Part shown: piece after piece, positions 1 to 64,000 of the stretch | How the letters are laid out: each line of letters opens with the position of its first letter | Position numbering within the stretch: the first letter of the stretch is position 1 | Assembly (NCBI GenBank): GCA_965203325.1 | Contig: OZ241875.1 | Location: 2,272,001-2,336,000, forward strand | Length of the DNA stretch: 64,000 bases | Direction of reading: 5' to 3' | Source of the DNA: a bacterium | GTDB taxonomy: Bacteria > UBA8248 | Position numbers and translations under genes: made by a program | The notes under the pieces: generated by a model | What the model saw: only the letters and a program-made list of their open reading frames with translations | Database searches by the model: none | Told to the model about the DNA's origin: nothing

Positions 1-1
1 G

Positions 2-757
2 GAGAAATTCTTCGACATCACCGCGCGCACGGGAGGCCTGAGCGTGGACGCGGTGGTGCTCGTCGCCACCGTCCGCGCGCTCAAGCTCCACGGGGGCGTT
101 CCCTTCGACAAGGACGCGCTGGCGGAGGAGAACGTGGACGCCCTCGCGGAAGGCTTCGCGAATCTAAAGGTCCACATCGAGAACATCCAGAGCTTCGGCG
201 CGCCCGTGGTGGTGGCCGTGAACCGCTTCGCTTCGGATACCGACGCCGAGATAGCGCGCGTGAAAGAGCTTTGCGCCGAGGCGGGAGCGCCGTGCCACGC
301 GCATGAGCTTCACGCCAAAGGTGGCGAGGGGGGCGTAGAACTCGCCGGGACGGCTTTCGATCTCGCCGCCGCGAACGATTCACCCTACACCCCGCTTTAT
401 CCCCTCGATATGCCGCTCAAGGAAAAAATCGAGGCCATCGCGACGCGCATCTACCGCGCGGGTGCGGTGCGCTTCGAGCCGGGAGCGGCGCGCAGCCTGC
501 GCTCCCTGACGAGGCTGGGCTACGGCGAGCTTCCGGTCTGCATCGCGAAGACGCAGGCTTCCCTCTCCGACGACCCCAAGCAGCCGGGCGCGCCCGAGGG
601 CTTCATCCTGAACGTGCGCGAGGCCTACGTGTCCGCAGGGGCGGGGTTCGTCGTCGCCATCGCCGGGAACATCATGCAGATGCCCGGCCTCGCCAAAGTC
701 CCCGCTTCGGCGGGAATGGACATCACGGCTGAGGGGAAGATTACGGGGCTGTTTTAG
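2..757 (+). CDS. fhs: Formate--tetrahydrofolate ligase, C-terminal part (5'-truncated by window edge)
   Basis: Frame open from nt 2 (EKFFDI...). Fhs-typical motifs VATVRALK.HGG, LPVCIAKTQ.SLSD, GAGFVV, MPGL. Confidence 0.93.
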   Translation, partial: EKFFDITARTGGLSVDAVVLVATVRALKLHGGVPFDKDALAEENVDALAEGFANLKVHIENIQSFGAPVVVAVNRFASDTDAEIARVKELCAEAGAPCHAHELHAKGGEGGVELAGTAFDLAAANDSPYTPLYPLDMPLKEKIEAIATRIYRAGAVRFEPGAARSLRSLTRLGYGELPVCIAKTQASLSDDPKQPGAPEGFILNVREAYVSAGAGFVVAIAGNIMQMPGLAKVPASAGMDITAEGKITGLF

Positions 758-809
758 GGGGCACTCGTGACGCCCGGCGCGTGGAGCCGCAACCGGCAAC
801 GGCCTGGAA

Positions 810-1223
810 TTACCCCTCCCCGCTCAGCTCGTCCAGTTTGCTCTCGAGCCGGTCGATGACCTCGGCGGCGTCGGATGCCGCGTTGTAGTCCTGCGCGAGG
901 TCGCCGTCGCCGCAGGGACTTTTCACGACGAAGAACACGGACTTCTCACCGATGGTGCGCCCGCCGTGGCGCGTGTTCCGGGGGATGTGGACGAGGTCGC
1001 CCGGCTCGACAACCCGCTCCTCATCGCCCACGATCACGAAGCGCTTCCCCTCCAGGACGAGGTAGAACTGCTCCTCGTTGGGGTGGTAGTGCGGCGTCGC
1101 GCCCTCGCCTTTCAGGTACGTCACAATACCCACCTTCATCAGTTCGCCGGGCACCGTCTTGGCGGTCGCGGGCGATATCGCGGCGCGGACCTCTTCCATC
1201 TCGGAAATCTTGTAGAACGGCAT
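810..1223 (-). CDS. Cupin-domain protein
   Basis: Cupin metal motif PHYHPNEEQ...HIP.N..H; SD-like AGGAG upstream. Confidence 0.85.
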   Translation of the reverse strand: MPFYKISEMEEVRAAISPATAKTVPGELMKVGIVTYLKGEGATPHYHPNEEQFYLVLEGKRFVIVGDEERVVEPGDLVHIPRNTRHGGRTIGEKSVFFVVKSPCGDGDLAQDYNAASDAAEVIDRLESKLDELSGEG

Positions 1224-1234
1224 GATTTTCTCCT

Positions 1235-1639
1235 TTAGGTGTATTCGCTGAGTTTTTCTTGCAGGCGGCGGACGATCTCCTCGGCGTCCTCCGCGTCGTG
1301 GTGATCCTGATCGAGCCGTCCGTCGCCGGCGGGACTCTTGGCGGTGAACATGCGCACCTCGTCGATGATGACGCCGCCGTGCTTCGCCCCCCGCGGGATG
1401 TGGACGAGGTCGCCCGCGACGATCAGTCCCTCCTCATCGCCCACGATCATCCACTGCCTGCCTTCGAGGATGAAGAGGAACTGCTCCTCGTTCGGGTGGT
1501 AGTGGGGTCTCGACATCTTGCCCTTGGGATAGGTGACGAAGCCCACCTTCACCAACTCCCCCGCCAGCCCCTTGAAGCGGCCCATGGGCTGTGCGGCCAC
1601 ATGCGATTCAACCATCTCGGATGCTCTGTAAAACGGCAT
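1235..1639 (-). CDS. Cupin-domain protein (paralogue of 810..1223)
   Basis: Same PHYHPNEEQF and HIPRG..H motifs; AGGAG upstream. Confidence 0.85.
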   Translation of the reverse strand: MPFYRASEMVESHVAAQPMGRFKGLAGELVKVGFVTYPKGKMSRPHYHPNEEQFLFILEGRQWMIVGDEEGLIVAGDLVHIPRGAKHGGVIIDEVRMFTAKSPAGDGRLDQDHHDAEDAEEIVRRLQEKLSEYT

Positions 1640-1896
1640 TTTAATACGTCTCCTCCTGTCTATTGCTCCCCATATTTCGTAGAGAGTACACGCCAGAACC
1701 CCTTGCCGGTTGGAGCAATCGGGCGCTCGGAAACCCTTTCATCTGCAACACCGGGTTCGCTCATTCTATAGAATCCGTCCGTTATACGCACGAGAACCAC
1801 GTGGTGCGCTTGCGGGCAATTCGGGGATTCAAGAATGTGGTAATATCTCATTCGCAAGCCGCCGTTTCACGCAAGAACTCCCGGAGGAAGTTCCGC

Positions 1897-2466
1897 ATGC
1901 CCCGCCTTAACGCCCAAGGGCTCAAATGCTCCGCCGCCATTGCATTCGTCTTGTTTCTCTCCGGCTGCGCGGTCCAGACGTTCCCCACCATGGGCGTGCT
2001 GCGGGAGGGGCTGGCTTCCATGGTGGGCGCTCCCGTCGAGAGCCTCGTCCAGCAAATAGGGTATCCGGACAGCGACGTCAGCGTCGGCGGCCGGAAAGTC
2101 TACACCTGGGACCACAGAAAAGCCTTCACCTACCTCGCGCCGGAGACCATCTGCCGGGATGAGATCGTGTTCCACCCCCGGGGCCGCCGCGAAGTGAGGA
2201 GAGTGTGTGAAACGCATCAGGTGGAGAAAACGGTGCTCCACCACTGCACGATCAAGGTGGAAGCCGACGAAGCGGAGAATATCATAGGGTTCAGCTTCGA
2301 CGGGAACGCGGACGGATGCGAACGCTTCGCCGTGGCCTTCCGAAACCTCCCCTACGAGGCGTGCATCCAGAAGCTCTCGGGGCTCAAGTTCGCGGTGAAC
2401 ATCGGGACGGAACCGCAGGAGAAGCTGACCGCCGCCATCGCCCGGTGCGAGAGGCTGCACCGCTAG
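1897..2466 (+). CDS. Hypothetical Cys-containing lipoprotein
   Basis: ATG at 1897 preceded by GGAGGA; hydrophobic stretch ending in lipobox LSGC. The track start at 1663 is probably too long. Confidence 0.7.
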   Translation: MPRLNAQGLKCSAAIAFVLFLSGCAVQTFPTMGVLREGLASMVGAPVESLVQQIGYPDSDVSVGGRKVYTWDHRKAFTYLAPETICRDEIVFHPRGRREVRRVCETHQVEKTVLHHCTIKVEADEAENIIGFSFDGNADGCERFAVAFRNLPYEACIQKLSGLKFAVNIGTEPQEKLTAAIARCERLHR

Positions 2467-2496
2467 GCATCGCTCGTTACGAAGACTCCCGAATTC

Positions 2497-3891
2497 TCAC
2501 GCCGTCTGACCCGCCGTCTCCTCCCGCGCGCCCGCGCCGCCTAAAAGACGCATCAGGGAATCGATCTCGGGTTCCGCTTCCAGCGATTCCAGACGCGAGA
2601 GAACCTCTTCGTACTCCTCTGCTTCAAGAGCGGATTTCGCGCAATCGCGGAATTTGGAGCGTATCTTCTCATTCTCCATCGGCCAGAGCGCACAGCCGCG
2701 TGAGACGTCCGTTCTCTTTTTGAGGGTGCGTCCATCGTTCAGAAAAACGCGCACCTCGCTCGGCTTGCGCATGCCGGGCCGCCAGCCCATATCGTCTGTG
2801 CTCACGTGAACTCGCCCCATCCACTCCTGGAGCAAGGGTTTTTGCACCGCTTCGTCCGTGAAGGTCTCCAGGCGCAAGTCCCTATCCAGCAACATGCGCG
2901 CAAGGCAATACTCGATGGAGAACTTGCCCTCCAGCCCCGTCTGGGGCGCGTGATAGCGAAGCACCTGCGTGGCGATCTCGACCAAGGAGACTTCGATGCG
3001 CGCGACGTCCGCCGCCGAAACGCCCGCCTCCTCCACCAGGTCGTAGAGCGCATCCACCGCCGGGTGGGTCGAGAGGCAGCACGGGTAGGGCTTCATGTTC
3101 ATGCCCGGCTCCGCCAGGGCGTAGGGTCGCCCGAGGCTCTCGATGATCGCCTCGCCATCAGGGGAGCCGCCGCCCGCGTATACGTCGAAAAATCCGCGCG
3201 GGGCTTCGAGAATCGTCGTGCTCGCCGTGAGGCCCGCCGCCGCGAGTTCCGCCGCGCGAAGGCCGGCCTCGGGCGCAAGCCCTGCGTGGAGCGGCTTCGT
3301 CATGGTGCCGAAGTTCGCGTGAACGCCCGAGGCGTGAGAGGCCGCGATGCCGAGCGCGTGGCGCGTCGTCTCGGCGTCGAACCCGCGCAGGTGGGCGGTC
3401 GCCGCCGCCGCGCCCATCGTGCCGAGCGTGCAGGTGGAATGCCAGCCCGCTCCGTAGTGTTCGGGATTCATGCCCTCGCCCAGCTTCGTCGAAATCTCGT
3501 AGCCGATGATGAAGGCCTCCAGAACTTCGCGGCCGGACGCTCCCTGCACTTCCCCTTGCGCCAGGACGGCGGGCAACAAGACCACGCTGGGGTGGCCGTT
3601 CAGCAGGTAGCTCGAATCGTCGAAATCGAGCGCGTGGCCCAATGCCCCGTTGACGAGGGCGGCCATCGGCGCTGCGGCGCGGGCGTTCATCCCGATAATG
3701 CTCGCCTCGGGCGCGCCGCCCATTTTCCGCGCGAAATCGGCCACGATGCGCCCGACGGGCTCATCCACACCCGCCAGCGTCACGCCCACGGTGTCGACCA
3801 CCGCCTTTTTCGCGCGCTCGACCACCAGTGCTGGAAAATCCGACCACTTCGTCTCGACGATGAATTCCGCCATCCGTTCGGTAACGCTCAT
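2497..3891 (-). CDS. MmgE/PrpD family protein
   Basis: N.ALGHALDFDD, GHPS, GWHST, MTKPLHAG, KPYPCC..TH, EGKFS motifs; start MSVTE after GAGGAGG. Confidence 0.9.
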   Translation of the reverse strand: MSVTERMAEFIVETKWSDFPALVVERAKKAVVDTVGVTLAGVDEPVGRIVADFARKMGGAPEASIIGMNARAAAPMAALVNGALGHALDFDDSSYLLNGHPSVVLLPAVLAQGEVQGASGREVLEAFIIGYEISTKLGEGMNPEHYGAGWHSTCTLGTMGAAAATAHLRGFDAETTRHALGIAASHASGVHANFGTMTKPLHAGLAPEAGLRAAELAAAGLTASTTILEAPRGFFDVYAGGGSPDGEAIIESLGRPYALAEPGMNMKPYPCCLSTHPAVDALYDLVEEAGVSAADVARIEVSLVEIATQVLRYHAPQTGLEGKFSIEYCLARMLLDRDLRLETFTDEAVQKPLLQEWMGRVHVSTDDMGWRPGMRKPSEVRVFLNDGRTLKKRTDVSRGCALWPMENEKIRSKFRDCAKSALEAEEYEEVLSRLESLEAEPEIDSLMRLLGGAGAREETAGQTA

Positions 3892-3955
3892 GTACGCCTC
3901 CTCGTTCAGGCGCCTCGGGGCGCCGCTCAACCCTGCGATAGTTCTCCCGGCATCC

Positions 3956-5053
3956 TTATCTCAAAGACCCGCCTTTGATCGCGTTGATCGAGGCGGGGTC
4001 GATGGAAACGTGAATCGTGGCCCCCGATTCGAGTATCGGCAACCGGTGCCCGTGGACGCGGATTTTCTGGCCGGAGGCAGACAGCCAAAGCTCCAGCACG
4101 CCGCCCATGTACACCGCCTTGTCGACGCTGCACTCGATGACGTTCGGGGTCCCCTCGGGAGGTGCCTCCGTGCTTGCGACGCAATCCTCGGGCCGGATGG
4201 AAAGCATAACTTTCTCACCTTCCGACACGCCGGCGGTTCTGCACAGCAGCGTCACCTCGCCGACCTTCACCGCCGTCTGCGCTTCGCCCACGCCTGCGGC
4301 GACGACTTCGCCTTCCAGGAAGTTCGAGATGCCGACGAAACCGGCGACGAACTGGTTGGCGGGGTTCTGGTAGACGTCGCTCGGCGAGCCCATCTGCTCG
4401 ATGCGCCCCTCGTTCATGACCACGATGATGTCGCTCATGACCATGGCCTCGACCTGGTCGTGGGTGACGAATATGGTGGTGATGCCGGATTCGGTTTGCA
4501 GTTCCTTGAGTTCCAGGCGCATCTCCTCGCGCAGCGCCGCGTCGAGGTTCGAGAGGGGTTCGTCGAGGAGCAGCACGTCGGGCTCGTACACCAGCGCGCG
4601 GGCGAAGGCGACGCGCTGCTGCTGGCCGCCCGAGAGCTGCGATGGGTAGCGCTCCCCCAGGCCCTCGAGCCGCACGAGGCCCAGGGCGCGCTCCACGGCG
4701 CCCGCGATTTCGCTTTTCGGCGTCTTGCGCATCTGCAGGCCGAAGGCGACGTTGTCACGCACCCGCAAGTGCGGCCACAGCCCGTAGGACTGAAACACCA
4801 TGCCGAGGTTTCGCTTGTGCGCCGGCACCAGCACGTTCTCGGACGCGCTCGATATGAGCCTCTCGCCGACGTGGACGTCGCCGTCATCAGGGGTCTCGAA
4901 ACCGGCGATGATGTTCAGGGTGGTCGTCTTGCCGCAGCCGCTCGGCCCCAGCAGGGTCAGCAGCTTGCCCTTGGGCACCTCGAAGGAAATCCCGCCGACG
5001 GCGACCACGTCGCCGAATCTCTTGACCAGTTTCTCGACCCGTACGTTTTGCAT
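3956..5053 (-). CDS. ABC transporter ATP-binding subunit (PotA/FbpC-like, C-terminal TOBE-like region)
   Basis: Walker A GPSGCGKT, signature LSGGQQQR, LLLDEP, VTHD; start MQNVRV overlaps the permease stop. Confidence 0.92.
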   Translation of the reverse strand: MQNVRVEKLVKRFGDVVAVGGISFEVPKGKLLTLLGPSGCGKTTTLNIIAGFETPDDGDVHVGERLISSASENVLVPAHKRNLGMVFQSYGLWPHLRVRDNVAFGLQMRKTPKSEIAGAVERALGLVRLEGLGERYPSQLSGGQQQRVAFARALVYEPDVLLLDEPLSNLDAALREEMRLELKELQTESGITTIFVTHDQVEAMVMSDIIVVMNEGRIEQMGSPSDVYQNPANQFVAGFVGISNFLEGEVVAAGVGEAQTAVKVGEVTLLCRTAGVSEGEKVMLSIRPEDCVASTEAPPEGTPNVIECSVDKAVYMGGVLELWLSASGQKIRVHGHRLPILESGATIHVSIDPASINAIKGGSLR

Positions 5054-6777
5054 CAGGTGAGGCCCTCCACGTCCGTTTGTTTCGTGAGCCAGCGCACCAG
5101 CGCAACAGAACCCAGCGACAGGATAACAATGATGAGCGAGAGAATGCACACGTGCGAGAAGAGTCCTTCGTCGTAGAGCTGGATGAGAATTGTGCTGATC
5201 ACCTCCTTGTTCGAGCTGAACAGCATGATCGAGGCGGACAGTTCGCGCATCATCGATACGAACAGGATGATCCAGCCGGCGACGATGCCCGGCATGGCCA
5301 GGGGCACGAGGATCTTCCAGAAGACGACGCCCCAGTTCGCGCCGCTCACCGCGGCGGCGCGTTCCAGCTCCTCATGGATTTGCGTGATGGAATTCGAAAC
5401 CGCCCGAACGCCGAACGGCAGGAAGCGCGTGATGTAGGCGATGAGGATGATCCACAGCGTGTGATACAGGTTGAACGGCTCGCGGATGTAGGCCCAGAGC
5501 ATGGCGATGGCGATGACCGCGCCCGGAATGGCCACCGGGATGAGGGCGAGGAAATCGAGCGTTCCCCGGCCCTTCCAGGTGCTGCGGACCACGAAGTAGG
5601 CGACCACGGCGGAGAGCGCGATGCCGATAGTAGCGCCCATGAAACTGAGAAGCAGACTGTTCTGGATGGACCGGAGGATGACCGCGCCCCCGTCTCCGGT
5701 GATGATCTCCACCAGATGGCCCAGCGTGAGGTATTCCAGGGTCGGGGGGCGTCCGCGGTTGGAGATGAACGTGCCGTAGATGAGCGTCAGCACCGGCAGG
5801 ATCGCCGACACCAGAAGGTAGAAGGCGGCGAAGCTCAGTGAGACGTATTTCCACGGGCCCAGCTCCACGAGCCTCGGCCGGAAGCTCTTGCCCGCGACCG
5901 TGGTGTACCTGGCGCTTCGCCCCAGCGCCCGGGTCTGCCCCCAGAGCGCCAGCCCGCAAACCAGCAGGATGGGGATCGACAGGGCGGCGGCGTGCGAGAA
6001 GTTCGGCGGGATGCCGAGCATCATGCGCCAGAGCTGGGTTGAGAACACGTATATGCCGCCCGAGACGCCGATGGTCGCCGGTATGGCGAAAACCTCCAGC
6101 GACTGGATGAACGTGAGCAGCGCGCCGGAGAGTATGGCCGGCGCCGCCATGGGCAGCGTGATCCAAATCGTCGTTTGCCACTGGTTCGCGCCGCTGACGT
6201 GGGCGGCGTTCTCGAGCGTCGGGTCCATGTTCTTGAACGCCGTGACCGTGAAGATGAACACGTAGGGCGCCAGCGAGAGCGCCATCACGAAGATGAGCCC
6301 GCCCATGGTGAAGATGTCGAACAGCGGCTCTTTGGTGCCGACCAGCCACTTCCAGAACAGGTTCACGAAGCCCACGCGCGGCGTGCCGAGATAGGCCCAG
6401 GCCACCGCCACCACCACGGGCGGCATGATGAAGGGCAGAATCGCTATCATGTTGATGTAGTTCTTGAGCGGCGTGTCGGTGCGCCCGACGATCCAGGCGA
6501 GGGGAACGCCGATCAGGACGGAGAGGCTCGTGACCCCGACCGACATGACGGCGGTGTTCCACAACACCTCGCCCATGTACTCTTCTTCGAAGATGGCGAA
6601 GTAGGCGTCGAGGGTGAAGTCCGTGCTTATCGGGTCGGGCCGGAAGCTGCCCAGTACCAGCCAGAACAGCGGGTACAGCACGATGAAGCCGATGACGAGA
6701 AGACATCCCCATTCGAGTACCCGTACGGTGCCTGGAAGCCTGAACATGGCAAACGAACGGGGACGCATCTCTGTCAT
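5053..6777 (-). CDS. ABC transporter permease, fused double domain (FbpB/ThiP-like)
   Basis: Many hydrophobic helices; two EAA-type loops (LENAAHVSGA, LERAAAVSGA). Confidence 0.9.
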   Translation of the reverse strand: MTEMRPRSFAMFRLPGTVRVLEWGCLLVIGFIVLYPLFWLVLGSFRPDPISTDFTLDAYFAIFEEEYMGEVLWNTAVMSVGVTSLSVLIGVPLAWIVGRTDTPLKNYINMIAILPFIMPPVVVAVAWAYLGTPRVGFVNLFWKWLVGTKEPLFDIFTMGGLIFVMALSLAPYVFIFTVTAFKNMDPTLENAAHVSGANQWQTTIWITLPMAAPAILSGALLTFIQSLEVFAIPATIGVSGGIYVFSTQLWRMMLGIPPNFSHAAALSIPILLVCGLALWGQTRALGRSARYTTVAGKSFRPRLVELGPWKYVSLSFAAFYLLVSAILPVLTLIYGTFISNRGRPPTLEYLTLGHLVEIITGDGGAVILRSIQNSLLLSFMGATIGIALSAVVAYFVVRSTWKGRGTLDFLALIPVAIPGAVIAIAMLWAYIREPFNLYHTLWIILIAYITRFLPFGVRAVSNSITQIHEELERAAAVSGANWGVVFWKILVPLAMPGIVAGWIILFVSMMRELSASIMLFSSNKEVISTILIQLYDEGLFSHVCILSLIIVILSLGSVALVRWLTKQTDVEGLT

Positions 6778-6795
6778 CGACCGGTCCGAAGCCGG

Positions 6796-7806
6796 TTATT
6801 TCTTTCTCTTCGCTTCACGAATGTGCTTGGTCATGAAGGCGCGGTATTTCTTCTGATCCTTGAACACCTTCTCCCAGTTCGCATACAGCGGCTTGAAGGG
6901 GTAAGGGATGCCCTTCACGTGCGGCACGTCCGAACGCGCGGAGTTGATCTTCACGTCCTGGGTGATGACCGTCTGGCCTTCCTTGGAGAGGATCCAGCGG
7001 TATACGCGCTCCGCGTTCTTGGGGTTCGGGCCGTCCTTGATCATCCCGAACGAAGCGGGGATGACCGGCGTACCCTCGGCCATCTTGGCGATCTTGATCT
7101 TCGCACCCTTGTTGATGCGCCGGATGGCGATGTATTCGAACACCATCGTCACGTCGCGCTCGCCGGTGGCGACGCGCTCGGTGGAGGCGCCCATGCGCGA
7201 TTGCACCAGCGCGCCGTTATAGAGCAGGCCCTTGATGTATTCTTCGCCGAAACCATCCGCGCCGTAGAAGAAATCCCACAGGCCTGCGGACTGGAACGGG
7301 TCGACGAGCACGAGACGGTTCTTCCACTTGGGCTTCGTCAGTTCCGCGAAACTCTTCGGCGCCTCGCCGGGCTTCACGTTGTCGGTGTTGTAGATGACCT
7401 GCAGCGTCGGCGCGCGCAGCCCCACCCACTGGGCCTTTTCGTCCTTGCCCCATGCCGGGAATTTCTTGGCCTCGGGGAACTGCGTCACGTTCTTCACGTA
7501 GCCTCTCTTGGCGAGGTCGTACCAGCCCGGCGTGTAGCTGAAGTGCAGCAGGTCGATCTTGCCCTTGCCCACGCTGCGCTCGGCCACGAAACGCTGATAG
7601 AGGCTGACGCCGCCCGCGGTGATGGACTGCACCTTGATGTCCGGGAATTTCTTCTCGATGCCCTTCACCAGAGTGGCCTGTGCGGCGGTGGTGAGCGAGG
7701 AGTAGAAGATGAGGTTGGCTTTTTGCGCCACGGCTGCGTGGGATGTGAACGCCACGAACCCGGCAATCAGCAAAATCACGAGAATCGACTTGATGGAACG
7801 TTTCAT
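6796..7806 (-). CDS. ABC transporter substrate-binding protein (FbpA/AfuA-like family)
   Basis: Signal peptide; YNT, PK.F.EL..PKWK, DP..S motifs; AAAGGAG upstream; first gene of the ABC operon. Confidence 0.87.
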   Translation of the reverse strand: MKRSIKSILVILLIAGFVAFTSHAAVAQKANLIFYSSLTTAAQATLVKGIEKKFPDIKVQSITAGGVSLYQRFVAERSVGKGKIDLLHFSYTPGWYDLAKRGYVKNVTQFPEAKKFPAWGKDEKAQWVGLRAPTLQVIYNTDNVKPGEAPKSFAELTKPKWKNRLVLVDPFQSAGLWDFFYGADGFGEEYIKGLLYNGALVQSRMGASTERVATGERDVTMVFEYIAIRRINKGAKIKIAKMAEGTPVIPASFGMIKDGPNPKNAERVYRWILSKEGQTVITQDVKINSARSDVPHVKGIPYPFKPLYANWEKVFKDQKKYRAFMTKHIREAKRKK

Positions 7807-8068
7807 ATTTGCTTCTCCTTTTACGGTGAAACGGATTTCCCAAGAACAAGTCTGACGAGAACTCGTTCGCTGCGAGTTTTTCCGACGCGGTTACGCTGCT
7901 CCCCAAATTTTGCGATTGGATTCATTAGAGCAGGTTCGAAGGGTCGGGTCAAACCATCTGACGGCAGGGCGAAGCAGTCTCCCGAAGGAGCCGTTGAAAA
8001 CCCGGTGAGCCGCCCCTGCCAGGATCGCTCCCCATCCAGGAGAATTCCAAATCCGCTTCCCTCTTGGA

Positions 8069-8200
8069 AGGCTTGTTGAAAAAGTCCCCGTCGGGGGACA
8101 TTGTCTTTAGAGGGAAGGCCGCTTTCGCGCGAACCCCCGACTTCCCTCTTTGAAAGCAACCCCCCTACCCCCCCTTGTCAGGGACTTTTTCAACAACCCC
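8069..8200. mobile_element. MITE-like element, family A, copy 1 (132 bp)
   Basis: Terminal inverted repeats AGGCTTGTTGAAAAAGTCCC ... GGGACTTTTTCAACAACCCC (16 bp perfect); interior similar to the reverse complement of about 63105-63223. Confidence 0.75.
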
Positions 8201-8297
8201 GTTTCGGGGCGCGAGTTGACCTGAGCGATCGCGTGCTCTAGTTTCCTCGCCATTACCCGTGGATCCGCGATCAAGGGATAAAACGAAGGAATGGAAG

Positions 8298-9248
8298 ATG
8301 AAAACGAAATTCGGCGTTAGCTTCACCATGCACCCCGAGCGCATCTTCACGCCCGAGGAAATGTATGCGTTCGCAGAATCCGCCGAAACGCTCGGTTATG
8401 ACGCCTTGTGGATTGGGGATCACATCTCCTTTTACGGCCACTACACCGAGAGCCTCACCACGCTGGCCGCCTTCGCGGCCCGCACCAGCCGCATCACGCT
8501 GGGCGTAGGCGTATATCTCCTGCCGCTGAGACGTCCCGCCATCGCCGCCAAGACCGCGGCCACGGTGGACTACCTGACGGGCGGAGGGCGCTTCATCTTC
8601 GGCGTCGGCGTAGGTGGTGAGGGAAAAACCGAGTTCGAGCTTTGCGGCGTGAACGTCAAAGAGCGCGGCGCGAGAACGAACGAGTCCATCGAAATCGTGC
8701 GAAAGCTCTGGAGCGGCGAGGCGGTGAGCCACGAGGGACGCTTCTGGCGTTTTCAGGATGCGCGCCAGACGCCCGCCCCGCTCACGCCCGGCGGGCCTCC
8801 CATCTGGGTGGGCGGCCGCAGCGACGCCGCCCGCAGAAGAGCCGCGCTCATGGGCGAGGGCTATGTCTCCTACATGTTCTCGGCGCCGCGCTTCGCCAAA
8901 GGGCTGGAAGACATGAAGCGATGGGCGGAAGAAGCGGGCAAGCCCCTCGACATCGAAGGAGGCGCGTGGACGCCGGCGCACCATGCATTCATATACGTTC
9001 ATGAGGACGCGGAGCACGCCCTGCGCGAGGGCATCCGGAATCTGTCGAGGCGCTACAACATGGATTTTGACGGCATCGCCCAAAAGTATTTATTCTATGG
9101 GCCGCGCGAGCGTTGCCTGGAGCAGATAGCGGAATTCCAGCAGGCGGGTGCGAGACACTTCATCTTCAAGCACGCGGGTCCCGCGGATGAGGAGATGGAT
9201 CAGATGGCGCTATTGGCGGAAGAGGTGATCCCGGAGGCGAGAGATTGA
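8298..9248 (+). CDS. LLM-class flavin/F420-dependent oxidoreductase
   Basis: AE.LGYD.LW.GDH, LAA.T.RI.LG, AK..ATVD.L.GGRF..GVGVG, PPIWVGG.S motifs. Confidence 0.9.
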   Translation: MKTKFGVSFTMHPERIFTPEEMYAFAESAETLGYDALWIGDHISFYGHYTESLTTLAAFAARTSRITLGVGVYLLPLRRPAIAAKTAATVDYLTGGGRFIFGVGVGGEGKTEFELCGVNVKERGARTNESIEIVRKLWSGEAVSHEGRFWRFQDARQTPAPLTPGGPPIWVGGRSDAARRRAALMGEGYVSYMFSAPRFAKGLEDMKRWAEEAGKPLDIEGGAWTPAHHAFIYVHEDAEHALREGIRNLSRRYNMDFDGIAQKYLFYGPRERCLEQIAEFQQAGARHFIFKHAGPADEEMDQMALLAEEVIPEARD

Positions 9249-9610
9249 GCGAGGCGAAAAAAACAGGCCTCAAATGGCCCGTATGCACCGTCCTGATTCT
9301 CGCGCTCCTGGGCGGGATGATCTACTGGGGCTACACGGCCTTCCAGGCCGAACAGGCCATCACGCAGGCGCGGGTGGTCCCGCTCGCGCCGAAAGCGCCC
9401 GGAGCCGCGCCGGGCGCGAACGCTCCGCCCGTCGCCTACCGTTCCTTGCCCCCGTATTTCGTGGAGGGTTTCGCCCTCGTCATGGCGGCCATCATGGGCG
9501 CCATCATCTACTTCTGGTGGTCGCTCAAGGATCTGGAGGGCGGCAAACGCTACGGCGAGGAAGAAGCCGAGGAACCGGCCCCTGATTCGGATAAAGTCTC
9601 CACGCCGTAA
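9245..9610 (+). CDS. Small hypothetical membrane protein (two hydrophobic segments)
   Basis: TTG start overlaps the upstream stop; two TM-like stretches and an acidic tail. Confidence 0.65.
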   Translation: MSEAKKTGLKWPVCTVLILALLGGMIYWGYTAFQAEQAITQARVVPLAPKAPGAAPGANAPPVAYRSLPPYFVEGFALVMAAIMGAIIYFWWSLKDLEGGKRYGEEEAEEPAPDSDKVSTP

Positions 9611-9632
9611 GAATTTTTAAGTCTTATAAACC

Positions 9633-10745
9633 TCACGCCTGCTCGATGGCGGAGAGGAACCACTGGTTCGGCCCCTCGGGCCGCGCCCACGTCCAGTGCT
9701 CGGCGAAACTCACGCGCTGCGTACGGCTGCCCTCGACCAGATCCCCGCTTCTCTCGTCCACCACGTAGTCGCATAGGCTCGCCTCGTAGCGCACGGTGAT
9801 GAATTCGAAGCCCTCCTCGCTCCAGGCCTCGACGATCTCTGCTTTCTGAACCTCCACGTCGTCGAGCTTGTTGATCTTTCCCTCGCTCTTGAGACCCTCG
9901 ACGTCGCGCTGGACTTCCCCGTAAATCTCCTTGTCCATCAGGTCGCGCACGGGGGAGAGATCACGCGCTGTCCAGGCTTTCTGGAAGCGGATGAAGTTCT
10001 CCTTCGCCAGACCGACGAAGGCCTGTTCCGAGAAAGATGCGTCGTTCTCACTCATACTCTTGAGCGCCGCATCGCTCGCCGAATCACGGCGCGGGCCTGC
10101 GCTATGGCCTCCCGCCGAGCGGGTTGCGCCGCCGGCGGCGCCGATGTCGGGGCCGCGATAGACGCCGCCCGACCTCTCGTGCCTGCCGGGCGCTTCGTAC
10201 CTCCCGCGCGGCTCCTCCTCGTAACCCCCCACACCGTAGGGGTCGGCCTCGGCGTAGCGGTCCCCCGAATAGCGGGGTTCCTGGTAGGAGGCGGAGGCGC
10301 GGTTGCGCATCATCCGGAAGACGAAGAAGATGACCCCGCCGATCAGGAGAATTTCCAGCAGACCGAAACCGCCTCCCATTCCCATGCCGCCCATTCCGCC
10401 GAAGAGCATGCGCCCCAGCATTCCGCCGAGCAAAAACCCGCCGATGCCAGCGAACAGGCCCGAGCCCAAACCACCGCCCAGGAACGAGGACCTCTGGAGC
10501 GGCCTTCGCGAGAAGCTGCGCGCCCCGGAGCGCGAGCCGAACGAGCGCCTCGAGAAGCCCCTGCGCCCGAAACTGCCGAACCCGCGCGAGCCTCGGAACC
10601 CGAAGGAGCGGAAGCCGCCGAAGCGCCTCGCCTCGGCGTCCTGGGTCACCAGAACCAGGCCGTCCGGGGTGCGCGCGGGCGCGCCGAGATGCGCGGGGGC
10701 CAGAAACAGAAATGTGAACAGTGCGGCGATGAGAATAGACTTCAT
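9633..10745 (-). CDS. Tim44-like domain protein
   Basis: Signal peptide, Gly/Arg/Phe-rich linker, Gly-rich TM region, C-terminal F...A...F...Q.AW...D, E.WT..R and W.LSAIEQ. Confidence 0.85.
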   Translation of the reverse strand: MKSILIAALFTFLFLAPAHLGAPARTPDGLVLVTQDAEARRFGGFRSFGFRGSRGFGSFGRRGFSRRSFGSRSGARSFSRRPLQRSSFLGGGLGSGLFAGIGGFLLGGMLGRMLFGGMGGMGMGGGFGLLEILLIGGVIFFVFRMMRNRASASYQEPRYSGDRYAEADPYGVGGYEEEPRGRYEAPGRHERSGGVYRGPDIGAAGGATRSAGGHSAGPRRDSASDAALKSMSENDASFSEQAFVGLAKENFIRFQKAWTARDLSPVRDLMDKEIYGEVQRDVEGLKSEGKINKLDDVEVQKAEIVEAWSEEGFEFITVRYEASLCDYVVDERSGDLVEGSRTQRVSFAEHWTWARPEGPNQWFLSAIEQA

Positions 10746-10908
10746 GCGATACCTCCGAATGCGGCCAGGCCCGAAAGACGAGCGTCTCTACTGCTCTGAT
10801 TATCCCAATATCGGGAGTCCAAGTCCATTGCGAGGCAGGGATGGCGGATGGCGTGCGCATCCAAGGGTCCGGCGGTTTCTGTACGCAGCCCCTGAATTCC
10901 CTCATTGC

Positions 10909-11209
10909 GGGGTTGTTGAATAAGCCGGTATACGGCCCCTACGAAGATCGCTCTTCACTAATGAGAATATCAAATCAACTCCCCCCTTGAGGGGGAGTCG
11001 AGGAAGCCGAGCGGTTTGTGCGAAGGCTGACTCGGTGGGGGGAGCTTTACTCTGTGGCATGTCCCCCCACCGATTCGGTTTCGGGTTGACACCCTCACCT
11101 CATCGTCTGGCTTTCCCCTCGGGAAGCCAGACCCTCAAGGGGGGAGTGTATCTTTCTTTTTCATCGGTCGCGTTAAATCCTCGTTTATCGGAGGTTATTC
11201 AACAGCCCC
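10909..11209. mobile_element. MITE-like element, family A, copy 2 (composite, 301 bp)
   Basis: Ends GGGGTTGTTGAATAA ... TTATTCAACAGCCCC; flanked by ATTGC/ATTAC (possible 5-bp target duplication with one mismatch). Confidence 0.65.
10978..11147. repeat. Inner inverted-repeat element, family B, nested in copy 2
   Basis: Perfect 16-bp terminal IRs ACTCCCCCCTTGAGGG ... CCCTCAAGGGGGGAGT; internal hairpins GGTGGGGGGA/TCCCCCCACC and TCTGGCTT/AAGCCAGA. Confidence 0.7.
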
Positions 11210-11230
11210 ATTACGCGCAGGCCTGCTCTC

Positions 11231-11330
11231 CTCATCCTGAGTAGGCGCGAATGCGCCGTATCGAAGGATGTCCCTCCTCGACCTCCATGATATGCGCCCT
11301 TCGATACGCGGCTTCGCCGCTACTCAGGGG
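11231..11330. repeat. Inverted pair of REP-like repeats
   Basis: CCTGAGTAGGCGCGAATGCGCCGTATCGAAGG (11236-11267) and its near reverse complement CCTTCGATACGCGGCTTCGCCGCTACTCAGG (11298-11328). Confidence 0.65.
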
Positions 11331-11582
11331 GAGGGGGAGGGAAAAGTTCGCGCCGGTCAAGATGAGGGCTACTCAGGATTTGGGTGGGGGATTAAATCGA
11401 CCCACTCGCCGGGCGAGGCCCCCGGCTCGCGGGAAGCGGAGGCCAGGGCGGCGAAAACTCCGCAAATCGTTGCCGGGGCATCCGCCCTCTGCTACCATCG
11501 GGGCGTCCCGCGAAACGTAATTCTTCGAACTTGTCCCGGGCCGTGAGGCGTCGGCCCCTGAACCTGAGGAAGCGCCGATTCC

Positions 11583-12782
11583 ATGAACGAACACAAAAAA
11601 ATGCCGCTCGAGGGCGTCCGGGTCATCGACATCGGGACCCTGTTCGCCGGCCCCTGGATAGCTACCTACATGGCGGATTTCGGCGCCGAGGTGATCAAGA
11701 TCGAGCACCCGCGCGGCGATTCCCTGAGAAACTTCGCCTCCCAGAAAGACGGCGTCTCGCTGTGGTGGAAACTCGCGAGCCGCAACAAGAAATCCATCAC
11801 CTGCAACATCTCCTCGCCCGAGGGCCAGGAGATCCTCCGCAAGCTGTGCGAGAGCGCGGACGTCCTGGTGGAGAACTTCCGCCCTGGCACGATGGAGAGG
11901 TGGGGCTTCTCCTGGGAGAGCCTCCACGCCCTGAACCCCAAGCTCATCCTCGCGCGGACGAGCGGCTTCGGGCAGAAGGGCCCCTACGCGCAAAGGCCCG
12001 GCTTCGGCACGCTGGCGGAAGCCATGAGCGGCTTCGCGCACATCACGGGCTTTCCCGACGGGCCGCCCACATTGCCGCCCTTCGCCCTGGCCGACGGCAT
12101 CAGCGCGCTTTGCGGCACCTACGCCGTGATGATGGCGCTCTACCACCGCGACGTGCACGACGCGCCGGGGCAGGAGATCGACATCGCCATCTACGAGCCC
12201 ATCACCATGGTGCTCGGCCCCCAGCCACTCGAATACGACCAGCTAGGCTACGTCCAGATGCGCACCGGAAACGCGATTCCCTTCGCCGCGCCCAGAAACG
12301 CCTACCGCTGCAAGGACGGGCGCTACGTCGTGATATCGGCGAGTGCGGAGAACATCTTCAAGCGCGTCATGCGCGCCGTGGGGCGCGAGGACCTGGGCGA
12401 TGACCCGAGAATGGTCACACAGGCGGGCCGGGTGGAGAACATGGCCGAACTCGATGGCGCCATCCAGGCGTGGATAGCCGAGCACACGCTCGATGAGACG
12501 ATTGCCCATTTCGAAAAACACGAATGCGCCCTGGGGCCCATCTACGACGTGGCCCAGTTCATGGCCGACCCCCACGTGCAGGCGCGCGAGACCATCACCA
12601 CCGTGGAGGATGAGGAATTAGGCCCCATCAAGATGCAAAACGTGATCCCGAGGCTGAAGGGCTCGCCGGGCACCATCCGCTGGGCGGGGCCTCCGATGGG
12701 CAAGCATACCGACGAGGTGCTGGAAGGAATCGGCTACGACGCCTCGGCCATTTCCTTGCTCAGGGACAAGGGCGTCATCTAG
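11583..12782 (+). CDS. CoA-transferase family III (CaiB/BaiF)
   Basis: PLEGVRVID, AGP, DFGAEVIKIE.P.GD, RNKKS, DVLVENFRPG, SGFGQ.GPY, G.HTDEVL. Confidence 0.93.
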   Translation: MNEHKKMPLEGVRVIDIGTLFAGPWIATYMADFGAEVIKIEHPRGDSLRNFASQKDGVSLWWKLASRNKKSITCNISSPEGQEILRKLCESADVLVENFRPGTMERWGFSWESLHALNPKLILARTSGFGQKGPYAQRPGFGTLAEAMSGFAHITGFPDGPPTLPPFALADGISALCGTYAVMMALYHRDVHDAPGQEIDIAIYEPITMVLGPQPLEYDQLGYVQMRTGNAIPFAAPRNAYRCKDGRYVVISASAENIFKRVMRAVGREDLGDDPRMVTQAGRVENMAELDGAIQAWIAEHTLDETIAHFEKHECALGPIYDVAQFMADPHVQARETITTVEDEELGPIKMQNVIPRLKGSPGTIRWAGPPMGKHTDEVLEGIGYDASAISLLRDKGVI

Positions 12783-12790
12783 CCTTCGCG

Positions 12791-13693
12791 ATGAGAGCGC
12801 CGCCCGAGCACTGCGTTTTCATCTTTCACGAAGGTTATTACGCCTACATCGGCCAGCACGTCCTGCAAGCCGAGAAATACCAGAAGACCCACGCCAGACT
12901 GAGAGAGGCAGGGCTGCCCGATAGCGCCTTTCTGGCGCCCTCCACCGCGACGGAAGAAGAACTGGCCCTCGTCCATACGCAGGAGTATCTGGCGGATCTG
13001 CGCTCGGGCGTGCACACAGCGCGCACGGCGCCGAGCGAGCTCCCCATCAGCAAGCAGATCGTGGACGCGAGCTTTCTCGCGACGGGCGGCACGATCCTCG
13101 CCGCGCGCGAGGCGCTCGCAAGGGGCCGCGCCGTCAACCTGACCGGGGGCTTCCACCACGCCTTCGCCGATCAGGCGGAAGGTTTTTGTTATATCAACGA
13201 TTTGGCGGTCGCCGTGCGCGTCCTCATGAAAGAGGGCTCCGTCGAAAGAGCCGCCGTGATCGACTGCGACCTGCACCAGGGAAACGGCACCGCCGTCATC
13301 TTCCGCCGCGAAGAGGCGGTGTTCACCTTTTCCATCCACCAGGAGAACATCTACCCGCAAAAGAAAAGAAGCGATTTGGACGTCGGCCTTTACGACCTCG
13401 CGACGGAAGACGAATACCTCCCGCATCTCGAAAAACACATCCCGAAGATTCTCGATGAGCACAGGCCCGACCTGGTGATGTACCAGGCGGGGGCGGACCC
13501 GTATTCGGGGGATCAGCTCGGAACACTCAAGCTCTCGAAAGAGGGCTTGAGGCGGCGCGATGCGTACATGCTCACTGAGTGCCACGCGCGCGGGATTCCC
13601 GTGGCGGGCACCCTGGGAGGGGGATACGCCCTCAATCCTGCGGACACGGTGGACATCCACCTTCAGACGGCGACCTGTTTTTGGGAGGTCTGA
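12791..13693 (+). CDS. Histone deacetylase-family (Zn-dependent) amidohydrolase
   Basis: GGFHHA....EGFC, D.DLHQGNGT, YQAGAD...D.LG, GGGY. Confidence 0.92.
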   Translation: MRAPPEHCVFIFHEGYYAYIGQHVLQAEKYQKTHARLREAGLPDSAFLAPSTATEEELALVHTQEYLADLRSGVHTARTAPSELPISKQIVDASFLATGGTILAAREALARGRAVNLTGGFHHAFADQAEGFCYINDLAVAVRVLMKEGSVERAAVIDCDLHQGNGTAVIFRREEAVFTFSIHQENIYPQKKRSDLDVGLYDLATEDEYLPHLEKHIPKILDEHRPDLVMYQAGADPYSGDQLGTLKLSKEGLRRRDAYMLTECHARGIPVAGTLGGGYALNPADTVDIHLQTATCFWEV

Positions 13694-13769
13694 TTTCTCG
13701 CTTCTCCCGAAGCGGGGGCTGTGTGTATACTCCCCTGAAATTCCGTGGCTCACCTGAACAAGGAAGCGA

Positions 13770-15077
13770 ATGACTACGTTCCCGCAAAGCGGCCCCGCCA
13801 AAAAACCGAAATTCTACTACGGCTGGCTCATCGTCTGGCTCTCTTTCTTCACGCTGGGCTTCCACGTCGTCACGCGGTTTTCCTTCGGCATCTTCCAGGT
13901 TCCCCTGCTCGAGGAATTCGGCTGGAGCCGGGGTCTCCTGAGCGGGGCGTTCTCGCTCTCGATGGCCACCTACGCCTTGGGCGCGCCGTTCGCCGGCTCG
14001 CTACTTGAGAAAAAAGGCCCGCGCGCCATCATGCCGTGGGGTTCGGTGATACTGGGCCTCACGTTCATCTCGTGCTACTTCGTCTCCTCGCTCTGGCACC
14101 TCTACATCCTCTTCGGGCTCTTCGCCGGCTACGGCCTCTCGTTGAGCGGCTTCTCCACGCACAGCGCCATCATGCCCCGCTGGTTCGTGAAGAAAAGAGG
14201 CCGCGCCACGGGAATCGCGCTATCGGGCATCGGAATCGGCATCCTCGTCCTGGCGCCTCTCATCGAGCGCCTCATCGCGTCCGTCGGCTGGCGCTACACG
14301 TATGTGATCTTCGGCCTGATCATTCTGTGCGTCGTCTCTCCCGCGAGCTTTCTCCTGCTGCGCGACGTGCCGGAAGACGTCGGGCAGGGGCCGGACGGCG
14401 GCCCGCCGCGCACCCCCGAGGAGCTGACGAGAGCCGGCGTCGGCCACGGCGGCGAGGGCAAGGGCGTGTGGGAGGTCTTCTCGGCCGTGAGGCGCGACAT
14501 CCGGTTTTGGTGCCTCATCCTGATGGTCTTCGCCATCGGGCTCAACAACAACACCATCATGAGCCAGTTGCAGCTCTATCTCGTCGACGTGGGATACGGC
14601 ACCGCCCTTGCGGCCCTCATCTTCGGCTCCGTCGGCTTCATCCGGACGTTCGGCAGCATCGGCGGCGGATGGGTGGGCGACCTCATCGGGCGGGGGCGCG
14701 GCGTGGCGCTCGCGGCCGTGGTGGTGGCGGCGGGCCTGACGCTGCTCATCCTCATCCCCCATTTCGGCGGGGGCATCCTGCCGGGCTACGCCTTTGCACT
14801 CGTGTACGGAATCGGCATCGGCGCCATGAGCGCGTGCTATTCCGCCCTGGCGGGGGATTGCTTCGGGGGCCGCACATACGGCGTCATCATCGGCTTCATG
14901 GAGATCTGCTACGGGCTGGGAGGCGTCGTCGGCGCGCCATTCGCGGGGTTCATGTTCGATTACACGAAAAGCTACTTCATTCCCTTCCTGACGATCATCT
15001 TCTTCATGTTCGTCTCGTTAACCCTCGCGCTCTGGCTGCAGGCCTACATGAAAAAACACGGCCTCGAACCAAGGTAG
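13770..15077 (+). CDS. MFS transporter (oxalate/formate or monocarboxylate-like)
   Basis: About 12 TM segments; FYYGW.IV, EFGWSR, WF.K.RG.A.GI, GD.FG...YG motifs. Confidence 0.9.
   Translation: MTTFPQSGPAKKPKFYYGWLIVWLSFFTLGFHVVTRFSFGIFQVPLLEEFGWSRGLLSGAFSLSMATYALGAPFAGSLLEKKGPRAIMPWGSVILGLTFISCYFVSSLWHLYILFGLFAGYGLSLSGFSTHSAIMPRWFVKKRGRATGIALSGIGIGILVLAPLIERLIASVGWRYTYVIFGLIILCVVSPASFLLLRDVPEDVGQGPDGGPPRTPEELTRAGVGHGGEGKGVWEVFSAVRRDIRFWCLILMVFAIGLNNNTIMSQLQLYLVDVGYGTALAALIFGSVGFIRTFGSIGGGWVGDLIGRGRGVALAAVVVAAGLTLLILIPHFGGGILPGYAFALVYGIGIGAMSACYSALAGDCFGGRTYGVIIGFMEICYGLGGVVGAPFAGFMFDYTKSYFIPFLTIIFFMFVSLTLALWLQAYMKKHGLEPR
15022..15077 (+). repeat. Left copy of 56-bp direct repeat (attL-like; current MFS 3' end)
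   Basis: CCCTCGCGCTCTGGCTGCAGGCCTACATGAAAAAACACGGCCTCGAACCAAGGTAG matches 17119-17174 with 4 mismatches. Confidence 0.9.
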
Positions 15078-15153
15078 TAATTGCCATCTTTTGCTGGCCG
15101 TATCAGATATATTATTGCTTTGTCGCTATTCACTAATTCACAGCATATAAAAC

Positions 15154-15182
15154 TTGACATATATAATAACCTTATGTATACG
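15154..15182 (+). promoter_or_regulatory. Putative sigma70 promoter of the abiE operon
   Basis: TTGACA (15154-15159), 17-bp spacer, TATACG (15177-15182); the -10 box lies inside palindrome 1. Confidence 0.6.
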
Positions 15183-15208
15183 TCCTTAGGACGTATACAT
15201 AAGGTTAT
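15166..15208. promoter_or_regulatory. Perfect 43-bp palindrome 1 (candidate AbiEi operator)
   Basis: ATAACCTTATGTATACGTCCT-T-AGGACGTATACATAAGGTTAT; 21-bp arms fully complementary. Confidence 0.75.
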
Positions 15209-15261
15209 ATTTTATTTTCGAAAATGGCTTTTTTAGTTGCGGAGTGCCGTGACTTTAATAT

Positions 15262-15304
15262 ATTTAACATGATAAACGTCCTAAGGACGTTTATCATGTT
15301 AAAT
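15262..15304. promoter_or_regulatory. Perfect 43-bp palindrome 2 (candidate AbiEi operator)
   Basis: ATTTAACATGATAAACGTCCT-A-AGGACGTTTATCATGTTAAAT; 21-bp arms fully complementary. Confidence 0.75.
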
Positions 15305-15332
15305 TTTCTAATTCTATATAAGACATGAGATA

Positions 15333-16241
15333 ATGGCGGTATACTCTCCGGGAGCATATAAAGGAAAACCGACCCGAGCCACCAGCTACCTGGCAGGCTT
15401 GCTCGAAGAAAACGACAAGCCGGTTCTGACCCAGCTCGATTTTTTGCAAATCATTCGCCAAATGTACCGAGAATCACCCGACAAGAAACTATATCTGCGC
15501 CACGATACTCCTGGCCGGGCAGACTGCTTTCGTCTCAGGTCAAACTTGAATAGGCAAGGCGTAATCGGGCCCGATCGGGATTATGGCGCGCGCATCATCA
15601 GGGTGTTGGCCGTTTCGGACCTTCCGGCTGAAGGCATCGTCTGCCTCGTCGATCCGACATGCTACATTTCCCACCTCTCCGCTATGCAGCGGTGGGGACT
15701 CACCGACCGAAGACCGGATGCCCTGATGCTGACGCGCCCGGATCGCAAGACCGCCATGATCCACTTAAAAGCACACACGTCGAAAATTCTGGGAACAGGA
15801 GAAACCAATCTCTTCCCGCTGAAGATCGTCGGTCATCCCGCTCGTGTCCGAAGGCGGGCCGTCCACGTTCATGAAAGCAAAACCGCAGGGGCGTTTTTGA
15901 AGAACCGGGGGGATGGAGTGTCTCTCTCGACTATCGGACAAACTTTCCTCGACATGCTTCAAAGGCCCGATCTTTGCGGGGGGATGTCTCATGTTCTCGA
16001 TATTTGGGAAGAACACGCTAAAACCTATTTCAGCGAAATTGTCACATCGGTCGGGACCGCCAAAATCGGGATCGTCAAAAGCCGGGCCGGCTACATCCTT
16101 GAAGAACGGTTAGGGTTGCATCACCGCGAAATAGAGCGCTGGCAATCATGCGCTCAGCGCGGCGGTAGTCGCAAGCTCGATCCGGCCAAGGCCTTTGCGC
16201 CGACCTATTCAGAAAAATGGATGATTTCCCTCAATGCCTGA
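15333..16241 (+). CDS. Type IV toxin-antitoxin antitoxin, AbiEi family
   Basis: YISHLSAM..WGLT, T..D.L.RPDLCGG, RAGYILE and terminal W....N; overlaps the downstream toxin gene. Confidence 0.82.
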   Translation: MAVYSPGAYKGKPTRATSYLAGLLEENDKPVLTQLDFLQIIRQMYRESPDKKLYLRHDTPGRADCFRLRSNLNRQGVIGPDRDYGARIIRVLAVSDLPAEGIVCLVDPTCYISHLSAMQRWGLTDRRPDALMLTRPDRKTAMIHLKAHTSKILGTGETNLFPLKIVGHPARVRRRAVHVHESKTAGAFLKNRGDGVSLSTIGQTFLDMLQRPDLCGGMSHVLDIWEEHAKTYFSEIVTSVGTAKIGIVKSRAGYILEERLGLHHREIERWQSCAQRGGSRKLDPAKAFAPTYSEKWMISLNA

Positions 16242-17115
16242 ACCCAATCTTAAAATTGACGTTGCCAGGTGGGTCGAAAATGCGAAGGCCGACCCGGTCG
16301 CCTACCAGCAACGCCAGACGGTGGAAATAGTCCTCAACGCCATAGCGATGACGGTCCCCCTTAACGCAAAGATGTTCCTGAAAGGCGGCATTCTCATGGG
16401 TCTCGCCTATGACAGCCCAAGGCAAACGACCGACATCGATATGTCGACAAACCTTATGGCCCGAAGCGAAACCGCAGACAGGGTCAAAACGCTACTGGAT
16501 TCAGCTTTCCCTCGCGCGGCCGCAGCGCTGGGTTATGCCGACCTCGTCCTTAAAACTCACTCGGCAAAAAAGATGCCTAAGAAAACAATCTTTGAAACAG
16601 CGGATTTCCCCGCCCTAAAACTCAAAATCGCTTATGCGCGCCGAAGGACAAAACAAGAAATGAGGCTTTTGGAGGGCAAAGTTTCTGAGGTGATTGACCT
16701 AGATATTTCATTCAACGAAACCTTGCAACATATCCAAGTATTAGAACTAACCGGTGGACAGGAGCTGCAAGCTTATGGCCTCGTCGATCTCATCGCCGAA
16801 AAATATCGCGCTATGCTTCAACAAGTGCCACGAAGGCGTAACCGGCGACAAGATGTCTACGATCTCGATTTGCTGCTTAGAATGCATCGGATCGATGACA
16901 TTCTCCGCACGCAAATCCTGGATGTTTTCATTGCGAAATGCCGGTCGCGCCGTATAGAGCCGACACGTTCGTCCCTAGACGACCCCGAGGTCAAAACAAG
17001 GTCTCGCGCAGAGTGGCAAACGATGAAATTGGAGTTAGGCGAAGTGCCGGATTTTGAGCGCTGTTTCGCCCGCATCTCGGAATTTTATCGGAACCTGCCT
17101 TGGAAACCAGAATGA
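16234..17115 (+). CDS. Type IV toxin, AbiEii/AbiGii-family nucleotidyltransferase
   Basis: LKGG....L.Y.SPR.T.DID, AEKYRA and R.QD.YD nucleotidyltransferase motifs. Confidence 0.88.
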   Translation: MPEPNLKIDVARWVENAKADPVAYQQRQTVEIVLNAIAMTVPLNAKMFLKGGILMGLAYDSPRQTTDIDMSTNLMARSETADRVKTLLDSAFPRAAAALGYADLVLKTHSAKKMPKKTIFETADFPALKLKIAYARRRTKQEMRLLEGKVSEVIDLDISFNETLQHIQVLELTGGQELQAYGLVDLIAEKYRAMLQQVPRRRNRRQDVYDLDLLLRMHRIDDILRTQILDVFIAKCRSRRIEPTRSSLDDPEVKTRSRAEWQTMKLELGEVPDFERCFARISEFYRNLPWKPE

Positions 17116-17118
17116 TAG

Positions 17119-17174
17119 CCCTCGCGCACTGGCTGCAGGCCTACATGAAAAAACACGGCCTGGAGCCGAGGTAG
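17119..17174 (+). repeat. Right copy of 56-bp direct repeat (attR-like; displaced original MFS 3' end)
   Basis: Encodes the same ...GLEPR* end with G/C-ending codons CTG GAG CCG. Confidence 0.9.
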
Positions 17175-17180
17175 GGGCCG

Positions 17181-18050
17181 TTATTTCAGGTTTTCGAGAT
17201 ACCGCTTCACCTCGTAGCGTTCGGTGAGTTCGATAAACTTCTGCCGCATCGCCTCCTGCCTGTTGCGCTCGCCCATCTCCTTGGTGATTTTCTCCGCCAC
17301 TTCCGAGAAATCGAGTTGCTTGGCCCCCTCCTTCTTGGAGGTTTTCACGACGTGCCAGCCGTAGATGCTCTGCACGACACCACTGTGCGCGCCCGGATCG
17401 AGAGAAAACGCCGTCTGCTCGATTATCCCGGGCAGGCCCGTCCTCTTGCTGTGGCCCCGGCTCATCTCGCCCAGGCTCCCGCCGAGCGCGCGCTCGGGCG
17501 CCAGGGAATACTTCTTCGCCAGTTCGGCGAAATCCTCTCCCCCGGCGATCTTCGCCAGCAGATCCTTCGCCTCTTTCTCGGACGAGACCATGATGTGGGC
17601 CGCGGTGACCTTGCCCCCCTCCGTGTATTTCACCTTGTTGCGCTCATACTCCGCGCGAATATCGGACGCCTTGGGCCGCGCGCCCTCCTCGATCCTGCGG
17701 AGCGCCTCGCCGATCAATATCTCGCGCCGCGCGCGCTCGATCTGCATCTTCACCCGCTCGGTGCCCAGAAAATTACTCTCATCCGCATGCCGAAGCATGA
17801 GTCTGCGCTGAATGAGGGCTTCCAGGAACGCCGCCTTGTTCGCATCCGCCTGGGCCTGCATGTTGGCGGGCAACTGGTGGATGAAGGCGTTGAATGCCCC
17901 GAGCGTTATCGGCATTCCTCCGACGTGCGCGACGATGCTCTCCTCAGCCGCCTTCGAGCCGCTCTTGGGCGCGGCGAACGCTGAGACGCCGAGAGCGAGA
18001 AAGGCCGCAAGGGTGAGCGCTGCAATTTTTGTGACGTGTGGACGCGTCAT
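17181..18050 (-). CDS. PpiC/PrsA-type peptidyl-prolyl cis-trans isomerase
   Basis: Signal peptide; parvulin motifs A.HI.V, GEDFAELAKKYS, GGSLG, S.YGWHV.K. Confidence 0.88.
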   Translation of the reverse strand: MTRPHVTKIAALTLAAFLALGVSAFAAPKSGSKAAEESIVAHVGGMPITLGAFNAFIHQLPANMQAQADANKAAFLEALIQRRLMLRHADESNFLGTERVKMQIERARREILIGEALRRIEEGARPKASDIRAEYERNKVKYTEGGKVTAAHIMVSSEKEAKDLLAKIAGGEDFAELAKKYSLAPERALGGSLGEMSRGHSKRTGLPGIIEQTAFSLDPGAHSGVVQSIYGWHVVKTSKKEGAKQLDFSEVAEKITKEMGERNRQEAMRQKFIELTERYEVKRYLENLK

Positions 18051-18129
18051 GACGTGTCTCCTGAAAATATGGCAGGCAAATGAGGAAAGGGAGATCATAC
18101 AACAAATCGCTCGGGGCTGCCTTGCGCCC

Positions 18130-18843
18130 TCAATCGTCTGCTTTCTCCATGCGCTTCGGCCCGATGAGGAGGACGCACTCGCCCCTGATTTTCTTGTCCT
18201 CGAGTTTCTCGGCCAGTTCGCGCGCTGTATCCCTCAAAATTTCCTCGTGGAGTTTCGTGATCTCCCGCGCAAGGGCCAAGGGCCGCGCCGGCGCGATGGC
18301 GGCGATCTCGCTCACGAGCCTTGGCGTTCTGTGGGGGGATTCGAAGAGGACGACCGTGCGCTCCTCATCGAGCAGCGCCTCGATTTTTTGAAGTCTCTTC
18401 CGGCCCTTGGAGGGAAGAAACCCCTCGAAGACGAAGCTGTCGGTGGGAAGCCCCGAGGCGGTGAGCGCGGCGAGAACGGAAGATGCGCCGGGTACGGGGA
18501 CAACCTGGACGCCTGCTTCTATCGCGGCGCGCACCACCCGGTAGGCGGGATCGGACACGCCCGGCGTGCCCGCGTCTGACACCACGGCGACGCACTCGCC
18601 GCTCAGCGCGCGTTCTGCCAACTCGCCCGCGCGCCTCGCCTCGTTGTGTTCGTGATAGCTTACGAGCGGTTTCTTGATTCCGAGCCTGGAGAGCAGCCTG
18701 CCCGTGTGGCGGGTGTCCTCGCACGCGATGAGGTCGCACTCGCGCAAGACCCTTAAGGCGCGTTCGGTGATGTCTTCGAGATTTCCAATCGGTGTGGCGA
18801 CGAGATAGACGCCGGGAGAGAGGGGCGGCGGCGGTTTGGCCAT
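18130..18843 (-). CDS. rsmI: 16S rRNA (cytidine1402-2'-O)-methyltransferase
   Basis: LYLVATPIGNLEDIT.RA-type start, ACEDTR, SDAGTP.VSDP, FESPHR, REITKLHEE. Confidence 0.95.
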   Translation of the reverse strand: MAKPPPPLSPGVYLVATPIGNLEDITERALRVLRECDLIACEDTRHTGRLLSRLGIKKPLVSYHEHNEARRAGELAERALSGECVAVVSDAGTPGVSDPAYRVVRAAIEAGVQVVPVPGASSVLAALTASGLPTDSFVFEGFLPSKGRKRLQKIEALLDEERTVVLFESPHRTPRLVSEIAAIAPARPLALAREITKLHEEILRDTARELAEKLEDKKIRGECVLLIGPKRMEKADD

Positions 18844-18847
18844 GCGC

Positions 18848-20050
18848 TCAGGCCACGACGCCCGCTTCTCGCAGGTTTGCTATTTCATCCTCGCTCGTTC
18901 CGAACTCGCGGAGCACCTCGTCTGTGTGCTCTCCCAACAGGGGCGCGGGCGTCCTCACGCCGACGCGCGTCTCGGACAGCTTGGGCGGGAAACCCAGAAC
19001 CCGGATCCGGCCCGCCGCGGGGTGTTCCATCTCGACGCTCATCTCTCTGGCCTGAATCTGGGGATGCGCAAAGGTCTCCGCCATGTTCAGGATCGGCCCG
19101 CAGGGGATTCCGCCCGAATCGAGAAGCGCCACCCATTCGTCGCGCGTCTTTTCGATGAACACCGTTTCGAGTTCGCTCGCGAGTGCGAGATAGTTCTCGC
19201 GCCTCAAGCCGTCGGTGGCGTATTCTGGGCGCTCCAGGAGGTCTTCGCGCCCGATGGTCCCGCAGAAAAGCTCCCAGTTCCTCTGGTTGGCGGCGCCCAG
19301 GGCCAGATAGCCGTCTTTGCACTGAAAGGCCTGGTAGGGCGCCGTCATCTCGTGGGCTGAGCCGAGCGGCTCGGGCGGCTCGCCTGAGGGGAAGAACTGG
19401 GACGCCTGCCAGAAGGTGTAGCCGAGGCCTGCGTCGGTCAGCGCCATGTCGATGCGCTGGCCCTCGCCGGTGCGCTGTTTGTGGATGTATGCGGAGAGGA
19501 TGGAGAGCGCCGTGTACATGCCTGCGTTCAGGTCGCAAATCGGCACGGGTATCTTCGCGGGCGCGCCGCCCGGCTCTCCCGTGAAGCTCATGAGGCTCGA
19601 AAGACCCTGCGAGACAAGATCGAACCCGCCCTTGCCCGCGAAAGGCCCCGTATCGCCGTAACCGGAGATGGAGGCGTAGATGAGGCCCGGGTTTATTTCT
19701 TTCAGGTCCTCATACCCAAGGCCGAGCCTGGTCATGATGCCGGGCCGTATGTTCTCGACGAACACGTCGACTTTTCGGGCGAGTTCTTTCATGAGCGCGA
19801 CGCCTGCCGCCGTCTTCATGTCCACCGCCAGGCTGCGCTTGTTGCGGTTCAGGTTCATGAAGCCGTGCGCTTCGCCGCCGTCGTAGTAGCGGCCCAGCCG
19901 GCGCGCGCTGTCGCCACCCTCAGGGTTTTCGATCTTGATGACGTCTGCGCCCATATCCGCCAGCAGGCACCCGCAGAACGGACCGGCCATCACCTGGCAG
20001 ACCTCCAGCACGCGAACGCCCTCGAGGGGTCCGCCCGTTTCTCGGCTCAT
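18848..20050 (-). CDS. CoA-transferase family III (CaiB/BaiF)
   Basis: PLEGVRVLE, AGPFC, DMGADVIKIE, NRNKRS, SGYG..GP, APY..F...DG, LGEHTDEVL. Confidence 0.93.
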   Translation of the reverse strand: MSRETGGPLEGVRVLEVCQVMAGPFCGCLLADMGADVIKIENPEGGDSARRLGRYYDGGEAHGFMNLNRNKRSLAVDMKTAAGVALMKELARKVDVFVENIRPGIMTRLGLGYEDLKEINPGLIYASISGYGDTGPFAGKGGFDLVSQGLSSLMSFTGEPGGAPAKIPVPICDLNAGMYTALSILSAYIHKQRTGEGQRIDMALTDAGLGYTFWQASQFFPSGEPPEPLGSAHEMTAPYQAFQCKDGYLALGAANQRNWELFCGTIGREDLLERPEYATDGLRRENYLALASELETVFIEKTRDEWVALLDSGGIPCGPILNMAETFAHPQIQAREMSVEMEHPAAGRIRVLGFPPKLSETRVGVRTPAPLLGEHTDEVLREFGTSEDEIANLREAGVVA

Positions 20051-20054
20051 CCGT

Positions 20055-20864
20055 TTATTTTCCCCGGAATTCAGGCGCGCGCTTGCCCAGAAAAGCCTCC
20101 ACGCCCTCTCGGAAATCTTCGGTGTCGAAGCAGGCGACCTCGCGCGATTTTTCTTCTTCGGTGAGAGTGGAGAGGCCCGGGTCCAGCAACACTTTCTTCA
20201 CAAAGCTCTTGTGCCACTTGTGAACGAGGGGCGCCAGGGAAACGATGCGCTCCGCCATCCCGTACGCCGCGGCCTCCACCTCTTCGTCCGGCACGACGCG
20301 CGCCAGAAATCCCGCGTCGAGCATCTCCTGCGCCGTGAAGAGCTTGGCTGTCAGCAGCATGTCCAGCGTGCGCGCGGGGCCGATGGAGTATACGAAGCGC
20401 CTGAGTTCGGAATAGCCCGCCACGAGGCCGAGTTTGGCGACCGGTATGCCGAAGCGCGAGCTCTCGCCGGCGACCCGCAGGTCCGTGGCGGCGGCGAGCT
20501 CCACGCCACCGCCCACGCAGGCGCCGCGAATGAGACAGATGACGGGTTTCGAGAAGGCGTCCACGGCGTCCAGGCCGCGCAAGAATCCCGTTTCCGAGAA
20601 GTGTTTGGCTTGCGCGGAACTGTAGCGCTCCTGCTTGAAGCGCGAGATATCCGCCCCGGCGGAGAAGGCGCGCTCGCCGGCGCCCCGGAACACGACGGCG
20701 CGCACCGAATCGTCCGCATCGAGTTCGGGCATGAGGCTGCTGATTTCCACCCACATCTCATACTCGATGGCGTTCAGCCGCTCGGGCGCGTTGAAGGTGA
20801 TCGTCGCCACCGCGTCCTTGCGGGAGAGCAGTATTTTTCCGTCCGCGCGCTGTTCTTCGCTCAC
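20055..20864 (-). CDS. Enoyl-CoA hydratase/isomerase family protein
   Basis: N.P..LNA, AFSAGADI, G.CVGGG.EL, DF.EGV.AFL.KR.P.F.GK. Confidence 0.9.
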   Translation of the reverse strand: MSEEQRADGKILLSRKDAVATITFNAPERLNAIEYEMWVEISSLMPELDADDSVRAVVFRGAGERAFSAGADISRFKQERYSSAQAKHFSETGFLRGLDAVDAFSKPVICLIRGACVGGGVELAAATDLRVAGESSRFGIPVAKLGLVAGYSELRRFVYSIGPARTLDMLLTAKLFTAQEMLDAGFLARVVPDEEVEAAAYGMAERIVSLAPLVHKWHKSFVKKVLLDPGLSTLTEEEKSREVACFDTEDFREGVEAFLGKRAPEFRGK

Positions 20865-20954
20865 GTCAATCGCCTCGAATCAATCTCTGCTGCGTATGAG
20901 CCGTTAGAAGGTCTAGCCGGAAGGCCGCGCCCTCATCAAACGAGAAGGGAAAAA

Positions 20955-21173
20955 CTAATCTCCCTGCGCATCCTTGTATTCTTCGAGCCACGCCATCTGG
21001 ATGGCTTCGAGCTTGCCCTCCGTCGAGGACATCGGCTCGTCGTCGAACTCCTCGAGCTCGCACACCCACTCGTGCAGATCCGTGAAACGCACGGAAAGCG
21101 GGTCTATCTTCGGAAATTTCTCGTACAGCGCGATGCCGATGTCCTCGGCGTCTTCCCAGCCGAACGTGTCCAC
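20955..21173 (-). CDS. iscX: Fe-S assembly protein IscX
   Basis: W.D..DI.I.L, DPLSVRFTDL..W, LEAIQMAW.EE; last gene of the isc operon. Confidence 0.92.
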   Translation of the reverse strand: MDTFGWEDAEDIGIALYEKFPKIDPLSVRFTDLHEWVCELEEFDDEPMSSTEGKLEAIQMAWLEEYKDAQGD

Positions 21174-21198
21174 CAGTTTCTCTCCTGAACCGAATTTT

Positions 21199-21555
21199 CT
21201 AATGGGCGTGTTGCTCGCGGGCCGCGTCCGGGCCTTCCTGCACGAGGTTCACGTTCCAGAACGGCACCTCGATCTCGATGACCTCGTCCGTGTCGGACTC
21301 CAGAGTCGCCTGGCAGGCCAGCCGGCTGTCGAGGTCAACGTCGCGCGCATCGTCGAGCTGGTCTTCCTCATCCTCGGTGGATTCGTTGAACGAATCCGCG
21401 CCCGTGCGGATCTTCACGTGGCACGTCGAGCATGCGCACACGCCGCCGCAGGCATGATCCAGGTCGAAGCCGTTTTCGAGCGCCACTTCGAGAATGTTCT
21501 CGCCCACGTGGATCTCTAACGTCTGTTTCTCTTCCGTGAAATGTAGTTTCGCCAT
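21199..21555 (-). CDS. fdx: ISC-type [2Fe-2S] ferredoxin
   Basis: HACGGVCACSTCHV ... SRLACQ. Confidence 0.93.
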   Translation of the reverse strand: MAKLHFTEEKQTLEIHVGENILEVALENGFDLDHACGGVCACSTCHVKIRTGADSFNESTEDEEDQLDDARDVDLDSRLACQATLESDTDEVIEIEVPFWNVNLVQEGPDAAREQHAH

Positions 21556-21594
21556 TTTCTTCCCCTGCGCCCCGCTGGAATCTCCCCGCGGTTA

Positions 21595-23430
21595 CTAGTC
21601 TTTGAGGGCTTCGCTCACCCTCTTGTTCTCCAAGGCAGATTTCAAAACGTTATCCATCATCCGCTCTGCGAGCGGCATCGTCACTTCGTTGAGGGCGTCG
21701 ACCATATCGCGAATTAGGCCCGCGTCCTCTCCCCGGCAGGCTTCTTCGAGCGCGCTCACGGCTTCTTGAATCTTCGCGCGCTCCTCGGGAGAGACGGCAT
21801 CCTCTTCATAATCGTTCATCGCACGGGCCGCCGCCATGAGGATCGTCTCCGCCTCGGTTCTGGCGTCCAGAACCTGGCGGGAGCGGATGTCCTGCTCGGC
21901 GTGCTCGAAAGATTCGATGAGCATGCGCTCGACCTGCTCATCCGTCAGCCCATAAGAAGGCTGCACCTCCACCGAGGCCGCCTTGCCGCTCTTGAGATCC
22001 CGGGCCGTCACGTTCAGGATGCCGTTCGCGTCGAGCAGAAACGTCACCTCTACCCGGGCGAGGCCGGCGGGTGCCGGGTCGACCGCGAGGCGGAAACGCG
22101 CGAGCGAGCGGTTGTCCTTCACCAGTTCGCGCTCGCCCTGGAGCACGTGGATGTCCACGCCCGTCTGGTTGTCCTTGAAGGTGGTGTAGGTCTCCCTCGC
22201 GCTCGTGGGGATGGTGGTGTTGCGCGGAATGATCCACCCCATCACGCCGCCCATCGTCTCGATGCCCAAAGAAAGCGGCGTCACGTCGAGGAGCAACATG
22301 TCTTTTCTGCCGCCTCCCAGGATGTCCGCCTGCACCGCCGCGCCCAGGGCCACCACCTCGTCGGGGTCCAGGTCCGCATGCGGGCGCTTTTCGAACAACT
22401 CCTCCACCATACGGCGTATGAGGGGCATGCGGGTGGACCCGCCCACCAGAACGACCTCGTCCACCTCCCCGGGCGAGAGGCCCGCGTCCTGGAGCGCACG
22501 CCTGCAAGGCGCCAGCGTGCGCTGGGCGATGGGCCAGAGGAGCGCTTCCATCTCCTCCCGGGTGAGGCTCCCCTTGTGAGCGAGCGGGACGCCGCCGGGG
22601 TTTTCGATGACGTACTCCGTGGAATCGCCCTCCGAGAGCGTCATCTTGACGTTTTCGGCCAGAAGCGTCAGTTCGGCCAGCGCCTCGGGCGTCTCGCTCA
22701 AATCCACGCCGTGCTGTTCAAGGATTTCCTCCTGAATGCGGCGGGAGATCGCCAGATCGAAATCGTCTCCGCCCAGGTGGGTGTCGCCGCCGGTGGCGAG
22801 CACCTCGAACACGCCGTCCTTGATCCTCAAGAGCGAGATGTCGAACGTGCCGCCGCCCAGGTCGTAGACCGCGACGACGCCCCGGTTCCGCTCGTGAAGA
22901 CCATAGGCGAGAGAGGCCGCCGTGGGCTCGTTGATGATGCGGAGCACTTCGAGGCCCGCGAGTTTGCCCGCGTCTTTCGTCGCCTGACGCTGCGCGTCGT
23001 TGAAATACGCGGGCACCGTGACCACCGCCCGAAGGACGGGCCGGCCGAGCGTTTTCTCCGCTCGGGATTTCAGGCGCCTCAGCACCAGGGCGCTGATTTC
23101 GGGCGCACTGTAGGAGCGCCCCTGCGCCAGCACATGGACGACGTCTCGCTCATCGGGGTCGGCATCGAAGGGCAGGTGGCGCATATCGTCCTTCACGTCC
23201 TCATAGCCCCTGCCCATGAACCGCTTGATGGAAAAGATGGTGTTCCGGCTGTTGGAGACGCGCTCATCGTGCGCCTCATCGCCGGTGAAAACGCGGTCGG
23301 AGCGAAAGCTCACCACGGAAGGCACGATGCCGCGCTCGCCCTCGGGCGCGAGTATCGCCGGCTCTCCTCCCGACACGGAAGCGACCAGGCTGTTCGTCGT
23401 GCCCAGGTCGATTCCGACGATCTCGCTCAT
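21595..23430 (-). CDS. hscA: Fe-S chaperone HscA (Hsp70 family)
   Basis: [53 protein letters not shown]; isc operon context. Confidence 0.92.
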
Positions 23431-24068
23431 TCACTCTCCTCCAGGGCGCGCTTGAGGCTCGTGAGGGTGTTCTCGATGTAGTTCCTCAGCCCGAGAATGG
23501 AGCGCATCCTCCTGATCACTTCAGATGGGGCAGGTTCGTCTTTTTCGAGCGCCTCGTCCCAGTCGGCGCCCAGCATTTCGAGCGCCATGAGTTGTCCATC
23601 ACGAAGCGTCGAAAAGCACTCCATGGCCGCGTTCAGGCGCTCGCGCAAATTCTCGGCTTCCTCTTCGTCCATGCAGCACTGAAACTCCTCCGCCGCCTCC
23701 TGGGCTTCGAATATCTCCTCGAACAATTCGGGCGGGGGCCTCCTCTCGTTCTCGTCGAGCTTTCCGCTTTCGAGCTGCACGAGGTAGACGACGCGCGCAA
23801 TCGGATCCTTGAGGGTCTGGTACGCGTCGTTGATGCGAGCCGTCGCGTCCAGGCTCCTGATCCGCACCGAGGCGGGCGCACTCATGAAAAAATCGGGATG
23901 AAGCCTGCGGTTCAGTTCATAGAACTTCGATTCGAGCGCGCCGGCGTCGATGCCGAACCTGCGCTCCAGCCCCAGCAGCGCGAAGTGATCCACCCCGGCG
24001 GGAATCGCCTCAATTTCACCCTCTTCGTTGAAAACGGTAAAAGGTTTTTTTTTCGTCGCTTCGCTCAT
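23427..24068 (-). CDS. hscB: Fe-S co-chaperone HscB
   Basis: J-domain D.F.LLGL...F, LHPD, INDAY.TLKDP..R..YL; isc context. Confidence 0.88.
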
Positions 24069-24112
24069 CTCGCGATTCCAGGCCCGCATGAACCGCCGGG
24101 CGATTTGAACCC

Positions 24113-24160
24113 AAAAGAAAAACGCGTCGCTATCCCATGCGGCATGGGCGCGGCGCGTTT
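24113..24160 (-). terminator. Putative intrinsic terminator or stabilising hairpin between iscA and hscB
   Basis: Minus strand AAACGCGCCGC-GCCCATGCCGCATGGGATA-GCGACGCGTTT followed by TTCTTTT. Confidence 0.6.
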
Positions 24161-24173
24161 CATCCCGGTTGCG

Positions 24174-24530
24174 TTACGCGGAAAAACTTTCCCCGCAACC
24201 ACAGGACTGGCGTGCGTTGGGGTTCTTGAACACAAACCCCTTGCCCATCAGCCCGTCTTCAAAATCCAGCGTGGTGCCCGCCAGGAAAAAGAGGCTCTTC
24301 TTGTCCACGACCACGCGGACGCCGTCTTTCTCGAACACCTCGTCCATCAGCGGGTTGATGCGTTCCTCGCCCTCGAACTGGAGGACGTAGGAAAGCCCGG
24401 AGCAGCCTCCTCCCTTCACGCCGACGCGGAGAACGTGGCCCTGCGCCCCTTCTTTCTCCATGAAGCGGTTCACGTGCTCCACAGCCTTGTCGGTAATCTC
24501 GATGCTCAGTCTTTTCGCGGCCGTATCCAT
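24174..24530 (-). CDS. iscA: A-type Fe-S carrier IscA
   Basis: RVGVKGGGCSGLSY, LDF...L...GF.F.NPN, CGCGESF. Confidence 0.93.
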   Translation of the reverse strand: MDTAAKRLSIEITDKAVEHVNRFMEKEGAQGHVLRVGVKGGGCSGLSYVLQFEGEERINPLMDEVFEKDGVRVVVDKKSLFFLAGTTLDFEDGLMGKGFVFKNPNARQSCGCGESFSA

Positions 24531-24561
24531 TTCCTGCCCCTTACACGCGAATCGCCCGCTT

Positions 24562-24975
24562 CTAGTGGTGGTGGCCCTTGCGCTCGACGACCGGTATCCC
24601 GTTTTTCTCGCGAAAATCGTTCAGCGCGGTCTTGATGGCGTCTTCGGCCAGCACGGAACAGTGGATCTTCACCGGCGGGAGATTCAACTCCTCGACGATC
24701 TGCGTGTTCTTGATCTCCTCGGCCTCGTCCACCGTCTTGCCCTTGAGCCACTCGGTGGCCAGGGAGCTCGATGCGATGGCGCTTCCGCAGCCGAAGGTCT
24801 TGAACTTCGCATCCTCGATGAGGCCGCCCTCGTCCACCTTGATCTGGAGCTTCATCACGTCGCCGCATTCGGGCGCGCCGACGATGCCCGTGCCCACCGT
24901 CTGGTCGCTCTTGTCGAGCGAGCCGACGTTGCGCGGGTTGTTGTAGTGATCGACCACCTTATCGCTGTAAGCCAT
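24562..24975 (-). CDS. iscU: Fe-S scaffold IscU
   Basis: MAYSDKV.DHY.NPRNVG, GAPECGDVM, FGCGSAIASSS, LPPVKIHCS. Confidence 0.96.
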   Translation of the reverse strand: MAYSDKVVDHYNNPRNVGSLDKSDQTVGTGIVGAPECGDVMKLQIKVDEGGLIEDAKFKTFGCGSAIASSSLATEWLKGKTVDEAEEIKNTQIVEELNLPPVKIHCSVLAEDAIKTALNDFREKNGIPVVERKGHHH

Positions 24976-25059
24976 TTTCCCGTTCTCCTCTTTCCAGTTG
25001 CTGCGATTCCGGATTTCTGCGAGCCGCAGGCTCTATATCAAAATAAGCTCAACGCTCCT

Positions 25060-26280
25060 TTAATGCGACTGCCATTCCACCTTGGAGAGGTCCACGCCCT
25101 CTTTCACCATCTCATAAAGCGGGCTCATCTCGCGAAGCCGGTTCACGATGTCCGTCGTCTTCTCGGCCACGTAGTCTATCTCCTCCTCGGTGGTGAAGCG
25201 GCCGAAGCCGTAGCGAATCGAGGAATGCGCCAGCTCGTCGCCCCGGCCCATGGACTTGAGCACGTAGCTCGGTTCCAGGCTCGCCGAGGTGCAGGCCGAA
25301 CCCGAGGATACGGCCACGTCGCTCAGCCCCATGATGAGCGATTCGCCCTCCACGTAGGGGAAGCTGAGGTTCAGGTTGCCCGAGAGGCGCTTGGTCTCAT
25401 GGCCGTTCACGTATACCTCTTCCAAACTCTCGAACATGGTCGCCTTGAACTTGTCGCGCAGGTTCGTCAGACGGATGTTCTCTTCTTCCATCTCCTCCAT
25501 GCACAACTCGGCCGCCTTGCCGAAGCCGACGATGCCCGAGACGTTCAGCGTACCCGAGCGCATTCCCCGCTCGTGGCCGCCGCCGTCGATGATGGCCGAC
25601 AGCCTCACGCGCGGCCTGCGCCTGCGGACGTAAATCAACCCCACGCCCTTGGGCCCGTAGACCTTGTGGGCGGTGGCCGAGAGGAGGTCGATGTTCATCT
25701 CGTCCACGTCGATGGGAATCTTGCCGTAGCCCTGCGTGGCGTCGGTGTGGAAGAGGATGCCGCGGCCCCGGCACAGCGCGCCGATCTCGGCGATGGGGTT
25801 CAGCACGCCGACCTCGTTGTTCGCCGCCATGATGGAGACGAGTATGGTGTCGTCGCGCAGGGCGTTCTCGACCATCTCCGCCGTCGTGATGCCGTCCTCG
25901 GGAGGCTCGATGTAGGTGACGTCGAAGCCCCACGTCTCCAGGCGTTTGGCGGAGTCGATGATGGCCTTGTGCTCGATCGCCGAGGTGACGATGTGGTTGC
26001 CCTTTTTCTTGTACATCTCGGCGACGCCCTTGAGCGCCATGTTGTCCGATTCCGTAGCCCCGCTGGTGAAGATGATCTCGCGCGGGTCCGCGCCGATGAC
26101 GGCGGCGAGTTTCTCCCGGGCGTCGTCCACGGCCTTTTCCGCCTCCCAGCCGAAGCTGTGGTTGCGGCTCGCGGCGTTTCCGAACTTGTCGTCGAAGTAG
26201 GGATTCATCTCCTCGAGGACGCGCGGGTCCATGGGCGTCGTCGCCTGGTAGTCCATATAGATGGGGAACTTCAAGCTCAT
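25060..26280 (-). CDS. iscS: Cysteine desulfurase IscS
   Basis: [47 protein letters not shown]. Confidence 0.96.
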
Positions 26281-26702
26281 CTGATCTCTCCTGCAGGCGT
26301 ACCCACCATGTCCTGAAGGGTCATTCCTTCAAGCACGTCGGTCACCTTTTTCTGGATCCTTTCCATGGGATAAAAAATGGTGCATTTCTCGTATTGTTCA
26401 CAGCCCGTGGCGTCGCCGATCTGGCACGTCGCCATCGCGATGGGCCCCTCAATCGCCCGGATGACTTCGGCCACCGAGATGGTCTCGGGCCTGCGCGAGA
26501 GAACGTAGCCGCCCTTGGGGCCGTTTCTCGACTCCACGAGGTCATTTTTGGCCAGAAGCTGCATCGTCTTCGCGAGCAGCTCGGCGGGAATGCGGAACCG
26601 CTCCGCGATGGCGCGCGAGGTGATGGATCCCTCCTCTTCGCACTCCGCGAGGTAGCAAAGAGCCATCAAGCCGTAATCCGTACGCTTTGCAATTGCGAAC
26701 AT
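26277..26702 (-). CDS. iscR: Rrf2-family regulator (IscR-like)
   Basis: DYGL, L.K..LV.S..GP.GGY.L, IEGP; three C-terminal Cys; first gene of the isc operon. Confidence 0.8.
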
Positions 26703-26782
26703 TCCGCATACCGCCTTGAATTATACAGGATTATCGGTCAAACCCGACCATTTGGAAGCTGACGGCGTCTTACCCCCACTAA

Positions 26783-26822
26783 ATGCGACCCAAATGGTCG
26801 CCGACCCATCCAGTCGCATATA
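26783..26822. promoter_or_regulatory. Tandem GAC-N7-GTC palindromes upstream of the isc operon (candidate Rrf2/IscR sites)
   Basis: GCGAC-CCAAATG-GTCGC immediately followed by CGAC-CCATCCA-GTCG; same half-site spacing as IscR type-1 sites. Confidence 0.55.
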
Positions 26823-26930
26823 TACGCCCCAAACGGGCCAATGTCAAGGGTTTCGAACGTAAAATCAACGATTAAGAGGGGATGGGCAATCGTCGTCGGC
26901 CATGTGCCTTCCCGCCAAAGGCGCCGCTCC

Positions 26931-28100
26931 CTACCTCCCCTTCACCAACTCCCACTTGCCTTTCACGATGCGCACCAGGGCGAGGGAGTCGATATCCTGG
27001 CCGTTGTGGTCGTTTTTGGAAAAGCCGTAAGTTCCGTTCAGCCCCATGAAATAGCGCGCCCCTTCGACGCCTGCGGGGATTCTCGCCCGGTTGGCGCCCA
27101 CGCCCCGGGCGGACCACGCCAGAATGCGCAGCGCATCGACGGCGGCGGCCGCCGTCTCTCCCGGCGCGCTCCTGTAGGCCTTCAGGAACTCATCCCGAAA
27201 CGCGGCGAGGTCCTTCTTGGCGGGATGCGCTTCTGGCAGAAGATGGGCCGCTGCGATCCACGAGGCCGGGAACACCACGCCCTCGGCGGCCCGGCCCCCG
27301 CTTTTGGAGCCGAACATTCCGGGCGACGCCTGAGAGAGATAGAGCGGCATATCGAGATCGAGCGCCGCGCGGGCGCGCACCAGGTCCACGCGATATCCTC
27401 CTCTGGCCCAGTGCACGAAGGCCCCGACGCCGCGCAGGGAGGCGCGCTTCAGAAAGGGCAGGAAATTGTGCTCGCCCGGCTTGAAGGATTCGTTCAGGAG
27501 GATGGATACGCCGAAATCGGGCGCGAGCGCGGTGATCTGCTCCCGTCCCTCCGTGCCGTAGCCCACGGAGGAACCCAGCATCGCCGCGCGCTTGATTCCT
27601 CTGCTTTTCAAGTGTCCCAGTATCAAGCGAACGGGCAGCGACGCGGGCCTTGCGGTGGAGAAAACCCACTGACGGACCGGGACGAGAATCTCCTCGGGCG
27701 CGGACAACGTGAAAAGCGGCACCCGTTCTTCCTGCGCCGCTTCGGCGGCGGCGATGGCGGCGTAATGCTCGACGGGCCCGATCACGGCGACGGCCTCATG
27801 CTTTCGGGCCAGTTCGCGAACCGCGGCGGCCGCCCCCTCGGGGCTTCCCCTGGTGTCGAGAGTGAGGAGAAAAATGCGCCCGCCGGCGACGCCCCGGCGG
27901 TTGATTCGCGCCATCTCAAGTAAAAGCGCGTTTCGGGCCTCGCGGCCTCCGGAAGCGCCCGGGCCCGAGAGGTCGAGCGCGAGGCCGACGACGATCCTGT
28001 CGGCCGGTGCCGCATCCCCGGCCCACCCGCAGACGCAAAAGAAGGCTGCGAGCGACGCCATCCACCTGATGCGCCATCCGTTTTTGATCGCCACGCTCAT
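26931..28100 (-). CDS. Branched-chain amino-acid ABC-type substrate-binding protein (orphan)
   Basis: Signal peptide; DLSGP.A..G, IN..G..G, F.G..G...F...DH.G motifs; no cognate permease adjacent. Confidence 0.8.
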   Translation of the reverse strand: MSVAIKNGWRIRWMASLAAFFCVCGWAGDAAPADRIVVGLALDLSGPGASGGREARNALLLEMARINRRGVAGGRIFLLTLDTRGSPEGAAAAVRELARKHEAVAVIGPVEHYAAIAAAEAAQEERVPLFTLSAPEEILVPVRQWVFSTARPASLPVRLILGHLKSRGIKRAAMLGSSVGYGTEGREQITALAPDFGVSILLNESFKPGEHNFLPFLKRASLRGVGAFVHWARGGYRVDLVRARAALDLDMPLYLSQASPGMFGSKSGGRAAEGVVFPASWIAAAHLLPEAHPAKKDLAAFRDEFLKAYRSAPGETAAAAVDALRILAWSARGVGANRARIPAGVEGARYFMGLNGTYGFSKNDHNGQDIDSLALVRIVKGKWELVKGR

Positions 28101-28175
28101 GTTCTATCATTACCCCGAAACTTAGAGCGTCGTCTTTGAAAACCCTAATACGCTTGATAACGGCTGGCCCGACGC

Positions 28176-29327
28176 ATGTCAAACAAAACGAAAAGCAAAC
28201 CGGAGAGCCTGCGTTTCACTCCCCCTGAGCGCAGAAAGTTCAGAAAGCGCATCCTGGGGTGGTACGAGCGGGAGAAAAGAGAACTCCCCTGGCGCGGAGA
28301 GAAAGACCCCTACCGGATATGGGTGTCGGAGGCCATGCTCCAGCAGACCCGGGCGGATACCGTCCGGCTGCGTTATCCCGCTTTCATCGAGCGGTTTCCC
28401 ACCCTGGCCGCCCTGGCCGACGCACCCCTGGACGCCGTATTGGCCGAATGGCAGGGACTCGGCTATTACAGCCGCGCGAGGAACCTGCACCGCGCCGCAC
28501 AGGAGGTGATGAGCCAAGGCGGGGGCGGGATGCCCGAAACGCGCGATGCGCTTTTGGCCTTGCCAGGGGTCGGCCCCTACATGGCGGGGGCCATCGCCAG
28601 CATCGCCTTCGGTGAGCGTTGCGCGGCCATCGACGGGAACATCTTTAGAATCATGAGCCGGATTCTCAACATCTCGACACCCATCGACATTCCGCCTGCA
28701 CAAAAAACCATCCATGAAGAAACGCAAGCGCTGGTTCCGCGTGCCAGGCCCGGCGACTTCAACCAGGCGCTGATGGATTTGGGCGCCCGAATCTGCCTTC
28801 CCAAAACCCCTGATTGCGCGCGATGTCCCGTCCGCGCACACTGTGCCGGCCACGATGCCGGAACCCAGAACGCCCTGCCGGTAAAAACCGCCAAAAAACC
28901 GCCCGCGCCGTATACCTTTTTTCAGTTCCGGGCGGAGCGGGACGGATTGGTTCTTCTGGCCCAAAGGGAGAAAACCGGCCTTTTCGGCGGCATGTGGGAG
29001 CTGCCCGGCTTCATGGTGGAGGGCCACCACGAGAAGATGGACCCCCGCCGCCTGAGAACGCAGTGCGCCGAACTTCTCGGGACGGGCTGGCGGCCGGGAC
29101 GCGAACTCGCCAGAACCACCCGAACGCTCACCCACAGAAAGATTCTGTTCGTCGTACACCTGGCGGAAAATTTCGAGAAGGGCGCGCCGCAAGCAAACCA
29201 GAACGGATTGCTCTGGGCGTCCGGGGAGGATTTTCGCACGCTGGCCATCTCCACCGCCCAGCGCGCCGCATGGCGCGCCGCTGAAAGCGCGCTCCACAAT
29301 TTAGAGGGAAAACAAGGCGAAGGATGA
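28176..29327 (+). CDS. mutY: A/G-specific adenine glycosylase MutY
   Basis: LPWR...DPY.IWVSE.MLQQT, GLGYYSRARNLH, LPGVGPY, NQALMDLGA.IC.P..P.C..CP....C. Confidence 0.93.
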   Translation: MSNKTKSKPESLRFTPPERRKFRKRILGWYEREKRELPWRGEKDPYRIWVSEAMLQQTRADTVRLRYPAFIERFPTLAALADAPLDAVLAEWQGLGYYSRARNLHRAAQEVMSQGGGGMPETRDALLALPGVGPYMAGAIASIAFGERCAAIDGNIFRIMSRILNISTPIDIPPAQKTIHEETQALVPRARPGDFNQALMDLGARICLPKTPDCARCPVRAHCAGHDAGTQNALPVKTAKKPPAPYTFFQFRAERDGLVLLAQREKTGLFGGMWELPGFMVEGHHEKMDPRRLRTQCAELLGTGWRPGRELARTTRTLTHRKILFVVHLAENFEKGAPQANQNGLLWASGEDFRTLAISTAQRAAWRAAESALHNLEGKQGEG

Positions 29328-29370
29328 GGTCCGGGCGCGCCACCCGCTTTCCGGATCCGTTCCCTGAAGC

Positions 29371-30273
29371 CTACCTGCCGAAGTGATCCGCCAGATAATT
29401 CTCGAGCGTTCTGGGCGTGAGGCCGAAGGCTTCTTTCATGGGCGCCGGGTCGCACACGTTGTCCTCGCCCAGCATCGTTATCTGATCCTCGGTGAAGGGA
29501 GGCTTCATCGGTAGCAGGTTGAACAGTTTGGCCTGCAAGCGCGCAATGGAGACGGGCAGGGGCGCGAGCAGCCTCTTCTTGCCCATCGCCTTCACCAGCA
29601 TGGAGAGAATCTCCCGGACCGGGTACGCGGTGTCTCCGCCCATGTCGTAAGTCTGTCCGATGGTCTCGGGCATACCCAGGCACTGCGCGAAACAACGGCA
29701 CACGTCCTCCACCCAGATGGGCTGGAGCTTGCCGTTTCCTCCGCCGATGAGGGGAAGGGCGGGCGCCATGCGCGCGATGCCGGCGAAGGTGTTCAGGAAC
29801 TCGTCGTTCTCACCGAAGATGATGGAGGGTCTGAAGATCGTCCAGTCCAGATCGCTCTCGCGAACGAACTGCTCGGCGGCGTATTTGGATTTATGGTACC
29901 GGGCGACGGCGTTCTCCCGCGTGCCCAGGGCGCTCATGTGCACGAAACGCTTCACCCCCGCCTGCTCGGCGGCGGCGACCATGCGGCGCGTGCCCTCGGT
30001 ATGAACCGCCTCGAAGCCGGGCGTTCCCTTCTCGATGATGATGCCCACCAGGTGAATCACGGCATCTTGTTTCTTCATCAGCTCGGCGAGTTGGTCGACC
30101 GAATACTCCGTGATGTCGCCCCGCACGGGAAAGGCCCCGCTCATCGAGGTGAGGCGCTGCCTCGCCGGTTCGGGGTCGCGCGAGAGCACCCTCGTCTCAT
30201 GGCCCGCCAAAGAGAGAAGCGAAAGGAGCGTGCCGCCGACATATCCAGTTCCGCCCGTCAGAAAAACCTTCAT
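29371..30273 (-). CDS. NDUFA9-like NAD(P)-dependent epimerase/dehydratase
   Basis: TGGTGYVG, HLVGII.E, HMSALG, Y..SK, RPSIIFG, QPIWVEDV. Confidence 0.87.
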   Translation of the reverse strand: MKVFLTGGTGYVGGTLLSLLSLAGHETRVLSRDPEPARQRLTSMSGAFPVRGDITEYSVDQLAELMKKQDAVIHLVGIIIEKGTPGFEAVHTEGTRRMVAAAEQAGVKRFVHMSALGTRENAVARYHKSKYAAEQFVRESDLDWTIFRPSIIFGENDEFLNTFAGIARMAPALPLIGGGNGKLQPIWVEDVCRCFAQCLGMPETIGQTYDMGGDTAYPVREILSMLVKAMGKKRLLAPLPVSIARLQAKLFNLLPMKPPFTEDQITMLGEDNVCDPAPMKEAFGLTPRTLENYLADHFGR

Positions 30274-30276
30274 GAT

Positions 30277-31599
30277 TCACTTCCTCCCCCACGAAGCGGA
30301 TGGTTCCGCTCGGCGATCGCCTCCGATGCGCGTGACAGCGCCCACCGGAGGTTCGTTCTTCGTCAACTCCCGCAATACCTCGCTCGCATAGGACCCCGGC
30401 GGCAAGGTGAACTTGAAGCGCAGGCCCTCCTTTTCCGGCCTCAGGCTCAGTTCCTTTATTTGTACACGATACGGGCGCCTGGAGCCATGAAGATTCAGCT
30501 TCTCAAGCCCGTCGAGCGTTCCCGGGCCTCCGACGCCGAGGGAGTCTAGCACGCTTCGCTCGAGTTTTCCCGCCTCCCCCCGGGCTTCGACGAGTTTCCG
30601 GCCAATCAGCGGTCCCGCCGGGCTCACCTCGAATCGCGCCAGCGAGCGCTCCTCCGCCTCGGGCGCGCCCACCCTCCTGGTCTTGCCCGTTTCGTGGTGA
30701 AAAACCACGTCGCCCGCCCAGAGACGGTCATGCGCGCGCGCTTCGAGCCTTCTCGCGAGACACGAGTTGAACACGGCGGCCTGGAACGCGCCGCCGTACA
30801 AGACCCGCTCTCTGGCGGGAATCGAAGCCGCCGCCTGCCGTGGCGAGCCGCCTTTTTCCAGGCGGGCGAGTGCGCGCCTCTCCGCCTCCCACGAGGGAGG
30901 GTAGAGCTCTCTCGCCCTCTGGAACTCACCCGCCTCATACCTGCGGGCGGCTTCCAGCAAGCGCTCGTCCGCATCGTTCCGCGTGGATGCAAATCTCGCG
31001 CCGCCCAGGAGCGCATCGAGAACGCCTCGCCAGTCTTCCCTCGCGAGCGCGAAGCCGACTCGCGCCGTATGGCCGTGAACCCCGAACCTCTGATCGCCGA
31101 ACGCGTTGGGCAGCCCCCGCGCAACGAGATGATCCAGAATCTCCTGCGCTCTTTCCTCCGCCTCGGGCGCGACGCCTCGAACGAATATCTCGAAGCGGTT
31201 GCCCGAAAGCGCCCCCCGCCTGATGCGGCTCCGGGAGCGCGCCGCCTGAAGAACCAGGATGCCTCTTTGTTCAAGTTTCGATGCGGCGCCCGGAATCCCT
31301 CGCGTTTTCGTCCTGAAGGAAAACCACTGCCTCGTCACCGCATTGGCGTCTTTGAGTCCCGCATAGCCTGCTTCCGCCTCGGATGCGCCCAGCGCGCGGC
31401 GCAAGGCGCGCAGCGCCTCTATGGTCGAGACGCCACGCTTCTCCACCCACAAGTGGAGGTGTTCCCCGTCGCCGCTCGGTGGCGCGAGCGGAACCTCCTC
31501 CACGCGAAAATCCTCCGGCATCGCGCGCAGGCGTCCGCCTGTGCCGGGCACGGAACCGGTGAGATACGCTCCCGCCAATTTTCCCTCCCTTGAAATCAT
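30277..31599 (-). CDS. truD: tRNA pseudouridine(13) synthase TruD
   Basis: PEDFRVEE, YAGLKD..AVTRQ, GNRF.I, PN.FG.QRFG, F.LPPGSYA. Confidence 0.9.
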   Translation of the reverse strand: MISREGKLAGAYLTGSVPGTGGRLRAMPEDFRVEEVPLAPPSGDGEHLHLWVEKRGVSTIEALRALRRALGASEAEAGYAGLKDANAVTRQWFSFRTKTRGIPGAASKLEQRGILVLQAARSRSRIRRGALSGNRFEIFVRGVAPEAEERAQEILDHLVARGLPNAFGDQRFGVHGHTARVGFALAREDWRGVLDALLGGARFASTRNDADERLLEAARRYEAGEFQRARELYPPSWEAERRALARLEKGGSPRQAAASIPARERVLYGGAFQAAVFNSCLARRLEARAHDRLWAGDVVFHHETGKTRRVGAPEAEERSLARFEVSPAGPLIGRKLVEARGEAGKLERSVLDSLGVGGPGTLDGLEKLNLHGSRRPYRVQIKELSLRPEKEGLRFKFTLPPGSYASEVLRELTKNEPPVGAVTRIGGDRRAEPSASWGRK

Positions 31600-31728
31600 G
31601 GAAAACAGAGGCCTTCGATTCCTCGCCGAGAAGGTTCACTCCGCGCGCCCTTAGGGCTATACTCGCGGTTCCTGCCGAGGGGCTCCTCCCGGCTTCTTGT
31701 TGCAACCCGCTTTCTATGAGGAACGAAC

Positions 31729-32247
31729 ATGTCCGGCATTTTCGACAAGACTTCTCTTTTTCTCGCGGGCATTGCGCTGCTCCTGGCGTTTCTGGCGTAT
31801 CAGAAATCCGGCGAGCTGCCCTGGGCTCCCGCGGGCCGCGCGGGAAGCCTCATCGTGAACATTCTTCCCAAGCTCGTGATCGGCATGTTCATCGGCGCGC
31901 TCGTGGCCGACGTCCTGCCGAAGGAGATTCTGCAGAACTGGCTCTCCGATCGCTCCGGCTGGCGCGGCATCTTCGTCGGATGGCTGGCGGGGTTCATGTT
32001 CCCCATGGGCGCGCCCTTCGTACTCTATCCGCTCGTGGCCGGGCTTCTGCAGGGGGGTGCGGGCTTCGGGCCGATGATAACGATGCTCACCTCAGCAGCC
32101 CTGATCGGCCCGGTGCGCGCGTTCGCGTATGAAATCCCCATCCTCGGATCGGAGTTCTTCATGTTCCGCGTAATGGCCGTGTTCTGGATTCCGCCCGTGG
32201 CGGGCCTCGTCGCGCAAACGCTCGCGCGCGTCCTGAAAGGCGGCTAG
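31729..32247 (+). CDS. Small permease-like membrane protein
   Basis: Largely hydrophobic, LP......WL...SG.RG and P....L...GAG.G; GAGGA upstream. Confidence 0.7.
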   Translation: MSGIFDKTSLFLAGIALLLAFLAYQKSGELPWAPAGRAGSLIVNILPKLVIGMFIGALVADVLPKEILQNWLSDRSGWRGIFVGWLAGFMFPMGAPFVLYPLVAGLLQGGAGFGPMITMLTSAALIGPVRAFAYEIPILGSEFFMFRVMAVFWIPPVAGLVAQTLARVLKGG

Positions 32248-33143
32248 GCGCTTCTTCGGGGGACTTCGATGGGCAGATCTTCCCTGTCGCCCCACTCCTT
32301 CCAGGAGCCGAGATAGTTTCTGATCCTCGGGTAGCCCAGCAGCCGGTAGACGAGGTAGGCGTGCGCCGAGCGGTAGCCGCCCTGGCAGAGCGGCACCATT
32401 TCCTTATCAGGCGTCAGGCCCCTCGGCTCGAGCAACCCCTCGAGTTCGGAGGCGGGCTTGAGCGATCCGTCCGCCGCGATGGCCTCGCTCCATTCGAGGT
32501 GGACCGAACCCGGAACCGCCCCGCCGCGCGCCGCCCGGACGTTCTCTGCGAAATACTCGCCCTCCGAGCGCGTATCGTGAATCGCAACGTCCGTATCGCC
32601 CAGATGATCCAGTATGTACTCCGCCGTGGCGATGCGCCCTTCTTCATACGGCTTCAAGCGGCTCGCGAACGCGGTTCTTAAAATGCGCTTGTGGCCTTCG
32701 ACACCCGCCTCGTAGGGGCCTCCCGCCATCGGCCATGCGTCGCGCGTGAGGGGCAGCCCTGCGGCCTTCCAGGCGTCAATGCCGCCGTCCAGGACGTGCG
32801 CGTCCTCGTGGCCGAGATATTCCAGGAACCAGAACCCGCGCGCCGAGCGGAAACCCGTGTTCTCCTGATAGAAGACCACCGTCTTGTCGTAGTCGACGCC
32901 CCGTATCTCCATAAGATAGGCGAGCATCCAGGTGAAGGCGGCCAGCGCCTGGGGCCGGGTGTCGTTGAGCGAGATTCCGTAGAGATCCAGGTGCGCGGCG
33001 CCTTCGATGTGGCCCGCGCAAAACTCCGGCGCCTGACGGGTGTCGATGATGACGAGGTCGTCGCCCTTTCGTTCGCCGATGCGCTCTGCGAGTTGCGCGG
33101 GCGTGAGGGCGAGGCCCGGGTTCGCGCAGCCTTTCTCGCTCAC
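32244..33143 (-). CDS. Two-domain sulfurtransferase (rhodanese/SseA family)
   Basis: IDTR...F..GHI.GA, LDGG..AW, active-site loop CQGGYRS, NYLGSW.EW. Confidence 0.9.
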   Translation of the reverse strand: MSEKGCANPGLALTPAQLAERIGERKGDDLVIIDTRQAPEFCAGHIEGAAHLDLYGISLNDTRPQALAAFTWMLAYLMEIRGVDYDKTVVFYQENTGFRSARGFWFLEYLGHEDAHVLDGGIDAWKAAGLPLTRDAWPMAGGPYEAGVEGHKRILRTAFASRLKPYEEGRIATAEYILDHLGDTDVAIHDTRSEGEYFAENVRAARGGAVPGSVHLEWSEAIAADGSLKPASELEGLLEPRGLTPDKEMVPLCQGGYRSAHAYLVYRLLGYPRIRNYLGSWKEWGDREDLPIEVPRRSA

Positions 33144-33154
33144 CGGAAAGCTCC

Positions 33155-33697
33155 TTACCGAAACTCGCGGGGGCTTAACGGTTCAAGCTGGTCCGTGAGC
33201 TCTCTCGTCGTGGGCGAGGCCTGCAGCGGACGCACGTACACCTTCGCCTTCCCCTCGGGGGTGACGAAGCGGTAGCTCAGCTTGGCGACCTGGCCGTAGT
33301 TGTACCATACGTGCGTGTTGCGCTCTCCGCCGGTGACCAGGAGCAGATGGATCATCTCGACCGCTCCGTCGGAGCGAGTGATAAGCTCGAGCCGGTCGAT
33401 CTCGCGGGCGAAGGTTTCGGATTTTCCCGTCGCCAGCGTGATGGTGACGATGAGGTCCAGGGGACGCTGCGGTTGCGCAGGCGCAAGGGGGGCCTGCGGC
33501 GGCATCGCGGGCGCGGGTGGTGACAGGGCCGGGGCCGCTTGAGGCTGGCCGGGAACAACTCCGGGCGAAGCGGGCTGCGCCTCGGGCGGCGTCAGCGGCG
33601 GCGGCGTCAGGCTCTGCGCCTGGGCGCCCGCCGCCAAAAGAACCACCCCGAGCACGGCGAACAACAATTTCGGGAACCTTGTCTTGATTAAAAACAT
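33155..33697 (-). CDS. Hypothetical exported protein with Pro-rich N-terminus
   Basis: Signal peptide ending AQA, P/A/Q-rich linker; AAAAGGAGA upstream. Confidence 0.7.
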   Translation of the reverse strand: MFLIKTRFPKLLFAVLGVVLLAAGAQAQSLTPPPLTPPEAQPASPGVVPGQPQAAPALSPPAPAMPPQAPLAPAQPQRPLDLIVTITLATGKSETFAREIDRLELITRSDGAVEMIHLLLVTGGERNTHVWYNYGQVAKLSYRFVTPEGKAKVYVRPLQASPTTRELTDQLEPLSPREFR

Positions 33698-33760
33698 GGT
33701 CTCTCCTTTTTCAGGGAGTCGCGCTTTGTATGTGTTCGAATGATGTGCGCCTATTATACC

Positions 33761-35350
33761 TCATTTCGCCGCATCCGCAGCGCACCGAAACCCATACGCC
33801 GGCAATCGGCGCCCGGGAACGTCGCCCGTTCTGTGCGATGAGACTAGCGCCCACCACCCGTTCACCCAGGATCCCCCCTTGAGCGTTCGGAGCGCGCGGC
33901 CGTTCTGCTTGATCGACCGGGCGCCATCGGGCGTATTCCTGAATTCATCCTCCACCCACTCCCAGACGTTTCCGGCCAAATCCTCCACCCCGTGAACGCT
34001 GGCGCCTTCGGGTCGCCTTCCCACGGCCTTGGGCCCTCCGGCGTCCGGGCTCAGGCCGAAAACGGCGTTCCTGTCGCGTTGCGTATTCCCCCACGGATAC
34101 CGCCTGCCCTTGCCCGCGCCCTGGGCGGCGTATTCCCATTCGGCCTCCGTGGGCAGCCGTTTCCCGGCCCAGGCGCAGTAGGCGCGCGCCTCCTGCCATG
34201 TAATCCCGACCACGGGCAGATGAGGTCCCGTGAAATGGACCTTGCGCCAAAACGGAGGTTCGGGGGCTTTTGTCGCCCGCACGAAATCCGCGTAAAGCGC
34301 GTTCGTCACCTCGAACTTGTCCAGACGGAAAGGCCCGACTTCGACGGGCCTGCCGCCGGTCGCCCTTGGAGGGGCTCTCCTGCGGCGCGATCTCCTGCGA
34401 GACCTTTTCGGGTAGGTGAACTCGGCCCCCATCATGAAGCGCCCGCCGGGAATCGGCACCATCCCCTCGAGAGAGGGCTTGCGGACGGGAGGCGGCGCGG
34501 CGTCTTCGGCGGGGCGCGGCAATGGCTTCAACGCCCCGGGGGCTGTTTCGGGGAGCGCGAGTTTTGCGGTTTCGGTTTCCGGTTCGGGCTTTCGCCGCGC
34601 TTCGGGCTCAGGTTTTGACTCCGCTTCCGGCGTCAACCCGGGTTCAGGCGCTGATGATACTTCCGGGACCGCTTCGGTTTCGGGCGAGGGTTCCCCGGCT
34701 TTTGCTTCCTCTTTCTTTCCCTTTTTCGTCGGAAGCCGGGGAGGGGGCAGGCCCTTGATGGCGCGCGCCTTGAGTTCATGCTCGATGTTGGCGAGTTCGG
34801 GCCATCTCGACTTATCGAGCGAGCCGAGCAGCGCCTTCGCCTCTTTCAGCCGCCCGTAGCGATACAGCAGATAGGCGAGACCGCGCCGCGCGCTGCCGCT
34901 CTCGGGATAACGCGCGTTCGCCCGCCGGAAAAAGAAAAAGGCCTCATCGGGGCGATTCGAGTCGTACAGGGTCCAGCCGAGCCCCGTGAGGGCGTGGAGA
35001 CGTTCGGGATCATGAACGAGCGCCTCGCGAAAGCTTTTCTCGGCGAACTTGTAATCCTCTTGCCGATAGGCCGATTCTCCCGTTGCGCTGAAAGTCTCGG
35101 CGCGGCTCGGCGGAGACGGCTCGGGCTCCGGCGGGGCCGCAACCTCCTCCGGAGAGGACGGTTTGCGCTCCGGCGGAAGCGCGGGGGCCACGGAAAGCGT
35201 TCGCTTTAAGGCTTGGACGGGGAGAGGGGCGTCTCGAGGCGTTCCCTGCTCAGGCGCAATCGCCTCCCGGGCGGACAGCTCTACGCCGTCACAGCCAAAA
35301 CCCAGGAATGCCAGCGCAACGAAACATGTCGAGAGCAAAGGCGGGAGCAT
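33761..35350 (-). CDS. Lipoprotein with TPR-like repeats and C-terminal FGE/SUMF1-like domain
   Basis: Lipobox-like LGFGC; helical TPR-like repeats; MV.IPGG.F.MG, EVTN..Y, RLPTEAEWEYAA, GNVWEW, GGSW, GFRC. Start could be 35377. Confidence 0.82.
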   Translation of the reverse strand: MLPPLLSTCFVALAFLGFGCDGVELSAREAIAPEQGTPRDAPLPVQALKRTLSVAPALPPERKPSSPEEVAAPPEPEPSPPSRAETFSATGESAYRQEDYKFAEKSFREALVHDPERLHALTGLGWTLYDSNRPDEAFFFFRRANARYPESGSARRGLAYLLYRYGRLKEAKALLGSLDKSRWPELANIEHELKARAIKGLPPPRLPTKKGKKEEAKAGEPSPETEAVPEVSSAPEPGLTPEAESKPEPEARRKPEPETETAKLALPETAPGALKPLPRPAEDAAPPPVRKPSLEGMVPIPGGRFMMGAEFTYPKRSRRRSRRRRAPPRATGGRPVEVGPFRLDKFEVTNALYADFVRATKAPEPPFWRKVHFTGPHLPVVGITWQEARAYCAWAGKRLPTEAEWEYAAQGAGKGRRYPWGNTQRDRNAVFGLSPDAGGPKAVGRRPEGASVHGVEDLAGNVWEWVEDEFRNTPDGARSIKQNGRALRTLKGGSWVNGWWALVSSHRTGDVPGRRLPAYGFRCAADAAK

Positions 35351-35388
35351 CGCCCCTTCATTTCTTTCTCGCATCACCCACCCAGTAT

Positions 35389-37818
<2,430 letters not shown>

Positions 37819-38128
37819 GCTCTCGAAAATCTCCTGCAGACGGCGTTATCTGGGGCCGTCCCAAAAGCTCCTGAAACCGGAGAGGGGCGAACCTGGGCGG
37901 GCGAAACACAAACACTGTCTTTTACCACAAAATGGGTGTGCCGGCAAACCAGGACAACCACTTGCGCAAACTTTACATGAGACGTAAGTGGCGTTTTTTC
38001 AAAAAGTTATGAGCTTCGGCCCTCTTTATTTCCAGCGATTGCCCAAGCGCTTTCATTCATGGACAATAAGGAGGCTCGGAAACGATGGTAAAATTCAGAT
38101 CCCGACCTGTTCTTGGGTGAGGAGAATT

Positions 38129-38587
38129 ATGCGACTCGCACTCTCGGCGCATTGCCGTATCTATCTGTTGGCGACCGTCGTTTTCCTTGCGTCGCTCCTC
38201 GCCGCTTCTATCATGGCTGAGAGCCATAAAGCCGGGAGCGGCGAGGCCCATTCATACGAAGTGGCAGACCTGATGGAGAAGCTCGACGCGGACTTCGGCG
38301 CGCTTGTGAAGGCCGCCCTCATCACCTCCGTTCAGGAACTCGTGAACGACACTCCTTACGCAACCATCGCAAAACACGCGGAATCAATGGTCACCACGGC
38401 GAAAGTCCTGCCCTCCGTTGAGGAATTCCAGGGGGACAACTCGATGCTCGCCCTCTCGCGCCAGCTCGAGGGCGCAGCCACTGCACTCGCCAGGGCGGCG
38501 AAGAGCAAAGATATCGCCGCGACCGCCAAGGCGTTGTTCGAGGTGCACGGCGCGTGTGTGCGCTGTCACGAAGAAGCGCGTTTCTAG
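38129..38587 (+). CDS. Exported cytochrome c'-like (class II) protein
   Basis: GAGGAG upstream, signal peptide, helical body, single C-terminal CVRCH heme motif. Confidence 0.78.
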   Translation: MRLALSAHCRIYLLATVVFLASLLAASIMAESHKAGSGEAHSYEVADLMEKLDADFGALVKAALITSVQELVNDTPYATIAKHAESMVTTAKVLPSVEEFQGDNSMLALSRQLEGAATALARAAKSKDIAATAKALFEVHGACVRCHEEARF

Positions 38588-38641
38588 TTCCGGGGAAATT
38601 CCGGACGTCACGGGTTTTGCGCGCGGGGTGGGGCTTGCGCG

Positions 38642-41149
<2,508 letters not shown>

Positions 41150-42265
41150 TCAATCTATCCTTTCAACCGTTGCGTCTCGAACCAGAAAAGTTCTTCCGTC
41201 AATCTCGTTTGCGCTCAAGCCGGGCTCCTCAGTCGACGTGATGAACGTTTGCGCTCCCAAGGAGCCGAGAAACAACAGCATCCTCTTTTTCCTGTCCACG
41301 TCGAGCTCGGAACCCAGATCGTCGAGTAAAACGACGGGGGGCTCCCCTCTCCTCTTCTTGTATTCCTCGGCGTTCGCCGACACCAGCAATATCGTAGTGA
41401 GCCGCTGTTCGCCCTGGGAAGCAACATCCTTCGCCCGGCGCCCCTCCCAAAACAGGTGGAAATCATCGAACCGGGGACCCCAAAGCGTCGCTTTTCTCCT
41501 TGCTTCCTCTCTCGCGAGCCTCCCGGCAGTCGCCTGCAGGCCCTCTCTTATATCCCCTTCCGCTTCCTCGTCTCCTCCCGGAAGACCATTGGCTTCATAT
41601 GCCACCGAAACCCTGGACCCCTGCGTTTCCCCAAACAAACTCTCCAGGTGATTCAGCCGGTTTTTCAGTGAATTTATGTATCTTTTCCTGCGGACGATAA
41701 TGCGGGCGGCCACCTCGATCAATCGCTCCTGCCACACCTGAATCATAGCAGATTCAGACTCGTTTCTCAAAAGATGATTCCTCTCCGAGAGCAGTTTCGC
41801 ATAGGCCCTGGAATCTTCGAGATGGGCCGGTTCGACGGCCGCGATCGCCTGATCGAAAAAACGTCTCCTCGCTCCGGGGCCCTCCTTGACTATCTGGGTC
41901 GTCTCGGGAAAAAAGACGATGACGTGGGAGCTATCGAGATAGGGCATCAAGCCCCGCAACTCCTGCCCGTCCTTCTTGTATTTTCTCTCACGTCCGCTTA
42001 CCGCAGCCTCAAGCCTTGTTTCCGCGCCGCCTTCGCCCCCGGAGAACACGCCGGACGCATACATTCCCCCTGCGCCGTGAAGCACCATCTTCTCCCTGGA
42101 TGCCCGCCGAAAAGAACGCAGATGCGAGAGGTAGTAAATGGCTTCCAGCAAGTTCGTCTTGCCCGATCCGTTGTTGCCGAAAATGTAGTTAAACCCAGGG
42201 TGTGGTTTGAACCCGAGCCTTGGGTAGTTCCTGAAGTTTTTAAGAGTGAGCTCGATGAGGCGCAA
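41150..42265 (-). CDS. recF: DNA replication/repair protein RecF
   Basis: NFRNY, GNNGSGKTNLLEAI, RRRF.D, SQGEQR, LLDD..SELD; located next to gyrB. Confidence 0.92.
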   Translation of the reverse strand: MRLIELTLKNFRNYPRLGFKPHPGFNYIFGNNGSGKTNLLEAIYYLSHLRSFRRASREKMVLHGAGGMYASGVFSGGEGGAETRLEAAVSGRERKYKKDGQELRGLMPYLDSSHVIVFFPETTQIVKEGPGARRRFFDQAIAAVEPAHLEDSRAYAKLLSERNHLLRNESESAMIQVWQERLIEVAARIIVRRKRYINSLKNRLNHLESLFGETQGSRVSVAYEANGLPGGDEEAEGDIREGLQATAGRLAREEARRKATLWGPRFDDFHLFWEGRRAKDVASQGEQRLTTILLVSANAEEYKKRRGEPPVVLLDDLGSELDVDRKKRMLLFLGSLGAQTFITSTEEPGLSANEIDGRTFLVRDATVERID

Positions 42266-42282
42266 AGGATATCCTCAGATGC

Positions 42283-42492
42283 TAATTCTTTTAGAACTAT
42301 ATAATACTTAAATAGCAGTAGTAGCGGGAGCGGTGATATTGTGGAAAACCTCGCAAGATGTTCAAAAAAGAGCGCTTTCCCGGCCAGGGGGGTGTGGAAT
42401 TATTTGTGATTCGAGGCGAATGGCTGGGTGTTTCTTCTTTGGGCGCGAGGAATGCAGGGCAATTAACGTGGTTATCCACAATTCTTTCCACG
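42283..42492. other. Replication origin (oriC) unwinding region between dnaA and recF
   Basis: Perfect DnaA box TTATCCACA (42472-42480), near-boxes TGTGGAAAA (42340-42348) and TGTGGAATT (42393-42401), trinucleotide run TAG CAG TAG TAG CGG GAG CGG (42313-42333), adjacent AT-rich tract. Confidence 0.8.
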
Positions 42493-42498
42493 GGTGTT

Positions 42499-43830
42499 TC
42501 AAGAGATATCTATCTTTTGCTCGAGTGTTTGGATGGTGGCGGAGAGAGACGGGTCTGTTTTGATCAGGCCCTCGATTTTTTTGGTGGAGTGAATCACCGT
42601 GGAGTGATCCTTCCCGCCGAAGCGGCGGCCGATTTCCGTGGTCGAGGCGCGCGTGAGTTTCCTCGCGAGGAACATGGCGATCTGCCGGGGAACGGCGAAA
42701 GAGCGCGAGCGGTTTTTCGATTTCAGGTCGGCGACCCGGACCTGGAAGTGCTCGGCGACGATTTTCTGGATGTTGTCTACCGAGGAATTGCGGGTGGGGT
42801 CGCGGATGATGCCTTGCAGTATCTCCTGCGCGATGGGAAGGTCGATCTCGATGTCGTGCAGGGAAGCGTAGATGTTGAGTCTGATGAGGCAGCCCTCGAG
42901 TTCGCGGACGTTGGAGCGAACCCTGTCGGCGATATAGTGGGCGACCTCCCTGTGGAGGACGAGATCTTGTTCGCTCGCTTTTTTCTGCAGGATGGCCACT
43001 TTGGTCTCGAAGTCCGGTGCGCCGATATCCGCCATCATGCCTGAGCTGAAGCGCGACCTGAGGCGATTCTCCAGCCCCGGCGTGTCTCCGGGTGTTTTAT
43101 CGCTCGTGATGACGACCTGTTTCCTTTCTCGTTGCAATGAATCGAAAGTGAAGAAGAACTCCTCCTGGGTGCGTTCCTTTCCGGCGATGAACTGTATGTC
43201 GTCTATCATCAGGACGTCTACTTGTCGGTATTTGCTCCTGAAGGCGGCCATCTGGTTTTGTCGAATCGAGGCAATGAGGTCGTTGATGAAGCTTTCCGAA
43301 GAAGTGTAGAAGATGCGCGTCCTCGGCTGTCGATCGAGAATGTGGTGGGCGATGGCGTGCATCAGATGGGTTTTTCCGAGCCCCACCCCGCCGTAGATGA
43401 AAAGCGGGAAGAGGGAGGCTCCCAGGCCGTCCGCCAGGCGGAGGCTGCAGGCATGGGCGAATTGGTTCGATCCTCCCACCACGAAGTTGTCGAAACGATA
43501 CTTGGGATTGAGAAAGGCCGGCTTCTCCGGGGGCTCTTTTTCTTTCTCGGCCGGGACCGGCGCGTCTGAGACGATAGTTCCGTTTGTCGGCGCGTCGCTC
43601 GCCGAGAGGGTGATCATCACGTTCGGCCCGGCCTCTTGTTCGAGGATGTCCTGGATGATTCCCCAGTAGCGTGAGCGCAGGGTCCCCGCCGTAAACGGAT
43701 CGGGGGCCTGAATCGCCAGCGTGTTCTCGCTCGAATTCAACTCTTCGATGCCGGCAAACCAGCGGGAGAACGTCTGGGGGGAAACCTCTTGCTCGATTTT
43801 TTCCGCGCAACGCTGCCAAAGAGTCGTCAT
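42499..43830 (-). CDS. dnaA: Chromosomal replication initiator DnaA
   Basis: LNPKYRFDNFVVG.SN, GGVGLGKTHL, DDIQF, RELEG, FGGKDHSTV; probable start MTTLW at 43830. Confidence 0.97.
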   Translation of the reverse strand: MTTLWQRCAEKIEQEVSPQTFSRWFAGIEELNSSENTLAIQAPDPFTAGTLRSRYWGIIQDILEQEAGPNVMITLSASDAPTNGTIVSDAPVPAEKEKEPPEKPAFLNPKYRFDNFVVGGSNQFAHACSLRLADGLGASLFPLFIYGGVGLGKTHLMHAIAHHILDRQPRTRIFYTSSESFINDLIASIRQNQMAAFRSKYRQVDVLMIDDIQFIAGKERTQEEFFFTFDSLQRERKQVVITSDKTPGDTPGLENRLRSRFSSGMMADIGAPDFETKVAILQKKASEQDLVLHREVAHYIADRVRSNVRELEGCLIRLNIYASLHDIEIDLPIAQEILQGIIRDPTRNSSVDNIQKIVAEHFQVRVADLKSKNRSRSFAVPRQIAMFLARKLTRASTTEIGRRFGGKDHSTVIHSTKKIEGLIKTDPSLSATIQTLEQKIDIS

Positions 43831-43894
43831 AAGGAGAGCCAATCCACAAAATTCAAGGCGCGACGAGGGCTTTTTGCGCCGCGCAGGAACGGGT

Positions 43895-43973
43895 TTTTCC
43901 ACAGGGCGAGATAAAACTTGACCCGGGGGAGCACTTTTCCACAAAATGCCTCAAAAGGCAAGGGTTTTCCACA
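43895..43973 (+). promoter_or_regulatory. Three DnaA-box-like TTTTCCACA sites upstream of dnaA
   Basis: Identical 9-mers at 43895, 43935 and 43965, one mismatch from TTATCCACA. Confidence 0.75.
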
Positions 43974-44096
43974 AAAAACATGGCATTTTTCCGGCAAACG
44001 AGGATTTTTCTTCTTCGAAGGAGCAACGAACGGTACGCGAAGCCGGTCTCCCGTCCATTCGGGGCCGGTAAGTTCGAGCACCCCCGCAGGAGGTTC

Positions 44097-44125
44097 TTGA
44101 CAATCGGGATTTTGGTGGCTACTTT
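44097..44125 (+). promoter_or_regulatory. Putative sigma70 promoter of the rpmH operon
   Basis: TTGACA-N17-TACTTT. Confidence 0.6.
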
Positions 44126-44210
44126 ACGCTCGGCTTCTTGGGGAAGCCTTTCTCAAGCGTTATATGTCGGGTTTAACGCTCGGCTTTTGGGCCGGCAGAC
44201 GGAGTAGTTG

Positions 44211-44351
44211 GTGAAACGAACTTACCAGCCGAACAGAAGAAAACGAGCGAAGACGCACGGGTTTCGCCGCCGGATGAAGACCACCGGCGGACGCGCAATC
44301 ATCAGGCGTCGACGGATTAAGGGCCGCAAGCGGCTCGGCGTTTCCGCCTAG
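44211..44351 (+). CDS. rpmH: 50S ribosomal protein L34 (absent from the ORF track)
   Basis: Manual translation from [53 protein letters not shown] upstream. Confidence 0.97.
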
Positions 44352-44395
44352 ACGGCGCGCCGGGCTTGCCGACCCTCGACCGGGAGGGCGCGGGC

Positions 44396-44743
44396 ATGGA
44401 TGAGGGCTTCCCGCCGGAGCGGCGAATCCGCAAGGGGAGCGACTTCGCCGCCGTTCTCAGAAAAGGACGCAAACGCAGGTGTCCGTACTTCACGCTGCAT
44501 ATCCTGCCGACTCCTTCTCGGGATTGCGCGCGCCTCGGCATCATCGCGTCGCGCCGGGTGGGCGGCGCCGTCCAGAGGAATCGCGCCAAACGGCTCCTCC
44601 GCGAGGTGTTTCGGCGTCACGGCTCACGGCTCCCCCCAGGAGTGGACCTTGTGGCCGTGGCGAGGAACTCGATCGCCAAGGCGAGGCTAGAGGATGTTGA
44701 AAGGGCGTTCCGCAACGCTTTCCACGGGAAGACGAATTCCTGA
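44396..44743 (+). CDS. rnpA: RNase P protein component
   Basis: RLGI..SRRVG.AV.RNR.KR.LRE.FR; follows rpmH. Confidence 0.93.
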   Translation: MDEGFPPERRIRKGSDFAAVLRKGRKRRCPYFTLHILPTPSRDCARLGIIASRRVGGAVQRNRAKRLLREVFRRHGSRLPPGVDLVAVARNSIAKARLEDVERAFRNAFHGKTNS

Positions 44744-44981
44744 AAAAGAGATCGGCCCCGTCTCTCGGGCGATCCGTGTTCTGGCGATGGCTCTGATTCG
44801 GGGATATCAACTCGTTTTGTCTCCCGTGATGCCGGGCAGTTGCCGCTTTTCACCCTCTTGTTCTTGTTATGCGCTCGAGGCGTTCAGGCGCCACGCGCCC
44901 GCTCGGGCCTTGTGGCTCACCGTGCGCCGCATCGGGCGCTGCCATCCATTTCACCCCGGGGGAAACGATCCGGTTCCCTGA
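44694..44981 (+). CDS. yidD: Membrane protein insertion efficiency factor YidD
   Basis: LIRGYQ..LSP, CRF.PSCS.Y..EA, RI.RCHPFHPGG.DPVP; true start uncertain (could be 44787). Confidence 0.9.
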   Translation: MLKGRSATLSTGRRIPEKEIGPVSRAIRVLAMALIRGYQLVLSPVMPGSCRFSPSCSCYALEAFRRHAPARALWLTVRRIGRCHPFHPGGNDPVP

Positions 44982-45007
44982 GGGGTCCGGCGGAGGCGCC
45001 TTACATC

Positions 45008-46651
45008 ATGGAAAGAAACGCGATTCTCGCCGCCGTCTTGTCGATGGCGATACTGATCGGCTGGCAATACCTCGTCGTGAAGCCCATGGAAGACGAGCAG
45101 GCCCAGAAGCAGAAGGTGGCCAAGGAGCGCGCGGCGGCACAGAACAGGGAACGAGGGAGCGCGGCGAGTACGCCGCTCAGGGCGCCCGCCTCCGTCGCCG
45201 GCCAGCCGTCCGCGCCCGCCGCTCCGTCTGCGCCGACGGAAGCCGCTCCCGGCCGGCGTGTTCGCGTGGACGTGGGCGACGCGGTGTATGAGTTGACCAA
45301 CCGGGGCGCGGGGTTTTTGTCCGCGCGACTCCTGAAATACAAACAGGGCGAAAAGAATTCTGTCCAGCTCGTACCTCCGGGCCGCCCGGACGTACGGCCC
45401 CTTTTCTTCTGGGGCGGAAAGACGGCGCAGCGGCTCAACGAGGCCTCCTACGAGGTCGAGGGCGGCGACCTCTCGCTCTCGAAGACGAATCCGGAAGGGA
45501 CGGTTCGCTTCGTCTACCGCGGCGCCGACGGCCTCTCGGCGGAGAAGGCGCTCACCTTCCGCCATAACGAATTCAACATCCGTACGAGGATTCGCGTCAC
45601 CCGCCCCTCCGGGGCCGAGGCGATGGGAATCGTCTGGGGGCCGCGCGTCGGCGGGAGCGACGGCAACACCTACGGCGGCGTCATCGAGGGCCCCATGAGC
45701 TTCGTGGGCGAAGAACTCGAATACGACTATCCCGAGGAGGCGAAACCCGTCACCCACGGTGAGAGCCTCAAGTGGACATCGCTCCAGTCGAAGCACTTCA
45801 TCGCGGCGCTCATCCCCCGAGGCGGGGCGGGCGGAGCGGAGATACGCCTTCTCTCCCAGACGGACGACTTAAGCGAATACGCCGCCATCGTTCCTTTCGC
45901 GCAGGGAAAGGACATCGATGCGGCCTTCGACGTCTACGTGGGGCCGAAGGCGTTGGACCACCTCGAAAAACTCAAGGTCAACCTCGAGGACTCCCTGGAC
46001 TACGGGATGTTTTCTTTCATCGCCAAGCCGCTCATGTCGATCCTGCGTTTTTTCCACGGGTTCGTGGGCAACTGGGGCGTGGCCATCATCCTGCTGACCA
46101 TCCTGGTGAAGATTATCTTCTACCCGCTCACCCACGTCAGCATGCGCAACATGAAGGAGATGCAAAAACTCCAGCCGCGCATCACGCAACTCCGCGAGAT
46201 ATATAAAGACGACAAGAACAGGCTGAACGAGCAGACCATGGCCTTGTATAAGGAGCACAAGGTCAACCCGATGATGGGCTGCCTGCCCATGCTGATACAG
46301 ATACCCGTCTTCTTCGGGTTGTACGAGGCGCTCCTGGTGTCGATAGAGTTGCGCAACGCGCCCTTTTTCGGCTGGGTGCAGGACCTCTCGGTGCAGGACC
46401 CCTATCACGTGTATACGATACTCATGGGCGCTTCGATGTTCCTGCAGCAGAAAATGACGCCCACCGCGGGCGACCCCACCCAGGCGAAGATGATGATGCT
46501 CATGCCCGTCGTCTTCACGGGCATGTTCATCTTCTATCCCGTGCCCGTGGGGCTGGTGATCTACTGGCTGGTGAACAACCTGCTCTCCATCGCTCAGCAA
46601 TTCTACGTGAACCGTTCCGTTCAGCCGCCCAAGCTGGCCGAGGAGAACTGA
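45008..46651 (+). CDS. yidC: Membrane protein insertase YidC
   Basis: N-terminal TM, YVGPK, DYG, NWGVAIILLT, GCLP.LIQIPVF, GLVIYW.VNN. Confidence 0.95.
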   Translation: MERNAILAAVLSMAILIGWQYLVVKPMEDEQAQKQKVAKERAAAQNRERGSAASTPLRAPASVAGQPSAPAAPSAPTEAAPGRRVRVDVGDAVYELTNRGAGFLSARLLKYKQGEKNSVQLVPPGRPDVRPLFFWGGKTAQRLNEASYEVEGGDLSLSKTNPEGTVRFVYRGADGLSAEKALTFRHNEFNIRTRIRVTRPSGAEAMGIVWGPRVGGSDGNTYGGVIEGPMSFVGEELEYDYPEEAKPVTHGESLKWTSLQSKHFIAALIPRGGAGGAEIRLLSQTDDLSEYAAIVPFAQGKDIDAAFDVYVGPKALDHLEKLKVNLEDSLDYGMFSFIAKPLMSILRFFHGFVGNWGVAIILLTILVKIIFYPLTHVSMRNMKEMQKLQPRITQLREIYKDDKNRLNEQTMALYKEHKVNPMMGCLPMLIQIPVFFGLYEALLVSIELRNAPFFGWVQDLSVQDPYHVYTILMGASMFLQQKMTPTAGDPTQAKMMMLMPVVFTGMFIFYPVPVGLVIYWLVNNLLSIAQQFYVNRSVQPPKLAEEN

Positions 46652-46658
46652 CGCGAAA

Positions 46659-47750
46659 ATGAATTTCAGCGGCGACGGCTGGGGCGACGGCGGCATGGAA
46701 GGCCCCGGCTTTCATCATTTTCCTCCCGGCGAGAACCCGGACCTGACCCCCTTTGCGGAGATGTCGGGCCGCGCGCTCAGGCGCGTCATCGAGCGCATGG
46801 ATCCCGAAATCCTCGTTCTGGCGCTTCGCGATGCCGATTCGCGGGTGGTCGAGCGTGTGCTCAGGAACGTATCTTCCAAGAACGCGGTCCATATGCGCGA
46901 GGAAATCAAGCGCGCAGGCTCCATGGAAAGCGAGCGAAGCGTCGAGGCCCGCCAGATGTTGATGCAGACCGCCTACGCCATGAAGAACCACGGCGACATT
47001 ACGTTCGACGGGCCTGCCGACGACTCCATCCCCCCGCTGGACCGGACGCTCGAAGAGGGGCTCGCCGCGTTTCACTCCTCAGGAGCCAAGGCCGAGCACG
47101 CCGTGTCGCTCATCGTCGTTCTGGCCGCGCGGGCGGAACAGCACGGGCTGCTCTCGCTGGAGCCGGCTCTTGAGCGGAGCCCGGACGGGATTTTCTCCAC
47201 CGGCCTTCGGATGCTGGTGGATCAGGCGCCCTGGGATGAGGCCGAGATGATTCTCGCCCGGCAAATCGAGTCCTCCCTCGCAGCGACGGAAAGGAACAAG
47301 GAGATCGCCATCGAGGGGGCGGTGGCGATTCTCGAGGGCGTGAGCGAGGATCGTGCGCGCGCGCGGCTCGTCGCCTTCCTGCCCGAGGGCGAGGCGGATT
47401 ACGAGCGCTTGCCGGGCGTCCGGTTTTCTCCCTCGGCCCAGGCGGCGGTCGACATCATCAGCCTGTGCGTGGAGCTCGCAGGCCTGGCGTCGCGCGATGA
47501 GGGCGGCGCGATAGCGGAGCGCCTCGAATGGATTCAGGAACCGCTCCTCAAGACGGGGCTCAAATGGGCGCTCGAGGGCGCCACGATAGATGACGTCGAG
47601 AGGCTCCTCAGCCGAAAGGGGCAGACGCGCCTCGACAGGGAGCGCAGGAAACTCGAATGCCTGGCGGAGGGTTTCATGCTCATCAGAGAGGGGCATCCTC
47701 TGGATTTCATACGAGAGGCGCTCGGCGGCTATATCGAGGACGAGGCTTGA
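46659..47750 (+). CDS. Hypothetical protein: FliG C-terminal-like domain plus two MotA cytoplasmic-like repeats
   Basis: aa ~29-116 resemble FliG_C; aa ~145-242 and ~262-360 are related repeats resembling the MotA cytoplasmic loop plus C-tail; no TM-length hydrophobic segment seen. Confidence 0.72.
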   Translation: MNFSGDGWGDGGMEGPGFHHFPPGENPDLTPFAEMSGRALRRVIERMDPEILVLALRDADSRVVERVLRNVSSKNAVHMREEIKRAGSMESERSVEARQMLMQTAYAMKNHGDITFDGPADDSIPPLDRTLEEGLAAFHSSGAKAEHAVSLIVVLAARAEQHGLLSLEPALERSPDGIFSTGLRMLVDQAPWDEAEMILARQIESSLAATERNKEIAIEGAVAILEGVSEDRARARLVAFLPEGEADYERLPGVRFSPSAQAAVDIISLCVELAGLASRDEGGAIAERLEWIQEPLLKTGLKWALEGATIDDVERLLSRKGQTRLDRERRKLECLAEGFMLIREGHPLDFIREALGGYIEDEA

Positions 47751-48343
47751 GCAAGGGATCCTCTCGTGTGGAGTGGACGCTTCCCGTCCGAAACCGCCAT
47801 CTCCTGCTCACGAGGGGAAGGCGCCGGGCCATGCCGCCCGTCAAGACGCTGCGCGCCCTGGGCCTTGAGCGCGGCATGAGTTTCCTGGACATCGGCTGCG
47901 GACCCGGTTATTTCTCGGTTCCCGCCTGCAGGGTGGTGGGAAAGAATGGTCGCGTGTTCGCCTGCGACATCTCCCCGGTGATGATCAGGGAACTCAAATC
48001 GTCAGCCGAAGAGCGCGGCTACGCGAATCTTACGGCGAAGCGAAACCAGGGTTCGCGAATTCCCTTTCCGGATGCGTGCGCGGACTTTGCCCTCATCGCG
48101 TTCGTGCTCCACGGAGTGTCCGACGTCCAGCCCATGTTCGCCGAGTCAAGACGCGCGATGAGGAAGGGCGCCGCCATCACGCTCATCGACTGGCACAAGG
48201 AGCCCATGGACATGGGGCCGCCCCTCGAGGCGCGCTTTGAGCCCGAAGAACTCGTAAACGAGTTGCGCGATGCGGGCTTTCGCAAAGCCCGTTGGTGGGA
48301 TTTCGACGGCAACACCTATTTCGTCTCCGCAAAAGCGCCCTGA
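47747..48343 (+). CDS. Class I SAM-dependent methyltransferase
   Basis: LDIGCGPGYF, DIS..M, LH, DW......GPP...R; TTG start overlaps the upstream TGA. Confidence 0.85.
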   Translation: MSKGSSRVEWTLPVRNRHLLLTRGRRRAMPPVKTLRALGLERGMSFLDIGCGPGYFSVPACRVVGKNGRVFACDISPVMIRELKSSAEERGYANLTAKRNQGSRIPFPDACADFALIAFVLHGVSDVQPMFAESRRAMRKGAAITLIDWHKEPMDMGPPLEARFEPEELVNELRDAGFRKARWWDFDGNTYFVSAKAP

Positions 48344-48346
48344 CGG

Positions 48347-48375
48347 CTGTCAAGGTGGAGGCGTTGCGCTATAAT
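48347..48375 (+). promoter_or_regulatory. Putative sigma70 promoter of the SDR pair
   Basis: CTGTCA-N17-TATAAT. Confidence 0.5.
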
Positions 48376-48402
48376 CCGGCACTCATGGAGGCGGCGAGCA
48401 AG

Positions 48403-49164
48403 ATGGAAGACAAATCCTCGATTCAAGGACACGTGGCGCTCGTGACGGCGGGCGCGGTGGGCATCGGCGAGGCAATCGCCGAGCGCCTCGCGCATGAGGG
48501 CGCGCGCGTCGTGTTGTTGGATCTCGACCAGACGCAAGGCGAGGCGACCGCGCAGCGGATACGCGAGGCGGGGGGCGAGGCCCGCTTCGTCAATACCGAC
48601 GCCACCTCGGCGAGCGAGGTCAAAGCGGCCGTGGCCGAGGCGCTTCACGAGTGGGCGCGCATCGACATTCTGGTGAACTGCGCAGGCGGCTTCGTGGAGA
48701 ATCCGCTCATCGAAGATTTGGATGAGGCGCAGTGGCGCAGGGCCGTGGACTTGAATTTGAAAAGCGCCTACCTGTGCGCGCGCGAGGTGATGCCCGTCAT
48801 GAAGAAAAGACGCTATGGCCGCATCGTGAGCATCTCCTCCCAGTCGGGCCGCGACTCCGTTATCGAGACGGGCTTGGCCTACAGCGCCGCCAAGGCGGGC
48901 CTTTTCGGCTTTGGGAGGCGGCTGGCGGTGGAAGTCGCTCCCCACGGCGTCACGGTGAACACGGTGGCCCCGGGCGTGGTGCTCACCCCGAGGACGGCCG
49001 TGGTCCATAAGGACAGACTGCCCGAGATAATCGCGAAAATACCGGCGGGCCGCGTGGCGGACGCCGCGGACATCGCCGACGCCGTGTGGTATCTCGCCAG
49101 ACCCGAGGCGCGTTACGTCACGGGCGTGACGCTCGACGTCAACGGCGGCAGGTACGTTCACTAG
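48403..49164 (+). CDS. SDR family oxidoreductase
   Basis: TAGAVGIG, ILVNCAG, YSAAK, VN.VAPG, YVTG..LDVNGG. Confidence 0.92.
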   Translation: MEDKSSIQGHVALVTAGAVGIGEAIAERLAHEGARVVLLDLDQTQGEATAQRIREAGGEARFVNTDATSASEVKAAVAEALHEWARIDILVNCAGGFVENPLIEDLDEAQWRRAVDLNLKSAYLCAREVMPVMKKRRYGRIVSISSQSGRDSVIETGLAYSAAKAGLFGFGRRLAVEVAPHGVTVNTVAPGVVLTPRTAVVHKDRLPEIIAKIPAGRVADAADIADAVWYLARPEARYVTGVTLDVNGGRYVH

Positions 49165-49177
49165 AAAGGACAATCGC

Positions 49178-49936
49178 GTGCATGAGCGATCCTCGATAAA
49201 AGATCACGTCGCCATCGTCACCGGCGCGACCGACGGCATCGGCCTGGCGACGGCGATACGCTTCGCGGACGAGGGCGCGAAGGTGGTGATTACGGGGCGC
49301 GACCCGGACCGCGGCTCGGCGGCCTTGGCCACGGTGAGCGCGCACGGCGACGCCATATTCGTCCAGGGCGACGCCGCCCGGAAAGAAGACGTCGACCTTC
49401 TCTTCGCCCGCACGCTCGGAACGTGGGGGCGCCTCGACATTCTGGTGAACTGCGCGGGCGGTTTCGTGGAGGTGCCCGATATCGAGGACCTCGACGAGGC
49501 GGAGTGGGAAAAGATCGTCGAATGGAACCTCACGAGTTGTTATCTCGCCACCCGGGCGGCGGCGGCTCCGATGAAAGAGAGAGGCTATGGCCGCATCGTG
49601 AACGTCTCGTCCATCTCCGCGCGCGACGCCCTGGCGAACGTATCCCTGGTCTACAGCGCCGCGAAATCCGCCATGCAGGGCTTCACGAGGAGACTCGCGG
49701 TGGAACTCGCTCCCCACGGCGTCACGGTGAACGCCGTGGCCCCGGGCGTGACGCTCACCAAGCGCTTTCGCCTGGTGCACCAGGAGCGCGTGCCGCAGAT
49801 AGTGGCGAACTTGCCGGTGGGCTTCGGCGGAGAGCCCGAGGACATCGCCGATGCGATCTGGTATTTCTCCACCCCCGGTTCGGGCTACGTCACGGGCGCG
49901 ACCATCGACGTGAACGGCGGCCAGTATGTGAACTAG
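49178..49936 (+). CDS. SDR family oxidoreductase (paralogue of 48403..49164)
   Basis: TGATDGIG, ILVNCAG, YSAAK, VNAVAPG, YVTG..IDVNGG; AGGA upstream of GTG. Confidence 0.92.
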   Translation: MHERSSIKDHVAIVTGATDGIGLATAIRFADEGAKVVITGRDPDRGSAALATVSAHGDAIFVQGDAARKEDVDLLFARTLGTWGRLDILVNCAGGFVEVPDIEDLDEAEWEKIVEWNLTSCYLATRAAAAPMKERGYGRIVNVSSISARDALANVSLVYSAAKSAMQGFTRRLAVELAPHGVTVNAVAPGVTLTKRFRLVHQERVPQIVANLPVGFGGEPEDIADAIWYFSTPGSGYVTGATIDVNGGQYVN

Positions 49937-50046
49937 CCGCCTTGAACGATTTCGGCCCGACGCGCGCCGATACCTCCGAAACAGGCGGATTCGTGGTATC
50001 ATCCCGAATCACGAGAGTTCCAAGCCGTCTAAACGCCAGAGGAGCC

Positions 50047-50451
50047 ATGCAAATGCGATATCTCCTGCTCATGTTTGGTTTGGCCTTGCTCGCCGCCGTC
50101 CTGGTTTTGCCGCAGGCCGCGCTCGCCTTGGAAGGGTGGAAGCCCTATGACACCAAGGCGTTCGCCCAGGCCCAAAAAGACGGAAAGACGATTTTCGTGG
50201 CCGTCCACACCGAGTGGTGAGGGACGTGCAGGCAGCAGGTGCCGCTGCTTCAGTCCCTGATTAAAGAGAAGAAGTTCGAAAACGCCGCCACGTTCGTGGT
50301 GGACTACGACACCCAGCGCGATTTCCTGAAAGAACACAGCGTTCGCTGGCAATCGACGATCATCGTCTTCAAGGGCGCACAGGAAAAGGGCCGCTCGACG
50401 GGCGACGTGGACATTGCGAGCATCCGGAGCCTCATGGCGCGCGCGCTGTAG
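50047..50451 (+). CDS. Exported thioredoxin-family protein with UxxC motif (probable selenoprotein, TGA at 50218-50220)
   Basis: GAGGAG plus ATG, signal peptide, ...VAVHTEW-TGA-GTCRQQ... continues in frame into VDYDTQ, QSTIIVFKG and GRSTG to TAG at 50449-50451. Confidence 0.85.
50221..50257 (+). promoter_or_regulatory. Bacterial SECIS-like hairpin
   Basis: GGGAC..TG.AGGCAGC-[AGGTGCC]-GCTGCTTCA-GTCCC directly 3' of the UGA; loop begins after 16 nt and has G as its second base. Confidence 0.7.
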
Positions 50452-50503
50452 AACGAACGGAACCGGCGAACGAGGGCCTGGCTTCCGCGGACCTTTCTCG
50501 TTT

Positions 50504-51559
50504 TCATCCGAGCGGCGAGACGGCCACCTCTCCGTCTCTTACGGCGACTTCCGTTCCGTAGGGAGCGGAGAATCTTTTCATCATATCCACGATCTCGCGG
50601 CCCTCACCGCGCCTCGGCGAGAGGGGTTTGGGCGCGCCGCCCACGCCGCAGCGGCAGGGGATGAGGTGAAGGTCGCTCAGCCCTTCTTTGTCCATGCGTC
50701 CGCCCAGCAGAAACGACTGAAGCGTCGCATCCGTGAAGAAAGGCTCGACTTCGTCGAAAATCAGATTCCCGCTGCAGTGGACGATGGGCCGGCCGTTGTA
50801 GAACTCGATGGCGGAGAGCACGTGCTGGTGTCCGCCGAAGACGGCGCACGCGCCCGCGTCGATCGCCGCTTTCCCGATCTCCCTTTGATGCTCGTGCACC
50901 TCGTGACGCATGCTCGCCCCCCAGTGCTGGTAGACGAAGACGAGGTCGACCTCGGTCTTGAGCCGGGCGACCTCTTCTTTCATCCGCGCGAGGTCTTCCG
51001 CCACCGCCCAGGAGTGGATGACGGGTTCGGAAGCCGGGTATTCGTCCAGGTTTCTGAGCGGCGTGTAGGACGTCCTGACGCGTAGGGGGTTCACGCCGGG
51101 CTCGTCCGCGTCGGCCGCGTGGCCCTGCGGCAACACGGACGAATAGGCGAGCAGGCCAACCCTCAGCCCGCCGCGATCGAGCACGACGGGGGCTCCCGCG
51201 TCTTCCAGGTCCATTCCCGCGCCCGTGAAAGGGATCCTCGCGCGGCGCAGCGTCACCATGGTTTCTTCGAGAGAGGGAACCCCGAAATCGAGCAGGTGGT
51301 TGTTCGCGATTCCCACCGCGTCGAAGCCGGCATCCACGAGTCCCGCCACCAGAGAGGGGTGTCCACGGTGCTTGGTCGCCTTTCCCTTCATGAGTTCGCC
51401 GCGCGTCGATAGCGCGTTCTCGAGATTCGCGAAAGAAAAATCGGCGCCGCGGAACAGTTTTCCCAGCTGGCCGAACATTCCCTTGGCGGAAGCCCTGTCG
51501 GGCGCGATGTCGCCGCCTGTGAGAAATGAAGCGGTGGAGTGAGGATTTTTTTTACTCAT
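50504..51559 (-). CDS. CapA (PGA_cap) family metallophosphatase-like protein
   Basis: GD, NLE, ANNH..DFG, HWG, GGH.H, .GN..F motifs. Confidence 0.88.
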   Translation of the reverse strand: MSKKNPHSTASFLTGGDIAPDRASAKGMFGQLGKLFRGADFSFANLENALSTRGELMKGKATKHRGHPSLVAGLVDAGFDAVGIANNHLLDFGVPSLEETMVTLRRARIPFTGAGMDLEDAGAPVVLDRGGLRVGLLAYSSVLPQGHAADADEPGVNPLRVRTSYTPLRNLDEYPASEPVIHSWAVAEDLARMKEEVARLKTEVDLVFVYQHWGASMRHEVHEHQREIGKAAIDAGACAVFGGHQHVLSAIEFYNGRPIVHCSGNLIFDEVEPFFTDATLQSFLLGGRMDKEGLSDLHLIPCRCGVGGAPKPLSPRRGEGREIVDMMKRFSAPYGTEVAVRDGEVAVSPLG

Positions 51560-52610
51560 CGTCGGGTCCTCTTTGAAAACAGGCAGAAGATGATGCGGCG
51601 TGCGCCCTGGGGGCAACGCTTCTCAGTTCATCGGCGGCTTGCTCCGGAGCCACCTCGTTGATGTGCGCGCCAAGGCCGGTTTCGAGGGCAGCCTGCGGCG
51701 TGAGGCGCGGGAAAAGCTCGATGTGCCAGCGATGCGCCTTAAGGTTTTCCTCCATGCCATCCGCCGCGAGCAGAAAAGAGAGGTTGACGGGCGGATCGTG
51801 GAGAAGTTCCTTGTAGCGCCTTAAAGTCCGCGCCAGCGCGGCTCCGACGGCGACGAGCGTCTCGGGCGCGCTCCGGGTGAAGCAGCTTTCGGTCGGCCAG
51901 GGGGTGATATGGGCGAGATAGGGAAAGCGCGACGCCCACGGGCAGAAAACGGCGGCGCCCTCTTCGCCTGTTTCCACCATCCGCTCTCCGCCTTCGCGTT
52001 CAGCCTCGAGGAGGTGATCCAAAAGCGCGGCATTTCGTTCCTGATAGAATCCGGTTTCTATGTCCAGCTTCTTCTCGAAGGCTCCGGTGTGGACCGGGAG
52101 GCCGAGTATCTGAAAGTGCGAATGGAGGATGGATGCGCCCGCCTGCGCGCCGTGATTCTTGAAGGCGCAGACGAAGCGCACGCCCGGGGCGTCGGCGAGC
52201 GCACGCGCTCTTTCCTGCAGCAGGGCCAGAACGTCACCCGCGTGCGCTTCGCCCAAATCAGCCAAGCCCTTCGTGTGACGGGGAGAATCGATGAGCACCT
52301 CGTGGCGTCCTCCGCCGAGGAGTGACGAAAAGACGCCCTCGCTTGCACGCGCGGGCTCTCCGCTGCCGACGGCAGGGTATTTGTTCGCCACGCAGCGCGC
52401 GCGCCAGCCGGGCGCGTTCTCCTCGCCCTCGTCCCTGATGGCTCCGACCTCGGGCGGCGTCGCGCTCTCGTTGCCCGGACAGAAAGGACAAGCCGGGTCT
52501 TCTTCTGTGGGCGTGGCGTTCGCGTAATGCGCGGGATGGGGTCGCGCGCGCCTGTCGGGCGCGATGAGCGTCCATTCCCCGCGATGCGGGTCGTATCTCG
52601 ACTCGGGCAT
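51552..52610 (-). CDS. Galactose-1-phosphate uridylyltransferase-family (GalT-like) protein
   Basis: R.DP..G.W..IAP.R..RP, CPFCPGNE..TPPE, NKYPA, FKNHG..AGAS..HSH.Q. Confidence 0.85.
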   Translation of the reverse strand: MPESRYDPHRGEWTLIAPDRRARPHPAHYANATPTEEDPACPFCPGNESATPPEVGAIRDEGEENAPGWRARCVANKYPAVGSGEPARASEGVFSSLLGGGRHEVLIDSPRHTKGLADLGEAHAGDVLALLQERARALADAPGVRFVCAFKNHGAQAGASILHSHFQILGLPVHTGAFEKKLDIETGFYQERNAALLDHLLEAEREGGERMVETGEEGAAVFCPWASRFPYLAHITPWPTESCFTRSAPETLVAVGAALARTLRRYKELLHDPPVNLSFLLAADGMEENLKAHRWHIELFPRLTPQAALETGLGAHINEVAPEQAADELRSVAPRAHAASSSACFQRGPDDE

Positions 52611-52984
52611 GAGCGCCTCGTTTTTTGTGGATATAAACGCTTAAACAATGTAGCATGACAAATAATTATTGAAAGTAAAAAGGGGCGCTGGCGCAAAAAG
52701 GACGAAAATCCGACCGGTATGGTTTGGTTTTAGCCCTGTGCGTTTCTCTTGTTGGTGAGGGTTCACGCATGCCCCGGATTGGAGGCGGTTTGCGTTTTTG
52801 AGTTGGCCCGCATAAACTTTTGGATGATACAAAACCTGATCCGGCGGCTTTGGTAGCGCCGAAGATATAGCCTGAAAACGAACCCGCAGGGGCTTTGGGA
52901 GAGGGGCAGGACTCTCTCTTGCGCGAGGGCCCCGCTCTTTTCTTCGAATCGACCGGCACACACAACGAGAACAGGGGGTCAACC

Positions 52985-54022
52985 ATGAAATCCAGAGTTC
53001 TTCTTATCTTCGTTTTGACCATCGCCATAGGAACTGCGGCGCTCGTATCCCTCCCGAGCCGGGCAGATGCCGCCTGTAGCGTCCGCATCGGCGACCTGAA
53101 CTGGGACAGCGCGAACTTTCACGATCAGGTGACCGCCTTCATCCTGGAGCACGGCTACGGCTGCCGGGTGCGGCTCATCTACGGCGGCACGCTGCCGATC
53201 ATGACGGCCCACTACGAGGGCAAGAACGACATTATCATGGAGCTTTGGTACGACAACGTGAAGGCGCAGTACGACCCCGCCATGAAGAGCGGCAAGGTCA
53301 AGCAGGTGGGCATCAACACGCCCGACAGCATACAGGGCTGGTTCATACCGCGCTTCGTCCAGAAGGCGAATCCCGGCCTCAAGTCTGTCTTCGACCTGCC
53401 CAAGTACAAGCACCTCTTCAAGGACCCCGAAGAGCCCTCCAAGGGCCGGTTCGTGAACTGCATCCCCGGCTGGTCGTGCGAGGTCATCAACACGGTGAAG
53501 CTGCGCGCCTACGGGCTGGAAAAACACTTCACGAATTTCCGGCCTGGTTCAGGCGGCGCGCTCGCGGCGGCCATCAAGGGCGCGTATCTCAAGAAAAAAC
53601 CCGTGCTCGCCTATTACTGGGCGCCCACGCCGCTCCTGGGACAGCTCGACCTCGTCCAACTCGAAGAGCCCAAATGGAACGAGGCCGACTGGAACGTGGT
53701 GGTGAAGCACATGGACGCGCTCAAGAAGGGCGGAATGGAGGCCCTGGGGAATCCCAAGAAGGCGACAGCCTACCGGACGGCAGAGCTGCCGAAGTCGGTC
53801 ACCACGAAGTTCGCGGCCAAGCACCCGAAGATAGTGGCATTCATCGAGAAGTACACGCTACCATCCAAAGAAGTCTCGAAGATGCTGGCCTATCTCGAGA
53901 GCAAGGCCGGCGGCGACGCCAAGGCCACCGCTATCCATTTCCTGAAGACCAACAAGGTCTGGAAGAAGTGGGTTCCGGCCGACGTGGCGAAAAAGGTCGA
54001 GGCGGCGCTCAAATCGGCTTGA
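52985..54022 (+). CDS. proX: Glycine betaine/proline-type ABC substrate-binding protein
   Basis: Signal peptide, LNWDS, EHGYGC, E.W, FKDPEEP.KGRF..C..GW.C, YYWAP; operon with proW and proV. Confidence 0.8.
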   Translation: MKSRVLLIFVLTIAIGTAALVSLPSRADAACSVRIGDLNWDSANFHDQVTAFILEHGYGCRVRLIYGGTLPIMTAHYEGKNDIIMELWYDNVKAQYDPAMKSGKVKQVGINTPDSIQGWFIPRFVQKANPGLKSVFDLPKYKHLFKDPEEPSKGRFVNCIPGWSCEVINTVKLRAYGLEKHFTNFRPGSGGALAAAIKGAYLKKKPVLAYYWAPTPLLGQLDLVQLEEPKWNEADWNVVVKHMDALKKGGMEALGNPKKATAYRTAELPKSVTTKFAAKHPKIVAFIEKYTLPSKEVSKMLAYLESKAGGDAKATAIHFLKTNKVWKKWVPADVAKKVEAALKSA

Positions 54023-54083
54023 TTCGCGCCAGCGCGATGCTTTTTTCTCGTGAAGCGGCGCCTGGTCCCGGGGAGGTCCGCCG

Positions 54084-54992
54084 ATGATGAAGTTTTTCCG
54101 CGGACTGTTCCCCGACTGGGCGGTCGAATGGCCCAAGAGCCTGAACCTGCCGCTCAACAAGTGGACCAACGATTTCGTCGAATGGCTGGTCTCCGAGTAC
54201 GGGATCGTCTTCGAGACCGCATCGGACGCCATTCTCGTTCTGCTGGTCGGCCTCGAACGCTTCCTGCGCGACCTCCCCTGGCTCGTCGTATTCCTGGGCG
54301 TGTGCGCGCTCACTTTCTTCTCCAGCGGGCGCAAATGGGGCCTGACCGCCCTGGTGGCCGCCTGTACGTTCTTCATCGGCCTCACCGATCCCAGGCTGTG
54401 GGATTTGTCGATGATGACCCTCTCGGTGATGCTGGTATCCACCCTCATCTGCATCGGCCTGGGCGTTCCGATCGGCATCGCGATATCGAGAAACGACCGG
54501 ATGCGCGATATGGTGCTGCCCGCGCTCGACCTCATGCAGACCATGCCGAGCTTCGTCTATCTCATTCCGGCGATCATGCTCTTCGGCCTCGGCGCTGTGC
54601 CCGCCGTCTTCGCCACGGTGATCTACGCCATCCCGCCGGTGGTCCGCCTGACCGACTTGGGCATCCGCCTGGTGGACAAGGACATCGTCGAAGCTTCCGA
54701 CGCCATGGGCGCGAGCCGGAGGCAGAAGCTCCTTCGCGTGCAGATACCGATGGCGCTGCCCAACATCATGCAGGGAGTCAACCAGACCACGATGATGGCG
54801 CTCGCGATGGTGGTGATCGCCTCGATGATCGGAACCCGGGGGCTCGGCACAGAGGTGCTCATCGGCCTCCAGCAGCTCAACGTCGGCCGCGCGCTCGAAG
54901 CCGGCGTGGCCATTGTGTTGCTCGCCATCGTGATGGACCGCGTCACCCAGGCCTACGGCGGGCGCTTCATCCGCACGAGCGGGAGGGTCTGA
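54084..54992 (+). CDS. proW: Glycine betaine/proline ABC permease
   Basis: LDLMQTMPSFVYLIP, RLT.LGIR.V, NQTTMMALAMVVIASMIG. Confidence 0.9.
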   Translation: MMKFFRGLFPDWAVEWPKSLNLPLNKWTNDFVEWLVSEYGIVFETASDAILVLLVGLERFLRDLPWLVVFLGVCALTFFSSGRKWGLTALVAACTFFIGLTDPRLWDLSMMTLSVMLVSTLICIGLGVPIGIAISRNDRMRDMVLPALDLMQTMPSFVYLIPAIMLFGLGAVPAVFATVIYAIPPVVRLTDLGIRLVDKDIVEASDAMGASRRQKLLRVQIPMALPNIMQGVNQTTMMALAMVVIASMIGTRGLGTEVLIGLQQLNVGRALEAGVAIVLLAIVMDRVTQAYGGRFIRTSGRV

Positions 54993-54996
54993 GCCG

Positions 54997-56025
54997 ATGG
55001 CGCTGATCGAGGTGCGAAACGTCTACAAGATATTCGGAACGGGACGTGCGCTGGAGGCGGCGCTCGACCTGGCCCAGACGGGCGTCGAGAAGAACGACGT
55101 GCTGGTCGAAACCGGCTGTACGCTGGGACTCAAGGACGTGAGCCTCTCCGTCGAGCGCGGTGAGATATTCGTGGTCATGGGCCTTTCGGGTTCGGGGAAA
55201 TCGACCCTGATCCGCCACATCAACCGGCTGATCGACCCGACGACGGGCCGGATTCTCGTCGACGGGCGCGACGTTCTCGAATTCTCGCCCGAGGAGTTGC
55301 TCGCGTTCCGCCGGGGCGCCGCGAGTATGGTTTTTCAGCGCTTCGCGCTCTTTCCGCACATGACGGTGCTGGAGAACGTGGGCTACGGCCTCGAGGTCCA
55401 GGGGACCGAACACGCCGAGCAGCGCAGGCGCGCGATGCGGTGGATAGAGGACGTGGGCCTCACCGGTTACGAGAACGCCTATCCGGCACAACTCTCCGGC
55501 GGCATGCAGCAGCGCGTGGGCCTGGCGCGCGCCCTGTGCACGGACCCCGAAATACTGCTCATGGACGAGCCCTTCAGCGCCCTGGACCCGCTGATCCGCA
55601 AACAGATGCAGGAGCATCTCATCACCCTTCAGCGCGACCTCAAAAAAACCATCGTTTTCATCACCCACGATCTCGACGAGGCGCTCAAGCTGGGCGATCA
55701 CGTCGCCATCCTGAAAGACGGCGTGATCGACCAGATTGGCCGGCCGGAGGAGATTCTGCTCAACCCGGCCACCGACTACGTGCGCGAGTTCGTGCGCGAC
55801 GTGAAGCGGGGCCGCGTGGTGACGGCGGGCTCCATCATGACGCCGCCGTGCAGCGAGACCACGGGGCCTGTCGTCTCGCGCGACACCGTGCTGCAGGACA
55901 TGCTGCCCGGGTGCATCGAGAGTGATGCGCCCCTGCGAGTGGTGGACGATGCGGGCGCCGTCGTCGGCGCCGTCTCCCGCAAAACCCTCCTGCGCGGCCT
56001 GGCGGATCATTCCGGGAAGAGGTAG
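54997..56025 (+). CDS. proV: Glycine betaine/proline ABC ATP-binding subunit
   Basis: MGLSGSGKSTL.R..NRLI.PT, LSGGMQQRVGLARAL, MDEPFSALDPLIR, THDLDEA. Confidence 0.92.
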   Translation: MALIEVRNVYKIFGTGRALEAALDLAQTGVEKNDVLVETGCTLGLKDVSLSVERGEIFVVMGLSGSGKSTLIRHINRLIDPTTGRILVDGRDVLEFSPEELLAFRRGAASMVFQRFALFPHMTVLENVGYGLEVQGTEHAEQRRRAMRWIEDVGLTGYENAYPAQLSGGMQQRVGLARALCTDPEILLMDEPFSALDPLIRKQMQEHLITLQRDLKKTIVFITHDLDEALKLGDHVAILKDGVIDQIGRPEEILLNPATDYVREFVRDVKRGRVVTAGSIMTPPCSETTGPVVSRDTVLQDMLPGCIESDAPLRVVDDAGAVVGAVSRKTLLRGLADHSGKR

Positions 56026-56100
56026 AGGAAGGCCTGCGCCTCCACTCGGCGCTTCGCTTCACCCCTGGACAATCCATTTTTCCATTTTCGAGGTTGACCT

Positions 56101-56429
56101 GTAAGGGCAGGCCACCGTGCCTGACCGACACGCTGGAAATGGACAACCACAGGGGGTAGAACATCCCGGAAGGGCATCGCAGGGCCGTTTCGTGAAGCGC
56201 CCCTTTTTTCGCAGAGGCCGTTCGCGAACGGCCCATGCAGTTCCTGTGTTGGCGATTCGCCAGACACATCTTCAACCGGGTTGGCGTTTTGGTAAGGACA
56301 GGTCGCGACCTGTCCCTGCAGCCTCTTCCTGATTGCCGGAATCACCCCCTTCGGGCCGCATTTATGCGGCCCCTACACAAAACCCTTGGGTGGCGACGGT
56401 TCTGTAGGGGTCGCATATATGCGACCCAC
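56101..56429. repeat. Cluster of five REP-like GC-rich hairpins (GTAG/GTAA type)
   Basis: Hairpins at about 56101, 56211, 56292, 56353 and 56404, e.g. GTAAGGACAGGTCGCGACCTGTCCCTGC and GTAGGGGTCGCATATATGCGACCC. Confidence 0.65.
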
Positions 56430-56546
56430 CCCCATGCGCCAATGCCCGTGCCCCCTTGCAATCGAGCCGTAAATCCGCTTCATTACGGGCGAACGCGGCG
56501 CGCGATTGGACGCGCGCATCCTGAAGAGACAGAAACGGTGAAGTTG

Positions 56547-57971
56547 ATGAGCGGTTTTGCGAGGGAGACCATCGTCGCGCTCTCCACGGCCCCCGGGCGC
56601 GGGGCCATCGCGGTCGTCCGCCTGAGCGGAGCCAGGTCGCTCCCCATTCTCGAAGGACTCTTCGCGCCCCGAAAGGAGAGAAGCACGTTTCCCAAAGGGC
56701 GGCCCGTGCTCGGGCGCTTTGTGGATGAGGGACAGGCCTTCGATGAGGGCCTCGCGCTCTATCATCCGGGACCCGATTCCGTCACGGGAGAGGACGTTGT
56801 CGAGATGCACTGCCACGGCGGCCCGGCGGTCGTGGGGACCATCCTGCGCCTCGCCCGGGAGATGGGCGCCAGGCCGGCCGCAGAGGGCGAATTCACCCGG
56901 CGCGCCTTCCTGGAGGGGAAGATCGACCTGGTTCAGGCCGAAGCCGTGGCGGACCTCGTGGCCGCGCAGACCGAAAAGGCGGCGCGCGCGGCGCTCCATC
57001 ACCTGGAAGGACGCCTCTCGCAGGCCTTGGAAGGCGTATGGGAGAAAATCGTGGAGGCGGGCGCGCATATCGAGGCGGCAATCGATTTCCCCGATGAGTT
57101 CGAGCCGGGCGCAGGCCCCACGGTTTCCGGCGCTCCGATGGGAAGTGCTGAGCTCGCAGGCCTTTTCGCGCAGATAGAAGCCGCGCTCGGGCGGCTCGTC
57201 GAGAGCTACCGCTCCGGCAGGATCCTGAGAGAGGGCGCGCGCGCCGCCATCCTCGGGAGGCCCAACGCGGGAAAATCCACGCTTCTGAACGCGCTCCTGG
57301 GGGCGGATCGCGCCATTACGAGCGAGGTTCCGGGCACCACGCGCGACACCGTGGAGGAGGTCTGCGATTTCGGGGGCGCGCCGGTGCGGCTCATCGACAC
57401 GGCGGGCCTGCGCGATACGGGCGACCCGGTCGAGCTCGAAGGAACCGAGCGCGCCCGCAAGGCGGCGGAAGAGGCGGATATCGGCCTGATGGTGATGGAT
57501 TTGACGGCAGGGGATGACGAAATCATGTGGGCGGCGCGGGAGGCAAGTGCGCTTGACTGTGAAAACCTGTTTATTTTCAATAAGATGGACAAGTCCACCC
57601 GTGATGTGAAGGCGCGCGCCCTCGCGTTTTTGAACGAGTCGGCGCCGGGTGCCGGAGAGCCGCTCTTCATCTCCGCTCTTACGGGTGAGGGGTTGACGAA
57701 GTTGCGCGAGGAGGTGGCGCGTGTTTTGATGGATGAGGGTGGGCTTTCGGGTGCGGAATCCGTTCTCACGCGGGAGCGCCACCACGGCCAGATCGCGAAG
57801 TGCCTGGAAGCCGTGAGGAATGCCCGGGCGGGCGCCGAGGGCGAGCTTTCCCCCGAACTGGTGGCGGTTCACCTGAACGAGGCGCAGACGGCGCTCGCGG
57901 AACTCCTGGGCCGGGATTACGGAGAAGCGCTTCTGGACAGAATTTTTTCCACTTTTTGCATCGGAAAATGA
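56547..57971 (+). CDS. mnmE: tRNA modification GTPase MnmE
   Basis: TI.ALST.PG.GAI.VVR.SG, TGEDVVE..CHGG, GEFTRRAF, GRPNAGKSTL, GTTRD, DTAG, terminal FCIGK. Confidence 0.96.
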   Translation: MSGFARETIVALSTAPGRGAIAVVRLSGARSLPILEGLFAPRKERSTFPKGRPVLGRFVDEGQAFDEGLALYHPGPDSVTGEDVVEMHCHGGPAVVGTILRLAREMGARPAAEGEFTRRAFLEGKIDLVQAEAVADLVAAQTEKAARAALHHLEGRLSQALEGVWEKIVEAGAHIEAAIDFPDEFEPGAGPTVSGAPMGSAELAGLFAQIEAALGRLVESYRSGRILREGARAAILGRPNAGKSTLLNALLGADRAITSEVPGTTRDTVEEVCDFGGAPVRLIDTAGLRDTGDPVELEGTERARKAAEEADIGLMVMDLTAGDDEIMWAAREASALDCENLFIFNKMDKSTRDVKARALAFLNESAPGAGEPLFISALTGEGLTKLREEVARVLMDEGGLSGAESVLTRERHHGQIAKCLEAVRNARAGAEGELSPELVAVHLNEAQTALAELLGRDYGEALLDRIFSTFCIGK

Positions 57972-58061
57972 AAATAATAAAATTTCGGCAGAATTAGGCG
58001 ATAAATTTAGATAAAAATAAGATAATTTAACGCTATTTTGTGAATTTCTGGAGGTTTTCCG

Positions 58062-59981
58062 TTGGCTGTTTCGTATGACGTAATCGTCGTGGGCGGCGGG
58101 CACGCCGGATGCGAGGCGGCGCTCGCCGCGGCGCGCATGGGCGCGCGCACCATGATGCTCACGATGAACCTCGACACCGTGGGCTTGATGTCGTGCAATC
58201 CGGCCATCGGCGGGCTGGCGAAGGGCGTCCTGGTGCGCGAGGTGGACGCGCTCGGCGGCGAGATGGCCCGCGCCATCGACGCCACGGGGATTCAGTTCCG
58301 GATGCTGAACACGAAAAAAGGCCCCGCCGTACAGGCCCTGCGCGCCCAGGCGGACAAGCAGCGCTACCGCGCGTATATGAAAAACACGGTCGAGAGCCAG
58401 GCGGGACTCGACCTCAAGCAGGGGATGGTGCAAAGGCTTCTCGTCGAGAACGGGGCGATAGCGGGCCTTCAGGATCATTTCGGGGAAACCTGGGAGGCGC
58501 GCGCGGTCGTGCTGACGCCGGGCACCTTCACGCGCGGTCTTCTCCACTACGGCGACAGGAAGGTCGAGGGCGGGCGCGCGGGCGAGGGTTCGGCGAACGA
58601 ACTCACGAAGCAACTCGTCTCCTTCGGCTTCGCCATCGGGCGTATGAAGACGGGGACGCCGCCCCGGCTGGACGCGAAATCCATTGATTTTCAAATGCTT
58701 GACGTGCAGCCCGGCGACGACCCGCCCCTTCCGTTCTCATACCGCACCGCGTCCATCGAACAGGAACAGATGCCGTGCTGGATCACCTACACGAACCCTG
58801 AGACGCATGAGGTCATCCGGCGGAACATCGAGCGCGCACCCATGTACAACGGCCAGATCGACGCGATCGGCGTGCGCTACTGCCCGAGCATCGAGGACAA
58901 AATAATGCGCTTCGAGGGCAAACGGGAGCACCAGATATTCCTGGAGCCCGAAGGGCGCGAGACTTGCGAGATCTACGTGAACGGGCTTTCCACCAGTCTG
59001 CCGGTGGACGTGCAAATCCGTATGTTAAGGACAATCAAAGGTTTAGAAAGAGCCGAGATGATGCGCCCGGGCTACGCCGTCGAGTACGACCACGTGGAGC
59101 CGACAGAGCTCGACGCCAGCCTGATGACGAAGAAGATGCCGGGGCTCTTCCACGCCGGCCAGATCAACGGGACGACGGGGTACGAGGAGGCCGCCGCCCA
59201 GGGGATCATGGCGGGGATCAACGCCACCCGCTACCTTCGCGGCAAAGAACCCGTCGTTTTGAGCCGCGAAGAAGCCTATATCGGTGTTCTCATCGACGAT
59301 CTCATCACCAAGGGAACGGCCGAGCCCTACCGGATGTTCACCAGCCGGGCCGAGCACAGGCTCCTGCTCCGCCACGACAACGCGGATTTCCGCCTGATGG
59401 AACTCGGCCGCAGGGTCGGCTCTCTGGACGAGGCCGCCTGGCGCGCCTTCGAGAAGAAGTCGAAACGGGCGCAGGAGGCCATCACCTATCTCGAAACCAC
59501 GACCGTGAACCCCAAGCCGGAGGTCCGAAACGCCATGGAGGCGGCGGGCTCCAGGCCGCTCAAGAAGCCGTCCGCACTTGCCGATATCCTGAGACGCCCC
59601 GAAGCGGGGCCGGCACTGGCGATTCGGGTCGATTCCGTCGATAAAGGCCGTTTTGGGGAGATTTGGGAGGCGCTGGACCGCGAATCGCGGCGCTACGTTC
59701 TGGCCGAGGTGAAATACAAGGAGTATTTCGAGCGGGAATACCAGCAGGTCCATCATCTGAGGATGGCCGACCGGGTGAAGATACCCGAGAACATCTCGTA
59801 TTCGGATGTGGGCCACCTGACGGCGGAAGTGCGCCAAAGGCTCGAGCAGATACGGCCCAAAACCCTCGGGCAGGCCAGCCGCATCTCGGGCGTGACGCCC
59901 GCCGCCGTCGCCGTGCTTGAGGTCTACATCCGTAAACAGAGCGGAAATTCGCGGGAGGAGGCCGCCTCGCCTGTTTCGTGA
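58062..59981 (+). CDS. mnmG: tRNA uridine-5-carboxymethylaminomethyl modification enzyme MnmG (GidA)
   Basis: [58 protein letters not shown]. Confidence 0.97.
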
Positions 59982-60022
59982 TCCCACCCTGGAGAGTTTC
60001 TTCCGAAAACCATATTTTACCC

Positions 60023-60052
60023 GTAGGGGCGGACACACGGGTCTGCCCCTAC
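60023..60052. repeat. GTAG-type REP-like palindrome
   Basis: GTAGGGGCGGAC-ACACGG-GTCTGCCCCTAC. Confidence 0.7.
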
Positions 60053-60171
60053 GAAACCGTCGTCTCTCTTGTGTTAGAGACAGCCCCGAAATGGAACAGT
60101 CTTAACACATCAAAACCTCCGAAATTTCTCGGAACACAACCCCTGCCATTCGATTCACACGGCCCCCCCAT

Positions 60172-60187
60172 TGTTCCACGTGGAACA
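60172..60187. promoter_or_regulatory. parS site 1
   Basis: TGTTCCACGTGGAACA, a perfect 16-bp palindrome matching the chromosomal parS consensus, upstream of parA. Confidence 0.92.
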
Positions 60188-60214
60188 TTCTCTCCCCGGA
60201 TTTGGCGGAAATTT

Positions 60215-60230
60215 TGTTCCACGTGAAACA
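60215..60230. promoter_or_regulatory. parS site 2
   Basis: TGTTCCACGTGAAACA. Confidence 0.92.
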
Positions 60231-60306
60231 TCCGGTTGTAATTTCAGGGGTAGTGTGAGAATCTTTGTTTATCGCAAGCCGTTTTCACCCGCCCTGAAAC
60301 AACAAT

Positions 60307-61152
60307 ATGGATATCACACCCGGAGCGACCATCTCCCCGAGCGTTCCCGACGCAGGCGCCAATGAAGGCCCGTGCACGATCGTGGCCGTCGTGAACCAGA
60401 AAGGCGGCGTCGGCAAGACGACGACGGCCGTCAACCTCGCGGCCTGCCTCGCCGTAGCGGATCAGCCGACGCTGCTGGTCGACATGGACCCGCAATCGAA
60501 CGCGACGAGTAATTTCGGTTTATTTTCGCCTTCATCTTCACTCTACAGGGCGCTCGTGCTGGGCGAGTCGATAGACGATGAATCCCTGTATGACACTGAA
60601 ATTAAATGCTTAAGCGTTTTGCCCTCCTCCATCGACCTGGCGGGTGCGGAAGTGGAGATCGCGGATTTGCCGCAAAGAGAGAGCCGCTTGCGGAACGTCA
60701 TCGAACCGCTCCGGAGCCGGTTCCGTTATATCCTCATCGACTGCCCGCCCTCTCTGGGTTTTCTCACCTTGAACGGCTTACGGGCGGCGGACGAGGTGCT
60801 CATCCCCATTCAGGCGGAGTATTTCGCATTGGAGGGGCTGGCCCGGCTCATGAAGACGGTGGAGCGGATACGCGGCAGCGTTCATCCCGATCTCAGAATA
60901 GGCGGCATTCTGCTCACCATGTATGACTCGAGGACGAATCTCTCGCGTCAGGTGAACGAGGACTTGCGCTCCCATCTGCCGGAGTTGACCTACAGGGCCG
61001 TGATTCCCAGGAACGTGCGCCTCGCCGAGGCGCCGAGCCACGGGAAGCCGGTGATCACCTACGACATCTCCTCGCCGGGCGCACAGGCGTATCTCGCGCT
61101 GGCGGGCGAGTTCATCACGCGCTCGAAGGAAAGGATGAAAAACCGGACATGA
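60307..61152 (+). CDS. parA: Chromosome partitioning ATPase ParA/Soj
   Basis: NQKGGVGKTTT, D.DPQ.NAT, IDCPPSLG, EYFALEG, IPRNVRLAEAPSHG; start uncertain. Confidence 0.94.
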   Translation: MDITPGATISPSVPDAGANEGPCTIVAVVNQKGGVGKTTTAVNLAACLAVADQPTLLVDMDPQSNATSNFGLFSPSSSLYRALVLGESIDDESLYDTEIKCLSVLPSSIDLAGAEVEIADLPQRESRLRNVIEPLRSRFRYILIDCPPSLGFLTLNGLRAADEVLIPIQAEYFALEGLARLMKTVERIRGSVHPDLRIGGILLTMYDSRTNLSRQVNEDLRSHLPELTYRAVIPRNVRLAEAPSHGKPVITYDISSPGAQAYLALAGEFITRSKERMKNRT

Positions 61153-62075
61153 CGACCGTGAGAAAAAAAGTGCTCGGACGGGGCCTGGACGCGCTCCTGG
61201 CCTCCCATGATGCGCAAGAGCCCGCACCGGCGGTACTGGACCCTCCTGGAGGCGCCGCCGAAGACGGGGGCATTCTGATGCGGCTTTCTCCTGCCCGCCT
61301 CGCTCCCGGCGTTCACCAGCCGCGCGTCGATTTCGACGAGGAGGACCTGGCCGAACTGGCCGAATCCGTGAAGCGCCACGGGGTGATCCAGCCCCTTCTT
61401 GTCCGGCGCGCCCCGGGCGGGGGATACGAGATCGTGGCCGGGGAACGGCGCTGGCGGGCCGCGCGCCTGGCGGAAGTCGATGAGGTTCCCGCCATCCTGG
61501 TCGACGCGGGCGGGGATGAGGCGCTCGAGCTCGCCATCGTCGAGAACGTGCAGCGCGCGGACCTGAATCCCATGGAAGAGGCGGCCGCGTATGCGAGCAT
61601 GATGGAGCGCCTGGGTCTCACGCAGGAAGAGACCGCCTCCCGCGTGGGCAAGGACCGCTCCACCGTCGCGAACTACCTCCGCCTGCTCAATCTGCCCGCC
61701 TCCGTTCAGGAGAGCGTCGCCGCAGGACTCCTCACCATGGGGCACGCCAGGGCGCTCTTGTCCCTGCGCACGGACGAGGAGATGGCGAGCCACGCCAGCG
61801 CCGCCGTCGAGAAGAGGCTCTCCGTGCGCCAGCTGGAGACGCGCGTCAGGCGCGTGCTCGAAGGCGGGAGAGAGAATAGGGAAGCCCTGCCGCGGCCCGT
61901 TCCGCAGAACGGGCCCTCGGGGCCGCAGGCGCTTTATCTCAGGGAGGCGGCCGAGCGGCTCAGAAGCGCGCTGGGAACGAAAGTCGCGATTTCGGGAGAC
62001 GAGGAGAGCGGAAAGATAGAAATAGAGTATTATACGAGGGATACGCTTGAGGGGTTGCTCCAGCGGCTTTGTTAG
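61149..62075 (+). CDS. parB: Chromosome partitioning protein ParB/Spo0J
   Basis: LGRGLDALL, QPR..F, GVIQP, GERRWRAA, EN.QR.DLNP.EEA, RSTVAN.LRLL.LP. Confidence 0.95.
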   Translation: MTTVRKKVLGRGLDALLASHDAQEPAPAVLDPPGGAAEDGGILMRLSPARLAPGVHQPRVDFDEEDLAELAESVKRHGVIQPLLVRRAPGGGYEIVAGERRWRAARLAEVDEVPAILVDAGGDEALELAIVENVQRADLNPMEEAAAYASMMERLGLTQEETASRVGKDRSTVANYLRLLNLPASVQESVAAGLLTMGHARALLSLRTDEEMASHASAAVEKRLSVRQLETRVRRVLEGGRENREALPRPVPQNGPSGPQALYLREAAERLRSALGTKVAISGDEESGKIEIEYYTRDTLEGLLQRLC

Positions 62076-62114
62076 CCCTGGCTTTTCTATCGGGATTCAT
62101 GCGAGGATCGATGA

Positions 62115-62555
62115 ATGGCGAAAAACTATGAGAAAAGCATACGCGCTTTCCTGGGAGAAGGCACCGAGTTCAAGGGCGTCATTACCTTCGAGGGAACCGT
62201 GCGCGTGGACGGCGTCCTCGAAGGGGAGGTCATCACGGATGACACCTTCATCATCGGCACCGCGGCGAACGTGAAGGCCGAGGTCAAGGCCGGCGTCGTC
62301 ATCGTGATGGGCCGGATGGAGGGCAAGATAGAGGCCAAGGAAAAGTGCGAGATCAGAGTCGGCTCCCGCGTGAGCGGGGAGATTTTCACGCCGAGCATAT
62401 ACATCGAAGAAGGGGCTGTGTTCGAGGGGACCTGCCACATGACGGGCGACGGAAGGGGCTCGATAACGAGCGCCGAGGAAGCGAAGGAGGCTCCTGGGGC
62501 CGAGGAGGATTCAGGGGAGAGCGAATCCACGGCATCCGCTCCCGGGGCGGACTGA
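62115..62555 (+). CDS. Bactofilin (polymer-forming cytoskeletal protein)
   Basis: G..F.G...F.G..RVDG..EGE beta-helix repeats and IEEGAVFEG.C.M; follows parB. Confidence 0.9.
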   Translation: MAKNYEKSIRAFLGEGTEFKGVITFEGTVRVDGVLEGEVITDDTFIIGTAANVKAEVKAGVVIVMGRMEGKIEAKEKCEIRVGSRVSGEIFTPSIYIEEGAVFEGTCHMTGDGRGSITSAEEAKEAPGAEEDSGESESTASAPGAD

Positions 62556-62593
62556 GCGCGCGCTTCGGGACGATTCGGAGAAGGCGGCCGGCT

Positions 62594-62863
62594 ATGGAGA
62601 ATAATCGATCGGCTCTGGGCATATTCGCCGGGTTTGTTTTCTGGCTGGGCATCGCCTACTATTTCTATCAACGCGATTTCACGGGAGCGCTCTGGTTCGT
62701 CGCGGCCTTCGGGCTGGTGTACGGCGTCTATCGTTTGATTCTTCACCTTCTGGCCTCGAACCCGAAGCCTCGCCACATGCAGGATGAGGGCGTCGACCCG
62801 CCGCCCCGCTCGGATCTGCCCGACTATGATTTCGAGGATGCGAAGCCGAAAGATTTCGAGTGA
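62594..62863 (+). CDS. Small hypothetical membrane protein
   Basis: Two TM-like segments and an acidic tail; GGAG upstream. Confidence 0.65.
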   Translation: MENNRSALGIFAGFVFWLGIAYYFYQRDFTGALWFVAAFGLVYGVYRLILHLLASNPKPRHMQDEGVDPPPRSDLPDYDFEDAKPKDFE

Positions 62864-62964
62864 TGCGATCTGAGAATCGAATTTTCTCGTATAAGCGGCT
62901 CGGGCATTCGAGGAATTCTTCGAGCATCGGAAGAAAAGTTGTCTATGAAATCACTCCCCTTCAA

Positions 62965-63223
62965 GGGCTTGTTGAAAAACCCCCTGAGAGGGTGATGGCA
63001 ACCCCCTTGAAAGGGAAATCCCATAAAGGCAACCCCCCCTTGTCAGGGGGACAAGAAAAAGCAAAGCTCCCTCAGCCCGGCGGGGGCGCATCGCCTTTTT
63101 ATACCCCCCTGACAAGGGGGGGTAAGGGGGGTTGGTTTTCGACGGGGGAGGTCGGGGGTTCGCGCGAAAGCGGACTTCCCGCTAAAGGCAAAATCCCCCG
63201 AGAAGGATTTTTTCAACATCCCC
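62965..63223. mobile_element. MITE-like element, family A, copy 3 (259 bp)
   Basis: Ends GGGCTTGTTGAAAAA ... TTTTTCAACATCCCC; flanks TTCAA/CTCAA; right part similar to copy 1 in reverse orientation. Confidence 0.78.
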
Positions 63224-63299
63224 CTCAAGGGGGGAGTAATATAAATTCTGATGGCGCTGGCCCTTCCCGGTTTTTTCCGGCGTGATCATTAAGGCCCAA

Positions 63300-63674
63300 A
63301 TGTCCCAGTTCGTCATATACGCCCACAGCGGCGAGCCCGAACGCATCCACCAGATAGCCACCCTCGCGGCGAGTGCCGCCGCGAACGGGGATGAGGTGCA
63401 CGTCATCCTCTTCTTCGATGCGCTCAGGCGGTTCGTGGATGACGAACTCGATACGGCGACCCCGGCGGGAGAGGGCGCGCGCGGCGCGCACTCGGCGGAG
63501 GAACTCATCGAGTCCGCCAGAAGGCTCGGCAAGCTCAGAGTCTACGCCTGCGCCGCGCAGCCCAAGCTCCTGGGTCTGGCGCCCGAAGACGTGGTCGACG
63601 TCGTGGACGAGGTAATCAGCTTGCCTGAGTTCATGCGGAAAACGAAAAATGCGGAGACCAAGCTCTTCATCTGA
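63300..63674 (+). CDS. DsrE/DsrF-like sulfur-relay family protein
   Basis: A..AAA.G.EV....F.AL and YAC motifs, ending in LFI. Confidence 0.72.
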   Translation: MSQFVIYAHSGEPERIHQIATLAASAAANGDEVHVILFFDALRRFVDDELDTATPAGEGARGAHSAEELIESARRLGKLRVYACAAQPKLLGLAPEDVVDVVDEVISLPEFMRKTKNAETKLFI

Positions 63675-63802
63675 GCCGGTTTTCCCGCGCCGGTTTCCTT
63701 ATATCCCTGATAATGTGCTAGACAAAGGTGAGCGTGCGGCGTTTCGCCCCGCGGTGCGCGGGACGTTATGAGTTTCTTATTCGATCTCGACAGGAAAATG
63801 AC

Positions 63803-64000
63803 ATGAAATTTCTGGCGGCGGCGGCCCAGATAGGGCCCAGGCTCGGGAATCTCGAAGCGAACCGTGAATTGCTGGCGGAGGAAGTGAGAAAAGCCGAGGC
63901 GGAAAACGTCGATCTCCTCATTTTTCCCGAACTCTCGCTCACCGGCTATTTCCTGAAGGACATGGTCCCCGAGGTGGCCATCAAGCGCAACACCGCGCCG
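63803..64000 (+). CDS. Carbon-nitrogen hydrolase (nitrilase) family protein, 3'-truncated by window edge
   Basis: Manual translation MKFLAAAAQIGPRLGNLEAN...DLLIFPELSLTGY. Confidence 0.85.
   Translation, partial: MKFLAAAAQIGPRLGNLEANRELLAEEVRKAEAENVDLLIFPELSLTGYFLKDMVPEVAIKRNTAP

Follow-up and report, generated by a model that had tools for sequence, protein, structure and literature searches.

Bacterial selenocysteine (Sec) decoding uses a SECIS element after the UGA codon, which recruits SelB with GTP and Sec-tRNA(Sec). The Sec thioredoxin of Treponema denticola is cytoplasmic, and ResA, CcmG/DsbE, and TlpA are extracytoplasmic thioredoxins that depend on CcdA/DsbD. The T. denticola protein is described as an experimentally verified Trx of the PF00085 family with a UxxC motif, citing Kim et al. 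2015 (PMC13188914, PMC9312934). The family tables of the same sources also include predicted Trx-fold UxxC selenoproteins, namely thiol:disulfide interchange (PF13098), thiol-disulfide isomerase-like (PF13905), DsbA-like (PF01323), DsbG-like (PF13462), and redoxin family proteins (PMC9312934, PMC13188914). Trxlp of Edwardsiella piscicida (5ZF2, 5ZPV), a gammaproteobacterial fish pathogen, is described as a host-targeting effector that is secreted independently of T3SS and T6SS, and its Cys form showed weak insulin-reductase activity (PMC6636751).

Within the window, meaning the whole 64-kb stretch of DNA analysed here, positions 50053-50451 very probably encode an exported thioredoxin-fold thiol-disulfide oxidoreductase with Sec as its attacking residue, inserted by way of a UGA codon and a SECIS. 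The features of the locus are as follows.

50038..50044, + strand: Shine-Dalgarno-like AGAGGAG, 8 nt before the ATG at 50053 and 2 nt before the ATG at 50047
50047, + strand: alternative start, chosen in the preliminary description (134 aa on read-through)
50053..50451, + strand: complete predicted selenoprotein gene of 132 codons, one of them the Sec-UGA, followed by the TAG stop
50053..50127, + strand: signal-peptide-like N-terminus MRYLLLMFGLALLAAVLVLPQAALA, recognised by inspection, with predicted cleavage after A-L-A
50215..50229, + strand: active-site motif W-U-G-T-C (tgg at 50215, tga at 50218, ggg, acg, tgc at 50227)
50218..50220, + strand: in-frame TGA, putative Sec codon, aligned with the first Cys of WCxxC in relatives
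50221..50257, + strand: SECIS-like stem-loop, GGGAC (50221-50225) pairing with GTCCC (50253-50257)
50237..50243, + strand: 7-nt apical loop AGGUGCC, starting 16 nt past the UGA; loop positions two and three are G
50449..50451, + strand: TAG stop codon; all six TGA genes and the Cys-form relative L002 end in TAG

Open reading frame calling under table 11 stopped the upstream frame at the TGA (50218-50220) and returned a downstream 70-aa ORF at 50239-50451 in the identical frame, confirming the preliminary description, in which the ORF track split the gene into two in-frame halves. Translation of 50047-50451 with TGA read as U gave 134 aa containing W-U-G-T-C. The preliminary description had proposed a 134-aa Sec-thioredoxin; the identification as a Sec-thioredoxin was supported, but the protein is probably slightly shorter, the second ATG at 50053 being a likelier start than 50047. 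This choice follows from the Shine-Dalgarno spacing (8 versus 2 nt), from the related locus L001, which has a TGA directly after the equivalent of the first ATG, and from public N-terminal gene-calls, 13 of 14 of which start at the second Met. In L001, GAGGAGG lies 7 nt before the start. A start at 50053 therefore yields a protein of 132 aa with Sec at codon 56 (codon 58 when counted from 50047). A scan of 49850-50650 found no promoter-like sites and two terminator-like sites (about one expected by chance), neither of which was convincingly the gene's own terminator.

Comparison with homologues revealed that the TGA falls on the first Cys of the WCxxC motif, as had been proposed. All 15 full-length protein relatives carried WCPxC, with the aligned Cys (C58) invariant. 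Codon extraction from genomic relatives, based on tblastn, resolved all 80 loci, and the aligned codon was TGC or TGT in 75 and TGA in five; the tBLASTn check suggested earlier for Cys or TGA homologues thus returned both forms. The five TGA loci (L001, L003, L010, L064, and L068) all encode W-U-S-T-C, and their aligned proteins were 54-61% identical to that of the window. In a quick tree, the six TGA genes and the Cys-form L002 formed one clade with an SH-aLRT value of 98. The origin-proximal order of genes surrounding it was common to the window, L001, and L003.

These comparisons also bear on whether the gene is a nonsense pseudogene or whether a TGC or TGT codon has been misread as TGA in sequencing or assembly. 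A single base separates TGA from either Cys codon and gene callers return two fragments, but we consider this explanation very unlikely. A sequencing error or recent nonsense mutation fails because the TGA is common to six sequences whose proteins are as diverged as stated above, five of them from independent genomes with the identical codon. All TGA genes retain an open frame after the TGA as far as the homologous TAG. The dN/dS values lay between 0.20 and 0.79 in all 28 computable comparisons, covering both sides of the TGA, with two further upstream comparisons saturated; downstream of the TGA they were 0.20-0.59. Synonymous sites were most conserved around the TGA: over the ten codons that follow it, synonymous-codon identity was 66/84 (0.79), compared with 331/530 (0.62) elsewhere, and the five most conserved of 95 ten-codon windows all overlapped the UGA and the hairpin.

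The same break recurs in public records, which further argues against a pseudogene or error. At the level of protein gene-calls, we found 33 clusters of short public gene-calls representing halves broken at or near the TGA position. Fourteen were N-terminal halves, each terminating with the W that directly precedes the TGA position, and 19 were C-terminal halves, 17 of which start with MPLL(Q/E)SL just after the motif. Three pairs of N- and C-terminal halves came from contigs of identical size, and the halves from close relatives of the window were 80-97% identical to it at the protein level. Source names were available for four gene-calls, three being 'hypothetical protein' [Nitrospinae/Nitrospinota bacterium] and one 'thioredoxin 1', and a selenoprotein flag was absent from all 33 clusters. 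The expectation that standard annotation would miss the gene was thus borne out, public records showing two 'hypothetical proteins'; gene finders split the gene in this way because of the in-frame TGA at the catalytic position.

Stop codon usage was evaluated in the 31 family-supported genes of the window. TGA was the commonest stop (18/31), ending these genes at their expected ends, and never occurred in frame inside them, and TGG occurred 124 times. Under a reassigned code with TGA as a sense codon for Trp or Gly (NCBI tables 4 and 25), the frame would be open as well, which by itself is no evidence; the stop usage, together with the fact that the aligned residue in homologues is Cys and not Trp or Gly, makes such a code extremely improbable.

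A long hairpin with a G-containing loop 16 nt downstream of the UGA had been noted at 50221-50257, and it is present there. Its upper stem comprises 7 bp (50230-50236 with 50244-50250), and the upper hairpin alone had an energy of -8.7 kcal/mol. For the region 50218-50270, the minimum-energy fold was -22.3 kcal/mol (z = -2.97), spanned 50218-50260, and was equalled by 2 of 200 dinucleotide shuffles. The bSECIS model given in section 5 and the Fig. 2 legend of PMC13188914 specifies a loop of 3-9 nt, an upper stem of 4-16 bp, a G in the first two loop positions, a spacing of 16-37 nt, and an energy of at most -7.5 kcal/mol. Applied to the family, all of these published values were found in 6/6 TGA genes versus 6/75 Cys genes, the common geometry (16-nt spacer, loop N-G-[G/U]) in 6/6 versus 1/75, and the median folding energy over 48 nt from the codon was -19.95 kcal/mol in TGA genes versus -12.4 kcal/mol in Cys genes at equal GC; the six TGA genes are interrelated, so that the 6/6 counts and the folding-energy p-values overstate independence. 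The five TGA relatives have the loop AGUU or AGGU, likewise 16 nt from the UGA. These results agree with the adjacent bacterial SECIS that the preliminary description had postulated.

Other features of the hairpin were less uniform. The register of the window's hairpin differs from that of its relatives, in which it would give an A-C mismatch. The six TGA sequences showed no compensatory pairs, and adding the Cys-form L002 gave one, which was non-significant (76 of 500 shuffles were as good); covariation is therefore not counted as support for the hairpin. L002 itself retains the hairpin, so the structure might partly follow from the encoded peptide RRQLPL. Rfam searches gave no match in the whole window at gathering thresholds, and only chance-level sRNA and snoRNA matches in 50150-50350 at E values up to 10; this negative is uninformative about the hairpin.

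We also searched for Sec machinery. A tRNA search of the 64-kb window returned no tRNAs, hence no tRNA-Sec, and tRNA-Sec was not found in six related loci, which held tRNA-Lys and tRNA-Asn only. Neither the 51 window ORFs scanned nor the fetched flank ORFs included selA, selB, or selD. Such an absence is expected here because the window covers 64 kb of a multi-megabase genome.

This absence from the window, related loci, and flanks would also suit a read-through of the UGA without Sec, in which a near-cognate or suppressor tRNA, or else a Sec pathway loaded with sulfur, places Cys, Trp, or some other residue at the codon, giving a full-length ordinary (or Trp-blocked) thioredoxin-like protein. 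Selection on the downstream half and the conserved TGA leave the inserted residue undefined and are thus compatible with it. We nevertheless regard read-through without Sec as unlikely, although less so than the other alternatives considered here. It does not account for a hairpin of the SelB-dependent bSECIS type at a fixed 16 nt, with the contrast between TGA and Cys genes given above, nor for the position of the TGA in place of the catalytic Cys, which the tables of PMC13188914 and PMC9312934 show to be the typical Sec position. Elsewhere in the window TGA works as an efficient stop, ending 18 of 31 genes, and a plain Cys codon, one mutation away, would be simpler; L002 shows that this route is open. 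On sequence grounds, the gene is most likely a genuine case of Sec-type recoding in a Trxlp-like exported thioredoxin.

To look for a second selenoprotein in the window, we compared 56 of its 193 TGA-interrupted frames, namely those not mostly inside confident genes, with Pfam. Five of the 56 contained a Pfam domain, which in each case lay to one side of the TGA; in none did a domain extend across the codon. A GC3-filtered list held 18 frames, all of which were antisense shadows or adjacent same-frame genes; this filter left out the target gene too, because its upstream open frame extends into the SDR gene. In Table 2 of BSepDB, the ten bacteria richest in selenoproteins include three MAGs labelled Nitrospinota or Nitrospinae (GTDB UBA8248), which carry 48-54 selenoprotein genes apiece (PMC13326102); that the window's organism belongs to this selenoprotein-rich lineage is only suggested by record names. 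A literature search for Tectomicrobia selenoproteins found no papers.

Analysis of the predicted protein revealed an N-terminus with a basic n-region, a hydrophobic core, and an AxA motif by inspection, likewise present in every aligned family member. This signal-peptide-like N-terminus and the family's CcdA link point to a probable periplasmic location. Pfam assigned Thioredoxin (PF00085) to residues 37-130 with an E value of 3.7e-10 (40.2 bits versus a cut-off of 23.5 bits), and PF13098 (19.6 bits) and PF13905 (14 bits) both remained under their 27-bit cut-offs. The classical thioredoxin equivalog TIGR01068 scored 44.5 bits, below its cut-off of 96.8, and the ResA, DsbE, and TlpA models matched weakly (18-26 bits versus cut-offs of 123-230). 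All selenoprotein-specific NCBIfam models were far under their cut-offs, the best being TsoB with 22.3 versus 805 bits.

The AlphaFold2 model showed a thioredoxin fold with a mean pLDDT of 87.3, in which strand 48-54 is followed by U58 at the N-terminus of helix 59-72 (134-aa numbering); residues 1-30 formed a lone helix of low pLDDT. The 50 best Foldseek matches listed were thioredoxins or thioredoxin-like proteins, and the best solved match among those listed was 5ZF2 (target-normalised TM 0.94, rmsd 1.0 A over 101 columns, 32% identity). A profile built from the window's relatives gave 5zpv as its best match (E 4.6e-32), with 5zf2 at E 3.9e-31, and the FDTQK...QSTLI signature was aligned. 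Subfamily signatures were D(Y/F)DTQ(R/K)D, QST(I/L)IVFKG, and RSTGD, and D86, D88, Q102, T104, I106-G110, and R116-D120 were invariant in the alignment of relatives. The protein is a member of the Trxlp-like exported thioredoxin family, of which 5ZF2 is the solved member.

The model also speaks to a reading in which the locus encodes two small proteins, an exported peptide of 55 residues and, from GTG 50239, a cytoplasmic fragment of 70 residues, with the hairpin as a translational coupling or attenuation signal. The GTG exists and is used by gene callers, but the break would lie inside the active-site motif of a single fold, since the model is one compact thioredoxin fold with pLDDT above 90 across the TGA junction. 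The stretch from the TGA to the GTG includes the second Cys and codons 59-62, which are nonetheless conserved, and in 75 of 80 relatives the locus is one gene without interruption. Two separate products therefore seem hardly credible.

Taken as a single exported selenoprotein, the gene product would act as follows. The UGA at 50218-50220 would not be read as a stop; instead, the stem-loop starting one nucleotide after it, with its G-containing loop 16 nt downstream, would act as a bacterial SECIS and, by the established bacterial mechanism, bring SelB, GTP, and Sec-tRNA(Sec) to the ribosome. The N-terminal signal peptide would direct export to the periplasm, leaving a mature protein of about 107 residues. 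There, the selenolate would attack a substrate disulfide or oxidised thiol to form a mixed selenenylsulfide, which the Cys at +3 would resolve to an internal Se-S bond. A membrane electron transporter would then re-reduce this bond; in most of the family it would be a CcdA/DsbD-type protein, which in the Sec clade is not encoded adjacently. The data establish the gene itself, its fold, the Cys/TGA homology, the conserved TGA with selection on either side of it, the fit to the SECIS model with its specificity for TGA genes, and the CcdA linkage of the family. That the UGA is decoded as Sec and not as some other amino acid, that the protein is exported, how it cycles catalytically, and what reduces it and what it acts on are inferred.

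Analysis of the neighbouring genes showed that a CcdA/DsbD-type membrane reductase gene usually adjoins the family gene, about 10 nt downstream. By tblastn, a DsbD_TM (PF02683) gene was found in 73 of 80 family loci. No adjacent DsbD_TM gene was found in the window, where the best tblastn hit had E 2.5, or in L001, L002, L003, L010, L053, L064, and L068. CcdA/DsbD_TM adjacency is a typical feature of the family and not its formal definition.

The TGA genes, grouped with their one Cys relative L002, are marked by a predicted Sec nucleophile, by S-T or G-T in place of P-T/V as the active-site dipeptide, and by loss of the operon link to the membrane reductase. These three marks suggest a changed job, for example as a selenium-based periplasmic enzyme that reduces peroxides, sulfenates, or disulfides. 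We tentatively raise the possibility that these genes constitute an undescribed exported selenoprotein subfamily that arose from CcdA-coupled Trxlp-like thioredoxins and changed its job. If so, a different electron donor would feed the subfamily, in a selenoprotein-rich lineage labelled Nitrospinota, and, being split into two 'hypothetical proteins', it would escape present catalogues and annotation altogether.

The gene is real and most likely a fairly ordinary hidden selenoprotein of a known kind, and the finding leaves knowledge of Sec decoding itself unchanged. Its practical value lies in annotation, as the public gene-calls found show halves only; no NCBIfam selenoprotein model captures the gene, and one built for this purpose would therefore pick up a recurrent selenoprotein that is probably exported. 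With this gene, the family gains a probable Sec form beside its solved Cys member, which is reported to be a poor general disulfide reductase (PMC6636751), and the source organism becomes a probable Sec user. The window gene or L001, set against L002, provides a natural Sec/Cys pair for asking what selenium contributes to a periplasmic thioredoxin.

Comparison with the described systems places the protein as follows. Trxlp of E. piscicida belongs to the same family and is the best structural match, but it has Cys where the window protein is predicted to have Sec, and its effector role is without support here. ResA, CcmG/DsbE, and TlpA, which the window protein would resemble in its mode of action, likewise have an exported CxxC-type thioredoxin domain, and the DsbD_TM transporter gene at 73 of 80 family loci extends the likeness; the window and the Sec clade differ in having no adjacent transporter gene and a predicted Sec nucleophile. 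The predicted exported UxxC selenoproteins, compared here through their family tables, are also Trx-fold oxidoreductases found by the logic of Cys/TGA plus SECIS and commonly mis-annotated as truncated, whereas the best Pfam family of the window protein is PF00085. The T. denticola Sec thioredoxin, compared here by its description, differs from the window protein, which carries a signal-peptide-like N-terminus and falls into a subfamily of its own, but both share PF00085, a UxxC motif in which Sec, predicted for the window protein, is the N-terminal attacking residue, and a recoding type in which an in-frame UGA is followed by a downstream bacterial SECIS.

Reading of the forward strand showed that positions 50047–50451 form one frame whose sole interruption is a TGA at 50218–50220. 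With this TGA read as selenocysteine (Sec, U), the frame encodes 134 residues up to a TAG stop. The product has a hydrophobic N-terminal stretch (MQMRYLLLMFGLALLAAVLVLPQAALA) and contains the motif W-U-G-T-C. The preliminary description had proposed a hidden exported Sec-thioredoxin here; its single broken frame agreed with our reading, as did the 134 residues counted from 50047, but the sequence context makes the second ATG, at 50053, the more likely start. The elements concerned were as follows:

50038–50044, + strand: AGAGGAG, 8 nt from the ATG at 50053 and 2 nt from the ATG at 50047
50218–50220, + strand: in-frame TGA, putative Sec codon, aligned with the invariant Cys of relatives
50449–50451, + strand: TAG stop, with homologous TAG stops in relatives

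The start at 50053 was favored by the spacing of AGAGGAG (8 nt, versus only 2 nt for 50047), by the first ATG of the related locus L001, which runs straight into TGA, and by public N-terminal gene calls, 13 of 14 of which begin at the second Met.

The protein search yielded 16 relatives among 117 candidates. All 15 full-length relatives carried WCPxC with an invariant Cys at the TGA position, in accord with the earlier placement of the TGA on the first Cys of the WCxxC motif. A genome scan with each species represented once gave at least 600 matching stretches, of which 581 proved to be relatives; the 80 best of these were retained, and an HSP crossed the motif in 80/80. The aligned codon was TGC or TGT in 75 of these best 80 loci and TGA in five (L001, L003, L010, L064, and L068; all W-U-S-T-C), the latter count being a lower bound because the scan patterns, which demanded QSTLIVFKG or WCP[TV]C, could not catch close relatives of the window combining QSTIIVFKG with TGA. 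The homologue comparison suggested in the preliminary description thus returned both forms.

The five TGA genes were 54–61% identical to the window gene over the aligned protein. In the four complete genes the frame stayed intact between the signal-peptide-like N-terminus and the homologous TAG, and L068, which begins at a contig edge just before the motif, kept the downstream frame. Nei-Gojobori dN/dS values, calculated for the two sides of the TGA separately, were 0.20–0.79 in 28/28 computable pairwise comparisons (two upstream comparisons were saturated). The gene order surrounding the window gene was common to L001 (recF, dnaA, rnpA, yidC, a 363-aa gene, a methyltransferase, two SDRs, the Sec-thioredoxin gene, GalT, and OpuAC) and L003 (the Sec-thioredoxin gene, PGA_cap, OpuAC, mnmE, gidA, and parAB), and the three genes are therefore orthologues with the TGA retained.

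Public protein sets contained 33 clusters of short gene calls from this clade, bearing out the expectation that standard annotation would miss the gene. The N-terminal halves (14/33 clusters, 54–57 aa) all ended at the W before the TGA position, while 17 of the 19 C-terminal clusters were 70 aa long and began MPLL(Q/E)SL. Three N/C half-pairs lay on contigs of equal length, and four source-named clusters were called 'hypothetical protein [Nitrospinae/Nitrospinota bacterium]' or 'thioredoxin 1'. A sequencing error is excluded for practical purposes by the TGA kept in diverged orthologues and by the recurrent half-gene calls, and a recent nonsense mutation by that retention together with the dN/dS values on both sides; the sequencing-error route by which the preliminary description might have failed is thereby closed. 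Two independent small genes are likewise excluded for practical purposes by the comparative data, namely the relatives' codons, orthology, dN/dS, and public half-calls. A reassigned code is excluded, as TGA ends 18/31 family-supported window genes and never occurs in frame inside them.

A quick maximum-likelihood tree of 81 sequences grouped all six TGA genes with a single Cys form, L002 (WCSTC), in a clade with SH-aLRT 98 (hereafter the Sec clade), whose internal branching was unresolved. The pattern is compatible with one gain of Sec from Cys or with L002 having reverted from Sec to Cys. All seven genes of the clade (window 50449–50451, L001, L002, L003, L010, L064, and L068) end in TAG, in contrast to TGA as the commonest stop in the window (18/31 genes), which may be chance or a sign that a further UGA close to a SECIS is avoided.

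The hairpin reported immediately after the TGA was recovered: GGGAC (50221–50225) pairs with GTCCC (50253–50257), with an energy of -22.3 kcal/mol (z = -2.97; 2/200 shuffles fold as well), and the 7-nt apical loop AGGUGCC, containing the expected G, starts 16 nt past the UGA. The consensus bSECIS in section 5 and the Fig. 2 legend of a 2026 review (PMC13188914) has an apical loop of 3–9 nt on an upper stem of 4–16 bp, G in the first two loop positions, a UGA-to-loop distance of 16–37 nt, and an energy at or below -7.5 kcal/mol. When this model was implemented with ungapped stems, 6/6 TGA genes but only 6/75 Cys genes fitted all four criteria, and the specific geometry of the TGA genes (16-nt spacer, loop N-G-[G/U]) was found in 6/6 versus 1/75. 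The bacterial SECIS check proposed earlier was therefore positive. Over the 48 nt from the codon, TGA genes folded more stably than Cys genes (medians -19.95 and -12.4 kcal/mol) at equal GC (0.625 vs 0.628; Mann-Whitney p = 7.6e-5). Among five Sec genes, synonymous-codon identity reached 66/84 over the first ten codons past the UGA versus 331/530 across the remainder of the mature gene, and the five most conserved of 95 ten-codon windows all overlapped the UGA and hairpin. Because the six TGA genes are related, all of these statistics overstate independence.

The hairpin core was identical in the five TGA relatives (AGCGGC-AGUU-GCCGCU), which consequently yield no covariation; the window hairpin pairs in a shifted register relative to these, with its 7-nt loop. 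RNAalifold found no compensatory pairs among the TGA genes, and no relevant Rfam family was found for the hairpin. The single Cys gene with the TGA-gene geometry was L002 (10166–10213, TGT), where the SECIS-like hairpin is kept at 16-nt spacing and carries the only compensatory change, from C-G to A-U through two synonymous substitutions (not significant). This hairpin is either a relic SECIS, left from a switch of Sec to Cys, or a consequence of the encoded peptide.

The thioredoxin assignment was upheld: residues 37–130 matched the Pfam family PF00085 (Thioredoxin) with a score of 40.2 bits (cut-off 23.5). TIGR01068 scored 44.5 bits, below its equivalog threshold of 96.8; no dedicated NCBIfam model was found for the family, and no selenoprotein-specific model scored close. 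An AlphaFold2 model built on a 16-row alignment (mean pLDDT 87.3; 103 residues at 90 or above) adopted a thioredoxin fold in which U58 sits at the N-terminal end of helix 59–72 and the first 30 residues are poorly ordered. The closest solved structure was Trxlp of Edwardsiella piscicida (5ZF2; TM 0.94 normalised to target, rmsd 1.0 Å, 101 columns). The family profile matched 5zpv (E = 4.6e-32) and 5zf2 (E = 3.9e-31), with classical thioredoxins far behind at about 1e-14. A Q-S-T tripeptide (window 50356–50364, in VRWQSTIIVF) was common to Cys forms, Sec forms, and Trxlp in the protein alignment A1 and the profile, and it probably sits at the loop where classical thioredoxins carry a conserved cis-Pro-Thr. 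Trxlp is reported (PMC6636751) to be secreted independently of T3SS and T6SS and to reduce insulin much more weakly than classical thioredoxins.

In 52 of the best 80 loci, neighbor clustering placed a co-directional gene of ~238 aa, carrying DsbD_TM (PF02683), ~10 nt downstream, and tblastn found a DsbD_TM gene in 73 of the 80; it was absent by tblastn from the five TGA loci, L002, and L053 (7/80), and also from the window. In the database protein P0017 (146 aa), the C-terminal part of the family continues unbroken into a DsbD/CcdA-type membrane domain, representing either a natural thioredoxin-transporter fusion or a missed stop. The family, a predicted exported thioredoxin, is thus as a rule accompanied by an electron transporter of the CcdA type.

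Other parts of the window were also annotated:

20958–26702, - strand: iron-sulfur cluster assembly neighborhood (IscX-like, ISC ferredoxin, HscA, HscB-like J-protein, and Rrf2/IscR-type regulator)
32244–35377, - strand: 538-aa protein whose C-terminal domain weakly matches SenA (selenoneine synthase) and EgtB models
38642–46651 and 60307–62075: replication-origin neighborhood (gyrB, recF, and dnaA on -; rnpA and yidC on +; parA/parB further on)
48292–49936, + strand: two tandem SDR-family paralogues directly upstream of the selenoprotein gene, a pair kept in L001

The HscB-like J-protein was named by eye, without a Pfam match. The 538-aa protein scored far under the SenA/EgtB cut-offs (86 bits vs 420); the match is suggestive by name only and gives no evidence of selenium metabolism. 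Next to this protein lies a sulfurtransferase of the rhodanese type, weakly similar to ExtH and TsoB. The origin order was partly common to L001 (recF, dnaA, rnpA, yidC, and parA) and L003 (parA and parB). In L003, gidA/mnmG (15796–17722) appeared as two overlapping ORFs, probably through a frameshift or assembly error of that MAG.

We consider it very probable that this Trxlp-like, predicted exported thioredoxin is a real case of conserved Sec-type recoding. By analogy with the established bacterial mechanism, SelB-dependent Sec insertion at UGA 50218 would be directed by the adjacent stem-loop, and the product would be exported via its signal peptide. In the periplasm, the selenolate would attack a disulfide or oxidised thiol, the Cys at +3 would resolve the intermediate, and a membrane reductase would re-reduce the enzyme. 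No selA, selB, selD, or tRNA-Sec was found in the 64-kb window or fetched flanks, as expected for 64 kb. The window showed no other recognisable selenoprotein, with no Pfam domain spanning the TGA in the 56 of its 193 TGA-interrupted frames that were compared. Table 2 of BSepDB (PMC13326102) ranks three MAGs labelled Nitrospinota or Nitrospinae (GTDB UBA8248), each with 48–54 selenoprotein genes, in the top ten of bacteria by selenoprotein number, which lends indirect support to Sec use here insofar as record names tie the window to this lineage.

The Sec clade differs from the rest of the family in its presumed Sec in place of Cys, in an active-site dipeptide of S-T or G-T rather than P-T/V, and in lacking an adjacent transporter gene. 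It offers a natural Sec/Cys pair for biochemistry and a clean annotation catch. In the accessible portions of the literature on selenoproteins or selenocysteine of Tectomicrobia, Nitrospinota, or UBA8248, no description of the protein was found. A selenoprotein specialist would not be surprised by the gene. The tables of PMC13188914 and PMC9312934 include Sec-thioredoxin (PF00085, UxxC) as an experimentally verified selenoprotein family and, as predicted selenoproteins, several UxxC families of Trx fold whose names are of the thiol-disulfide-interchange or Dsb type. The gene is thus a further member of a known selenoprotein type, within which the Sec clade is possibly a new subfamily.
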